Assembly: GCF_000146505.1 (NCBI RefSeq) | Contig: NC_017448.1 | Location: 1,590,001 to 1,622,000, forward strand | From: Fibrobacter succinogenes subsp. succinogenes S85 | Lineage (GTDB): Bacteria > Fibrobacterota > Fibrobacteria > Fibrobacterales > Fibrobacteraceae | Length of the DNA: 32,000 bases | Direction: 5' to 3' | Shown: positions 1-32,000 of the stretch, piece after piece | How positions within the stretch are numbered: position 1 is the first letter of the stretch | Layout: every line of letters starts with the position of its first letter | Notes under the pieces: generated by a model | Database searches by the model: none | What the model saw: only the letters and a program-made list of their open reading frames with translations | Told to the model about the DNA's origin: nothing | Made by a program: the position numbers and the translations under genes

Positions 1-39
1 AAATAAAAATTTTGAATTATTCTCTATAAATAAGAATTC

Positions 40-86
40 GATCCCGGCACAAGGCCGGGATGACAATGCAATGCGGCCGGGATGAC
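40..86. repeat. REP-like GC hairpin element (GATCCCGGC-loop-GCCGGGATGAC) followed by a second GGCCGGGATGAC half-copy
   Basis: An 8-bp perfect stem ATCCCGGC/GCCGGGAT (41-48 / 54-61) has a 5-nt loop. GGCCGGGATGAC recurs at 75-86. A near-identical element lies at 8339-8363. Both sit just 3' of gene ends. Confidence 0.5.
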
Positions 87-90
87 AGCG

Positions 91-801
91 CTAAATCGTG
101 TCTGAACTGCGCAAAGTTTGCATAGAACGGCGGAAAATTTCCTTGCCAGAGCCTATTTCAAAGAAATACTTGAAAATTCCAAGATCGACCTTGCTAAAAA
201 AGCCCAAACGCTTCTCCGCAAAAACGCGGCCGCTCTCGTCAACGCTAAATTTAGCCTTGAACTGGTTCAAAGCCGACGGCGCAAGCATCACATAGTCGAT
301 TCCCTTCTTGAACCAATCCGGAGATTGATCGTAATCCGGCGCGATTCGCGTCACAGGTTTCATCGGGTGCTGCACGCCCTGCGTCTCACCATTGCCAATC
401 GCAATCACGAGCTCTAGCTTTTCGCCATCGTCAATTTCAATCGTCGGAGTCTTCTTGAACGTAAGCCCAACCACGCAAGTATTGAGCCCAATCATCTGCG
501 CCAAAAGCACGATATCCGCCGTCGCATACCCCACGCGTTCATCAAGTGAAGCTTCGCACCCCGCCACTGACTTTTGACCCGCAATCGCAATGTAATTTTT
601 CACATTCCGAAACGAGCCGTAATGCGCCAAGCGACCGCTAAATGCCACATCGTCATTTAAAACAAGCTGCATGTGGAGCGCAAAATTTTCATTCAACCGA
701 CGAATCCGCGACTGCAATTCTTCGACTTGCTCCTTAGTCAAAGGCGTCGAAGCATACCTACGCACAGAATGTCGTGCTAAAACAGCCTCTTCAATAGTCA
801 T
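91..801 (-). CDS. nitroreductase family protein
   Basis: 236-aa ORF. The N-terminus MTIEEAVLARHSVRRY... is the typical nitroreductase-fold opening, and length and composition fit the family. Confidence 0.8.
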   Translation of the reverse strand: MTIEEAVLARHSVRRYASTPLTKEQVEELQSRIRRLNENFALHMQLVLNDDVAFSGRLAHYGSFRNVKNYIAIAGQKSVAGCEASLDERVGYATADIVLLAQMIGLNTCVVGLTFKKTPTIEIDDGEKLELVIAIGNGETQGVQHPMKPVTRIAPDYDQSPDWFKKGIDYVMLAPSALNQFKAKFSVDESGRVFAEKRLGFFSKVDLGIFKYFFEIGSGKEIFRRSMQTLRSSDTI

Positions 802-851
802 AAATTCTCCTTCTCAAAAGCTCCCAAGAATTACTATTCTAAACTACAATT

Positions 852-1289
852 TTACAGCTCAATTGTCTCGTCATCACTCTTGATAAAATCAATTAAGCGC
901 TCCAACGTGAGGGCTGCCCCCATATTCCCCGCATCGGCAACACCTTCTACACGCAAGGAACACTCCCAGACAATCGCCACGCGATACCCCAAGAGCGAAA
1001 GTTCATGTTGCGTCTTAATGTCGCGCACTATGTTGCGGTCGAACTTGTCGTTCCAAAATGCAGAATTTGACTTCGGGCGACTCGTTAGCTTGCAACCATG
1101 CTGGTGCCAAAAACACCCGTTCACAAAAATCGCAACCCCATACTTTTGTACGAAAATATCCGGCGTCCCCGGCAAATCCCGACGGTGAAGCCGATAGCGG
1201 AACCCAGCCTCAAAGAGCGCCTTGCGCACAATCATCTCGGGCTTTGTATCCTCCGAATGGACCGCCTGCATCATCTGCGAGCGGGTCAT
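852..1289 (-). CDS. vsr: very short patch repair endonuclease (Vsr)
   Basis: TRSQMMQAVHSEDTKPEMIVRKAL...LPGTPDIF...NGCFWHQHGC...VWEC matches the Vsr hallmark blocks. The start was placed at ATG 1289 (MTRSQ). The ORF stays open to 1445, and a GTG at 1358 would add a basic N-terminal tail. Confidence 0.85.
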   Translation of the reverse strand: MTRSQMMQAVHSEDTKPEMIVRKALFEAGFRYRLHRRDLPGTPDIFVQKYGVAIFVNGCFWHQHGCKLTSRPKSNSAFWNDKFDRNIVRDIKTQHELSLLGYRVAIVWECSLRVEGVADAGNMGAALTLERLIDFIKSDDETIEL

Positions 1290-1446
1290 CGGTTTGCGAG
1301 CCCTGCGCCTTTTTGCCGCCTTTTTCTTGGCACTCGATTTTTTTGAAACTTTATCCACTATCGTGTTCCCAATTACGTTAAAAAAGATAAATTTAATTGC
1401 AGAATAAAATCGCAAGTTATTATGATTTTTTAATTGCAGGCACAAA

Positions 1447-2694
1447 ATGAAAGTTCAAGACCGCTTTTTAAAATACGTGAGCTTCACCACCACCTCCGAC
1501 GAGAACAGCGAAAGTTGCCCGAGCACCAAGCAGCAACTCGAACTCGCCAAGTTCTTGACCGAGGAACTTGAACAGATTGGACTTTCACAAGTGAAGATGG
1601 ACGAGAACGGCTACGTCTACGGGCTTCTACCCGCCACCGAAGGCCGCGAAAGCGACACGCCCATCGGATTCATCAGTCACATGGACACGTCACCGGATTT
1701 TTCGGGCGTAAACCCGAAACCGCAAATCATCGAAGATTACGATGGCGAAGATGTTCTGCTCAAAGGCTCGGGCGCCGTGCTCAAGGTCGAAGACTTCCCC
1801 ACGCTCAAATGGCTCAAGGGCCGCACACTCATCACGACTGACGGCACAACGCTCCTCGGCGCCGACGACAAAGCAGGCATTGCCGAAATCGTGACCGCCA
1901 TGGAAGAGCTCATCGAAATCGACCGCCACGCCGAAAGCCGCGGCTACGAGAATCTCTCAGGCCATGGAGACATCTGGGTCTGCTTCACGCCAGACGAAGA
2001 AATCGGACGCGGGGCCGACCGTCTGGACTTGAGCTATTTCACGGCTAAATACGCCTACACCGTCGACGGCGGTTACGAAGGCGATATCGCTTACGAGAAC
2101 TTCAACGCCGCAAGTGCCACCTTCAAGATTCACGGCAAGGGCGTGCATCCCGGCGAAGCCAAGGGCATCATGAAAAACGCAAGCCTCATGGCCGCCGAAA
2201 TTGCGATGGCGCTCCCCGAAAACGAAACACCCGCCACCACCGAAGGCCGCGAAGGGTTCTACCACCTGACCGACATGCAAGGCGACGTGACCGAAGCTAC
2301 TCTCAACTACATCGTCCGCGACCACGACCAGACACGATTTGAAGAACGCCAGGAATTCCTGCGCGAAATCGCCAAAAAGTTTAACGAGAAATTCGGCGAA
2401 GGCTCTATCGAGCTCGAGCTCAAGCATTCCTACAGCAACATGCTGCAGATCATCGAAAAAACGCCCGAAGTCCTTGAACGCGCCCGCACAGCCATTGCCG
2501 CCGAAAACATCACGCCGGTAAGCGACCCCGTCCGCGGCGGCACCGACGGCGCCAAGCTCAGCTTTATGGGACTCCCCTGCCCGAATCTCGGCACCGGTGG
2601 CTACGGCTACCACGGTCCTTTCGAACACGTGACCGTCGAAGGCATGGAAACAGTCGTCCGCATCATCAAGAGAATCGCCACCAGCAGGGGTTAA
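1447..2694 (+). CDS. pepT: peptidase T (tripeptide aminopeptidase, M20B)
   Basis: 415 aa. MKVQDRFLKYVSFTTTSDE..., ISHMDTSPD, LGADDKAGIAEI and PDEEIGRGA are classic PepT/M20 metal-binding blocks. Confidence 0.9.
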   Translation: MKVQDRFLKYVSFTTTSDENSESCPSTKQQLELAKFLTEELEQIGLSQVKMDENGYVYGLLPATEGRESDTPIGFISHMDTSPDFSGVNPKPQIIEDYDGEDVLLKGSGAVLKVEDFPTLKWLKGRTLITTDGTTLLGADDKAGIAEIVTAMEELIEIDRHAESRGYENLSGHGDIWVCFTPDEEIGRGADRLDLSYFTAKYAYTVDGGYEGDIAYENFNAASATFKIHGKGVHPGEAKGIMKNASLMAAEIAMALPENETPATTEGREGFYHLTDMQGDVTEATLNYIVRDHDQTRFEERQEFLREIAKKFNEKFGEGSIELELKHSYSNMLQIIEKTPEVLERARTAIAAENITPVSDPVRGGTDGAKLSFMGLPCPNLGTGGYGYHGPFEHVTVEGMETVVRIIKRIATSRG

Positions 2695-2767
2695 AAGCCC
2701 CGAAATCATTCCAATTTGAAATAATTAGCCGTTTGAAATCCTTGTAATATTATTATAGATTTCCCCA

Positions 2768-4333
2768 ATGGAGGGAAGAATGTTACAAGGTTTACTTTCT
2801 TTTGAACTATTGGGACTCTCGGGGAATGCGTGGTTTACAATTGCTGTAATCCTTGCCCTATTTGCATCCATGATGTTTTCAAAATTGCGCACCGACCTCA
2901 TCTTTGTCGCCGCCATGTCCGCTTTATTCATAAGCGGAGTCCTTGATGTCAAGGGCGCATTTGGCGGTTTCTGCGCACCGTCCGTCCTCGTCATTGGCGT
3001 CCTTTTCGCAGTCATTGCAGGTCTCAATCAGACAGGCGTTTTAAACTGGATTGTCAAGCACCTCATGGGTGCGCCCAAAACTCTTACAGGCGCCATTACA
3101 CGACTCATGCTCCCCGTAGCCCTCTTGAGTTCACTCCTCACCAACACAACCATCGTCGCCTTGTTCATCAACATCGTGAAGATTTGGTCCAAAAAGCTCG
3201 GCATTTCGCCGTCCAAGCTTTTGATCCCGCTCAGTTACGCATCTGGAATGGGTGGCATCTGCACCTTGATCGGAACTCCGCCAAACCTCATTATTTCAGG
3301 GCTCTACACCGATGCGACCGGCATCCATCTCGGGATTTTCACGACAACGATTTGCGGGCTATTCTGCCTTGCTGTTGGCATTTTGTCTGTCATCGCACTG
3401 CAGAAGCTCCTCCCCGAACGCAAGTCCCCGTTAAGCGGGCTCAGCGATGACGAAATGACACTCGAACTCTGCGTGCCCTCAAAGCATAACTTTATCGGCA
3501 TGACTTTGCGAGAAATCTACGACAGCAATCCGCGCGGTTTCGAGAAAGACAAGAACGGCATTCTCGCCATCCGCCGTTTCGATAACGAAGTCGAAGTTGC
3601 TACCCCCGATTCCATCATCATGGGCGCAGACCACATCATCGTATCGGGCAAGGCGGAGCAACTCCAATGGATTTGCAACAACCTCAACTTGAAAAACGAG
3701 CATCTGGAAGGCGTCATTGAAAACGCAGCCGTCGGAAAAAAATTTGGAAAGAAAACCGTTATTTCCGCAGCAATCATGATTGCCATGGTGCTCCTTTCGG
3801 CATTTAACATAATGCCGTTACTTTCGTCTTGCTTACTCGCTGCCGCAGCCATGATCCTTTTCCGTTGCTGTTCAAGCACGCAAGCAATGAACGCCATCAA
3901 CTGGGAAATCATCATCGTTTTTGCAGGAAGCATTTGCCTTGGCAAAGCGCTTGAAATCACCGGTGTCGCCTCAAAAATCGCAAACAGCATTTTGAGCGTG
4001 AGCGGAAGCAACCCCTACATTACACTTGCCATCATGTGCGTTGTCGCAACCTTCATCACCGAATTCATCAGCAACACGGCAGCCGCAGCATTGTTCTGCC
4101 CCATTGCATTGAGCGCCGCGAGCGCCCTTGGCGTGAATCAGCTCACATTCTGTATCGCACTCATGATTGCTGCAAGCAGTAGCTTTGCCACCCCGATTGG
4201 CTCCCCCACCCACATGCTCGTTTACGGCCCGGGCGGTTACCATTTTACAGATTTTGTCAAAATAGGCCTTCCAATGAATTTTATCATCCTAGCCGCAAAT
4301 ATATTTATAACAACTTTGATTTTTCCCTTTTAA
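2768..4333 (+). CDS. SLC13/DASS-type anion permease with a central RCK_C (TrkA-C)-like domain
   Basis: 521 aa and multi-pass hydrophobic. GTPPNLI and SPTHMLVYGPGGY motifs are typical of the CitT/ArsB-like ion transporter superfamily. A soluble insert of about 110 aa (residues ~215-330) resembles TrkA-C. An alternative start lies at 2780. Confidence 0.75.
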   Translation: MEGRMLQGLLSFELLGLSGNAWFTIAVILALFASMMFSKLRTDLIFVAAMSALFISGVLDVKGAFGGFCAPSVLVIGVLFAVIAGLNQTGVLNWIVKHLMGAPKTLTGAITRLMLPVALLSSLLTNTTIVALFINIVKIWSKKLGISPSKLLIPLSYASGMGGICTLIGTPPNLIISGLYTDATGIHLGIFTTTICGLFCLAVGILSVIALQKLLPERKSPLSGLSDDEMTLELCVPSKHNFIGMTLREIYDSNPRGFEKDKNGILAIRRFDNEVEVATPDSIIMGADHIIVSGKAEQLQWICNNLNLKNEHLEGVIENAAVGKKFGKKTVISAAIMIAMVLLSAFNIMPLLSSCLLAAAAMILFRCCSSTQAMNAINWEIIIVFAGSICLGKALEITGVASKIANSILSVSGSNPYITLAIMCVVATFITEFISNTAAAALFCPIALSAASALGVNQLTFCIALMIAASSSFATPIGSPTHMLVYGPGGYHFTDFVKIGLPMNFIILAANIFITTLIFPF

Positions 4334-4397
4334 TAATATAAGTTAAAGTTATCAGTTTCATCAAAAAAGATTATACATTAAACATACGGAGGTTCAT

Positions 4398-5153
4398 ATG
4401 CATATTTCATTCATCATATTCAATATCTTTGTTCTCATTGTCATCGTCGTCGCTGCATACGCACTAGGGCGTAGAATCAGCAAGGAAACCAAGCAGAATG
4501 CGCCCGAAGCTTTGAACAACACGCCTTACGAAGACTGCGTCAAGGAAAACGAAGCCAAGTTCAAATACGGAACATTCACGGACGCCCGCGATGGCGAAAC
4601 GTACCGCACCATTCAAATCGGAAACCAGGTCTGGATGGCAGAAAACCTGCGTTTCAAGACCGAAGGTAGCTACGCTCCGAACAACGAAGAATCGAACGTT
4701 GCAAAGTTCGGTCGTTTGTACACATGGACAAAGGCTCTTGACATTCCTGATGAATACGCTGAACAGTCTACGGCAAAAGACATCGAGATGCATAACAAAA
4801 TCAAGGACAAGAACTACAAGGGCATTGCCCCAGAAGGTTGGCATATTCCGAGCAACAAGGAATGGGAACAGCTCCTCAGCAATCTTGACGCAAAGTCCGA
4901 TGGTGGTGAGTTGCGCGGCAAATTCATGTGGAAGAACAAGGGCAAGGATACGTTCGGATTCTTTGCGCTCCCGGCGGGTTACCGCTTTGACAACGGCAAC
5001 TTCTGCCATTTCAGCAGACGCGCCCGTTTCTGGAGCAAGGATGAATACGGCAAGGCTAACGCATTCCGCCTGAGCATTACCAACAATTCCGTTGATATCG
5101 AAGGCGTGTACAGATCCGACGCTCTCTCGATCCGCTGTGTGAAAAACGTGTAA
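4398..5153 (+). CDS. membrane-anchored protein with Fibrobacter succinogenes major paralogous domain (TIGR02145-like)
   Basis: N-terminal TM helix. GETYRTIQIGNQVWMAENLRF...GRLYTW...GWHIPSNKEWEQL...GFFALPAGYR...FWS...SIRCVK is the recognisable paralogous-domain pattern. Confidence 0.8.
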   Translation: MHISFIIFNIFVLIVIVVAAYALGRRISKETKQNAPEALNNTPYEDCVKENEAKFKYGTFTDARDGETYRTIQIGNQVWMAENLRFKTEGSYAPNNEESNVAKFGRLYTWTKALDIPDEYAEQSTAKDIEMHNKIKDKNYKGIAPEGWHIPSNKEWEQLLSNLDAKSDGGELRGKFMWKNKGKDTFGFFALPAGYRFDNGNFCHFSRRARFWSKDEYGKANAFRLSITNNSVDIEGVYRSDALSIRCVKNV

Positions 5154-5178
5154 TTGACGGAGAAGCCTATACAAAAGT

Positions 5179-5216
5179 CCCTCGCGAGTATTCGCGAGGG
5201 CTTTTTGTGTTTTTGT
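5179..5216 (+). terminator. intrinsic terminator
   Basis: CCCTCGCGA-GTAT-TCGCGAGGG, a perfect 9-bp stem, is followed by CTTTTTGTGTTTTTG immediately after the 5153 stop. Confidence 0.75.
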
Positions 5217-5243
5217 AAGTGCGTTTCCGTTCCGAGAGGGGTG

Positions 5244-7250
5244 TTAGTTGGATGGGTCGTCACCGTGAATGTAGCTTACAAAAGCAAAGCGTTTGCTGTC
5301 GGGAGCCCAGGAATTGACATTGATAGTTCCTTGACCGCCGAAGAGTTTAAGAATCGTTTGCGGTGCAGACCAAGAATCTGCAGGGAGTGCGCAATTCGAT
5401 TCTACGGGGAGTGCGCGGCGCATCAAGCGGAGTTCCACATTCTTGTTGGGGACATGTTCGCCCGGACGCACATCCGTTTCTGTGTACGCGACCATCACGA
5501 CCTTTTGACGGTCCGGCGAAATATGCGGGAACCAGGTATTCCAATGCAAGTCATGCGTCATCTGCGTTTGTTCAGAGCCATCCGCCTTCATGCAGAATGC
5601 CTGCATGCGTCCAGAACGTTCGGAATTAAACCAAATATATTCGCCATTGCAATCATACTCGGGGCCATCATTCAACCCGAAAGCAGTCGTGAGGCGAGTT
5701 TCGTTACCGCCCGCTGCCGGGATTGTGTAAATGTCATACGAGCCGTTACGTTCCGCACAGTACGCAAGCGTTTTTCCGTCAGGCGTAATGCCATGCAAAT
5801 AGCTTGGCGCAAGGGGCGTCACCAATCGCGGTTCGCGGCCATCAAAATAAATCTTGTAAATGCGGGAAAGGCCGTCTTCTTTGGTGTGGTGGCTCACGTA
5901 AACGCCGCTGCCATCTGGGTCAAGAACGTGGTCGTTATTGCAGTTGTCCACATAATGACTTTCGATTTCTGTCACCTTGTCTGTCGCAAGCGTGTACTTG
6001 AAAATGCGACCGTTGCTATTGTACGTGAGGAACGTTCCGTCAGCGCTCCAGTTCGGCGCTTCAATCACGCAGTCGAATTCCTTGAGAACTTTTGCTTCGC
6101 CCGTTTCGATATCAAACACTTGCAAAATAGACTTGTCGCCGTTACGATTCCATGTTTCACCTGGAGAAATTTCAAACGTGTAACTCACGCCAAACTGCTC
6201 GCGAATCTTGTCCATGAGCGTCATGAATTCCATCGTTTTGGCATGAGTCATTTCCGGGCGTTCCCAAATAATTTGTTTTGAGAGCGCGCAAGAAGCCGGG
6301 AGGTCGCAAATTTCGTGCCGGAATTGCGCGGGATTTTCAATCGCTTCCTTGCATGCAAGGACTTCGTATTCGTAACAGTTGCAAAGACGCGAAGGCTCAA
6401 CGGTTTCAACAACATTTCCGGCATCATCAAGTAATTCCAGCTTCACCATGTCATTTAAATTTTGCACACGGATTTGCCCAGCCGTTCCGTAAATCACGCC
6501 CTCGTTATGCGTCGGCGAGACCATTGATGTCTTAAGATATGCTTTTTGGCCGTTTTCGTACGTGAGATTTATCCAGTCGCTCGCATCCACGCCCGTCTTG
6601 AACTTGACGCATCTGCAATTCATCGATGTAATTTCGTTGCGGACGAAATTGCCATCAGAAGTTTCGCGTGTGCCAAGGAACAAGTCCGCAAACGTAAGGC
6701 TGTAAATACCGATATCCAAGAGCGCACCGCCCGCAAGCGCCGGGTCATGCATACGGTCCCTATCGCTAAGTTTCATCGTGAAATCAGCTTCGACCGTTTC
6801 AACATTTCCAATGCGACCGTCGCGAATCCAGCTACGAATCGTCTCTAGCGCAGGCAAGAATCGCGTCCACATCGCTTCGCACAAAAAGACGCCCTTATCA
6901 TGCGCGAGCGAAATCACTTCTGTCGCAAGTTTTGCATTCGCCGTAAAAGCCTTCTCAACCAAGATATTCCGGCCATGTTCAATACAAAGTTTTGCAAATA
7001 CATGATGATGCGAATGCGGCGTCGCAATATAAATCAAATCGATTGCAAAATCCGCAACAAGTTCCTCGTAACTGCCATACGCTTTTTCAAAGCCATATTC
7101 CTTGGCAAAAGCAGTCGCCTTTTCCAAATCGCGGGATGCCACGGCGTAGCATTCCACGCCCATTCCCTGATTTTCCAAAGTCTTAACAGCGGCAGCCATC
7201 TTTGTCGCAATATGACCACACCCAAGAATCGCAAACTTCAAATTTTTCAT
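5244..7250 (-). CDS. fusion protein: Gfo/Idh/MocA NAD(P)-oxidoreductase (N-terminal) plus TolB-like PD40 beta-propeller (C-terminal)
   Basis: 668 aa. The N-terminus MKNLKFAILGCGHIA...EKAF is a Gfo/Idh/MocA Rossmann domain. The C-terminal half has repeated PD40-type blades (SADGTFLTY, DPDGSGVYV, TPDGKTLAY...DIYTI, SPDRQKVVM, APDSKRFAF). No signal peptide. Confidence 0.8.
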   Translation of the reverse strand: MKNLKFAILGCGHIATKMAAAVKTLENQGMGVECYAVASRDLEKATAFAKEYGFEKAYGSYEELVADFAIDLIYIATPHSHHHVFAKLCIEHGRNILVEKAFTANAKLATEVISLAHDKGVFLCEAMWTRFLPALETIRSWIRDGRIGNVETVEADFTMKLSDRDRMHDPALAGGALLDIGIYSLTFADLFLGTRETSDGNFVRNEITSMNCRCVKFKTGVDASDWINLTYENGQKAYLKTSMVSPTHNEGVIYGTAGQIRVQNLNDMVKLELLDDAGNVVETVEPSRLCNCYEYEVLACKEAIENPAQFRHEICDLPASCALSKQIIWERPEMTHAKTMEFMTLMDKIREQFGVSYTFEISPGETWNRNGDKSILQVFDIETGEAKVLKEFDCVIEAPNWSADGTFLTYNSNGRIFKYTLATDKVTEIESHYVDNCNNDHVLDPDGSGVYVSHHTKEDGLSRIYKIYFDGREPRLVTPLAPSYLHGITPDGKTLAYCAERNGSYDIYTIPAAGGNETRLTTAFGLNDGPEYDCNGEYIWFNSERSGRMQAFCMKADGSEQTQMTHDLHWNTWFPHISPDRQKVVMVAYTETDVRPGEHVPNKNVELRLMRRALPVESNCALPADSWSAPQTILKLFGGQGTINVNSWAPDSKRFAFVSYIHGDDPSN

Positions 7251-7401
7251 ACCATAAATATAAATCGCTCGCGCCCAAAACCGCCAAAAAATTTTGCACC
7301 CCCCTGTTTACCGCTGTAGCCGATACAAAGGGAACTAGCGACCTACCGCACAAGCGCCGCCCTCACCGCCAAGCACTCTAGAATTTGATATATTTCTCAC
7401 C

Positions 7402-8328
7402 ATGAAGCAGATTGAAACAGTTGCAGTTGTAGGTCTCGGGGCTGTCGGTGCCGTTGTGGCAGAACAACTCTTGAGCGTTCTCGGGAACAAGCTTTATTGC
7501 GTGATGGACGCCGAACGCAAGGCGCGATACCAAGCAAGCGGAATCGTCATCAACGGGAAAAAGGCGGACTTCAACTTTGTCACGCCGGACGAAGTCCCGG
7601 TCGTTGACCTTGTGATTTTTGCGACCAAGAATTTGCAATTCAACGAAGCGCTAGCAGAAGCGAAAAATGCAGTCGGACCGAACACAGCGTTACTTTCGCT
7701 TTTGAACGGAGTCCATTCCGAAACAGAAATCGAGCGCGTTTACGGTGCAGAAAAGACGTTGTACGGATTCATCGTCAATTTGCAGTCCATCAACAAGCAC
7801 GGGAACATTGACTGCGCTGGCCGAGGCATCATCCTCTTTGGCGAAAAAGACAACCACCGTTCCGAACGTATCGAAGCCATCCACCAGCTTTTTGAAACAG
7901 CGCACATCGTCCACAAGATTCCAGAAAACATCCGCTTGGAAATGTGGAAAAAACTCTTGATGAACACGGTATTCAACTCGATCGGAGCCATTTGCCGTTC
8001 GACATTTGCGGGTTTCAACTTTCCAGTAATGCAATCGCTTGTGCGTAAAATCGGGAACGAAGTCATTCAGGTGGCGAACGCCGAAGGCTTTGCGCTTACA
8101 AACGACGACCTAGAAGAAAACTTGCGCCTCACATGCAACTACACGCCGCTCGGCAAGTGTTCCATGCTGCAGGATATCGAGGCCGGACGCAAAACGGAAA
8201 ACGCGTATTTCTGCGGAACCATCACTAAGCTCGGGAAGGCTCACGGAATTCCGACGCCCTACTGCGAATTCTTAGGCGAACTCCTCGAAGGGACCGAGCT
8301 CGCGCGAAGTATCATTAAGGAATGCTAG
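7402..8328 (+). CDS. panE: 2-dehydropantoate 2-reductase (ApbA/PanE family)
   Basis: 308 aa. It has the VAVVGLGAVGA Rossmann start, a LLNG motif and a C-terminal SMLQDIEAGRKTE block typical of ketopantoate reductases. Confidence 0.8.
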   Translation: MKQIETVAVVGLGAVGAVVAEQLLSVLGNKLYCVMDAERKARYQASGIVINGKKADFNFVTPDEVPVVDLVIFATKNLQFNEALAEAKNAVGPNTALLSLLNGVHSETEIERVYGAEKTLYGFIVNLQSINKHGNIDCAGRGIILFGEKDNHRSERIEAIHQLFETAHIVHKIPENIRLEMWKKLLMNTVFNSIGAICRSTFAGFNFPVMQSLVRKIGNEVIQVANAEGFALTNDDLEENLRLTCNYTPLGKCSMLQDIEAGRKTENAYFCGTITKLGKAHGIPTPYCEFLGELLEGTELARSIIKEC

Positions 8329-8338
8329 ACAAGATGGC

Positions 8339-8363
8339 GATCCCGGAATAAATCCGGGATGAC
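8339..8363. repeat. REP-like GC hairpin element, second copy
   Basis: GATCCCGG-AATAAAT-CCGGGATGAC lies between the convergent stops of panE (8328) and the NUDIX gene (8365). It has the same arms as the element at 40-64. Confidence 0.5.
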
Positions 8364-8364
8364 T

Positions 8365-8745
8365 CTACAAAAGATGCTTTACGACTTCCACGTCAGCGGG
8401 GAGCCAGTTGACTGTGTTTAGATTTTCACGGTCAAGCCATTTGGCGTCTTCATGTTCCAGGAGTTTCGGCTTGCAGCCTGCAGCGAGCGAGCAATAAAAG
8501 CAATGCATCGTCAGGTGAAATTTCGGGTAATCGTATTCCACCGTGCAAATTTTTTCGCCAACATTCACTTCAATGGCGAGCTCTTCCTGAAGTTCGCGAA
8601 CGAGCGCCTGTTCCGGAGTTTCACCCGGTTCCATCTTGCCGCCCGGAAATTCCCAGCCATCTTTTTGGTCGCCATACCCACGCTGCGTGGCAAAAATGCG
8701 CCCGCCATCCGTGATAACACCCGCGACAACTTCTATAGATTTCAT
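8365..8745 (-). CDS. NUDIX hydrolase (MutT/8-oxo-dGTP diphosphatase-like)
   Basis: Nudix box GGKMEPGETPEQALVRELQEELAI. The start was placed at ATG 8745 (MKSIEVVAGVI). The longer ORF to 8832 adds an implausible hydrophobic leader. Confidence 0.8.
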   Translation of the reverse strand: MKSIEVVAGVITDGGRIFATQRGYGDQKDGWEFPGGKMEPGETPEQALVRELQEELAIEVNVGEKICTVEYDYPKFHLTMHCFYCSLAAGCKPKLLEHEDAKWLDRENLNTVNWLPADVEVVKHLL

Positions 8746-8907
8746 GATGTAAAATGTAGAAATAACAAGATTTAGCGTCAAAAAATTGCCTAAAATCACA
8801 ACAATTCTGCTTATAAGAATTTTTTTTAGCAAAAACTATTGACTTTTCAAATTAAATTTTATAAAATTTAATTGCGTAAAACAAAATAGTGTATATGGAG
8901 AAAAAAT

Positions 8908-9450
8908 ATGACAATCTACGACTTCACACTTACCGATGGTAAAGGCAACGAAATTCCACTCTCTAAATTCAAGGGCCAAGTCATGCTCATCGTGAACACG
9001 GCGACCGGCTGCGGTTTCACCCCACATTACAAGCCGATCGAAAAGATGTACACAGACTTCCACGACAAGGGCTTCGAAGTCATCGACATTCCATGCAACC
9101 AGTTCATGGGCCAGACCCCTGGCACAGACGACGAAATTCATGAATTCTGCACGCTCAAGTACGGCACCACGTTCCCGCAGATGAAAAAGTCTGACGTGAA
9201 CGGACCCAACGAGCTCCCGCTTTACACCTACCTGAAATCCAAAATAGGCTTTGAAGGTTTCGGATTCGGCGTCAAGGCGGCAGCAATGGCCATGCTTCTG
9301 AAGAAGATCGACAAGGATTACAAGAATAATCCTGATATCAAGTGGAACTTCACAAAGTTCGTCATCGACCGCGCAGGCAACGTTGTCGCCCGTTTTGAAC
9401 CCACTGCCAAAATGGAGGACGTACGTTCTTGCGTTGAAAAGCTACTTTAG
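8908..9450 (+). CDS. glutathione peroxidase family protein
   Basis: LIVNTATGCGFTP (active-site Cys), CNQFMGQTPG and IKWNFTKF are canonical GPx blocks. Confidence 0.9.
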   Translation: MTIYDFTLTDGKGNEIPLSKFKGQVMLIVNTATGCGFTPHYKPIEKMYTDFHDKGFEVIDIPCNQFMGQTPGTDDEIHEFCTLKYGTTFPQMKKSDVNGPNELPLYTYLKSKIGFEGFGFGVKAAAMAMLLKKIDKDYKNNPDIKWNFTKFVIDRAGNVVARFEPTAKMEDVRSCVEKLL

Positions 9451-9458
9451 GAGGTGCA

Positions 9459-9896
9459 ATGATTTGTCCTCAACTAAAACTTGAAAATCAACTATGTTTT
9501 CCGTTGTATGCAGTATCCAAGGAAATCACGCGTCGTTACGCGCCATTCCTGGAGCCGCTCGACCTCACCTACACGCAGTACATCGTAATGCTCGTGCTGT
9601 GGGAAGAGAAAAAATGTAACGTCACTGAACTCGGACAAAAGCTCTACCTCGATTCAGGAACGCTCACACCGCTCCTGAAAAAGCTCGAGAGCAAAGGCTA
9701 CATCATGCGCACCCGCGAAGCAAGCGACGAGCGTTGCCTTTCAGTAAGCCTGACCGATGAAGGTGAAAAGTTGCAGCACAAAGCAGCGAGCGTTCCTAAG
9801 CCCATGGCAAGTTGTGTAAATTTGTCAGAAGACGAAGCAAAGTCGCTTTACTGCACGCTTTACAAAATCTTGGAAAGTCTTAGGAAAGACGCATGA
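9459..9896 (+). CDS. MarR-family regulator, OhrR-like (organic peroxide sensor type)
   Basis: LENQLCFPLYAVSKEITRRY reproduces the OhrR N-terminal sensing-cysteine motif (QLCFxLY). A winged-helix core follows. Confidence 0.8.
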   Translation: MICPQLKLENQLCFPLYAVSKEITRRYAPFLEPLDLTYTQYIVMLVLWEEKKCNVTELGQKLYLDSGTLTPLLKKLESKGYIMRTREASDERCLSVSLTDEGEKLQHKAASVPKPMASCVNLSEDEAKSLYCTLYKILESLRKDA

Positions 9897-10432
9897 TAAA
9901 AATATTGTTCGTATGTCACGGGAACATCTGCAGAAGCCCGATGGCAGAATTTGTAATGAAAAAGTTGGTACGCGATATTAGTTCGTCCGCAAAACATGTT
10001 ACGACGAACAGCGCATTGACTGCCGCAGACTTTGAGATTGCATCTGCAGCGACAAGCACCGAAGAAATCGGAAATCCGGTGTACCCGCCCGCAAGACGTA
10101 TGCTCGCCAGTCACGGCATTGACTGCAGCGGAAAAACGGCCCGACAAATGACCGTCGCTGACTACAATCATTACGATTACATCGTGCTCATGGATCAAAA
10201 TAACCTGCGGAATCTCCGTTGGATTTTACCCCGCGACATTTACGAACGAGAACTTGCGCAATACAAAGATGCGCGCGATTCACGAGTCGGCAAAGTTTCG
10301 CTCCTCATGGATTGGGCGGGCAAAAACCGCGACGTTGCAGATCCTTGGTACACAGGCGATTTCAACGCCACTTGGCAAGACGTCAACGAAGGCTGTACCG
10401 CCTTGCTACAGCACATTTTGAAAAATTCATAG
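9893..10432 (+). CDS. low-molecular-weight protein-tyrosine phosphatase
   Basis: It has the ILFVCHGNICRSPMAE P-loop (CX5R-S) and a C-terminal DPWY motif. Its start overlaps the upstream stop as ATGA. Confidence 0.85.
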   Translation: MIKILFVCHGNICRSPMAEFVMKKLVRDISSSAKHVTTNSALTAADFEIASAATSTEEIGNPVYPPARRMLASHGIDCSGKTARQMTVADYNHYDYIVLMDQNNLRNLRWILPRDIYERELAQYKDARDSRVGKVSLLMDWAGKNRDVADPWYTGDFNATWQDVNEGCTALLQHILKNS

Positions 10433-10455
10433 ACTCCTCATAGACTCCTACAAAG

Positions 10456-10486
10456 AAGCCGGCTCCATAAGGAACCGGCTTTTTGG
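10456..10486 (+). terminator. intrinsic terminator
   Basis: AAGCCGGCTCC-ATAA-GGAACCGGCTT (one mismatch) followed by TTTTGG, downstream of the 10432 stop. Confidence 0.65.
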
Positions 10487-10526
10487 CACAAGTTTTAAAC
10501 AAACTTTAGCGAATAAAGTTTTTAAT

Positions 10527-12452
10527 CTATTTCACCGAAATTCGCAACATTTTTCCGCCCGTTTGAGGCTTTGCAATGTAGGTTCCAGGGCGCTTCACCG
10601 TAGCTGTAATTTTTGAGCGCAAACTTTCGGAGCCGAACGCCTTCAATTTTGCAACAAGGCGACCTTGCATATCGAACACATCATAACTAGCCTCATGCGG
10701 AACAGCGTGCAGCGTAGGCTTTCCAATCGCAATCGTCTTTTCGCTTTCAAAGTTCAGCCAGTCGATATTGACGTAGTTTCCGACAATTTCAAGCTTGAGC
10801 ACATGTTCGCCCGCCGAAAGACTCACCTTCCCGGCATCGACAGTCGAATAAGTTTCCCAGTCCGCGCCTTGCGGGAACGCGACATTGTCCAAGGCGACCT
10901 TGCCATCGACATACAGCTTCATGCCCGTATTTTCCGAAGAAGTCGCATAGCGGACTGAAACCGCATAATCTTCTTTTTCAGCAACTTTCACAGTGTACTC
11001 AAGCCATTCGCCCTCTTGCGTGTAACCAACGGCATAGCCATCGCCGGCCTTCACGATATCAACAGCGTCTTCGCGATATTCACCACCCTTGTTGTCATCA
11101 TCCAAATCAAGATAAGCCTTGCCCGAACCGCCTACATCGTAATTTTCGACTTCGACTTTACCAGGAATCTCCATAGCCGTATCCTTGTAAGGGGCTTGCG
11201 GAATAATCGGCGTGATATACACACGATAGCCATACTTTGTATTCGTGATATTTACAGGCACCGTAATCTTTCCGCCACTTACATCGTAATCCTTATTTGA
11301 TACAGTCGTGGTCGAAGGCACTGCCTTGTCCTTATTTTCCCATACAACATATTCAACAGAGACATTTACCTGACTGCCAAATTCTGCAGGGATGCCCGAA
11401 ATATTCACATTCACATCGCCCTTGGTGTTGCCGCCAAGCACGATACTTGCAAAGCCCTTCTTCTTGTCGAGAGCGGCAAAACCGTCCACGCCATCGCTCT
11501 TGTCGTTCGGCGGGGTCACTTTAGCCATGTAACCGCTCATGTCGCCATACCACTTATAAAGCCACCAGCCGCCACCACGTTCATTGTCCTTGGTGAGAAG
11601 GCTCCCCAAACGACCTGGAAGCGGTACAAACCACCAGGAAATCATTGCGCTTTCGACGCCGTGACGTTCAAACTTTGCAATAAACGGCACAGACAAACCC
11701 GGGCAACCTTCTTCGGAATGCTCCGTCGAAGAATATTCGTTGATGCTCAGCGGACGCGGAGTCACGTTATACTTTTTTTCAAGCGCGCGGTAGGTTTCGA
11801 CAGCTCCAACAAAGCCACCACTCCCCCACTGGTGCCAGCTCACGACATCGGGCAAGCAGTTATTCTGTGCACAATACTTGATAAACGCTTCCATTTGCGA
11901 AGCGTGGTAGAAAGAGTACGAAGGGCCGATAATCTTTGCACCAGGGTCCATCTGCCGAATCAAATCGTAAGTCTGTTTCCAGAGACCGGAATTGAAGTCG
12001 ATATTCGATTTCCAAGTGTCATTCGGCTCGTTCCAGATTTCGTAACCGTCAAAATTCTTGTTGTTTGATTTAAGCTTGTCGTTGATGACCGATTTTACTT
12101 CATTTTTCCAGTGGTCCATATTCTGGAACTTGTACGGCCATCCCGGCAAAACGTCAGCAAGGCGAATCTGAATTTTCGCACCAATGCTTTCGACACGGGG
12201 AGCCACAAGGAAAGCCCCACCAATCGGCTGTTGGCGACCGTTACCGCTGCGCGCCGGAGAAAGGAACACGTTCGGCTTGAGCGGGGCGACATCACGCTCG
12301 ATATTGCTCGGAAGACTCTCAGTAAGGCCATAAAGCGAGCCCGTCGCCACATGCGTCACCGGCTTGATGCTATCGCCAAGACTTACACCCAGATTCACCG
12401 CGGCCTGAGAAGCAGAAACCGCCAAAAATACAAAGAGAAATTTGTTTTTCAT
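10527..12452 (-). CDS. secreted clan GH-A glycoside hydrolase with CBM6-like module and T9SS-type C-terminal sorting domain
   Basis: It has a signal peptide (MKNKFLFVFLAVSASQA). EIWNEPN is the candidate acid/base Glu and SINEYS the candidate nucleophile Glu. The CBM6-like segment is VEVENYD...GYTQEGEWLEYTV...VRYA. The C-terminus YDVFDMQGRLV...GTYIAK...RISVK is like Por_Secre_tail. The GH family was not assigned. Confidence 0.8.
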   Translation of the reverse strand: MKNKFLFVFLAVSASQAAVNLGVSLGDSIKPVTHVATGSLYGLTESLPSNIERDVAPLKPNVFLSPARSGNGRQQPIGGAFLVAPRVESIGAKIQIRLADVLPGWPYKFQNMDHWKNEVKSVINDKLKSNNKNFDGYEIWNEPNDTWKSNIDFNSGLWKQTYDLIRQMDPGAKIIGPSYSFYHASQMEAFIKYCAQNNCLPDVVSWHQWGSGGFVGAVETYRALEKKYNVTPRPLSINEYSSTEHSEEGCPGLSVPFIAKFERHGVESAMISWWFVPLPGRLGSLLTKDNERGGGWWLYKWYGDMSGYMAKVTPPNDKSDGVDGFAALDKKKGFASIVLGGNTKGDVNVNISGIPAEFGSQVNVSVEYVVWENKDKAVPSTTTVSNKDYDVSGGKITVPVNITNTKYGYRVYITPIIPQAPYKDTAMEIPGKVEVENYDVGGSGKAYLDLDDDNKGGEYREDAVDIVKAGDGYAVGYTQEGEWLEYTVKVAEKEDYAVSVRYATSSENTGMKLYVDGKVALDNVAFPQGADWETYSTVDAGKVSLSAGEHVLKLEIVGNYVNIDWLNFESEKTIAIGKPTLHAVPHEASYDVFDMQGRLVAKLKAFGSESLRSKITATVKRPGTYIAKPQTGGKMLRISVK

Positions 12453-12470
12453 ACCACATCCTTTTTACCA

Positions 12471-12500
12471 CAATAAAAAATACCCCCATAAAGGGGGTAT
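12471..12500 (-). terminator. intrinsic terminator of the thioredoxin-like gene
   Basis: ATACCCCC/GGGGGTAT 8-bp stem. On the minus strand it is followed by TTTTTTATTG. Confidence 0.7.
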
Positions 12501-12539
12501 TTCTGCAATTTGAGCGTTTTTATTGTCGGATTGACAAAA

Positions 12540-13322
12540 CTACTTGCAAGTAAATCCCTGCAACTCAAGCCCGGCCCGCATTTCGCCGTAAGTCGAAGTG
12601 CGCTTCATGTCCATCGCCTTCATGAATCGGCAATCATTGTCGATATGCATCTGGAAACCCGTCATCGTCGGGGTCACCTCGCCCTTGCCGCTTGCACGGA
12701 TATGTTCCATCATTTGGTCGCGCTTGTCAAACTGTTCCGGCGGCACAAACACGTCCGTCACGATATCGACATTTTCAATTTCTGAATCGCCGAACACAAA
12801 CGAAATCGTCACAAGATTCTTGAGTCCATTGAACTGGCCATCCACCTTGCAGACAAGATTCTTGTGCGCATTCTTCTTTTTCGGTTTGTTCTTTGCCCTT
12901 TGCGTAGCATTCGGCTTCGGCGTGTAATCCAAAGCGCTCAGAAGTTCAGGCTCCTTGACAACGCCCACGCGCTGGTTGACAATGCGACCGTCCTTGATAA
13001 AAAAGAACGTCGGAAACGCCTGAATCGGGAGCGTATTCTTGATTTTCTCGATATTAGGCTCGTCAATCCCGATAGACGCGATCTTGATATCGCTGTAATT
13101 TTTTGCAATACCGATAAGCGTCGGAATCATGACAAGGCACGGCGGGCAGCTCGTCGACGAAACTTCAAGAATCACAGGCTTCTTGGAATGCAGAATTTCC
13201 TTTTCGAAATTGTCATCGTTGATTTTAACGATTTTAATATCTTCGGACGCCCCCGCCGCAAGAACCGCAGACACAACAAAGATAGCGACCTTCATCGCCA
13301 AATTTTTTCTTAAGCCGTTCAT
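12540..13322 (-). CDS. secreted thioredoxin-fold protein with an uncharacterised C-terminal domain
   Basis: The start was placed at ATG 13322 (MNGLRKNLAMKVAIFVVSAVLAAGAS, a signal peptide). It has a CPPC redox motif in a Trx-like context (VILEVSSTSCPPCLVMIPTL). About 130 C-terminal residues have no family I can name. Confidence 0.7.
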   Translation of the reverse strand: MNGLRKNLAMKVAIFVVSAVLAAGASEDIKIVKINDDNFEKEILHSKKPVILEVSSTSCPPCLVMIPTLIGIAKNYSDIKIASIGIDEPNIEKIKNTLPIQAFPTFFFIKDGRIVNQRVGVVKEPELLSALDYTPKPNATQRAKNKPKKKNAHKNLVCKVDGQFNGLKNLVTISFVFGDSEIENVDIVTDVFVPPEQFDKRDQMMEHIRASGKGEVTPTMTGFQMHIDNDCRFMKAMDMKRTSTYGEMRAGLELQGFTCK

Positions 13323-13403
13323 TTTCGTTTCCTTAGGTTTGATGATAAGATACAAAAAAGCCGACCCTGCGGCCGACTTTTCCATCCATTCTAAGGATTT
13401 AGA

Positions 13404-13898
13404 TTACTTTGCGCAACCCGTGCCGAGAGTCCCCATCATCACACTCACACACTGGGCTTCTATCGCCGCCGCTTCTGCACTGCCTGCCGGATATTCAAGG
13501 CATTCGCCAAAGACCCCCGGGACATCGCAAGAAACCATCGCACCCGTTGCCGGAGTATCAGTAGTGGGCGTGCCTGTAGCAGGCGTATCAGTTGCAGGAG
13601 GATTCGTGGCCGGAGCTGCATTTTCGCAACCCGCCACAGGATTGCCCAAAGTCTGCATATCCCACTGAGCGCCATTGCATTGAGCCAATTCAGAATAACC
13701 CGTAACAACGACCGTTGCGCACTTGTTCACAGTCTGGGAACAAGTGTAGTTGTTATCCAGATCAAAGAACTTATCAACACTCGCCGGGAGTGTATCCTGT
13801 TTTGGACCGGCAGCCGGAGCGTTTGGCGAACTATCGTCACTACAGGCAACAAACGAAGCCATAGCAATGGCAGCAATAGGAAGAATCAGTTTTCTCAT
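13404..13898 (-). CDS. lipoprotein with Pro/Thr-rich linker
   Basis: Lipobox MRKLILPIAAIAMASFVAC, the low-complexity run NPPATDTPATGTPTTDTPATG, and several Cys residues. Confidence 0.7.
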   Translation of the reverse strand: MRKLILPIAAIAMASFVACSDDSSPNAPAAGPKQDTLPASVDKFFDLDNNYTCSQTVNKCATVVVTGYSELAQCNGAQWDMQTLGNPVAGCENAAPATNPPATDTPATGTPTTDTPATGAMVSCDVPGVFGECLEYPAGSAEAAAIEAQCVSVMMGTLGTGCAK

Positions 13899-14315
13899 AA
13901 TGTGTACTCCTTAAAATAATTGGTAGGGATAAACTATAAAAAATACGAACAAAAAACAACAGATAAAGTGTTGAAATTTGTATTCAGATATCAAGCAGAT
14001 TAATTTGGTCCCCAGTGGTGACACATTTCAACTAGCTATCCAACAACACCCACAAGAAGGTGGATGCGTCCCATCGCGGATGCACATACGGGCCATAAGG
14101 CCTATGCCGACTGTCACAGGGATTTTCGTAATCTCAGGCAAAATGCGCAGAAACAATTCTGCACATTTGCACACCAACAATATAAGTTATCAAAAGTTCT
14201 CTGTCAAGAGGTTCCAAGCCCCCAAAACTCAACTTCTTCGAAATTCGTCCCATAACTCGGAGCCATTGTATCTCAAGCATAAAGAATCTAAATTCTTCTA
14301 CAGGGAAAAAATAAC

Positions 14316-14618
14316 ATGTTCAATGCATCACTTTCATGGATCAAAAGCAAACAAGTCTTCCTGAAAATTCAGGCGGGCACGGGAGACAATTTGCAGCAAG
14401 AAGACATCCAAAAAGGATTTGTCGATTATTGTCTTTGGTCTACTTTCAAGCCGGAAAATATAGACATAGACGGGGAACTTGATATGGAAAGCATCGACAG
14501 CGGAATGGTCCTGTTCAGGGAAAACTGCACCCCCGGAGAGGCGCTGGAATCGAGCTGCCGGCAAGCCTTCGGCACCGACTTCGACAAGGACGATGTTATG
14601 GTACTGATGCTGAAATGA
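14316..14618 (+). CDS. hypothetical protein (100 aa)
   Basis: Only an ORF with protein-like acidic composition. No recognisable motif. Confidence 0.35.
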   Translation: MFNASLSWIKSKQVFLKIQAGTGDNLQQEDIQKGFVDYCLWSTFKPENIDIDGELDMESIDSGMVLFRENCTPGEALESSCRQAFGTDFDKDDVMVLMLK

Positions 14619-14655
14619 CACCTTTCCCGAATAAGGAAATAGAAATCCAAAAATG

Positions 14656-14973
14656 TTATCGGGTTTGTAAAAGCAATCTTTTTACTTTTGTGGTGAATTC
14701 TTCAAATGAAATATTTTTCCATTGATGATGATAGTTGCTTACCGCTTCGGAAACCGGACGTTTATTGTAGCCCTCTCGCCATTCATAGAAAACATCAAAT
14801 TCATCTCGGCGTTGTTTGAGATATTGATTGTCAGGACCGCCAAGTTTGACGGAAATATCTTTAAACGCTCTAGTGAATGTTTCATACCCTAAAGCGGATT
14901 TCGCCTTTTCATTAAACTTCGCAAAATAGTACGCAACAAAAGATTTGTGTTCATTGATTTCTTCTTGAGTCAT
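14656..14973 (-). CDS. hypothetical protein (105 aa), resembles the small helical N-terminal module seen on some HNH/McrA-type restriction proteins
   Basis: YYFAKFN...ALGYETFTRAFKDISVKLGG...YLKQRRDEFD. The resemblance is from memory of that module and is not verified. Confidence 0.5.
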   Translation of the reverse strand: MTQEEINEHKSFVAYYFAKFNEKAKSALGYETFTRAFKDISVKLGGPDNQYLKQRRDEFDVFYEWREGYNKRPVSEAVSNYHHQWKNISFEEFTTKVKRLLLQTR

Positions 14974-15152
14974 ATAAATTCCTTTTTATGGATAAACTGT
15001 TATCTTCTAATTGTCATAACCACGCCACGTAGTGCACAATATAAAAATATCCTCCCCCTCGCTTAGGAACTCTGCCCCTAAAACCTCGCTTGACCGCAGA
15101 CAACCATTAGAGTATTTTAAACAAAGTCAAACATTCTCCGGAGACCCGCCAA

Positions 15153-15614
15153 ATGCAAGGTAAACCGTCACACTACTTCGTCATCCGCTCGCCGTACGTC
15201 CAGCTAGTGCTTACCGGCGTAAAGACATTTGAATGGAGGACAAACGCAAAAATGTTTGCGAACAAGCGCCTCGCCGTCGCAGTCTCCAAATCTCGCGCCC
15301 ATGAAGACGACCTGCAAAACGACATCGCCAAGTGGGAAAAACTGTGGAGCAAATTCCTGAAGAAAGCGACCGCAAAAGACCGCGAAACCGCGCTCGCAAA
15401 ACTCAAGAGAAACCGCGCCAAGGCCGAAAAGCTGTTCGACAAGACAAACGGATGCGGCATGATTATCGGCGAAATCGTGACGGGCGACGTCGCCACCTAC
15501 GAAGGACTCCTGGGCGTTCCCGTACTGGAATTCAAACTCTGGCCGGAATCCGAATGGATGGAATCTCCCGGCGGCCTCGGCGTACGACACATGCCAGAGA
15601 GGACAGGGGAATAA
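15153..15614 (+). CDS. ASCH (PUA-like) domain protein with a charged helical insertion
   Basis: IRSPYVQLVLTGVKTFEWRTN fits the ASCH opening (xxGxKTxExR). An insert of about 55 aa rich in Lys/Glu/Ala (HEDDLQNDIAKWEKLW...RAKAEKLFDK) comes before the distal beta strands (GMIIGEIVTGDV). Confidence 0.55.
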   Translation: MQGKPSHYFVIRSPYVQLVLTGVKTFEWRTNAKMFANKRLAVAVSKSRAHEDDLQNDIAKWEKLWSKFLKKATAKDRETALAKLKRNRAKAEKLFDKTNGCGMIIGEIVTGDVATYEGLLGVPVLEFKLWPESEWMESPGGLGVRHMPERTGE

Positions 15615-15786
15615 AACTCTTTCCTATTTCGGCAAATGTGAGTTATCTCAAAGATGATCAAATCGTTTGTATAGCCATTGGTTTACATCCTAATTGAAAC
15701 CCAAGACGAAAATGGCGCAGCCGGAGTTTTACTTGTACTCTTTAAAGAGATGTTTTAGCTTAATTATTATAATTCTAGAAATGTTC

Positions 15787-15815
15787 TTGACAATTACATT
15801 GACTATTTATATATT
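15787..15815 (+). promoter_or_regulatory. sigma70-like promoter of the methyltransferase gene, near-leaderless
   Basis: TTGACA (15787-92), 17-nt spacer, TATATT (15810-15), and ATG only 8 nt further (15824). The -35 region contains a direct repeat TTGACAAT / TTGACTAT. Confidence 0.4.
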
Positions 15816-15823
15816 ATACACAT

Positions 15824-17080
15824 ATGAGCAGTAAGATAAATTTAGTAGAAGACCAAATAAGAAAGTCGGACAAGATTCCTAAGATTGTCGCACTAAGCTT
15901 TTTTTCTGGCGCCATGGGACTTGACATAGGCTTATCGAAAGCAGGTATAAAGGTTTTGCTTGCATCCGAAATAGAACCAAATGCAAGACGAACAATTCTA
16001 ACGAATGAGCCGAACATTGGTCTCATAGGTGATATAAGCGATTATTCTGCCGAAGACATCAGAAAATACGCTAATTTACCTAAGAATCAAGAAATTGATG
16101 TAATGGTAGGAGGCCCTCCATGCCAAGCGTTTTCCACCGCAGGTAAGAGAGAGAGTTTTTCCGATGCACGCGGAAACGTGTTCCTCACCTACATTGACCG
16201 TATCCTTGAATTACGCCCTAAGTACGCAGTAATTGAAAATGTTCGAGGCCTCTTATCCGCCGCTTACAACCCGCCTAAAAAAGAAAGTTTCGGATTCGCA
16301 ATGCCAACTCCTAAAAATGAAAAGGGGGGAGCATTAGCTTATATCATAAAAAAATTGGAAGATGGTGGATATGGGGTTTCATTCAATTTATACAATGCTG
16401 CAAATTATGGAGCACCCCAAAAAAGAGAACGAATAGTCATTATTTGTTCGCGAGACGGTTCAAAAGCGCCGTATTTGACCCCGACTCATTCGGAAACGGG
16501 CTTGTTCAATTTACCCAAATGGCGAACCGTTTCCGAAGTGTTGAACGACCTAGATGAAAATGTCCAGGAATATTCAAAATTCTCCGAAAAAAGACTAAAG
16601 TTCTTCAGAATGCTGAAGGCCGGCCAGTATTGGAAAGACCTCCCCGAAGAAGCCCAAAAAGAAGCAATGGGTTCAAAACTGCAACTTGGCGGTGGAAAGA
16701 CAGGGTTCTTTAGAAGATTGGCTTGGGATTTGCCTTCTCCTACGTTGGTAACAGACCCGACAATGCCGGCTACAGATTTATGCCATCCTGATAAGGATCG
16801 TCCTTTGAGTGTTCAAGAGTACAAACGAATTCAAGAATTTCCTGACGATTGGAAGCTTTGTGGTGACATCAAAGCCAAATACAAACAGGTTGGAAATGCC
16901 GTGCCAGTTAGCTTAGGCATGGCAATAGGTAAGCACATTGTGAAATTGCTTGAAGGAAAAAAAGTCAAACAAATTGAAGGATTCCCGTATTCTCGCTATG
17001 TAAACACGGATGTAGACACATTCAAAAAACTGGTAATGTCTAAGAAAGAAATAGTAGGTCAGTTAGAATTGAATTTCTGA
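15824..17080 (+). CDS. DNA (cytosine-5)-methyltransferase
   Basis: All diagnostic motifs are present: I FFSGAMGLDIG, IV GGPPCQAFS, VI ENVRGL, VIII QKRERIVII, X GNAVPVSL. Confidence 0.95.
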   Translation: MSSKINLVEDQIRKSDKIPKIVALSFFSGAMGLDIGLSKAGIKVLLASEIEPNARRTILTNEPNIGLIGDISDYSAEDIRKYANLPKNQEIDVMVGGPPCQAFSTAGKRESFSDARGNVFLTYIDRILELRPKYAVIENVRGLLSAAYNPPKKESFGFAMPTPKNEKGGALAYIIKKLEDGGYGVSFNLYNAANYGAPQKRERIVIICSRDGSKAPYLTPTHSETGLFNLPKWRTVSEVLNDLDENVQEYSKFSEKRLKFFRMLKAGQYWKDLPEEAQKEAMGSKLQLGGGKTGFFRRLAWDLPSPTLVTDPTMPATDLCHPDKDRPLSVQEYKRIQEFPDDWKLCGDIKAKYKQVGNAVPVSLGMAIGKHIVKLLEGKKVKQIEGFPYSRYVNTDVDTFKKLVMSKKEIVGQLELNF

Positions 17081-17151
17081 TTATTACCATAAAGAGTCAT
17101 AGTAATCGTCCATAGAATTGTAGTGAGATTTGAAATCGCGAACCAAGTCGT

Positions 17152-18021
17152 TTATTTTTTCTCTATTTCTTTTACTATGCCTGAATCATGCAAAACAGCA
17201 TCTGCTGCATTGCGTATGTTTTTTGAGAGTGTTGAATGATATTGTCCTTTGCCAGATATGTGCTCCCACAATTCTCTTCCCACAAAAGTTTTTTTCTTCC
17301 AATCTTTGACATAAGTTTCTAGCAATTTAGAAGTGACGGTCGCTGCGTTTTTCTTGCCGTAGGTAATGCCAATATACGCTTTATTGCCTTTTTTTTCAAC
17401 GCTGGATAGTTCTTCATCATAATGCTTAATCTGCCCCTTATCTAAATCGTTGAATCCACTTTTTATTTCAAAGAATGTCTTTTCTCCATCTTTATCTATC
17501 ACTAAATCGAACTTAGTTTTTTTGCCTTCGTTATAGTTCTTGCCATCATATATATGTTCATTTGAATATAAAAGCAGGTCTTGGACAAGAAAGCCCATGG
17601 ATGTCACGATACTTCTGGAAACAGCTTGATATGTATAAAATTTGATAAAATCTTTTGGATTGTCAAATTTCAATGCATAACATAATAAGGGATTTGTATT
17701 TAGATCATTTATTGTAATTTCTTTAATCTTTTCCAGCTGTTTTGCTATAAATTTTTTTGTAAAAAGCTGTATAAAGTTTTCTTCTATTGTGCAATCATTA
17801 TTTATTTCTTTTTGCAGTTCTTCTATAGCTTTTATTTCCTTTTGTGTTAATTTTTTCCCGTTTGGGAGGGGGCTAATTTCGTTCACAGACGCTTGTTTAA
17901 ATTTTTCTAGCGAAGAATATTGGGACTTGATTATTTCCAGTTTTTCTTTGAAAGAACGACTCGAACTCGTCATATGAATTAGACATCCTTTTTTTATGAA
18001 TTCAGATACAGAGGCCGCCAT
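17152..18021 (-). CDS. PD-(D/E)xK nuclease-like protein, candidate restriction endonuclease (second of two)
   Basis: FDLVIDKDGEKTFFEIKSG gives a D...E-x-K catalytic signature. It is AT-rich like its neighbours and convergent with the methyltransferase. An alternative start lies at 17973 (MTSSSR). Confidence 0.55.
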   Translation of the reverse strand: MAASVSEFIKKGCLIHMTSSSRSFKEKLEIIKSQYSSLEKFKQASVNEISPLPNGKKLTQKEIKAIEELQKEINNDCTIEENFIQLFTKKFIAKQLEKIKEITINDLNTNPLLCYALKFDNPKDFIKFYTYQAVSRSIVTSMGFLVQDLLLYSNEHIYDGKNYNEGKKTKFDLVIDKDGEKTFFEIKSGFNDLDKGQIKHYDEELSSVEKKGNKAYIGITYGKKNAATVTSKLLETYVKDWKKKTFVGRELWEHISGKGQYHSTLSKNIRNAADAVLHDSGIVKEIEKK

Positions 18022-18106
18022 TTTTCTTTAATCTACGATGCAAAAAAATGTTTTTTTATTTAACGTATCAAGACACGCGTTTCCTATAATCAATTGTAAA
18101 AGGGAT

Positions 18107-18811
18107 TTATGTTCTATAATTAAGTATTTTCTGGATAGCTTCGCATTCAGCTAAATCCACGTATAAACACTTTGGATTCATTATAACAACAGCTCGTGCA
18201 AACTGAATAAATTCTTCCTCACTGAGTTTGTCACTTGCTGGTATGCCAAGCATTGTATTGAGAGCCCCCCATTCTGTTTGCCCCGTCCTTGAGCTAAGAC
18301 GATACCATTTTTGAATGGTTGTGCCTGCTCGTATTTTATCGCTGGAGCTGTTTTCTGTATTGTCTTTGTTTTTAATCTGAATCAGGTCGCCGTTTTTATT
18401 GCACAAGTCAACAGCTTTGATGCAGCTGCCCCAGCAAGTGGCCCATCCATATTTTAGTACTTTCGTATGGATATATTCCTCGAGAATCAAACCGATTATA
18501 TTTTCGGCTCCCATTGAAAGCCTGTGGCCAAAACGAATAAGAGCAATGTCATTAGGGGTAAAAGATTTTATTCGTGCTCCAATAAGATTGTCTATCAGTT
18601 TATCCGGTACCGTAGTCATTTTTCCAGATATTCGTTTTGATGGCCTATGGTTGTAGGCATTGAAGAATTTGTTTATGAACGATTCAACATCTGCTTGACT
18701 TGCGTTTGAATTTTGTTGTAACCAAACAGGAGTTACAATTTTGAATCCGGATTCTTCCGTTTCCTCTGAATAATATTGATTTGCAAGTTCTATTATTTCT
18801 GATGTGTTCAT
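18107..18811 (-). CDS. candidate type II restriction endonuclease, translationally coupled to the controller protein
   Basis: Its start overlaps the C-gene stop as ATGA (18808-18811). AVDLCNKNGDLIQIKNK is a PD-(D/E)xK-like D...x-I-K segment. Size (234 aa) is typical of a type IIP REase. Confidence 0.55.
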   Translation of the reverse strand: MNTSEIIELANQYYSEETEESGFKIVTPVWLQQNSNASQADVESFINKFFNAYNHRPSKRISGKMTTVPDKLIDNLIGARIKSFTPNDIALIRFGHRLSMGAENIIGLILEEYIHTKVLKYGWATCWGSCIKAVDLCNKNGDLIQIKNKDNTENSSSDKIRAGTTIQKWYRLSSRTGQTEWGALNTMLGIPASDKLSEEEFIQFARAVVIMNPKCLYVDLAECEAIQKILNYRT

Positions 18812-19044
18812 TTTTTTATCTCTCCTACATTAGTAACATTATACAGATCCATTATGTTTATGTTGAGATATTGAATTAGGACTATCGCCTTACGAAAGGA
18901 GATGTTTCTTTCTCCTCTCTCGATCATTCCTATATAGTTTTTATGCATTTCAACAGCATTTCCAAGCTGTTCCTGACTTATGCATTTCTTTTCTCTAGCT
19001 TTCTTAACTAGTAAGCCAAAATTTTTTAGGAAGGGATCGTTCAT
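18808..19044 (-). CDS. XRE-family HTH controller (C) protein of the R-M system
   Basis: 78 aa from ATG 19044. ISQEQLGNAVEMHKNYIGMIERGERNISFRKAIVLIQYL is a lambda-repressor-like HTH. Its position and stop/start overlap with the nuclease gene are typical of C proteins. The track ORF to 19071 starts at TTG. Confidence 0.75.
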   Translation of the reverse strand: MNDPFLKNFGLLVKKAREKKCISQEQLGNAVEMHKNYIGMIERGERNISFRKAIVLIQYLNINIMDLYNVTNVGEIKK

Positions 19045-19051
19045 TTTTTCA

Positions 19052-19079
19052 ATTATATAAATGAAATTCAAAAGAGCAA
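19052..19079 (-). promoter_or_regulatory. sigma70-like promoter of the C-R operon, apparently leaderless
   Basis: On the minus strand: TTGCTC (19079-74), 16-nt spacer, TATAAT (19057-52), then 7 nt (TGAAAAA) before ATG 19044. Confidence 0.4.
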
Positions 19080-19182
19080 CACACTATCCGTTGTTTTTTG
19101 CGTTTTTTGGTATTTTTGTTGCCTAATAGTGCTGTTTTGAGTTATGTTTAGATAGAAGGTTAATAAACAATAGGATCAAATT

Positions 19183-19497
19183 ATGGATTTCAGCACTTTT
19201 GAACGGCTTTACATTCCTTATTGCGAAACAACAAATGTGAGTAGTGGTAAGGCAAGATCTTATTATCTTGCAATTAAATATTTGGCAGAATATCTAAACT
19301 TGCCGAATCTTGGTTACGGGAATGCTTACAAGATTCTCGAAAAAGAAAATGACCTTAGCGAAAGGAATAGCATTTTTTACAGACAGCTACTTCGCCAATG
19401 GGATGATGATGGTCATAGCTCCTATTTAAAAAATGGATTCGTTCAAGCGGCCATCTCTTATTTTAGGAAATTTGCTGCAGATAACAATTTGCTGTAG
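19183..19497 (+). CDS. hypothetical protein (104 aa)
   Basis: ORF with plausible composition. AT-rich island gene. No motif recognised. Confidence 0.45.
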   Translation: MDFSTFERLYIPYCETTNVSSGKARSYYLAIKYLAEYLNLPNLGYGNAYKILEKENDLSERNSIFYRQLLRQWDDDGHSSYLKNGFVQAAISYFRKFAADNNLL

Positions 19498-19536
19498 CAG
19501 ATACCCAGTCTCTATCACTATTTTATAGAACAATAA

Positions 19537-19566
19537 CCCCTATGATTTTTAGCATAGGGGTTATTT
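19537..19566. terminator. bidirectional intrinsic terminator between convergent genes
   Basis: CCCCTATG-ATTTTTAG-CATAGGGG, a perfect 8-bp stem, flanked by AATAA on the left and TTATTT on the right. Confidence 0.7.
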
Positions 19567-19575
19567 AGATTTATC

Positions 19576-20520
19576 TCAAAAAATCTTCCCTTCTATTGAG
19601 CCGGCCCCTGTTGTTTTGCATAATATGATCTTATTCCTGTTTTGGGGCCATTTTTGTATTAAGTGATTGCGATCTAGCCTCTTTTCATCAATAAAAAGAT
19701 TCACACTGTTTTCAAAAGTTAACTCATTATTTTTACGTTGGATGACTGTTTTTTCGTCGATTCTGTCACGCTCATCGTGCAGTTCGAAATTTATTGATGT
19801 AAATCCAATTTGCCAGAAAGCCATATCCAACAATTTCATCTGCGTATATTCTAGGTTCCCTTTTTGGAGTGTTACCCTATAACTTTCTAATTGATCAAAA
19901 TTATTTTTATAAAATTCTATAAGATTGTTCAAGGATGTTTTGTTGTATGTTTTCGTCGTTACTTGTTCATATGCGACACCTTTGGCAAAATACTGATCAT
20001 AGGCGGGAACACATCCCAGAGTTCCTAAAAGGACTTTTGTTATCAGGATTGTCGACAGATCAGATTCTACTTCTTCCTTGTACAATAAATCGGAAACACT
20101 TTTTCGAACATCGGAGTAGTATTCAGTGATTTTTTCTGATAAATCCCATAATGCCAGGTTCAGTTCTGAATTGATAAGTTCTTTACATCCTGCTCCTTGA
20201 AGACGCTTGTCCGAGTTCAAAATCATTTCAACAACTTTGCGATGGATTTTGTTATCTTGTTGCAGGAGGAAGGAGGATCCGCGATACATTCCCCAGCTAG
20301 CAAGATAAAAAGCCAGATGAAGGCAAAGGCGGTCTTTGTCACTCTCTGTTATGGACTTTTTATTTCGAACTTCACAAAAAGCCGAGTAGCAGTGTTCCCA
20401 AGAAAGATATCGACTATTTTCTTTTTTGCAGAATCGCCAATACTCTTCCGTGTTTTTTATGAGTTTTTCTATAAGGTACTGTTTTTTCGGTTTTGTATTT
20501 GCTGTGGGACATGTTTTCAT
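19576..20520 (-). CDS. hypothetical protein (314 aa), distal gene of an uncharacterised operon
   Basis: Long AT-rich ORF 7 nt downstream of the preceding gene. It has the conserved-looking block LCLHLAFYLASWGMYRGSSFLL. No family assigned. Confidence 0.6.
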   Translation of the reverse strand: MKTCPTANTKPKKQYLIEKLIKNTEEYWRFCKKENSRYLSWEHCYSAFCEVRNKKSITESDKDRLCLHLAFYLASWGMYRGSSFLLQQDNKIHRKVVEMILNSDKRLQGAGCKELINSELNLALWDLSEKITEYYSDVRKSVSDLLYKEEVESDLSTILITKVLLGTLGCVPAYDQYFAKGVAYEQVTTKTYNKTSLNNLIEFYKNNFDQLESYRVTLQKGNLEYTQMKLLDMAFWQIGFTSINFELHDERDRIDEKTVIQRKNNELTFENSVNLFIDEKRLDRNHLIQKWPQNRNKIILCKTTGAGSIEGKIF

Positions 20521-20527
20521 ATTTGGG

Positions 20528-21172
20528 TTATATGTTATGTTCAGCCAAGTATTGCAATAATGAGTTCATGTTGCGATCATACCAGTCATTAGTAACAAAG
20601 TAATGTTCATTTCTGATAGAAATATCATCGGCATAATATCTGGATCTGCCATGATTATCATTACGCCCAGCATCAGTTAGCTTTAACACTGGGTAGCGAA
20701 GATTTCCAAATGTACGACGGCAGTATGCAGCGTCTTGTAAATTGGATACCTCTTCGTTAGATAAATTGCCGCTTTTCAAAAGATCATACAGTCTGGTTTT
20801 AACAATAAATCCAGGTCTTAATTCAGCCAAATTCTCATTTACTTGAGCTTGCGCTGGAGCGAGGTTATTGAACCTTCGAATCCTATTTTGTCTTCCTGGA
20901 TTAATCTCTGTCATCTTCCAAAGTTTTACAGCTCGAATAAACAATTCGCTTTCGTCAGCTATATTGTCGGTCAAATTGCAAAGTGGAATCAATATGCTTG
21001 ATTTAAATTCTTCATTTGCGATAATCTTTAGATCAACTTCGCAATTATTTTCGGAAAAAAAGTCTCTTAGATTATTGATATTTGCATTTAATTGGGTTAA
21101 AGTAGTATCTCCAATTCTAGGCGAAATAAATGTTAGTTCTATGGCACTATTTGGGAAAAAGGATTTCGTCAT
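20528..21172 (-). CDS. hypothetical protein; the reading frame stays open upstream to 21280 with no canonical start, so it is probably the C-terminal part of a split gene
   Basis: 214 aa from the first ATG. The same frame reads RRSYKIFAYESAFHENGLNYQDTQKKVIHKFFRNYL upstream of that ATG. Confidence 0.55.
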   Translation of the reverse strand: MTKSFFPNSAIELTFISPRIGDTTLTQLNANINNLRDFFSENNCEVDLKIIANEEFKSSILIPLCNLTDNIADESELFIRAVKLWKMTEINPGRQNRIRRFNNLAPAQAQVNENLAELRPGFIVKTRLYDLLKSGNLSNEEVSNLQDAAYCRRTFGNLRYPVLKLTDAGRNDNHGRSRYYADDISIRNEHYFVTNDWYDRNMNSLLQYLAEHNI

Positions 21173-21225
21173 TAAATAGTTTCTGAAAAATTTATGAATT
21201 ACTTTTTTTTGAGTGTCTTGATAAT

Positions 21226-21534
21226 TTAAACCGTTTTCATGAAAAGCTGATTCATAGGCAAAAATTTTGTACGACCTCCTTCAAACAAAAGACCTAATAA
21301 ATCACATTCGGTGGATTCCAATACGGTTGAAAAGGATTGTGGTCGATTGCCTGATGTAAAACGAAAAACAGAAAAACGTTCATCATCTTGAAAACGATTA
21401 TATAGAGTTTCTAGCTCTGATTCATTATATTGCTGCCAGAATCTAGACACCTTGAAGTTAGTTTGAACAATCTGACAGCCTTTACAATGTCTCAGCCAGG
21501 AATAAAGCATGCTTTCTGCTATTTCTATTTTCAT
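21226..21534 (-). CDS. hypothetical protein (102 aa), probably the N-terminal part of the split gene
   Basis: MKIEIAESMLYSWLRHCKGCQIVQTNFK...ESTECDLLGLLFEGG, after which the frame ends. It overlaps the open upstream extension of the next ORF by about 50 nt. Confidence 0.55.
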   Translation of the reverse strand: MKIEIAESMLYSWLRHCKGCQIVQTNFKVSRFWQQYNESELETLYNRFQDDERFSVFRFTSGNRPQSFSTVLESTECDLLGLLFEGGRTKFLPMNQLFMKTV

Positions 21535-21759
21535 TCTGGATTCCTTTTCAGTTAAACACCTGCAAATTAAAATAAATTATTTCCATACAAAAGTCCAAAG
21601 ATTTTTTTGCGTTAGGGATAGTGACCCCTTGGGGACAAGACTCGCATAGCGAGGCTTGGTTCTAGGAGGCGAGCGGCAAGCGAAAGCGTAGGCGATTGCC
21701 CCTAGAATATAGCCCGACCCGGCCCTTCGGCAAGCTCAGGGACCTGGGCCGGGGAACGC

Positions 21760-21801
21760 CTTGTAAAATTTTCTTGCTTCCATGGCGCAAGCGCCAAATG
21801 C
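21760..21801 (+). repeat. left 42-nt boundary repeat of the cassette array (18-nt core plus palindrome)
   Basis: CTTGTAAAATTTTCTTGCTTCCATGGCGCAAGCGCCAAATGC is 39/42 identical to 26031-26072. It contains the perfect palindrome TGGCGCAAGCGCCA. Confidence 0.85.
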
Positions 21802-21814
21802 TAGGCTCAGTCAT

Positions 21815-21836
21815 AAAAATAAGCAAGCTTATTTTT
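21815..21836. repeat. perfect 10-bp inverted repeat AAAAATAAGC-AA-GCTTATTTTT
   Basis: Read directly from the sequence. It lies in the 59-nt unique spacer between the left boundary repeat and the first leader module, and could act as a bidirectional terminator. Confidence 0.5.
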
Positions 21837-21896
21837 GCGACATTCGCCTTACGCATTTGTGCCAACATTTTCGATATTAGGTACATTAATGCAGCA

Positions 21897-21934
21897 CGTG
21901 ATTCTCTGTCAAATGGAGAATCGCGTCTTTTTTT
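21897..21934 (+). terminator. intrinsic-terminator-like hairpin inside leader copy A
   Basis: CGTGATTCTC-TGTCAAATG-GAGAATCGCG (10-bp stem including one G-U) followed by TCTTTTTTT. Confidence 0.6.
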
Positions 21935-21976
21935 ATTCTGTAATTTCAGAATTAGGGGACGCCTCTAACATCAACC

Positions 21977-21993
21977 GGTCACAAATTGTGACC
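21977..21993. promoter_or_regulatory. palindromic operator-like site GGTCAC-AAATT-GTGACC
   Basis: Perfect 6-bp half-sites lie between the leader hairpin and the SD of the toxin gene. Confidence 0.4.
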
Positions 21994-22017
21994 ACATGGA
22001 GGCAAAAAGCACCTATC

Positions 22018-22338
22018 ATGAATGAAAATATTGACAACTTGTCAAAATTTGATTACATTATAAAAAGATACACGGTCAGAATAACTCATAAGGCTTTAAA
22101 GAACCTTGATAAAATGCCCAAGCCAGAACAGGAAAAGTTCTTCCGTTTGAAAACGGCTTTGGAAACAAGAGGTCCTGAACAGCCCTCGTTTATGAATTAT
22201 TCTAAACTCGGTATGAACATGTATCATTGCCATTTGTCAAGAAAATGGGTTGCATGTTGGAAAAATGAATCGGGAACTTTAACTATAGAGGTCTACTATG
22301 TTGGCAGTCGTGAAAGCGCCCCCTACGCACGGCACTAA
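22018..22338 (+). CDS. RelE/ParE-superfamily toxin
   Basis: 106 aa from ATG 22018. YTVRITHKALKNLDKMPKPEQEKF...L...YSKLGMNMYHCHLSRKWVACW...TIEVYYVGSRESAPY follows the RelE/ParE pattern. The toxin-first order with an XRE antitoxin is HigBA-like. Confidence 0.65.
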   Translation: MNENIDNLSKFDYIIKRYTVRITHKALKNLDKMPKPEQEKFFRLKTALETRGPEQPSFMNYSKLGMNMYHCHLSRKWVACWKNESGTLTIEVYYVGSRESAPYARH

Positions 22339-22714
22339 GAAGCCGGTATCCTTCAAGATCGAAGGAGAACAGATTCCCGACTTCGTTTTGGGGATGCTCA
22401 AGTACATGTTTCCGAAATGTGTCAAGATTTATGAAACGCCGCTCAAAAAACGTCATGATATGGATGAGGAATCGGTTGTGCTCGAAAGTACCGATTGGAA
22501 CAAGAGAATGTCCGCGGAAATGACACCAGGCAAGGCCATCCGTGCCGACCGTGGGCTTCGCGGATGGACGCAGAATGTTCTCGCGCAAAAACTCGGCATC
22601 TCTATACAGAACCTTTCTGCGATGGAACATGACCGTCGTCCGGTATCCAAGAAAATGGCCGCAAAGCTGTCTCAAATTTTCGACGTCCCGCCTGAAACAT
22701 ATTTCAAATTCTGA
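22298..22714 (+). CDS. XRE-family HTH antitoxin with N-terminal extension
   Basis: The C-terminal GKAIRADRGLRGWTQNVLAQKLGISIQNLSAMEHDRRPVS is an HTH_3. It overlaps the toxin by 41 nt, with an alternative ATG at 22394. Confidence 0.7.
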   Translation: MLAVVKAPPTHGTKKPVSFKIEGEQIPDFVLGMLKYMFPKCVKIYETPLKKRHDMDEESVVLESTDWNKRMSAEMTPGKAIRADRGLRGWTQNVLAQKLGISIQNLSAMEHDRRPVSKKMAAKLSQIFDVPPETYFKF

Positions 22715-22727
22715 CTGTAAAATTTTC

Positions 22728-22756
22728 TTGCACCCCTAGCCAACATTTTCGATATT
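22728..22756 (+). promoter_or_regulatory. sigma70-like promoter inside leader copy B
   Basis: TTGCAC, 17-nt spacer, GATATT. The -35 hexamer is formed by the 3' end of the 18-nt core. Confidence 0.35.
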
Positions 22757-22774
22757 AGGTACATTAATGCAGCA

Positions 22775-22811
22775 CGTGATTCTCTGTCAAATGGAGAATC
22801 GCGTCTTTTTT
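22775..22811 (+). terminator. intrinsic-terminator-like hairpin inside leader copy B
   Basis: Same hairpin as copy A, followed by TCTTTTTT. Confidence 0.6.
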
Positions 22812-22853
22812 ATTCTGTAATTTCAGAATTAGGGGACGCCTCTAACATCAACC

Positions 22854-22870
22854 GGCCACAAATCGTGACC
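22854..22870. promoter_or_regulatory. palindromic operator-like site GGCCAC-AAATC-GTGACC
   Basis: Same position as in copy A, with one half-site mismatch. Confidence 0.35.
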
Positions 22871-22883
22871 ACATGGAGGCTAA

Positions 22884-23926
22884 ATGACCAAGAACACAAA
22901 AAATGTGACTGTTGCGCCAGTCAAATCAGAAATGTCCCTGATAGACGAGAACTTGCTCAAATCGCGTATTTATACCATCCGAGGGGCCAAGGTCATGCTT
23001 GATGCCGATTTAGCCGAAATTTATGGGTATAGTACCGGAGCTTTTAACCGGCAAGTCAAGAATAATATTGAGCGTTTTGCGGAGGATTTCCGGTTCCAAT
23101 TGTCCAAAAGGGAAGTTGAAGAATTGCGATGCAAAAATTGCACCGCAAATATCAGCACAATGAACCGCTCCTATCCCTTTGTTTTTACGGAACAAGGTAT
23201 TTACATGCTCATGACCGTGTTGAAAGGCGATTTAGCGATACAACAGAGTATGGCCCTCATTCGTCTTTTTAAGCAGATGAAAGACTATATCGTTGCAGAA
23301 AATCAGCAACTGCTCGGAACTGCGGGAATCGCCCAGATTGCAGCGCAGACTGCTCAAAATACACATGAAATTGCGGTGGTTTCTGCCGAAGTAAAGGAAC
23401 TTTCCGGCGAAGTTCGCGACATTCGGAGTGATTTGGGAAAAATCAATATGGACCTCCAGATGGTCATGGAAAATTTCGTCGATCCATCGACTTACAAGCA
23501 CTTCTTGATTCTGAATGGACAGAAGTTGGAAGCCGATGTCGCCTACGCACAGATTTACGGCATGGCGAAGAAAACGCTGTTGATTGTCGATAACTATGTT
23601 GACATCAAGACGTTGAATTTGCTCAGAAATGCGCACAAAGGCGTTTCCATCTTGATTGCGAGTGACCAATATACCCGCAAACAGACGATATGCTCAACGA
23701 TTTTCGTGCTGCGATGCCGGGCATTTCGATTGACAAAATTTCTGCTGCGCACAAGTTCCACGACCGATACATTCTAATCGATATCAAGACCAAAAGCGAA
23801 AAGCTGTACCATTGCGGGGCTTCTAGTAAGGACGCCGGCAATAAGATTACGACTATTGTTCAACTGGATGACATTGAGGCATACCGGAACATGTTTGAAG
23901 AACTGTACGCCAAGCAGGAAACTTAA
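22884..23926 (+). pseudogene. ORF6N (KilA-N-related) domain protein with PLD-like HxR...D C-terminal domain, interrupted by a frameshift near 23675-23695
   Basis: The N-terminal MLDADLAEIYGYSTGAFNRQVKNNIERFAEDFRFQL is ORF6N. The frame changes after ...VSILIASDQYT. The second frame (open from 23666, ATG at 23690) continues MLNDFRAAMPGISI...FHDRYILID...LYHCGASSKDAGNKITT. The two ORFs overlap, and each alone is a truncated version of the usual protein of about 340 aa. Confidence 0.65.
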
Positions 23927-23945
23927 TTACAAAAGCGAGGTAAAA

Positions 23946-24299
23946 ATGAACTATACATTTACAGAAAAAGAAGTTGAAATGATGTACAACTGGGGAATGT
24001 ACGCTGATGGGGAAAGCGGCTTCAATGAAGAAGAAAAAAAGTTGTACGATAAATTGGAGCGAATATTTACGCCATTACAAAAAGAAAAAAATAATGCGCA
24101 AAAGGTTGTAGAATTTTTCAAAGAAATTAGCAATACATACGAGAACGTAAGTTATTACTGGAGTACTGGGACCTGTATCAAATTTATTGACTATGATAAA
24201 ACACTTTGCTTTGACACTAAAAAAACTAAATACACAGATGTGGTGCTCGAGGTGTCGAAGGTTATAAACAAATTAAAGTTGAAAAAGCGAGAAGATTAA
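23946..24299 (+). CDS. hypothetical protein (117 aa)
   Basis: ATG 23946 is preceded by GAGGTAAAA, 19 nt after the ORF6N-family stop. No motif recognised. Confidence 0.5.
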   Translation: MNYTFTEKEVEMMYNWGMYADGESGFNEEEKKLYDKLERIFTPLQKEKNNAQKVVEFFKEISNTYENVSYYWSTGTCIKFIDYDKTLCFDTKKTKYTDVVLEVSKVINKLKLKKRED

Positions 24300-24361
24300 T
24301 AAATGCCGAAATAGCCACAATCCAGAATGGGAAGTAGGCACATTGCTCTTGTAAAATTTTC

Positions 24362-24390
24362 TTGCACCCCTAGCCAACATTTTCGATATT
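24362..24390 (+). promoter_or_regulatory. sigma70-like promoter inside leader copy C
   Basis: TTGCAC, 17-nt spacer, GATATT, as in copy B. Confidence 0.35.
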
Positions 24391-24408
24391 AGGTACATTA
24401 ATGCAGCA

Positions 24409-24446
24409 CGTGATTTTCTGTCAAATGGAGAATCGCGTCTTTTTTT
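24409..24446 (+). terminator. intrinsic-terminator-like hairpin inside leader copy C
   Basis: CGTGATTTTC-TGTCAAATG-GAGAATCGCG. The single C>T difference from copies A and B converts a C-G pair to U-G, so the stem is retained. Followed by TCTTTTTTT. Confidence 0.6.
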
Positions 24447-24498
24447 ATTCCGTGATTTTGGAATAAGGGGACGCCTTCAACTAATCAAAGGAGGCGCA

Positions 24499-26037
24499 AT
24501 GGCTCTATCTAATATCGACATCGCTACAATTCTTTCAATGGAAGAATCGCAGACTTTTGACCGCAAAAGCATTAATATTGCTCCGCGTGATTTTTCCAAC
24601 CATGTCTGCGCATTCGCCAATGCCGATGGCGGCATTATCGTAGTCGGCATTTCGGACAAGACCAAACGCATAGAAGGCGTTGATTCTCGGGAACGTCAAA
24701 TAAACGAGCTATTACGAGTACCGATGGATTTCTGCCTGCCTACGGTTCCATTCGTTCATGAATTTGTGGATTGTGTAGATTCAAACGGCAAGGCAAACCA
24801 TGTTCTTGTTTTCCATATAGAAGCGAGTCCGCTTGTTCACGAGAACCAAGCGCATGACGCCTATATACGGATTGGAGACAAATCAAAAATTCTTTCTTAC
24901 GAGGACCGCATGACGCTTAGCCTAGACAAAGGATTGCGCTCGTTTGAAGATATTTTGGTTCCAGATTCAAGTTACGACGATATTGATGAAGTTTACCTCA
25001 AGGAGTATCTGCAAATGGTAGGATACTCAAGAAGCCCTCGGGAGTATCTATTGCAAAACAAGAACTTTGCCAAGGAGAAGGCCGGCGAAATACGGCTAAG
25101 CGTTGCAGCTATATTACTATTCGGAAAGAATCCGCAGCAGTTCTTTCCTCGCGCTCGTGTACGCTTTATCCGCTATGAGGGTACCGAGGAAAAATTTGGA
25201 ACTGAGATGAATGTCATCAAGGACGTAATCTTTGAGGGGCGAATTCTTGAACAGATTCGGCAGGCTGTTGCCTATATTCAGACGCAAATCAAGGAACGTA
25301 CGTATTTGACCAAGGGCGGAATTTTTACCACAGAACTTGAGTATCCTGAATTTGTACGTACAGAACTAGTTGTCAATGCGGTAACACATAGGGATTACTC
25401 TATTCGCGGAACAGAAATTCAAATCAAGATGTTCGATGATCACTTGGTTGTCGAGTCACCTGGCAATTTGCCGAGTCAAGTAAAAATTGACAAGATTAGG
25501 AATGCGCATTTTGCACGAAACTCACACATCGCGGAGTACCTAAAGGATTACAAGTATGTTAAGGATTTTGAAGAAGGCGTTGACCGAATGTATCGAGAAA
25601 TGGAGGCGTCAGGTTTACCTGTGCCTGAATACCGTCAGGATTCTTTCATTTTGAAGGTCATTGTCAAAAATTCAGGTTTTGCCCTTCAGAAAACGGGATT
25701 TGAGTCCGAAAAAACGGGATTCGCTCTTCAAAAAACGGGAATTGAATCTGAAAAAACGGGATTTGCTCTCCAAAAAATGGAAATCGCATCTATTGTATTA
25801 AATTCAGGTTTTGGGAAGACAATAAAAGAAAAAATGAAAAAAATCATTGATGAAATAGACGAAAATCAAGTAATTGCAGCAAAGGATATTATGAAAATTT
25901 TAGCGTGCAAGCCAACCGCCGCAACAGAGATGATTAAACGAATGCGCTCGCTAAATCTTTTGAATAAAATAGAAGGAGTAGGACCAGGTCGTTATTCCTT
26001 AAATTTTCTCTCAATAACCACACCGAAGGACTTGTAA
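24499..26037 (+). CDS. AlbA_2 (Schlafen-like) DNA-binding domain protein with HATPase_c_4-like domain and C-terminal wHTH
   Basis: The N-terminal EESQTFDRKS...HVCAFANADGGIIVVGISDK is the AlbA_2 signature. The middle NAVTHRDYSIRGTEIQIKMFDDHLVVESPGNLP is the RecG-like HATPase_c_4 block. Its stop codon TAA lies inside the rightmost 18-nt core. Confidence 0.8.
   Translation: MALSNIDIATILSMEESQTFDRKSINIAPRDFSNHVCAFANADGGIIVVGISDKTKRIEGVDSRERQINELLRVPMDFCLPTVPFVHEFVDCVDSNGKANHVLVFHIEASPLVHENQAHDAYIRIGDKSKILSYEDRMTLSLDKGLRSFEDILVPDSSYDDIDEVYLKEYLQMVGYSRSPREYLLQNKNFAKEKAGEIRLSVAAILLFGKNPQQFFPRARVRFIRYEGTEEKFGTEMNVIKDVIFEGRILEQIRQAVAYIQTQIKERTYLTKGGIFTTELEYPEFVRTELVVNAVTHRDYSIRGTEIQIKMFDDHLVVESPGNLPSQVKIDKIRNAHFARNSHIAEYLKDYKYVKDFEEGVDRMYREMEASGLPVPEYRQDSFILKVIVKNSGFALQKTGFESEKTGFALQKTGIESEKTGFALQKMEIASIVLNSGFGKTIKEKMKKIIDEIDENQVIAAKDIMKILACKPTAATEMIKRMRSLNLLNKIEGVGPGRYSLNFLSITTPKDL
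25675..25782 (+). repeat. 42-nt in-frame tandem repeat, 2.5 copies (GFALQKTGxESEKT)
   Basis: GFALQKTGFESEKT / GFALQKTGIESEKT / GFALQKME, read from the translation and the DNA. Confidence 0.8.
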
Positions 26038-26072
26038 AATTTTCTTGCTCCCGTGGCGCAAGCGCAAAATGC
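26031..26072 (+). repeat. right 42-nt boundary repeat of the cassette array
   Basis: CTTGTAAAATTTTCTTGCTCCCGTGGCGCAAGCGCAAAATGC is 39/42 identical to 21760-21801. Confidence 0.85.
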
Positions 26073-26209
26073 AGATGTACGTAAACTACTATGATCGTTA
26101 TGTAAAGCAGGATTTCAAAAAACCGACTATCGGCATTTTACTTTGCAAAGAGAAGAAGGATACCCTTGTGAAGTTGACGTTACCCGAAAAAGCAAATATT
26201 TATGCCCCC
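26069..26209 (+). pseudogene. 3' fragment of a YhcG/DUF1016-type PD-(D/E)xK nuclease gene
   Basis: KMQMYVNYYDRYVKQDFKKPTIGILLCKEKKDTLVKLTLPEKANIYA matches the C-terminal block of the YhcG family (GKMxFYxxxxD...PTIGIxLC..K....V.Y.L). No N-terminal 250 aa is present upstream, and the frame then runs into nhaC out of frame. Confidence 0.5.
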
Positions 26210-26229
26210 ACTTTTCTATCTTTCACGTC

Positions 26230-27573
26230 ATGCAAAACGAAAACATTCAAGAAAAGATCAAGGGCAACCCGATTGCCCTTTTGCCTATCGCCGTGTTCCT
26301 GGTACTTTATCTGGGTCTCGGCATCACGTTTGAATATATCCTCAAAATCCCGATGGGATTTTACAACATCCCGATTGTCGCGGCGTTCCTGGTGGCGATT
26401 TTCGTGGCTTGCGTACAGAACCGCAAGCTGAATTTTGACCACAAGATGAATGTGATGGCAGGTGCACTTGGCGACCGCAATATTTTCTTGATGATCCTGA
26501 TTTTCCTTTGCGCGGGCATTTTCGCGGGGATTCTCGGGCGTTCAAGCGCTTCGGCGGCAGCATACTTGCTCTTGGATTTCATTCCGGCGCAGTTTGCGGT
26601 GGTGGTGCTGTTCGTTGTCGCGGCGTTTGTCTCTACGGCGATGGGTACGTCTGTTGGCACAATTGCAGTGGTCTCCCCGATTGCGGTCGAAGTCGCACAG
26701 ATGGCGGGCTTTGGCGTTCCATTCTGCGTAGCGACGGTGATTGGCGGCGCGATGTTTGGCGACAACTTGAGCTTTATTTCGGATACGACGATTGCGGCTA
26801 CGTCTACGCAGGGCTGCAAGATGAAGGATAAGTTCCGTGTGAACTTTCTGGTGGCAGCTCCGGCGGCACTTCTCGCGATTATCATCATCACGGCAATTTC
26901 CTTTGTGACCAAAGCAAATACGGTTGCAGAAAATTCCTACAATCTCGTACAACTTATTCCTTACGTTCTCGTGTTGGCGCTCGCGCTCACGGGCATCAAC
27001 GTTTTTGCAGTTTTGCTCATCGGCATTGTCGCAGCCTCCATCATTATGGTGGGTTCTGGCACGCTTAATATGATTGGCCTTTTGCAGAACATCGGGAACG
27101 GCATTTCGGGAATGTACGAGACAATTCTCGTGGCGGTTCTAGTGAGCGCCTTGTGCGGGCTCATCCGCATTCACGGCGGTTTTGCGGCTCTGTTAGACTT
27201 TATCCATAAAGTGTTCAAGGGGCACCGCAGCGGTCAAGTGGGCGTTGGCCTCTTGGTGAGCGCACTCGACATTGCTACAGCAAACAACACGGTCGCCATC
27301 GTGATGGCAGGCCCGATTGCAAAGCAGATGGGCGACGAATACAGAATCTCGCCGAAAAAGACAGCTTCGCTTCTGGACATATTCAGTTGCGTGGTGCAAG
27401 GCATTTTGCCTTACGGCGCACAGATGCTCGTGGCACTTGCAGCCATTTCAACGGCTATCCCGAACGCAAACATCAGCGCATTCGACCTCATTCCCTACAT
27501 GTTCTATCCATTCCTGTTACTTGTCAGCGTACTCATATTCATTGCAATTTCTCCACGCAAGAACAAACAATAA
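26230..27573 (+). CDS. nhaC: Na+/H+ antiporter NhaC family protein
   Basis: 447 aa from ATG 26230 (MQNENIQEKIKGNPIALLPIAVFL). It is polytopic, with a GDNLSFISDTTIAAT block typical of NhaC-type transporters. Confidence 0.8.
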   Translation: MQNENIQEKIKGNPIALLPIAVFLVLYLGLGITFEYILKIPMGFYNIPIVAAFLVAIFVACVQNRKLNFDHKMNVMAGALGDRNIFLMILIFLCAGIFAGILGRSSASAAAYLLLDFIPAQFAVVVLFVVAAFVSTAMGTSVGTIAVVSPIAVEVAQMAGFGVPFCVATVIGGAMFGDNLSFISDTTIAATSTQGCKMKDKFRVNFLVAAPAALLAIIIITAISFVTKANTVAENSYNLVQLIPYVLVLALALTGINVFAVLLIGIVAASIIMVGSGTLNMIGLLQNIGNGISGMYETILVAVLVSALCGLIRIHGGFAALLDFIHKVFKGHRSGQVGVGLLVSALDIATANNTVAIVMAGPIAKQMGDEYRISPKKTASLLDIFSCVVQGILPYGAQMLVALAAISTAIPNANISAFDLIPYMFYPFLLLVSVLIFIAISPRKNKQ

Positions 27574-27728
27574 ATTCAACAATATTTTGCACTAACGGTT
27601 CCCCGCCTCTGCAGGGATTTTTTTCATATTCCAATTTAGACTGCCCCACAACTACTCCTCATATATGTTACTTTGTAGTTTACAATTGAGTCGGTTAAAC
27701 GTCTCAAAATAAAATTAAGAAGGCAATC

Positions 27729-28172
27729 ATGAAAAGCGTAAAAATTATGGCGATAGCCATGCTAGCGTTGATGGTGACAACATCATTCGCAGCACGAATT
27801 GTACAATCAAAACTAGGCGATATCGAAATCACTAAAACACAAGATGCAAGCGAAGTTGTCTGCACCGCAGAATTCAATGACGAACTGACAATTGTCAAAG
27901 AAGCAGAAACAAAAGTTCTCGTCAAAGGCCAATGCGGGCAAGGTTGGGTTGATAAAGATAAGGTCGTGTATGTGGTGAAAAGACCAGGAGACAAAAGCAT
28001 TACTTTGGATGAACAGGTTCTCGTAGACTGGACCGATAATCCGAGTGCCATAATCGTTTTTGAACACCCCGATATTGATGATGAGGAGGTGAAAATGGAC
28101 CGCGATTTCAAAGAATACCTGACATACACAATCGATCGTGAGCAAACAGAAAGACGAAATGGAGAGAACTGA
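27729..28172 (+). CDS. secreted hypothetical protein (possible SH3-like domain)
   Basis: Signal peptide MKSVKIMAIAMLALMVTTSFA. The segment LTIVKEAETKVLVKGQCGQGWVDKDKV resembles a bacterial SH3. Confidence 0.55.
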   Translation: MKSVKIMAIAMLALMVTTSFAARIVQSKLGDIEITKTQDASEVVCTAEFNDELTIVKEAETKVLVKGQCGQGWVDKDKVVYVVKRPGDKSITLDEQVLVDWTDNPSAIIVFEHPDIDDEEVKMDRDFKEYLTYTIDREQTERRNGEN

Positions 28173-28185
28173 GCTCACGCATCAG

Positions 28186-28212
28186 CGCTGCCCTGCGGGG
28201 CAGCGTTTTTTT
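28186..28212 (+). terminator. intrinsic terminator
   Basis: CGCTGCCC-TGCG-GGGCAGCG, a perfect 8-bp stem, followed by TTTTTTT. Confidence 0.8.
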
Positions 28213-28256
28213 ATAGACATTTTCCGTTTTTGCATTTTTTAACGTAGATTTATAGC

Positions 28257-28895
28257 ATGAAACTCGCCCTGAAAATAGTTGCGATTTTGCTCATCATTTG
28301 CGCTACAAGCGTGACGACTGCGCTTGTCATGAAGAAGCTGTACCCAGACACAAAACAGACGAGCATTACGAGCGAGTTTGTGGAACAGCAAATCAGCGAG
28401 ATTTCGGAGCTTGCGACGCTCCATCACCACTACCGCAAAAACGCGAACTACCAGGACGCCAAAAAGCTTCTTGAATACATGCCCGACTGGAGAATCAACA
28501 AGTCCATCAAGGAATTTTCGCTCGTTTATCAGGGCGATGTCAAGCTGGGTTATGACTTGAAGGATATCAAGATTCTTGTCGAACCGAACTCGCAGAACAT
28601 TTTCATTTATCTGCCGGAGCCCAAGATTCTGAGCCACAGCATTGATTTCGAAAGCATCCAGGTTCTTTGGGAAAAGCAGGGCTGGTTCAACAATATCCGC
28701 TTTGAAGACTTCAAGCAGTTCTTTATTTCTGAACAAAAGAAATACGAGCAAGAAAATAGTGCCGAGCTGAAGCGCAGGGCCCGCGAACACGCAATGAAGT
28801 TAATCCAGTTGCGGCTCGGGACAACCATCGAAAGCGGCTACAAGGTCAACCTGGAACAGCGCGACCACGTGCAAGAAATTCCGATTTCAAAATAA
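28257..28895 (+). CDS. membrane-anchored hypothetical protein (possibly DUF4230-like)
   Basis: N-terminal TM helix and 212 aa. The family guess comes from overall layout only. Confidence 0.5.
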   Translation: MKLALKIVAILLIICATSVTTALVMKKLYPDTKQTSITSEFVEQQISEISELATLHHHYRKNANYQDAKKLLEYMPDWRINKSIKEFSLVYQGDVKLGYDLKDIKILVEPNSQNIFIYLPEPKILSHSIDFESIQVLWEKQGWFNNIRFEDFKQFFISEQKKYEQENSAELKRRAREHAMKLIQLRLGTTIESGYKVNLEQRDHVQEIPISK

Positions 28896-28978
28896 ACTAT
28901 AAACAAAACTGGCCGCCCCGCGAGGGACGACCAATTTAAACTTTAACTAGAGAACAGCGTTTTCAGCAGTGGCATCAC

Positions 28979-29006
28979 TGTCTACTGCCTACTTCCTACT
29001 GTCTAC
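28979..29006. repeat. tandem heptamer array TGTCTAC-TGCCTAC-TTCCTAC-TGTCTAC
   Basis: Four contiguous 7-mers immediately 3' of tsf. It contains CCTACTTCCTACT, the reverse complement of 30793-30805. Confidence 0.7.
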
Positions 29007-29009
29007 TAA

Positions 29010-29891
29010 TTAGTTACCGCGTTCGAAGCGGATGAAGTTCACGACCTTCAAGCTGGTAAGGCCGAGCTGCTTTGCAACGACTTCCTGGAGGTAGTCCTTG
29101 ACAGAGAGCTTCTTCGGGTTCTTTTCAGACATGAAGAATTCCTGGTCTTCGAGAACGATTTCCTTAAGGACCTTAGCCACGCGGCCATCAATCTGGCGCT
29201 GCATGAATTCAGGCTTGGTCTGCTTGCCAGAAGCTTCGATCTGAGCCTTGGCAATTTCCTTTTCCTTTTCGATCGTTTCAGCCGGAACTGCAGCATCGTT
29301 CAAAGCAACCGGAGCGAAAGCAGCGGCCTGCATAGCGATGTCCTTAGCAGCCTGCTTGAGAGCAGCTTCGTCAGCAGAGCCTTCAAAAGCGAGTTCAGTG
29401 ATAACACCGATCTTGCCCTTCATGTGGCTGTAAACGCCAAACACGGAGTTCGGAACCTTCTTGATTTCTGCAAACTTGCGGAAGTCAATGTTTTCCTGAA
29501 TCTTCACGAGGACGTCCTGGAGGCGGTCATTGATCTTGACGCCATCGACGACAGCGTTCTTGAGATCTTCGACGGAAGCGATATCCTGCGTTTCAACAGC
29601 CTTGGTGGCCATAGCAGCGAGGGCAACGAAGTCGTCGTTGTTGGAAACCGGTTCAGTTTCGCAGGTGAGTTCGAAAGCGGCAGCCTTGTCAGCAGTTTCG
29701 ATAAGGTAAACGCGGCCTTCCTTAGCAGCCTTGTCTGCGCGCTTTGCAGCGACAGCAGCACCGTGCTTGCGGAGGAGTTCAACGGCCTTGTCCATGTCAC
29801 CGTCAGTTTCGACGAGTGCCTTCTTGCACTGCATCATGCCGACGCCAGTCTTCTGGCGGAGTTCGTTAACGAGGGATGCGGTAATCTGCAT
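29010..29891 (-). CDS. tsf: translation elongation factor Ts
   Basis: MQITASLVNELRQKTGVGMMQCKKALVETDGDMDKAVELLRKHG is the canonical EF-Ts UBA-like N-terminus. Confidence 0.95.
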   Translation of the reverse strand: MQITASLVNELRQKTGVGMMQCKKALVETDGDMDKAVELLRKHGAAVAAKRADKAAKEGRVYLIETADKAAAFELTCETEPVSNNDDFVALAAMATKAVETQDIASVEDLKNAVVDGVKINDRLQDVLVKIQENIDFRKFAEIKKVPNSVFGVYSHMKGKIGVITELAFEGSADEAALKQAAKDIAMQAAAFAPVALNDAAVPAETIEKEKEIAKAQIEASGKQTKPEFMQRQIDGRVAKVLKEIVLEDQEFFMSEKNPKKLSVKDYLQEVVAKQLGLTSLKVVNFIRFERGN

Positions 29892-29892
29892 A

Positions 29893-30633
29893 TTACTTGT
29901 CCTCGCCGTTGTCGAACTTCTTCACTTCTTCCTTGGATTCCTTCTTGTCAGCAGCGACGCGCGGCTTGACGTTAGCAGCGATATAGTCCACAATGAGCTT
30001 GAGGGACTTCACAGCGTCGTCGTTTGCCGGAATCGGGTAGTCCACGAGGGTCGGATCGACGTTCGTGTCGCAGATGCCGATGATAGGAATGTGGAGACGG
30101 CGAGCTTCTGCAACAGCGATCTTTTCGTGAGCGAGGTCGGTCACGACGAGAAGGCCCGGGAGGTTTACCATTTCGCGGATACCACCGAACACGTCGAGGA
30201 GCTTGGCGCGTTCACGAGTCTTGTCGAGGACTTCCTTCTTGGAGAGAGCCTGGAAGGTGCCGTCCTGTTCCATGGTGTCGATCTTGTCAATCTTCTTGAT
30301 GGACTTGCGGACAGTCTGGAAGTTCGTGAGCATACCGCCCAACCAACGGTTGGTGACGGAGAACTGGTTGCAGGTAGCAGCAGCGTCGAGCACGCACTGA
30401 CGTGCAGTCGGCTTCGTGCCAACGAAGAGCACGGTCTTGCCAGATTCAGAAATCTTGGCAGCAGCCTTAGCAGCTTCTTCGAGGAGGTCACGAGTCTTGG
30501 AGAGGTTGAGAACGTAGATGCCGTTCTTTTCTGCCAAGATGTACGGTTTCATTTTCGGATTCCAGCGCTGAGTCTGGTGACCAAAGTGGGAGCCTGCAGC
30601 AAGCAGATCTTCGACGGAAGGCAAATTAGCCAT
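29893..30633 (-). CDS. rpsB: 30S ribosomal protein S2
   Basis: From ATG 30633: MANLPSVEDLLAAGSHFGHQTQRWNPKMKPYI..., the canonical S2 start. Its stop is 1 nt from the tsf start. Confidence 0.95.
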   Translation of the reverse strand: MANLPSVEDLLAAGSHFGHQTQRWNPKMKPYILAEKNGIYVLNLSKTRDLLEEAAKAAAKISESGKTVLFVGTKPTARQCVLDAAATCNQFSVTNRWLGGMLTNFQTVRKSIKKIDKIDTMEQDGTFQALSKKEVLDKTRERAKLLDVFGGIREMVNLPGLLVVTDLAHEKIAVAEARRLHIPIIGICDTNVDPTLVDYPIPANDDAVKSLKLIVDYIAANVKPRVAADKKESKEEVKKFDNGEDK

Positions 30634-30790
30634 AGTATATTTTCCTTTTCGGTTGTTACTACCCGGACTGCAATTAAGCCACAAAGCGAAGTCAATATTA
30701 ATTGTACCGCGCCACCGAAGCGACTCTTGCAAGCCGGTGATTGTTTATGCCCAGGCGATATTGCTTGGACGGGTGCAAAGATAGAAAAAG

Positions 30791-30822
30791 TAGTAGGAAG
30801 TAGGAAGTGGGAAGTAGGAAGA
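30791..30822. repeat. tandem heptamer array TAGTAGG-AAGTAGG-AAGTGGG-AAGTAGG-AAGA
   Basis: It is complementary to the array at 28979-29006 and lies about 160 nt upstream of the rpsB start, on the operon's upstream side. Confidence 0.7.
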
Positions 30823-31013
30823 AAGTGCAAGAAAAAAGGCTTTCCGACATCTTATTACAAAAATATTACACAAAACTTATAATGGAGTTATTTCCGGCCC
30901 GTTCGGAGCATATTCAGAAATCCGGCGGGCTTAATAATTTTATCTTGTATCCGTAAAATTTTGCAGAGTAGCAGGATTTTCAATTAACCGTTAAATTAAA
31001 ACACTATAGTAAT

Positions 31014-31895
31014 ATGAGTCTTAAAATCGTTGTGCTTGCAAAGCAAGTACCTGATACACGAAATGTAGGCCCGGACGCCATGACGCCGCAGGGTACTATC
31101 AATCGTGCCGCATTGCCCGCGGTCTTCAACCCCGAAGACCTGAACGCCCTGGAGCAAGCCCTTCGTTTGAAGGACCAGTTCCCTGGTTCCACCATCTCCG
31201 TCTTGACCATGGGTCTCCCGAAGTCCGCTGAAGTCGTCCGCGAAGCTTTGTACCGCGGTGCTGACTGCGGTTACGTCGTGACGGACCGCCCGCTCGGTGG
31301 TGCTGACACGCTCGCTACGAGCTACACGCTCGCCCAGGCTGTGAAGAAGATCGGTGACTACGACATTATCCTCGGTGGCCGCCAGGCTATCGACGGCGAT
31401 ACCGCACAGGTCGGTCCGCAGATTGCAGAAAAGCTCGGACTTACTCAGGTCACTTACGCCGAAGAAATCTTGAAGCTCGACGAACAGGCACGCAAGGTCG
31501 TGATCCGCCGCCACATCGACGGTGGTGTCGAAACTGTGGAAGCACCGCTCCCGCTGGTCGTGACCGTGAACGGCAGTGCAGCTCCGTGCCGTCCGCGCAA
31601 TGCAAAGCGCATCATGAAGTTCAAGAATGCGACTGCAGTTGCCGAACGCAAGCCGGAAGATGCAGACAAGTACGCAGCTCTCATCGCTAAAAAGCCCTAC
31701 CTCGACATCCCGCAGTGGGGTGCAGCCGATATCGACGCCGACCCGGCTCAGATCGGTAAGGCAGGCTCGCCGACGAACGTGAAGGCCGTCAAGAACATCG
31801 TGTTCAAGGCCAAGGAAAGCCGCACGCTCTCCGCAAGCGACGCCGACATTGAAGGACTTATCAAGGAACTTTTAGACGGGAAGATTATTGGCTAA
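31014..31895 (+). CDS. etfB: electron transfer flavoprotein beta subunit
   Basis: MSLKIVVLAKQVPDTRNV...NPEDLNALEQALRLKD...GRQAIDGDTAQVGP is the canonical EtfB pattern. Confidence 0.9.
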   Translation: MSLKIVVLAKQVPDTRNVGPDAMTPQGTINRAALPAVFNPEDLNALEQALRLKDQFPGSTISVLTMGLPKSAEVVREALYRGADCGYVVTDRPLGGADTLATSYTLAQAVKKIGDYDIILGGRQAIDGDTAQVGPQIAEKLGLTQVTYAEEILKLDEQARKVVIRRHIDGGVETVEAPLPLVVTVNGSAAPCRPRNAKRIMKFKNATAVAERKPEDADKYAALIAKKPYLDIPQWGAADIDADPAQIGKAGSPTNVKAVKNIVFKAKESRTLSASDADIEGLIKELLDGKIIG

Positions 31896-31898
31896 CCT

Positions 31899-32000
31899 AT
31901 GAATAACGTATTTGTATATTGCGAAATTGAGGGAACCACCGTCGTTGACGTTTCCCTTGAACTGCTTTCTAAGGGTCGCAAGTTGGCCAACACTCTCGGC
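31899..32000 (+). CDS. etfA: electron transfer flavoprotein alpha subunit (5' partial, runs off the window)
   Basis: ATG lies 3 nt after the etfB stop. MNNVFVYCEIEGTTVVDVSLELLSKGRKLANTLG is an EtfA-like start. Confidence 0.7.
   Translation, partial: MNNVFVYCEIEGTTVVDVSLELLSKGRKLANTLG

Follow-up and report, generated by a model that had tools for sequence, protein, structure and literature searches.

The window analysed here, a stretch of 32,000 nucleotides of Fibrobacter succinogenes subsp. succinogenes S85 (contig NC_017448.1, positions 1,590,001 to 1,622,000), contains three closely spaced open reading frames (ORFs) on the minus strand, of 102 (21226-21534; Fisuc_0937), 214 (20528-21172; Fisuc_0936) and 314 (19576-20520; Fisuc_0935) amino acids, the last two being separated by 7 nucleotides. 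In all this, as well as in the peptides that it quoted, the first-pass annotation was accurate, and its suspicion that the first gene is frame-broken proved correct: the 102- and 214-aa ORFs are the 5' and 3' parts of a single gene, hereafter gene A (20528-21534, minus strand), which encodes 335 amino acids after one base is restored. Read upstream past the start of its ORF, the 214-aa frame gives ...IFAYESAFHENGLNY..., and a metagenomic allele, 99% identical over gene A, has ACAAAAATTTTT where the S85 counterpart is ACAAAATTTTT. Where the intact allele reads A5T5, S85 reads A4T5, a single A having been deleted at about position 21265; the gap in the alignment to the related locus L268 is also placed at 21265, within the frameshift site at 21262-21270 (minus strand). 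Intact 335-aa homologues (P0001 and P0248) show 99% identity. The 214-aa fragment is present in both independent genome records of S85 (ACX74543 and ADL26654), and fragments of A were also found on 53 and 27 assembled contigs. The lesion, attested by the two S85 records and by many independent contigs, is real, and gene A is dead in S85 through the loss of one A from an A5 run. Programmed frameshifting is an unlikely explanation, since ACAAAATTTTTG is not a zero-frame X XXY YYZ heptamer and intact A5 alleles exist. Elsewhere A is often pseudogenised too (loci L259, L260 and L256/257, as well as short forms).

The 314-aa ORF, hereafter gene B (19576-20520, minus strand), is intact. It converges with ORF104 (Fisuc_0934; 19183-19497, plus strand), a 104-aa frame for which library scans gave no family and which accompanies B in its closest relatives only: L268 and L269 have it downstream of B, and weaker matches occur in L272 and L273. 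Between the two convergent genes lies a perfect hairpin with a 13-bp stem (19532-19565; dG -20.4 kcal/mol, z = -5.0 against shuffles), a probable terminator. Of the strong bidirectional terminator proposed earlier, the hairpin itself stands, but a consensus terminator scan missed it on account of a weak T-tract.

The genes lie in a defence island, as had been supposed. On one side of the genes there is a restriction-modification (R-M) module (15824-19071) that consists, according to Pfam and PADLOC matches, of a C5 methyltransferase on the plus strand and of an EcoO109I/TdeIII-like restriction endonuclease (REase), a SinI-like REase and a C-protein on the minus strand; on the other side there are an HTH pair, an ORF6N gene and an AlbA_2/HATPase gene. 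The island is mosaic and extends over about 12.6 kb, no tRNA or Rfam elements having been found at its boundaries. The AT-richness ascribed to the ORFs and to the R-M genes is apparent in the base composition, with a GC content of 0.32-0.38 over positions 17000-21500 as against 0.45-0.56 in the flanks.

The A and B protein families

The view that these genes are uncharacterised was borne out by the libraries searched: Pfam, NCBIfam, PHROGs and PADLOC assigned no family to any of the ORFs, and none to the repaired A protein. In the case of PADLOC (the defence model set of PADLOC-DB v2.0.0), none of the 5,027 models matched either A fragment or B at the no-match cut-off of E <= 0.1. As for Pfam, the family PF28206, which is precomputed on the B homologue P0142, is absent from the copy that was scanned. 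When every alignment member was scanned at E <= 1, the sole consistent match was DUF7662, fused to some B homologues. Profile searches of the PDB with A, the C-terminal domain of A, B and a broader alignment of B returned nothing meaningful, a match to NucT (E = 0.015) being rejected as a short low-information stretch, and Foldseek found no PDB match at E < 0.01 for the model of either protein. The literature search retrieved no relevant paper on DUF7662, PF28206, the locus tags or the R-M genes of S85. Judging by their many homologues and by the dN/dS ratios, both A and B are nevertheless real genes.

The A family comprises 332 homologues in the word index and 2,618 representatives at 50% identity, and its dN/dS, calculated against relatives distant enough to be measured, is about 0.1. 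Its conserved module is the N-terminal domain (aa 1 to about 215; 20891-21534, minus strand), delimited from the alignment, the AF2 model and weak Foldseek matches. Residues E7, H16, K28, E76, D78, A97, H99, K115, D194, E197 and R201 of this domain are invariant in the alignment, E100 is kept in at least 90% of the sequences, and position 95 is either D or E. In the AF2 model (pLDDT 90) the secondary structure elements follow the order alpha1-beta1...beta2-beta3-alpha-beta4 (alpha-beta-beta-beta-alpha-beta). The Foldseek matches of A in the PDB are weak (best E = 0.046), many of them being PD-(D/E)xK nucleases; they include N.BspD6I, MunI, Card1, Mus81, XPF, PspGI, MspJI and BsmI. The resemblance to the PD-(D/E)xK fold that had been noticed in the first ORF would hold for the topology of the N-terminus, which looks REase-like in the model, but does not extend to the D...(D/E)xK motif: the position of the canonical Lys is occupied by the invariant A97, followed by the invariant H99 and the nearly invariant E100. 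Either K28 or K115 might stand in for the missing catalytic Lys.

The C-terminal domain of A (aa 232-335; 20531-20842, minus strand), recognised in the alignment and in the AF2 model, consists of helices and a beta-hairpin and carries the motif RYY..I.I....Y....W. Within the family this domain is swappable: in other members the same N-terminal domain is joined to unrelated C-terminal domains or to a C-terminal domain in two tandem copies. A profile of the C-terminal domain matched only short proteins (52-185 aa) devoid of Pfam domains and revealed no case of its attachment to another module; the alternative C-terminal domains of the family had no match in the PDB.

The B family is very large, comprising no fewer than 6,654 clusters at 90% identity, and is all-helical. 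According to the alignments and the AF2 model, the family core of about 234 aa corresponds to aa 1-242 of B (19795-20520, minus strand). The dN/dS ratios of B against orthologues distant enough to be measured are 0.10-0.14, which indicates that B is an intact gene maintained by purifying selection. The core contains the invariant residues R37, S40, W41, C44, S75, W76, G77, M78, R80, K162, G166, C170, P172 and A173; several of them belong to the block SWGMYRGSS, in which the confidence of the model is low over GSSF (residues 82-85). To judge from their conservation, the invariant polar and Cys residues look like an enzyme or ligand pocket. The C-terminal extension (aa 243-314; 19579-19794, minus strand) marks a Fibrobacter-type subgroup: by tblastn it was detected only in L002, L227-230, L268-273 and the S85 loci L271 and L274. 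Its pLDDT is 57-79 over most of its length and about 34 at the last few residues. Besides the fusions to DUF7662, some B homologues carry N-terminal winged-helix-like domains.

Several identities were considered for B and rejected. The best Foldseek match of its model in the PDB has E = 0.34. A HEPN RNase is contradicted by the absence of the Rx4-6H signature, as R37 is invariant and residue 43 is H, Y or N across the members, and the best HEPN match has E = 2.1. The similarity to MagIII, which would make B an HhH-GPD DNA glycosylase, is at the level of chance (E = 0.95, TM 0.22/0.29), and profile searches with B gave no match of any kind among PDB sequences even at E <= 10. Finally, a Cys3His metal site is not tenable, since C112 is lost in divergent members, C44 and C170 staying invariant.

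Genomic neighbourhoods and linkage of the two genes

Proximity to defence genes, which had been expected of the homologues as well, was observed for A and B in many other genomes. The neighbours of B include Gabija (GajA/GajB), ZacA/ZacB, PDC-S01/S02/S11, AbiD and PD-T4-3, along with components of Type I, IIG and IV R-M systems; other B homologues adjoin a Type I R-M system or a pair of N6/N4 methyltransferase and ResIII helicase genes that looks like a Type III system. Among the neighbours of A are UzuA (5 loci), PDC-S01/S02/S05/M10B, Type IV REases and RmrA. The proposed association with defence rests on neighbours at roughly one quarter to one third of the loci surveyed, a raw share not scaled to a background rate.

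It could be argued that neither gene is defensive, A being a selfish, homing-endonuclease-like nuclease or one related to DNA repair, B a regulatory or metabolic accessory protein, and both simply accumulating in recombination hot spots. Many A loci are indeed single-gene insertions flanked by housekeeping genes, as in Campylobacter concisus, where the flanking genes are those of EamA and DAHP synthase and the gaps are of 10 nucleotides; the frequent pseudogenisation of A and the lack of PADLOC matches for A and B point in the same direction. However, recognised defence genes are repeatedly the direct neighbours of A and B in unrelated phyla, the swappable C-terminal domains of A resemble those of modular restriction or defence nucleases, and R-M genes are located within a few kb of B in every one of the four distinct contexts for which genes were called (the S85 window, L227-229, L237 and L238). 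On the whole, we regard the non-defensive explanation as unlikely.

Another explanation is that B, and possibly A, serves the mobile elements, namely prophages and integrative elements, as an anti-restriction or counter-defence gene or as an accessory of the lysogeny module. IMG/VR yielded 66 contigs with B, which often lies 1-2 kb or less from the contig end, and B also occurs near integrases, recombinases and terminases; in the Oscillospiraceae phage NatCom_27610 it occupies the recombinase-proximal end, and its gene block in L238 also contains a Lar restriction-alleviation gene and T5orf172. A position at a prophage end, however, does not discriminate between a role for the host and a role for the element, because accessory genes so located are often defence genes. 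Moreover, B is present in just one of the 50,697 sequenced phages and in none of the 72,556 plasmids (for A, the figures are 0 and 2, respectively), and the majority of B loci are islands in chromosomes, where the gene is accompanied by defence genes of the host such as Gabija, Zac, AbiD and R-M components. This makes a service to mobile elements quite improbable.

The first-pass annotation had treated the ORFs as an operon and a candidate defence or accessory system, and this claim did not survive the survey of homologous loci, which revealed just that lack of conserved co-occurrence which the annotation itself had listed as refuting. Among the loci with sufficient flank for judging, B is downstream of A in one of 88 A loci, and A is upstream of B in one of 115 B loci. 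Counted by presence, B occurs in a single genome locus of A (L002, 1 of 80) and in none of the 20 viral A loci, and A occurs at a single B locus (L143, 1 of 146). Clustering and Pfam scans of the neighbours revealed no common partner of either gene. The close relatives in Fibrobacter have A alone, B alone, or a pair of which one member is decayed. A B homologue of 83% identity that lacks A adjoins an R-M system unlike that of S85, its neighbours being DUF2357/PDDEXK_7, two C5 methyltransferases and Mrr, while another one, of 84% identity, is preceded by the gene of an unrelated 459-aa protein. As to A, its 73%-identical homologue adjoins only an 88-aa stub of B with a stop codon, followed by an LlaJI-type R-M cassette, and its 58%-identical homologue has no B and is surrounded by AlbA_2, UvrD and AIPR genes. 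The homopolymer lesions of closely related strains are opposite: S85 has a broken A and an intact B, whereas in L268/L269 A is intact and B contains two small indels. Since A remains whole at loci where B is reduced to a stub or seems frameshifted, and B is under selection where A is missing or broken, neither gene is essential to the other. The role of B as an antitoxin of A was rejected on the same grounds, A being intact where B is a stub.

What speaks for a true two-gene system, with A as the nuclease effector and B as its sensor, regulator or immunity partner under one promoter, is the location of both genes on one strand with the 7-nt gap and a single downstream hairpin, together with the ancestral presence of the pair in the Fibrobacter clade, as seen in L002, in L268/269 and in L231/232 with its B stub. 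In addition, the order A-then-B with a very short gap is repeated, at 2 nucleotides, in the distant locus L143, whose proteins are only 31% (A) and 45% (B) identical to those of the window, and this recurrence in two distant lineages hints at occasional functional coupling. Nevertheless, in either family the other gene is missing from more than 97% of the loci surveyed, purifying selection on B persists where A is absent or broken, and in S85 itself one of the partners is a pseudogene; the co-occurrence counts largely refute such a system, which we find very doubtful. The case may serve as a warning that tight spacing of genes within a defence island is not evidence of a system. The balance of the data inclines, if not strongly, towards A and B being two separate single-gene cassettes that stand side by side, with no dedicated operon system. 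Speculatively, the two cassettes might also interact, for instance because they are redundant or incompatible, with slippage acting as the switch.

Proposed roles and relation to known systems

As separate cassettes, A and B are probably autonomous and defensive. Protein A would have two modules, the conserved REase-like N-terminal domain of about 215 aa and an exchangeable C-terminal domain of about 100 aa. The putative centre of the former would be formed by an unusual set of acidic and His residues (E7, E76, D78, D/E95, H99 and E100), with Ala in place of the canonical Lys. What the data establish is the frameshift and the structure of the genes, the size of the families, the absence of linkage, the richness of the neighbourhoods in defence genes and the purifying selection; we infer a nuclease activity of A, its targeting by the C-terminal domain, and any defence role of either gene. 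A would then be a solitary nuclease that owes its choice of target to the C-terminal domain and that may act like a Type IV or other stand-alone restriction enzyme, or as an abortive-infection nuclease. B, in its turn, may be a chromosomal accessory protein that works alone, is most likely defensive, and acts on nucleic acid or senses it. More speculatively, and with clearly less than even chances in our estimation, B could be the founding member, in a rumen bacterium that is cultured and has been studied genetically, of a very large family whose one-protein enzymes work autonomously in immunity or counter-immunity and have a helical fold so far unseen in the PDB, and A could define a second new family, of solitary nucleases that are retargeted by swaps of the C-terminus.

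Both families are large, spread across many phyla and found beside recognised defence genes, and both are devoid of a name, a structure or a phenotype. If either of them is defensive, it adds a compact single-gene system to those known; A, with a constant nuclease module and exchangeable C-termini, would be a case of natural retargeting by domain swap, and B would offer a new fold to solve. As for S85 itself, a cellulolytic organism that is hard to engineer, the R-M genes of the island (one methyltransferase and two REases) are probable barriers to transformation; gene A is not a part of this barrier, because it is a pseudogene.

Among the known systems, A has features in common with the solitary and Type IV REases (Mrr, McrA and enzymes of the MspJI type). 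These are stand-alone proteins with no cognate methyltransferase, in which a nuclease is combined with a separate recognition module, and which reside in defence islands and are frequently pseudogenised; MspJI is one of the weak Foldseek matches of A. A too is solitary and lacks a methyltransferase of its own, no partner being conserved across 100 of its loci. In contrast to Type IV enzymes, it matches no Type IV model of Pfam or PADLOC (mREase_IV included) and contains no recognisable reader of modified bases: its putative N-terminal nuclease domain, with the motif D...(D/E)xA instead of (D/E)xK, is followed by a novel C-terminal domain without relatives in the PDB. With the nuclease domains of Card1/Can2 and of the Type II enzymes MunI, PspGI and N.BspD6I, A shares, as modelled, a similar order of secondary structure elements and acidic residues where beta2 begins and beta3 ends. 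Its best, weak structural matches are to Card1 (probability 0.75) and N.BspD6I (E = 0.055), although all of the matches are below significance, with a TM-score of at most 0.25 on the query. Moreover, A differs from Card1/Can2 in having no CARF domain, from both groups in having no catalytic Lys, and from Type II enzymes in having no cognate methyltransferase: of 149 immediate neighbours scanned around A at 80 loci, just one encodes a DNA methylase.

B is comparable to the small abortive-infection (Abi) proteins of the AbiD/Abi_2 and HEPN types, which are likewise helical, about 230 aa long and stand-alone, and which occur in prophages and defence islands; B has no sequence or profile similarity to them, and its R37-x5-H43 resembles the Rx4-6H signature, but H43 is variable. 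Finally, although A and B match none of the 5,027 models of PADLOC v2, both are akin to the PDC-S series of PADLOC and to UzuA of Uzume in being orphan one-gene cassettes of uncharacterised mechanism with a patchy distribution across phyla and a place beside R-M and other systems, and PDC-S01/S02/S05/S11 and UzuA directly adjoin homologues of A or B.

Gene structure and the lesion in gene A

The three minus-strand ORFs, all annotated as hypothetical (Fisuc_0937, 102 aa, 21226-21534; Fisuc_0936/FSU_1384, 214 aa, 20528-21172; Fisuc_0935, 314 aa, 19576-20520), were confirmed together with the 7-nt gap between the last two; they are, in fact, two genes. Upstream of its ATG, the frame of the 214-aa ORF is still open and reads ...IFAYESAFHENGLNYQDTQKKVIHKFFRNYLMTKSFF..., overlapping the end of the 102-aa ORF. 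In a metagenomic allele (L268), which is 95.6% identical to S85 over 2.5 kb and 99.0% over this gene, the two fragments form an uninterrupted 335-aa protein (hereafter gene A, 20528-21534 in S85; the 314-aa ORF is gene B). The frameshift site reads ACAAAAATTTTT in L268 and ACAAAATTTTT in S85; therefore, one A was lost in S85 at about 21265. The window lies within the S85 chromosome (CP001792 and CP002158). The lesion is genuine, and faulty assembly does not explain it: the 214-aa fragment is present in both independent genome records, and the fragments also turn up on other contigs, one on 53 and the other on 27. Of the changes between S85 and L268 in gene A, 2 are synonymous and 7 non-synonymous (dN/dS of about 0.9); in comparison with the 73% identical copy of L231, dN/dS is 0.12. 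With these small counts, the pattern fits a recent loss of constraint. Frameshifted, fragmentary or N-terminal-domain-only homologues are found elsewhere (L256, L257, L259, L260, L261-L267), and pseudogenisation is common in the A family.

The AT-richness ascribed to the region by the first-pass annotation is evident (GC 0.32-0.38 over 17000-21500 vs 0.45-0.56 in the flanks). The terminator it had proposed corresponds to a perfect 13-bp hairpin (19532-19565; -20.4 kcal/mol, z = -5.0) between B and a convergent 104-aa ORF; its T-tract is weak, which is why a simple terminator scan did not list it. The convergent ORF (Fisuc_0934, 19183-19497) belongs to no family, has only 3 cluster members and travels with B in the closest relatives only.

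Linkage of the two genes and divergence between close strains

Conserved co-occurrence, expected if the genes form one operon-encoded system as had been suggested, was looked for, and this reading did not survive. Among the loci with enough flank to judge, B follows A in 1 of 88 and A precedes B in 1 of 115. B was found downstream of A in one of the 80 genome loci around A homologues (L002, the closest one with B) and at none of the 20 viral A loci. Conversely, the 146 B-homologue loci of metagenomic and viral origin include one with A upstream (L143). Clustering and Pfam scans of the neighbours revealed no conserved partner for either gene.

B also occurs without A at 83% identity, adjoining DUF2357/PDDEXK_7, two C5 methyltransferases and Mrr, and at 84% identity it is preceded by an unrelated 459-aa protein; A occurs without B at 58% identity, adjoining AlbA_2, UvrD and AIPR genes. 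In L231 and L232, A (73% identity) is followed by only 88 residues of B, a stub that contains an in-frame stop and is truncated by a LlaJI-type restriction-modification (R-M) cassette; short, 235-aa forms of A stop 15 nt away from such a cassette. In L268 and L269, A is intact. In B, an A6 run near codon 12 has gained one A, which splits the annotated start codon and the first dozen codons from the remaining frame, and a second indel lies near the stop. These decayed and solitary copies in close relatives show that the pair is ancestral in this Fibrobacter lineage, yet that each gene survives under selection without the other. Occasional coupling of A and B is a possibility suggested by the distant pair in L143 (31% and 45% identical to the window proteins, respectively, with a 2-nt gap). 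As each gene is kept without the other, B is excluded as an antitoxin essential to A, and A as a partner essential to B. On the best reading, the locus consists of two orphan cassettes, each autonomous, within a mosaic defence island.

S85 and L268 are 98-99% identical in A and the flanks, and only 90.5% in B, where the differences cluster in the middle of the gene (19900-20340; dS 0.36, dN/dS 0.14). This patch, which spans the region most variable across the B family, seems to have come from a divergent allele by recombination. The close strains carry opposite homopolymer lesions, A5 to A4 in A of S85 (21265) and A6 to A7 in B of L268/L269 (20488); the sites lie at 1920 and 2698 in L268 coordinates, and either decay by chance or switching through slippage could account for the lesions. 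Upstream of A, 366 nt (21535-21900) are 98.6% identical to L268, and the homology ends at about 21900, which indicates a recombination junction there. A GC-richer segment at about 21640-21800 has no tRNA or Rfam match.

The defence island and its relatives

The island spans approximately 13.4 to 26.0 kb of the window. Its left boundary is a thioredoxin-like gene that comes directly after a CBM6 glycoside hydrolase, and its right boundary a Na+/H+ antiporter gene. It carries, in this order, four small ORFs without assigned function; a C5 methyltransferase; EcoO109I/TdeIII-like and SinI-like endonucleases with a C-protein; the 104-aa ORF, B and pseudogene A; a 149-aa ORF with an HTH gene, an ORF6N gene and a 117-aa ORF without assigned function; and an AlbA_2/HATPase gene. 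The R-M module (15824-19071) contains one methyltransferase vs two restriction endonucleases, EcoO109I/TdeIII-like (17152-18021) and SinI-like (18107-18811), the C-protein gene overlapping the start of the latter by 4 nt. EcoO109I, TdeIII and SinI have nested GGNCC-type cut sites, and a single methylase could therefore be enough to guard against both endonucleases.

Related contigs carry pieces of the island in shuffled order. Three of its small ORFs (100, 153 and ~120 aa; 14315-14622, 15084-15638 and 23930-24294) lie beside an A homologue in the Fibrobacter contigs L233-L236 at 74-95% nucleotide identity; their order and orientation differ, which reveals cassette shuffling at this hot spot. 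On one side of the island, L227, L231 and L232 have a LysR regulator and a Ser_hydrolase gene in common, but their cargo differs (DUF2357/Mrr/B in one vs ORF6N/A/LlaJI R-M in the other); such a common flank marks a conserved integration hot spot.

The defence-island setting proposed earlier is upheld by the R-M genes in S85 and by defence genes beside A and B homologues elsewhere. Two genes on each side of B in 39 non-redundant loci include Gabija GajA/GajB, ZacA/ZacB, PDC-S01/S02/S11, components of Type I/IIG/IV R-M systems, AbiD and PD-T4-3; in annotated loci B adjoins a Type I R-M system and, elsewhere, a putative Type III system. Direct neighbours of A in 80 loci (L001-L080) include PDC-S01/S02/S05/M10B, Type IV endonucleases, RmrA and, in five loci, immediate neighbours matching the Uzume (UzuA) defence model; many other A loci are flanked by ordinary genes. 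In six loci (L017, L020, L033, L047, L052, L064), genes of one cluster (281-285 aa) follow A at a distance of 7-28 nt. The enrichment in defence genes is a qualitative one, and genomic context makes defence the best-supported guess at the role of A and B. In sequenced phages and plasmids A was found 0 and 2 times, and B once and 0 times, respectively; B is also present on 66 IMG/VR contigs, often near the contig end and near recombinases.

Protein families, predicted folds and the modularity of A

The first-pass annotation could assign the proteins to no family, which was borne out for both A and B in family libraries including PADLOC. At E <= 1e-3 the homologues of B number 6,654; most are proteins of 225-245 aa that span approximately the first 70% of the S85 protein; the last 72 residues are an extension limited to a Fibrobacter-type subgroup, and some homologues have an added N-terminal DUF7662 or winged-helix-like domain. 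In a deliberately diverse alignment R37, S40, W41, C44, S75, W76, G77, M78, R80, K162, G166, C170, P172 and A173 are invariant, and E42, D63, D89, H93, Y135, D175, K229 and D232 nearly so; the most conserved block is SWGMYRGSSFLLQ, within which GSSF (residues 82-85) is modelled at low confidence. The model (pLDDT 84, pTM 0.83) is all-helical to residue 241. Two different profiles found no PDB relative by sequence even at E <= 10, and the best Foldseek match of the model in the PDB has an E-value of only 0.34. The family may be a DUF entry in a newer Pfam release, as PF28206 is precomputed on the homologue P0142 and the Pfam copy searched was without it. The dN/dS values of 0.10-0.14 relative to the L227, L002, L272 and L268 copies clearly point to a working gene. 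In S85, B is intact; the helical family to which it belongs is very large and unnamed.

For A, a word-index search retrieved 332 homologues. An exhaustive HMM search at E <= 1e-3 gave 2,618 representatives at the 50% identity level, of which 604 also pass E <= 1e-30. Hosts include Fibrobacter, Bacillota, Bacteroidota, Campylobacter, Betaproteobacteria, Planctomycetia, Akkermansia, Propionibacteriaceae, Spirochaetota, Cloacimonadota, Melainabacteria and Anaerolineae, identity across lineages being typically 30-37%. No alignment member matched a Pfam, NCBIfam, PHROG or PADLOC model at E <= 1. The N-terminus is extremely conserved (MKIEMGESLxYSWLRHVKECQIVQTNWKxS); E7, H16, K28, E76, D78, A97, H99, K115, D194, E197 and R201 are invariant in the alignment, and E100 is kept in at least 90% of sequences.

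The PD-(D/E)xK hint noted for the first protein stood in part. The confident AlphaFold2 model (pLDDT 90) comprises helix 2-17, strand 22-28, hairpin 76-85 and 88-96, helix 108-126 and strand 131-138, in the order of a restriction-endonuclease-like core, followed by a disordered linker (215-231) and a C-terminal domain of helices and a beta-hairpin. Two residues occupy the canonical acid positions: D78, which opens the first hairpin strand, and D/E95, which closes the second. The canonical Lys position, on the other hand, holds an invariant Ala, so that A falls outside the strict motif. Foldseek against the PDB gave nothing significant (best E-value 0.046), though its weak list contains many nucleases of the PD-(D/E)xK fold: N.BspD6I, MunI, Card1 (Foldseek probability 0.75), Mus81/XPF, PspGI, MspJI and BsmI. 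An N-terminal nuclease fold is likely, though unproven.

At least 17 of the best 150 A representatives match only profile positions 1 to ~225-255, although these 17 are 277-493 aa in length, and their C-terminal parts are of several unrelated sequence types, a few tails resembling out-of-frame translation rather than real domains. No fewer than four such types are combined with the N-terminal domain of ~215 aa: one with NHKI..Y...MKTD.G.SHGKVF (P0471, P0513, P0515), and those of P0489/P0490, P0493 and P0510; P0373 and P0513 have two tandem C-terminal domains. No PDB relatives of the C-terminal domains were found. In a profile search the S85-type domain occurred only in short proteins (52-185 aa) without a Pfam domain, and was not found attached to another module. 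By analogy, the C-terminal domain may serve as a swappable recognition or targeting module, and A is most likely a solitary nuclease with such a domain, inactivated in S85. Its design, a constant catalytic-looking module with exchangeable small domains, is like that of nucleases retargeted by swapping their recognition domains.

Follow-up and report, generated by a model that had tools for sequence, protein, structure and literature searches.

In the minimal mobile elements of Neisseria, alternative genes are swapped between conserved sequences by homologous recombination, without a recombinase encoded by the element. The Xer/dif (pdif) modules of Acinetobacter plasmids are small, often carry toxin-antitoxin genes and are bounded by short conserved sites, with no linked recombinase; these sites are 28-bp XerC-spacer-XerD sequences of alternating orientation. 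Integron arrays (IntI, attI, attC) are made of tandem, co-oriented cassettes of one or two genes, with accessory, toxin-antitoxin or defence functions, and of a reiterated structured element, and their cassette number and order vary between strains. The rAID-1 clusters of Bacteroidales contain repetitive intergenic sequences "reminiscent of integrons" and have a XerD-like recombinase at the 5' side as their defining feature (Ross et al. 2019, bioRxiv 10.1101/471110). The DUF1874 motif is found in consecutive intergenic regions; an RNA and an unusual attC were both considered, and its authors did not decide between them (Weinberg et al. 2017, PMC5737381).

We analysed a cassette array in a window of 32,000 nucleotides of the Fibrobacter succinogenes S85 genome, and compared it with about 45 related Fibrobacter loci, taken with flanks of 5–10 kb. 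An earlier sequence-only reading had described an 18-mer core, CTTGTAAAATTTTCTTGC, in four direct copies, one lacking a T. This was confirmed: the core is exact at 21760, 24348 and 26031, the copy at 22714 has two mismatches (equivalently, it is a 17-mer at 22715 minus one T), and all four are direct, on the + strand. Four matches with at most three mismatches were seen versus 0.08 expected, and four were reached in none of 100 shuffles. However, the repeat unit is far longer than the 18 nt then proposed, since some 150–170 nt are common to three of the copies and reach the start codon. The 18-mer, which hardly varies, marks the upstream edge of this portable expression module, in which a promoter-like segment is followed by a structured 5' leader. 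The features of the locus are as follows.

14317–26084, no strand: strain-variable island of lower GC between conserved flanks, with restriction-modification genes, unknown genes and the cassette array
21760–21777, + strand: core copy 1 (exact match), left edge (A/T tract) of module 1
21778–21860, + strand: E83, a MITE/REP-like element of about 83 nt in module 1, between core and -35 box
21861–22017, + strand: remainder of module 1, by alignment; -10 box TACATT 21882–21887, hairpin P1 21896–21926 and T-run, P2, anti-SD, P3
22018–22338, + strand: cassette 1, gene 1, toxin-like ORF of 106 aa, overlapping the HTH gene in higBA-like order
22298–22714, + strand: cassette 1, gene 2, HTH_3 (HigA-like) protein of 138 aa (Pfam HTH_3, 5e-11)
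22714–22883, + strand: module 2; core 22714–22731, -35 box TAGCCA 22737–22742, -10 box TACATT 22760–22765, leader with P1 22774–22804 and T-run, P2, anti-SD, P3, SD 22875–22880
22884–23926, + strand: cassette 2, gene 1, ORF6N / PDC-S05, frameshifted in S85 (pieces of 297 and 78 aa)
23946–24299, + strand: cassette 2, gene 2, ORF of 117 aa, annotated in the S85 record
24348–24498, + strand: module 3; core 24348–24365, -35 box 24371–24376, -10 box 24394–24399, P1 24408–24438, leader with P2, anti-SD/SD helix, SD 24490–24495, apical P3 hairpin deleted
24499–26037, + strand: cassette 3, AlbA_2 (Schlafen-like) + HATPase_c_4 protein of 512 aa (Pfam)
26031–26072, + strand: core copy 4 and 24 nt from the start of E83, with a fusion to the yhcG relic
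26069–26206, + strand: yhcG relic of about 46 codons (MQMYVNYYDRY...ANIYA; Pfam YhcG_C, 1.5e-11)
26230–27573, + strand: nhaC-type Na+/H+ antiporter gene (Pfam Na_H_antiporter), conserved right flank of the hotspot

From 5' to 3', the module consists of TGTAAAATTTTCTTGC, an A/T tract placed where an UP element would lie, a -35 box (T[A/T]G[A/C]C[A/G]), a variable spacer of 17 nt, a -10 box (TACATT), three hairpins, the SD and a start codon 3–14 nt downstream of it. Conservation across modules is high for the two boxes and low for the spacer, and the natural -35 variants TAGCCA, TTGCCA, TTGCCG and TTGACG all lie 17 nt from TACATT. A promoter scan of the sequence did not report these hexamers, which are weak by the E. 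coli consensus. The 27 nt at the left edge, TGTAAAATTTTCTTGCNCCCCTAGCCA, are near-invariant while the stems drift; an UP element would be expected to vary more, which suggests a protein-binding site. In module 1 the SD is GGAGGC (21998–22003), with an nhmmer match at 21861–22003 and a terminator-like match. Cargo genes end at the core, as had been noticed: the TAA of the AlbA_2 gene (26035–26037) is inside core copy 4, and the TGA of the HTH gene (22712–22714) abuts copy 2.

The leader was folded with RNAalifold into three directly abutting hairpins. P1, followed by a U-tract, has the form of an intrinsic terminator, and a terminator scan matched P1 with its T-run three times. In P2 a U-tract pairs with AAGGGGAC, enclosing a small apical hairpin, and in P3 an anti-SD, GCCUCU(A), pairs with the SD, (AU)GGAGGC, just 5' of each start codon. 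Paired cells amounted to 97.5%, versus 48–59% when the partners were slid, and double changes were found at 12 pairs versus 3–4 in the slid controls, values reached in none of 500 shuffles. For instance, the U-tract/AAGGGGAC helix becomes GUUCUUG/CAAGAAC in locus L131a and GUUUUUGC/GCAAAAAC in L132. Because G-U pairs are abundant, the structure was assigned to the sense strand. The RNA fold, in which the SD is paired, had a z of -3.55; ssDNA folds of either strand were not significant, and the leader matched no Rfam family. Each cassette would be an insulated transcription unit with its own promoter, ended by the P1 terminator of the following module, and cargo expression may be held low by promoter-proximal termination and SD sequestration. 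A difficulty is that a terminator placed right after the module's own promoter would attenuate its own transcript too.

The core was also considered as an attC/dif-type recombination site. This is not supported, given its position at the edge of a promoter/5'-UTR module, the G-U pairs and a fold significant as RNA and not as ssDNA; no attC-like site was found, in agreement with the earlier remark that the sites are not canonical attC or dif. The locus shares with integrons the traits listed above. It differs in that the repeat lies 5' of the gene and has promoter-like boxes and an SD, whereas attC lies 3' and integron cassettes are usually promoterless; in that its sequence, and not its structure alone, is conserved (80–100%); and in that it has neither an R''/R' inverted core pair nor a single long hairpin, nor an adjacent integrase. 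The DUF1874 motif is similar in its arrangement: structured motifs alternate with ORFs (motif-ORF-motif-ORF), each in a putative 5' UTR, and a 5' integrase is lacking. Motif and lineage are different, and in Fibrobacter an RNA is favoured by the G-U pairs, which are specific to one strand, and by the pairing of the SD.

Dozens of contigs, from other Fibrobacter genomes as well as from rumen metagenomes, contain modules, which occupy several sites in the chromosome and vary in cargo, number and order. At the nhaC-adjacent site there are at least five alleles, differing by whole module-led cassettes (M, module):

L145 type: M-toxin/HTH-M-relic
L148: M-toxin/HTH-M-AlbA_2-relic
S85: extra M-ORF6N-orf117 cassette
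L129 and L142: M-ORF6N-relic
L124: M-yhcG-relic

Exactly one module-led cassette separates S85 from L148. The array is thus a genuine cassette array, as the sequence-only reading had supposed, and varies between strains; each module with its gene behaves as a cassette. Plain local duplication of one S85 promoter region, without wider significance, would account for the 93–100% identity of the three S85 modules over their 5' halves; it is highly improbable, being contradicted by the other contigs with their different sites, cargo and order and by the compensatory changes, which imply long-term selection on the structure. The surroundings vary as well: L124 shares 12397–14316 (94%) and 26085–28222 (90%) with S85, the content between them differs, and the GC content of the island is 0.32–0.45 versus about 0.49–0.53 outside. 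A second shared leader (14034–14132, minus strand) also precedes unrelated genes.

In the related loci, which belong to F. succinogenes and its relatives from the rumen, the module precedes only four gene types, all of the defence-island kind: ORF6N/PDC-S05, YhcG, AlbA_2/HATPase_c_4, and the toxin-like ORF with its HigA-like HTH partner. The last pair, conserved in L122, L126 and L145–L153, had been called RelE/XRE. The HTH_3 partner was verified and also matched HigA (TIGR02607, 2.4e-07) below the model cutoff; RelE was not confirmed, the 106-aa ORF having no match in Pfam, NCBIfam, PADLOC or PDB sequence searches. In the sequence collection, 78 blocks list an identical 138-aa HTH protein; 23 contigs were read. 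For the supposed ORF6N/PLD-like gene, ORF6N was recovered at 22884–23777 (Pfam 1.8e-32; PADLOC PDC-S05 5.6e-81) and a PLD domain was not detected; compared with the intact orthologue of 358 aa in L129 and L142, to which it is 98% identical in nucleotides, the gene carries a frameshift. The ORF6N cassette of these two loci is devoid of the 117-aa ORF, which matched no family in Pfam, NCBIfam or PADLOC. Both domains of the AlbA_2/HATPase cargo were as described; this protein also matched a pAgo-associated PADLOC model (4.8e-46), and in L148 the gene after the HTH gene likewise encodes 512 aa and both Pfam domains.

We favour, with a probability of about 0.55, the reading that a promoter-leader module heads each defence-gene cassette and that cassettes are shuffled by homologous recombination between modules. 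Modules are 80–100% identical and would thus carry homology along wherever they go. Recombination of one module with another, or with the conserved nhaC/yhcG-relic flank, would add, remove and rearrange cassettes and leave decayed relics at the nhaC end; judged from sequence comparison, this seems the simplest route. Two leaders look mosaic: that of the S85 AlbA_2 gene combines the 5' half of its neighbours with the 3' half, including the P3 deletion, of the L140 AlbA_2 leader, and the toxin leader of L145 and L148 is S85-like except for its -35/spacer segment, which is different. A four-gamete test among segment types gave one violation, so statistical support for mosaicism is thin. Neisseria minimal mobile elements are alike in having alternative genes at one site between conserved sequences. 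They differ in that homology in Fibrobacter lies in a short regulatory module that recurs inside the array, and not in flanking core genes alone, and they do not account for its precise junctions.

These junctions speak against the favoured reading. Among 21 upstream contexts that are not homologous, every one except a single case has the left junction between TG and TAAAATTTT, bearing out the precision claimed at the core, and the right one is similarly tight at the SD/ATG, before at least four unrelated gene families. Homologous recombination makes no new junctions, and illegitimate joins at random positions would be spread more widely than 2–4 nt; the precise left junction therefore leaves room for a site-specific mechanism. 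A tentative, clearly less probable alternative is integron-like capture, in which an unlinked recombinase acts at the core (TGTAAAATTTT onwards, perhaps with the CTTGTAA motif as crossover or binding site), units of module and gene are excised as circles and join a resident module at its left edge, and the promoter/leader travels with the cassette, making expression independent of array position. It agrees with the 21 contexts, the whole-cassette differences between strains and the near-invariant 27 nt. At the purT locus (L122), moreover, a toxin/HTH cassette ends in TGACTGTA and departs from the module exactly 4 nt into the core, and in the "class b" context a perfect palindrome is followed by the core as the third CTTGTAA copy, AACTTGTAAGgattgCTTACAAGTT-CCT-CTTGTAAAAT. 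A boundary variant, TTATGTAAAAT, may resemble the XerD arm of dif.

However, recombinase or transposase domains were absent from every sizeable ORF of the window, as the sequence-only reading had stated for integrase, Xer-like and transposase genes, and no tyrosine or serine recombinase, integrases included, recurs near the module in the related loci, where the only ones are a XerC/D-like gene 5.6 kb off (L122) and a resolvase about 9 kb upstream (L145, L147). Moreover, junctions at the nhaC end are imprecise (mid-module, intragenic fusions), other terminal cassettes have no core remnant, most copies of the site are without dyad symmetry, and the structural conservation is RNA-like. Of the site-specific accretion first proposed, the cassette array and the precise junction stand; no dedicated recombinase was found in the window or recurring in the related loci. 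The same lack of a XerD-like recombinase separates the array from rAID-1, which is also from the FCB group (Bacteroidales versus Fibrobacter) and shares co-directional low-GC accessory genes, repetitive intergenic sequences and variable content; its orphan immunity genes contrast with nuclease, DNA-binding and toxin-antitoxin cargo, and the Fibrobacter repeat is a defined promoter and structured leader. Like pdif modules, the cassettes are small, have short conserved sites as their bounds and are not linked to a recombinase, but the cores are all direct, and the 11-nt resemblance concerns one arm only, the sequence upstream not being conserved.

At the right end, the yhcG fragment had been taken for the 3' third of a gene into which the array had been inserted, or which it had eroded. 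Only about 46 codons are left, some 12% of a 382-aa homologue, and the true C-terminus is also missing. An ORF starting at 26045 matches positions 90–153 of the 157 of the YhcG_C profile. The relic is 88% identical in nucleotides to a full-length gene in L094, and full-length module-led yhcG cassettes are present elsewhere. The fragment is an eroded terminal cassette. At its junction with core copy 4, also present in L148, ATGC is common to both partners. The nhaC gene adjoins the array in L124, L129, L142, L145–L148, L150 and L153, and four differently decayed yhcG relics adjoin it (S85, L124, L129/L142, L145).

The outer core copies do extend to 42 nt with 39/42 identity (48 nt at 90%, repeat family D6), as reported, but they are not boundaries of the array. 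The 42 nt are the core plus the first 24 nt (left arm) of E83, a separate small mobile repeat. E83 is laid out as a hairpin, TGGCGCAAGCGCCA, then CTCAGTCAT, a second hairpin (21810–21841) and GCGACATTCGCCTTACGCATTTGT. It is complete at 21778–21860, truncated at 26049–26072 and absent from modules 2 and 3; in L145-type strains it occupies the identical module position, but in the module after the HTH gene. The palindrome TGGCGCAAGCGCCA, assigned to both outer copies, is perfect in copy 1 only and reads TGGCGCAAGCGCAA in copy 4. The upstream context of copy 1, GCCGGGGAACGC, is common to L094, L101, L124 and L137.

Small site-specific mobile repeats in this genome (E83, E73, the L136 insertion and associated IS110 elements) would suit another reading, in which the module itself is a small MITE-like mobile promoter element of about 170 nt inserting before genes, so that the array reflects independent insertions and not cassette movement. 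The sharpness of both module ends and the second leader before unrelated genes fit it too. We consider it unlikely: terminal inverted repeats and target-site duplications were not found at the module, SD-to-ATG spacing is functional in every case, module variants partly co-vary with cargo, and no gene was seen with and without a module at one site. In addition, homology extends into the genes, because ORF6N and YhcG cargo share their first codons (MAKK.../MTKN...NV).

In L094, E83 is split at a fixed internal position by an IS110-family IS (DEDD_Tnp_IS110 + Transposase_20). IS110-family bridge-RNA recombinases (IS621, ISPpu10) target REP-type repeats (PMC11208160, PMC11208158, bioRxiv 10.64898/2026.03.19.712850), and E83 alone is comparable, as a short hairpin repeat carrying such an element. 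A bridge RNA was not found, the only match between the left non-coding region of the IS and the left junction being 8 nt, GGCTCGGT. The E83 arms in L094 may be either the target of the IS or its variable ends. Other elements related to E83 are also present.

Inspection of the window placed the 18-mer core, CTTGTAAAATTTTCTTGC, in four direct copies, all on the + strand. It is exact at 21760, 24348 and 26031, and the copy at 22714 has two mismatches, or equivalently starts at 22715 without one T. With up to 3 mismatches allowed, chance predicts 0.08 matches in the window, and four copies were reached by no shuffle. The repeat itself is far longer than the core, a module of about 150–170 nt that starts at the core and ends at a start codon. 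When 18 distinct copies were aligned (S85, Fibrobacter MAGs, contigs of rumen metagenomes), its blocks were seen to differ widely in conservation: TGTAAAATTTTCTTGCNCCCCTAGCCA, TAGGTACATTAA, ACGCCTCTAAC and GGAGGC are nearly invariant, and the stretches between them drift. Five co-directional ORFs lie between modules in the S85 array, whose GC content is 0.40–0.45, versus about 0.49–0.53 in the flanks. Of the cargo claimed by the sequence-only reading, Pfam recovered the HTH protein, the ORF6N protein, the AlbA_2/HATPase_c_4 protein and the YhcG_C fragment. Its observation that cargo ends at the core was also correct, the AlbA_2 stop codon being inside the core and that of the HTH gene abutting it. 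Pfam also reported a Fib_succ_major domain protein in the window.

The layout following the core is promoter-like: boxes at −35 and −10, the latter TACATT, flank a 17-nt spacer of variable sequence. The −35 box occurs in the natural variants TAGCCA, TTGCCA, TTGCCG and TTGACG, and the 17-nt spacing is kept in all. This conservation pattern fits a promoter, and the core would then lie at the position expected for an UP element. An E. coli-consensus promoter scan of the window did not report it, and sigma-54 and Bacteroidetes-type motifs, checked by eye in the module, gave no match. A leader peptide starting at the ATG in TTAATGC was discarded, because its frame is lost when the length of the T-run changes between copies.

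Downstream of the −10 box, RNAalifold predicted three abutting hairpins. The first, P1, precedes a U-tract and was reported three times by the terminator scan.

P1 terminator-like hairpins in S85 (terminator scan)
21896–21926, followed by T6–T7
22774–22804, followed by T6–T7
24408–24438, followed by T6–T7

P1 has the form of an intrinsic (rho-independent) terminator, a G+C-containing hairpin directly before a U-tract, with a covarying stem; its activity is putative. P2 is formed by the U-tract and AAGGGGAC, which enclose a small apical hairpin, and in P3 GCCUCU(A) pairs with the ribosome-binding site (SD), (AU)GGAGGC, around another. On this structure 97.5% of cells were paired, versus 48–59% with slid partners, and compensatory double changes were found at 12 pairs, versus 3–4 in the slid controls; 0 of 500 shuffles reached the observed pairing and covariation values. 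Divergent copies rewrite the U-tract helix as GUUCUUG/CAAGAAC and GUUUUUGC/GCAAAAAC. Since many pairs are G-U, the structure exists on the sense strand only. The leader RNA folded with z = −3.55 and the SD paired, whereas ssDNA folds of both strands were unremarkable (z −1.5 to +0.6). Rfam 15 gave no match in the window at gathering thresholds, and nothing relevant for 21400–26300 at E<=5.

Among the matches listed in a genome-collection scan with the bare 18-mer, most belonged to an unrelated conserved locus of the Streptococcus mitis group, so that the 18-mer alone is an unspecific probe; the only true relatives among the matches listed were L019, L092, L094, L101 and L115 (L-numbers denote related loci from Fibrobacter genomes and rumen metagenome contigs). 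A 27-nt pattern retrieved 22 metagenome loci, and proteins identical to the HTH protein were located in S85 and in nine other loci; the same look-up for the AlbA_2 protein returned no record. The repeat is thus present in other Fibrobacter and metagenome loci with differing cassettes, as a cassette array would predict. Only four gene types follow the module across about 45 loci.

Cargo of the module
ORF6N gene, PADLOC candidate PDC-S05 (5.6e-81)
YhcG gene
AlbA_2/HATPase_c_4 gene, several divergent forms
Toxin-like ORF and HigA-like HTH gene, as a pair

One structured, covarying promoter-leader is common to unrelated defence-type genes. Upstream of the modules lie varied restriction-modification and other defence genes. 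The 27-nt pattern was absent from IMG/VR viral contigs, and the single match of a looser pattern there (L143) was set aside as chance, unsupported by nhmmer.

Several features of the individual cargo genes were recorded. The 106-aa toxin-like ORF, a candidate toxin of the RelE/ParE superfamily, matched nothing when Pfam, NCBIfam, PADLOC and PDB sequences were searched. The HTH gene lies downstream of it and overlaps it at 22298–22338, as expected of a type II toxin-antitoxin antitoxin; its product matches Pfam HTH_3 (5e-11) and, below the cutoff of that model, HigA TIGR02607 (2.4e-07). The ORF6N/PDC-S05 gene (22884–23926) is in two frames in S85 (297 aa and 78 aa), and a 98%-identical gene is intact in L129 and L142 (358 aa); the split S85 copy is either a pseudogene or a reference sequencing error. 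Near the C-terminus of the AlbA_2 protein, an in-frame tandem repeat of 21/42-nt period (25667–25792) encodes reiterated (Q/E)KTGF(A/E)(L/S) units, and at this position other AlbA_2 cargo has low-complexity repeats of another kind (GGQT and PINP in L094 and L115).

At least five arrangements adjoin nhaC among the related loci.

Arrangements next to nhaC (M, module; relic, yhcG fragment)
M-toxin/HTH-M-relic
M-toxin/HTH-M-AlbA_2-relic
S85: M-ORF6N-orf117 added between the toxin/HTH and AlbA_2 cassettes
M-ORF6N-relic
M-yhcG-relic

L124 has both S85 flanks (12397–14316 and 26085–28222) with different content between them; the array therefore forms the right-hand end of an island that is lower in GC and varies between strains. 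The yhcG fragment at 26069–26206 had been proposed to be either eroded or the gene into which the array had inserted. The first proposal stands, in that the fragment is an eroded terminal cassette, and the second does not, because the relic is a decayed yhcG in every arrangement, with an internal deletion that differs by lineage, and full-length yhcG cassettes led by a module are present at other loci. Strains of this major cellulose degrader of the rumen differ from one another in units that the module marks. Defence islands are known hotspots, but to our knowledge little is understood, integrons apart, of how their single genes are exchanged.

In outline, the array works as integrons and Bacteroidales rAID-1 clusters do, and it also resembles the DUF1874 motif, which is found in consecutive intergenic regions. 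Integrons have an IntI-type tyrosine recombinase gene and attI beside the array. Pfam searches on every sizeable window ORF detected no Phage_integrase, other recombinase or transposase domain, in agreement with the sequence-only reading, and no recombinase recurs beside the module in related loci. An attC site consists of imperfect inverted repeats (R''-L''/L'-R') with RYYYAAC/GTTRRRY core sites and forms one ssDNA hairpin; it lies at the 3' end of a cassette that is mostly promoterless. The module, already thought not to be a canonical attC, has three separate hairpins, non-significant ssDNA folds and one TCTAAC-like box only, without inverted partner. Unlike attC, it holds −35/−10-like boxes and ends at the SD and start codon of the downstream gene. 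rAID-1 clusters comprise at least two co-directional, downstream, low-GC genes with repetitive intergenic sequences and a 41% GC cut-off (bioRxiv 10.1101/471110). The S85 array shares the co-directional low-GC genes and the intergenic repeats, its GC of 0.40–0.45 being slightly over a cut-off that was set for Bacteroidales. A XerD-like recombinase on the 5' side defines rAID-1, and no XerD-like or other recombinase was found 5' of the array. As to pdif modules, their 28-bp sites have XerC and XerD arms around a 6-bp spacer and alternate in orientation at module ends. The four cores are all direct, and a comparison of 21 contexts showed no conservation upstream of the core. A variant of the boundary bears a putative resemblance to the XerD arm of dif. 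The array is a leader-defined cassette array in a defence island, set apart from integrons, rAID-1 and pdif by the features that define them. No Fibrobacter repeat or integron of this kind is described in the literature searched.

On the best-supported reading, the module is a portable unit of expression and would give each cassette its own promoter. The transcript of one cassette would be ended by the P1 terminator of the next module, and termination close to the promoter, together with a masked SD, would hold the cargo low. This compact regulatory element may act on potentially toxic cargo by insulation, attenuation or masking of the SD. Cassettes would be shuffled by homologous recombination between modules that are 80–100% identical, which suffices to explain whole-cassette differences such as those between S85 and L148. 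Such recombination is supported by the mosaic make-up of modules: the S85 AlbA_2 leader combines a local 5' half with a cargo-linked 3' half as in L140, and the toxin leaders of L145 and L148 have a foreign −35/spacer segment. A four-gamete test on module segments gave one violation, a weak signal. The imprecise relic junctions at the nhaC end fit a non-enzymatic history.

This reading does not account for four other features. At the left edge, 21 unrelated upstream sequences are joined to the module, in all but one between TG and TAAAATTTT; at another locus, the toxin/HTH cassette departs from module sequence exactly after TGTA; one upstream context has a perfect palindrome made of the same CTTGTAA motif; and conservation of the left block of 27 nt exceeds what an UP element needs. 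Junctions of this precision call for a mechanism and, if it were enzymatic, the system would be integron-like without attC sites or an IntI integrase. These features lend some weight to a site-specific mechanism of this type, with an unlinked enzyme, which is a less likely alternative; no recurrent recombinase was seen near modules in related loci. In its most explicit form, which we consider unlikely, the module would be both expression signal and recombination site of an unrecognised Fibrobacter gene-capture system, a mirror image of the integron in which each cassette has promoter and structured leader at its own 5' end. Excision and insertion of defence-gene cassettes would then fall to an RNA-guided enzyme or to a recombinase whose gene lies elsewhere, with the cut between TG(TA) and AAATTTT. 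The module also provides a sequence tag by which accessory defence cassettes can be found in rumen metagenomes and Fibrobacter genomes.

The 42-nt repeats that seemed to bracket the array are not its boundaries. The outer cores share 39/42 nt (48 nt at 90%), and this identity is due to a small mobile repeat, E83, an 83-nt MITE/REP-like insertion between core and −35 box of module 1 (21778–21860). The fourth core is followed by the first 24 nt of E83 only, joined to the yhcG relic via ATGC microhomology, and L148 has the same junction. In other strains an intact E83 occupies the same module position, but in the module after the HTH gene. A related element of about 73 nt lies in the U-tract of the post-HTH module (L145, 10586–10660) and in L127 (oriented about 12111–12186), and another related repeat splits the ORF6N gene of L136 (oriented about 640–745). 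These repeats of about 73–85 nt share with E83 a MITE-like architecture: hairpin, CTCGGCA/CTCAGTCA, hairpin, then GC(T/G)(G/A)C..TCGGCTT.

An IS110-family element (Pfam DEDD_Tnp_IS110 2.3e-22, Transposase_20 2.2e-21) sits within E83 in L094; the window itself has no IS110 recombinase, only the 83-nt E83 and the 24-nt fragment. Alignment of 26 IS copies placed the termini inside E83, one between CTCGGTCC and TATATTT and the other directly after GTATGTCAT, with outer arms that differ from copy to copy. The idea that the 42-nt extension is an IS110 element end was dropped on these grounds and because E83 occurs without IS in two modules. Internal termini and variable arms suggest that E83-like repeats may be either preferred IS targets or variable IS ends. 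REP sequences are preferred targets of IS621 and ISPpu10 (PMC11208160; bioRxiv 10.64898/2026.03.19.712850). A bridge-RNA guide search in the IS left end matched only GGCTCGGT. What looks like an array boundary can thus be the work of a small mobile repeat together with an IS110 element. In L173, an IS-sized unitig of 1351 nt, an E83-type right arm is followed by 28 nt and an E83-type left arm (…CGCCTTACGCATTTGT-28 nt-GCCAAATGCTAGGCTC), an order that suggests tandem elements or assembly wrap-around at a repeated target.

Further observations concern the island and its surroundings. Directly upstream of the first core, about 150 nt (21606–21759) are GC-rich and hairpin-rich, without Rfam match; the ends of this stretch (GCGTTAGGGATAGTGACCCC, ATATAGCCCGACCCG, GCCGGGGAACGC) are kept in L094 and its centre differs, and the short junction of GCCGGGGAACGC with the core is found again in L101, L121, L124 and L137. 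A second shared leader-like element, GC-rich, structured-looking and also unmatched in Rfam, lies on the minus strand at 14034–14132, with TTGACA-17 nt-TATATT at 14207–14179. In S85 and L124 it faces a 164-aa gene (13404–13898). About 99 nt of it are 88–89% identical to sequences of L092, L115, L123, L125 and L133, which follow a canonical promoter TTGACT-17-TATATT and precede unrelated genes (a second yhcG type, a 107-aa ORF). Upstream of the module, L124 (oriented 5146–5352) has a duplicated nhaC 5'-end fragment, 77% identical to window 26221–26348, as expected from single-crossover (Campbell-type) integration via nhaC homology. A serine recombinase gene (Resolvase and HTH_7) stands at the extreme left of the variable island in L145 and L147 (1–461); it is about 9 kb upstream of their first module and is absent from S85 and most other loci. 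The S85 island encodes at 15824–19071 a Dcm-type methylase, two restriction endonucleases (EcoO109I-like and SinI-like) and a small HTH controller-like protein, and a Vsr mismatch endonuclease gene (852–1445) lies 14 kb away, outside the island.

Follow-up and report, generated by a model that had tools for sequence, protein, structure and literature searches.

Several unrelated operons in a variable defence island of Fibrobacter succinogenes subsp. succinogenes S85 are headed by one and the same repeated unit of about 170 nt, which carries a terminator-like hairpin and a shared ribosome-binding site. The window, the whole 32,000-nt stretch that was analysed (approximately 1143283-1175282 of CP001792.1), contains three near-identical copies, modules A, B and C, of which module B is the feature under study. 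The unit is lineage-restricted, belonging to a narrow F. succinogenes clade, and previously undescribed. Our preferred explanation, to which we would give somewhat less than an even chance, is that it marks operon boundaries: it would stop incoming transcription, restart it weakly upstream of its own terminator and so attenuate it, and would also serve as a recombination substrate. The window also encodes a Fib_succ_major domain protein, rpsB, tsf and ETF.

The original prediction described a module of about 145 nt in front of three unrelated first genes. The repeat is real, as is its sharing by unrelated operons, and every element described was recovered either in place or displaced by 2-25 nt, but the left boundary lies farther left, at an 18-nt core with the sequence (C/A)(T/C)TGTAAAATTTTCTTGC. 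A repeat finder applied to the window detected a 109-nt block three times (at 21861, 22739 and 24373), including a 28-nt stretch with three occurrences against 0.00 expected. The core occurs in four copies (at 21760, 22714, 24348 and 26031); in module A it is strongly diverged (21836-21860) and sits behind an extra segment, X (21778-21835). The unit always has the orientation of the genes and always lies between a stop and a start codon. The features of this region, including the gene that forms the conserved right flank of the island, are as follows:

21760-21777, + strand: core copy 1 (CTTGTAAAATTTTCTTGC), immediately 3' of a GC-rich hairpin element at 21713-21760
21778-21835, + strand: segment X, optional, inserted after the core and before the remainder of module A
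21778-21801 and 21815-21836, + strand: hairpins of segment X, GGCGCAAGCGCC within the first interval and an AT-rich hairpin at the second
21836-22003, + strand: module A, with its diverged core at 21836-21860
21849-21854 and 21873-21878, + strand: promoter-like site of module A, TTACGC and GATATT
21896-21926, 21928-21934 and 21935-21952, + strand: hairpin 1, T7 and hairpin 2 of module A
21955-21966, 21977-21993 and 21998-22003, + strand: right part of module A, GGGGACGCCTCT, palindrome and GGAGGC
22714-22880, + strand: module B, with its core at 22714-22731
22728-22733, 22751-22756 and 22762-22769, + strand: promoter-like site of module B, TTGCAC and GATATT, and the palindrome CATTAATG
22774-22804, 22806-22811 and 22812-22829, + strand: hairpin 1, T6 and hairpin 2 of module B
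22774-22811, + strand: hairpin 1 and T-run of module B taken together, intrinsic-terminator-like, 14 pairs, loop CAA
22832-22843, 22854-22870 and 22875-22880, + strand: right part of module B, GGGGACGCCTCT, palindrome and GGAGGC
24348-24495, + strand: module C, the short right-hand type without the palindrome, with its core at 24348-24365
24362-24367 and 24385-24390, + strand: promoter-like site of module C, TTGCAC and GATATT
24408-24438, 24440-24446 and 24447-24464, + strand: hairpin 1 (U-G variant), T7 and hairpin 2 (variant c) of module C
24467-24478 and 24490-24495, + strand: right part of module C, GGGGACGCCTTC and GGAGGC
26031-26072, + strand: core copy 4 and the initial 24 nt of X, fused to the C-terminal fragment of a DUF1016 gene (approximately 26073-26200)
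26230-27573, + strand: Na+/H+ antiporter gene, the conserved right flank of the island

The palindrome GGYCAC-N5-GTGACC, previously assigned to copies A and B, is found at 21977-21993 and 22854-22870 as the 17-bp sequence GGYCACAAATYGTGACC, and copy C is without it. The GGAGG previously placed before the ATG is present as GGAGGC at 21998, 22875 and 24490, and lies 5-7 nt 5' of the ATG in five of six junction types. All three modules share a second conserved hairpin, ATTCTG-TAATTT-CAGAAT, together with a conserved GGGGACGCCT, neither of which had been described. The best-conserved stretch of the unit is the approximately 60 nt from the stop codon to hairpin 1. The junction of the GC-rich hairpin and the core recurs in L002, L003, L005, L008, L009 and L026, and segment X is also found in L005, L007, L026 and L098.

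For hairpin 1, a 10-bp hairpin followed by a T run had been proposed; the element is indeed terminator-like in all three copies, but its stem has 14 pairs (4-5 of them G-C) rather than 10, with a 3-nt loop, and is followed by C and T6-8. A terminator scan called it in all three window copies, and likewise in every copy examined. Its folding energy is -17.2 kcal/mol (-14.6 in copy C), and terminators (hairpin plus T-run) at true gene ends within the window range from -13.8 to -22.0 kcal/mol; by this measure hairpin 1 is of terminator grade, on a par with the bona fide terminators of the genome. It is also the first terminator 3' of the stop codon of each preceding operon, a position that was overlooked in the original prediction. 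In three copies an insertion of 80-82 nt falls within the T-run.

The promoter-like site, TTGCAC-17 nt-GATATT in the original prediction, is exact in copies B and C, but copy A has TTACGC with an 18-nt spacer, and the match to consensus is just 7/12. Taken together, TTGCAC or TTACNC, 17 or 18 nt, and GATATT agree with 7 of the 12 consensus positions, below the scan threshold of 9/12, so that the site is not called. A match of 7/12 is frequent by chance in AT-rich DNA, and the minus strand of the same region offers a closer candidate (TTGACA-18-TAATGT, 9/12 against 7/12 on the plus strand). F. succinogenes has promoters and terminators like those of E. coli; for instance, elsewhere in the window TTGACA-17-TATATT stands directly 5' of the methylase gene at 15824.

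TTRCNC-17/18-GATWTT, following the AT-rich core and upstream of hairpin 1, is nevertheless the sole promoter-like element conserved in every copy. The -10-like hexamer retains A2 and T6 in all copies, and the spacing is kept. Two diverged copies (L098_5538 and L101_5539) have about 11 substitutions, nearly all of them between the two hexamers, the spacing, GATATT and bases 1-4 of the other hexamer being unchanged, and copies whose left end has diverged by about 45% retain CTTAC-18-GATATT. Scans for promoters scoring at least 9/12 found none between the terminator and the start codon in the copies, and none 5' of those first modules whose upstream neighbour is a divergent gene. The stretch from the terminator to the ribosome-binding site was rejected as a promoter location: there is no consensus-like site in that interval, and the short type has no room for one. 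These observations favour a weak promoter upstream of its own terminator, which would amount to attenuation, and since the site is upstream of hairpin 1, a transcript from there would be either an RNA of approximately 50 nt or a read-through mRNA.

At an operon boundary in vivo, hairpin 1 and its T-run would stop transcription coming from the preceding operon, and a weak sigma-70-type promoter (AT-rich core, TTRCNC, 17-18 nt, GATWTT) would begin it again just 5' of the same terminator. Given that placement, most transcripts should end as the short RNA of about 50 nt. Read-through transcripts alone would bring hairpin 2, GGGGACGCCU, the palindromic hairpin and the shared GGAGG into the operon, and the outcome would be low, leaky (attenuated) expression of potentially toxic genes, presumably at a level that benefits the cell. 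A 14-bp stem with U6-8 should terminate efficiently, so that expression by read-through alone might be too low. In two contigs (L108 and L112) 20 nt separate the last defence operon from the antiporter gene, which makes the module the nearest upstream candidate promoter of that gene and speaks against negligible read-through; in these two cases transcription that starts in the unit must probably extend into the antiporter gene. Only about 24 nt 5' of the antiporter ATG are conserved between strains. The sharp edges of the unit (TGTAAAATTTT on the left, GGAGGC on the right) are not fully explained by a purely regulatory role.

Transcription-attenuation leaders have an intrinsic terminator between promoter and gene; among them are type III toxin-antitoxin loci such as ToxIN, arranged as promoter, antitoxin RNA, terminator and toxin. 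The unit resembles them in its sequence of promoter-like site, strong hairpin with U-tract, ribosome-binding site and genes that are harmful if over-expressed, and by analogy the downstream level would be set by read-through. Unlike them, it has no tandem RNA repeats, aptamer, antiterminator alternative or conserved leader peptide, and one leader is reused by several operons of the Fibrobacter island. A type III toxin-antitoxin locus proper was rejected, as the unit contains no tandem repeats and the downstream genes are HigB-like, DUF1016, ORF6N and Schlafen.

The main rival to the operon-boundary reading is an ordinary intergenic region, in which the terminator of the preceding operon is simply followed by a non-consensus promoter, the hexamers are due to chance and expression is not attenuated. 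A stop codon followed by about 60 nt, a terminator, another 45-65 nt and a ribosome-binding site is the normal order at an operon boundary, the upstream promoter scores only 7/12, and TAACAT at 22843-22848 (TATCAT in L026) has T1, A2 and T6 of a -10 box. The -35 region that would accompany this hexamer, however, would sit in the hypervariable loop of hairpin 2, and the short right end of the C type is too tight for a -10 box, start site and 5' UTR ahead of GGAGG. An ordinary boundary of this kind also leaves the strongest conservation, in the 60 nt from stop codon to hairpin, unexplained, and we regard it as unlikely, although it is a serious contender.

The genes downstream of the unit are of defence or toxin type. 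Three operons follow the three modules in the window:

22018-22338 and 22298-22714, + strand: operon A, a RelE/HigB-like toxin candidate (no family match) and a HigA-like HTH protein
22884-24299, + strand: operon B, an ORF6N gene and a gene for a 117-aa protein (23946-24299)
24499-26037, + strand: operon C, a Schlafen/AlbA_2 and HATPase_c_4 protein whose TAA stop lies inside core copy 4

The HTH protein matches HigA (TIGR02607) at 2.4e-07, below the cut-off, and was found in exact form in 78 blocks of the collection. The ORF6N gene, which matches the PADLOC candidate PDC-S05 (5.6e-81), is frameshifted in S85 (22884-23777 plus 23690-23926) and intact in L019 and L112 (347-350 aa). The Schlafen/AlbA_2 protein has a match to a pAgo-associated domain (4.8e-46), and prokaryotic Schlafen proteins have been reported as anti-phage defence (2026, PMC13552941). 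Across the copies, units precede a HigBA-like pair, DUF1016/YhcG-ORF6N, DUF1016 or Schlafen operons, DUF1016/YhcG being a PDDEXK nuclease family. The fullest arrays (L112 and L108) read module-HigB-like/HigA-like, module-DUF1016 (338 aa)-ORF6N (347 aa)-117 aa, and a third module followed by DUF1016 (353 aa)-Schlafen (484 aa)-antiporter; gaps within these gene groups are just 15-20 nt, and the unit therefore heads operons, not single genes.

A total of 28 distinct copies of the unit were identified with nhmmer in S85, rumen MAGs and metagenomes. The copies came from a metagenome scan (9 contigs), from antiporter-anchored GTDB representative genomes (29 Fibrobacter loci) and from look-ups of two window proteins, which added 19 more contigs. 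All of them lie in one variable defence island just upstream of the Na+/H+ antiporter gene and downstream of restriction-modification or McrBC-type genes, which are of the LlaJI type in most contigs and EcoO109I/SinI in S85. Arrays hold one to four units. The whole unit is present in three of the 29 Fibrobacter loci (L017, L019 and L026), with antiporters 94-99% identical to that of S85; right-end fragments are found in L018, L020 and L034, and L027 is an empty site in which a thioredoxin gene stands 66 nt from the antiporter gene. There was no match to the unit in IMG/VR or in phage and plasmid collections. An exact 23-mer search of the GTDB representative genomes also returned 0 matches; the related representatives carry 1-2 mismatches in this stretch, and the S85 region may itself be masked. 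A search of the literature on Fibrobacter integrons, small RNAs, transcription start sites or transcript mapping found nothing specific.

The recombining setting of the module in a defence island was likewise overlooked in the original prediction. Arrays vary between strains by deletions and by mosaic exchange within the unit, and the S85 array is a derived arrangement. L112 has two copies of the 19-nt sequence CCACATGGAGGCTAAATGA, one where the module preceding DUF1016-2 ends and one just 5' of ORF6N, and a deletion between these repeats yields exactly the module-ORF6N junction of S85 and L019; the ORF6N leader of S85 is thus secondary, produced by loss of the DUF1016 gene. In its left part, module C (U-G hairpin 1, hairpin-2 variant c) agrees with the DUF1016-1 leader of L108-L116. 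The Schlafen512 cassette has replaced most of DUF1016-1, leaving the C-terminal remnant at approximately 26073-26200, and the junction of core copy 4 with this remnant is also present in L101 and L104. A short homology, CAAATG, is reused at deletion junctions.

Exchange within the unit is evident in a table of 21 copies, where three hairpin-2 variants and two right-end types occur in all six combinations and leader variants do not track the downstream gene; both observations indicate that units recombine with each other. As repeats in direct orientation, they would be a substrate for homologous and short-homology recombination, and recombination at units would delete, swap and re-join operons between strains. 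The left edge is constant to within 2 nt, at TGTAAAATTTT, in at least eight unrelated upstream contexts, and two unrelated genes (Schlafen512 and that for a 737-aa LlaJI-like protein in L019) stop at a TAA inside the core. It is conceivable, if improbable, that these arrays represent an undescribed cassette platform, in which ORFs or operons are captured between TGTAAAATTTT and GGAGGC and provided with a terminator-gated promoter and a shared sensing leader. Infection would then trigger read-through, the signal being, e.g., a phage antiterminator or an altered RNA polymerase.

A related possibility is that the unit is a conditional attenuator, with a ligand, protein or phage antiterminator switching on read-through of hairpin 1 and inducing defence on demand. 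The order of promoter-like site, terminator, structured leader and genes would suit such a device, and the 173-nt unit, at -46.1 kcal/mol, folds better than shuffled sequences (z = -3.56). The perfect palindrome CATTAATG (at the presumed start) and the 17-bp palindrome before the ribosome-binding site could bind regulators, and most arrays have a gene for a HigA-like HTH protein in their first operon. However, arrays without the HTH operon exist (L002, L017, L019 and L026), and the presumed transcript has only about 12 nt 5' of the hairpin, which leaves no room for an aptamer. When folding was constrained by blocking the 3' arm, the best alternative to the terminator reached -5.3 kcal/mol, versus -21.1 for the terminator itself, and thus no competing antiterminator fold was found. 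Rfam 15 gave 0 matches at gathering thresholds over the whole window and 0 at E<=5 over 21500-22900. The original prediction had offered a short RNA, a conditional attenuator or a riboswitch-like leader; the shared, terminator-bearing leader stands, but the short 5' segment, the missing antiterminator and the empty Rfam search make a riboswitch unlikely, and a conditional attenuator of any kind is distinctly improbable.

Covariation gave the conditional attenuator no help. In a test on 21 distinct copies no helix was supported, the copies being too similar: 94.2% of cells were paired, as compared with 93.5% in shuffles (41/500), the covariation score for these very similar sequences was 0.064 versus 0.058 (48 of 500 shuffles reach it), and the RNAalifold covariation term, from closely similar copies, was -0.16. 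The C>T change in copy C, previously put forward as structure-preserving, does give U-G at pair 72-86 and keep the pairing, but by these scores it has no statistical weight. Only pair 108-117, in hairpin 2, exhibits U-A, U-G and C-G, together with 5 unpaired cells. Wobble pairing on the + strand, and there only, accommodates several single changes: hairpin 1 has two different C>U substitutions, L026 has U-G and G-U in its hairpin 2, and L002 and L020 have G-U then G-C in the palindrome. Other changes disrupt pairing, namely G>A in L098_6493, a C-U in variant b of hairpin 2 and a C-A in copy B.

Three further leader structures were tried and rejected. No copy with a diverged left end retains the long-range closing stem CCCCUA/UAGGGG (helix 1, 82.5% paired). 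GGAGG can pair with GCCUCU or GCCUUC, but for sequestration of the ribosome-binding site by GCCUCU the pairing probability, 0.83-1.0, is not clearly above the 0.69-0.79 of shuffles and is significant for copy C only. Finally, AGG-N7-ATG opens a short ORF, MQHVILCQMENRVFF, across hairpin 1, which causes gene callers to lengthen the first gene to 149 aa. A leader-peptide attenuator is not indicated, as this ORF is not conserved: changes across copies comprise three synonymous, two non-synonymous and one nonsense (TAG at codon 2 in L019), and its stop position moves with the length of the T-run.

The unit, its core or hairpin 2 might instead be a DNA-level recombination site, a cassette junction served by a recombinase encoded elsewhere. 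The sharp left edge at TGTAAAATTTT, the two genes ending with TAA inside the core and the differing array positions of the Schlafen512 cassette among strains all fit such a role. Hairpin 2, with 8-bp inverted arms, a 6-bp spacer and three spacer variants, has the shape of a recombinase core site, and every combination of hairpin 2 and right end occurs across an interval of only about 11 nt. Against this, the sizeable ORFs of the 32-kb window showed no recombinase domain, and among related islands only that of L026 has a (small) serine recombinase. The unit has no GTTRRRY/RYYYAAC pair and no long imperfect palindrome spanning it, many junctions are plain deletions at short homologies, and the gene orders observed could for the most part have arisen by deletion from one longer array. 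A dedicated recombination site accordingly has as little to recommend it as the conditional attenuator.

As with integron attC sites and CALINs, a conserved element lies between co-oriented accessory or defence genes and array content varies with the strain. In contrast to attC, the Fibrobacter unit is placed 5' of genes as a leader that has a terminator and ribosome-binding site of its own, and it conserves sequence highly where attC sites conserve structure only. An attC site was rejected, given that there are no R''/R' boxes or unit-wide imperfect palindrome, no integrase nearby and no Rfam or attC-like match; the + strand of the module contains zero GTT, the one-mismatch R''-like word AGCCAAC has no partner, and the only long-range pairing in the unit is CCCCUA/UAGGGG.

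The closest described analogues of these arrays are the rAID-1 arrays of Bacteroidales and the DUF1874 motif. Bacteroidales and Fibrobacter hosts are members of the same FCB superphylum. The Fibrobacter arrays share with rAID-1 small defence or immunity genes separated by a repeated intergenic sequence, but the array studied here has no recombinase and 3-4 units, and no sequence relation was detected. The rAID-1 arrays themselves, with immunity genes and a repeated intergenic sequence reminiscent of integrons, can have as many as 31 genes and carry a conserved recombinase of the XerD family (Ross et al., bioRxiv 10.1101/471110). The DUF1874 motif is found as structured, potential 5' UTRs in consecutive intergenic regions where no integrase was seen, and its authors left a role at the RNA or DNA level undecided (Weinberg et al. 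2017, PMC5737381). It differs from the Fibrobacter unit in being a multistem with a conserved internal loop, of other sequence and structure, and gave no Rfam match here.

The remaining alternatives do less well. A promoter-like site with a terminator 18 nt farther on is also the anatomy of a small-RNA gene, and the RNA of about 50 nt (a 12-nt single-stranded 5' tail and the terminator hairpin) might act in trans, the downstream genes being incidental. The segment TTAGGTACATTAATGCAGCAC is nearly invariant, although this carries little weight because the copies are all recent relatives. A duplex scan of both strands of the window for targets of the 5' tail found its own antisense alone, no Rfam family was matched, and the exact fusion to ribosome-binding sites would be left unexplained; a small-RNA gene is thus very doubtful.

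Correia elements of Neisseria and similar repeats bring promoters, terminators or RNase sites into intergenic regions, and the Fibrobacter unit is likewise a short repeated intergenic sequence able to supply expression signals to its neighbours. A selfish or neutral MITE-like repeat, spread by duplication and gene conversion and with no role of its own, would be consistent with a narrow, young distribution (of the 29 Fibrobacter loci, only those with an antiporter at least 94% identical to that of S85), with divergence no slower than that of the neighbours and with the other small palindromic insertions in the region, but it is highly improbable given that there are no terminal inverted repeats (TGTAAAATTTTCTTGC on the left and CCACATGGAGGC on the right are not inverted copies of each other), no target duplication in the flanks and no copies seen outside the island, and that orientation and stop-to-start placement are fixed, with GGAGG 5-7 nt from the ATG (5/6 junction types). 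The lack of terminal inverted repeats and of a TA duplication, the fixed orientation and the restriction to one island also separate the unit from Correia elements.

Should the operon-boundary reading fail, what is left is just a young intergenic repeat specific to the lineage. If it is right, one reusable promoter, terminator and ribosome-binding-site unit would hold several unrelated toxin or anti-phage operons low, and the same unit would supply the homology by which strains gain, lose and reorder them. Defence islands would then pair expression insulation with modular evolution without an integron integrase, and this would be a simple, testable case, as F. succinogenes is a cultivable rumen bacterium in which the unit can be tested. 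In a phylum with few genetic tools, the unit would moreover be of use as a compact, natural "leaky gate" part.

The variable defence island contains several elements besides the ~170-nt leader module that heads its operons. A GC-rich region of nested hairpins lies directly upstream of copy 1 of the 18-nt core repeat, and follows the pattern GCGTTA...ATAGCCCGACCCGGC-variable-GCCGGGGAACGCC:

21600-21760, GC-rich region of nested hairpins

The frame of this region recurs in seven loci (L002, L003, L005, L008, L009, L026 and L034), with different inserts. Because the frame in L034 is not followed by the 18-nt core repeat, the GC-rich region is an element separate from the core of the module.

In three contigs, a palindromic insertion of 80-82 nt was also observed within the T-run of the module:

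L019 6609-6690, palindromic insertion in the T-run
L026 about 9243-9322, palindromic insertion in the T-run
L098 about 6586-6667, palindromic insertion in the T-run

These insertions share the hairpin AAAATAAGCAAGCTTATTTT with segment X, the optional insert of copy A (related window stretch 21778-21860), and look like a small mobile hairpin element.

A second candidate leader or ncRNA, of ~250-330 nt and unrelated to the module, was detected at seven positions:

14029-14136, minus strand, truncated 5' part only, at the island's left edge
L034 8320-8664, second candidate
L034 2065-2274, minus strand, second candidate
L020 8598-9011, second candidate
L018 9160-9463, second candidate
L038 6242-6416, minus strand, second candidate
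L040 6545-6719, minus strand, second candidate

This candidate carries its own promoter (TTGACT-17-TATATT) and has a terminal hairpin, GCGUCC...GGACGC; compensatory differences between species are visible, and no match to it was found in Rfam. The gene directly downstream is ORF6N-like in L034 and DUF1016-like in L020.

Two further promoter-like sites were found in and near the module:

22783-22788 and 22759-22764, minus strand, TTGACA-18-TAATGT, a 9/12 promoter match read from sequence, present also at the corresponding sites of copies A and C
22031-22059, TTGACA-17-TACATT, a 10/12 promoter match within the opening codons of the HigB-like ORF

The minus-strand TTGACA forms the loop of hairpin 1, the terminator-like part of the module, and this site matches a promoter better than the plus-strand site of the module does. 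If active, it would send antisense transcripts into the operon that precedes the module or, in L017 and L103, direct transcription towards a divergent XRE gene. The annotated ATG of the HigB-like ORF is at 22018, with GGAGG 15 nt away; since the second site sits within the first codons, it is uncertain where this gene, or its transcript, truly begins.

The S85 ORF6N gene (22884-23926) is frameshifted into a 297-aa ORF and an overlapping 78-aa ORF; L019 and L112 encode unbroken versions of 347-350 aa. Three other features lie in or beside the array:

19576-21534, minus strand, three consecutive ORFs (314, 214 and 102 aa) separating the restriction-modification genes from the array
25667-25792, tandem 21-nt repeats (AAAAAACGGGATTTG...), ~6 copies with a 7-aa period, in the Schlafen/AlbA_2 gene
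26073-26200, remnant of the C-terminal part of a DUF1016/YhcG gene (translated as ...YYDRYVKQDFKKPTIGILLCKEKKD...), located after core copy 4 and ahead of the antiporter gene

The three ORFs have no match in Pfam, NCBIfam or PADLOC. The tandem repeats fall between the HATPase_c_4 domain and the C-terminal DNA-binding domain, and the deletion junction at the DUF1016/YhcG fragment is identical in S85, L101 and L104.

The island comprises the entire interval between the thioredoxin and Na+/H+ antiporter genes (window about 13386-26229), which in S85 spans ~12.8 kb; L027 has 66 nt between these genes (9935-10000). Between strains, only ~24 nt of conserved sequence precede the antiporter ATG, and the island therefore separates the antiporter gene from any promoter it once had.
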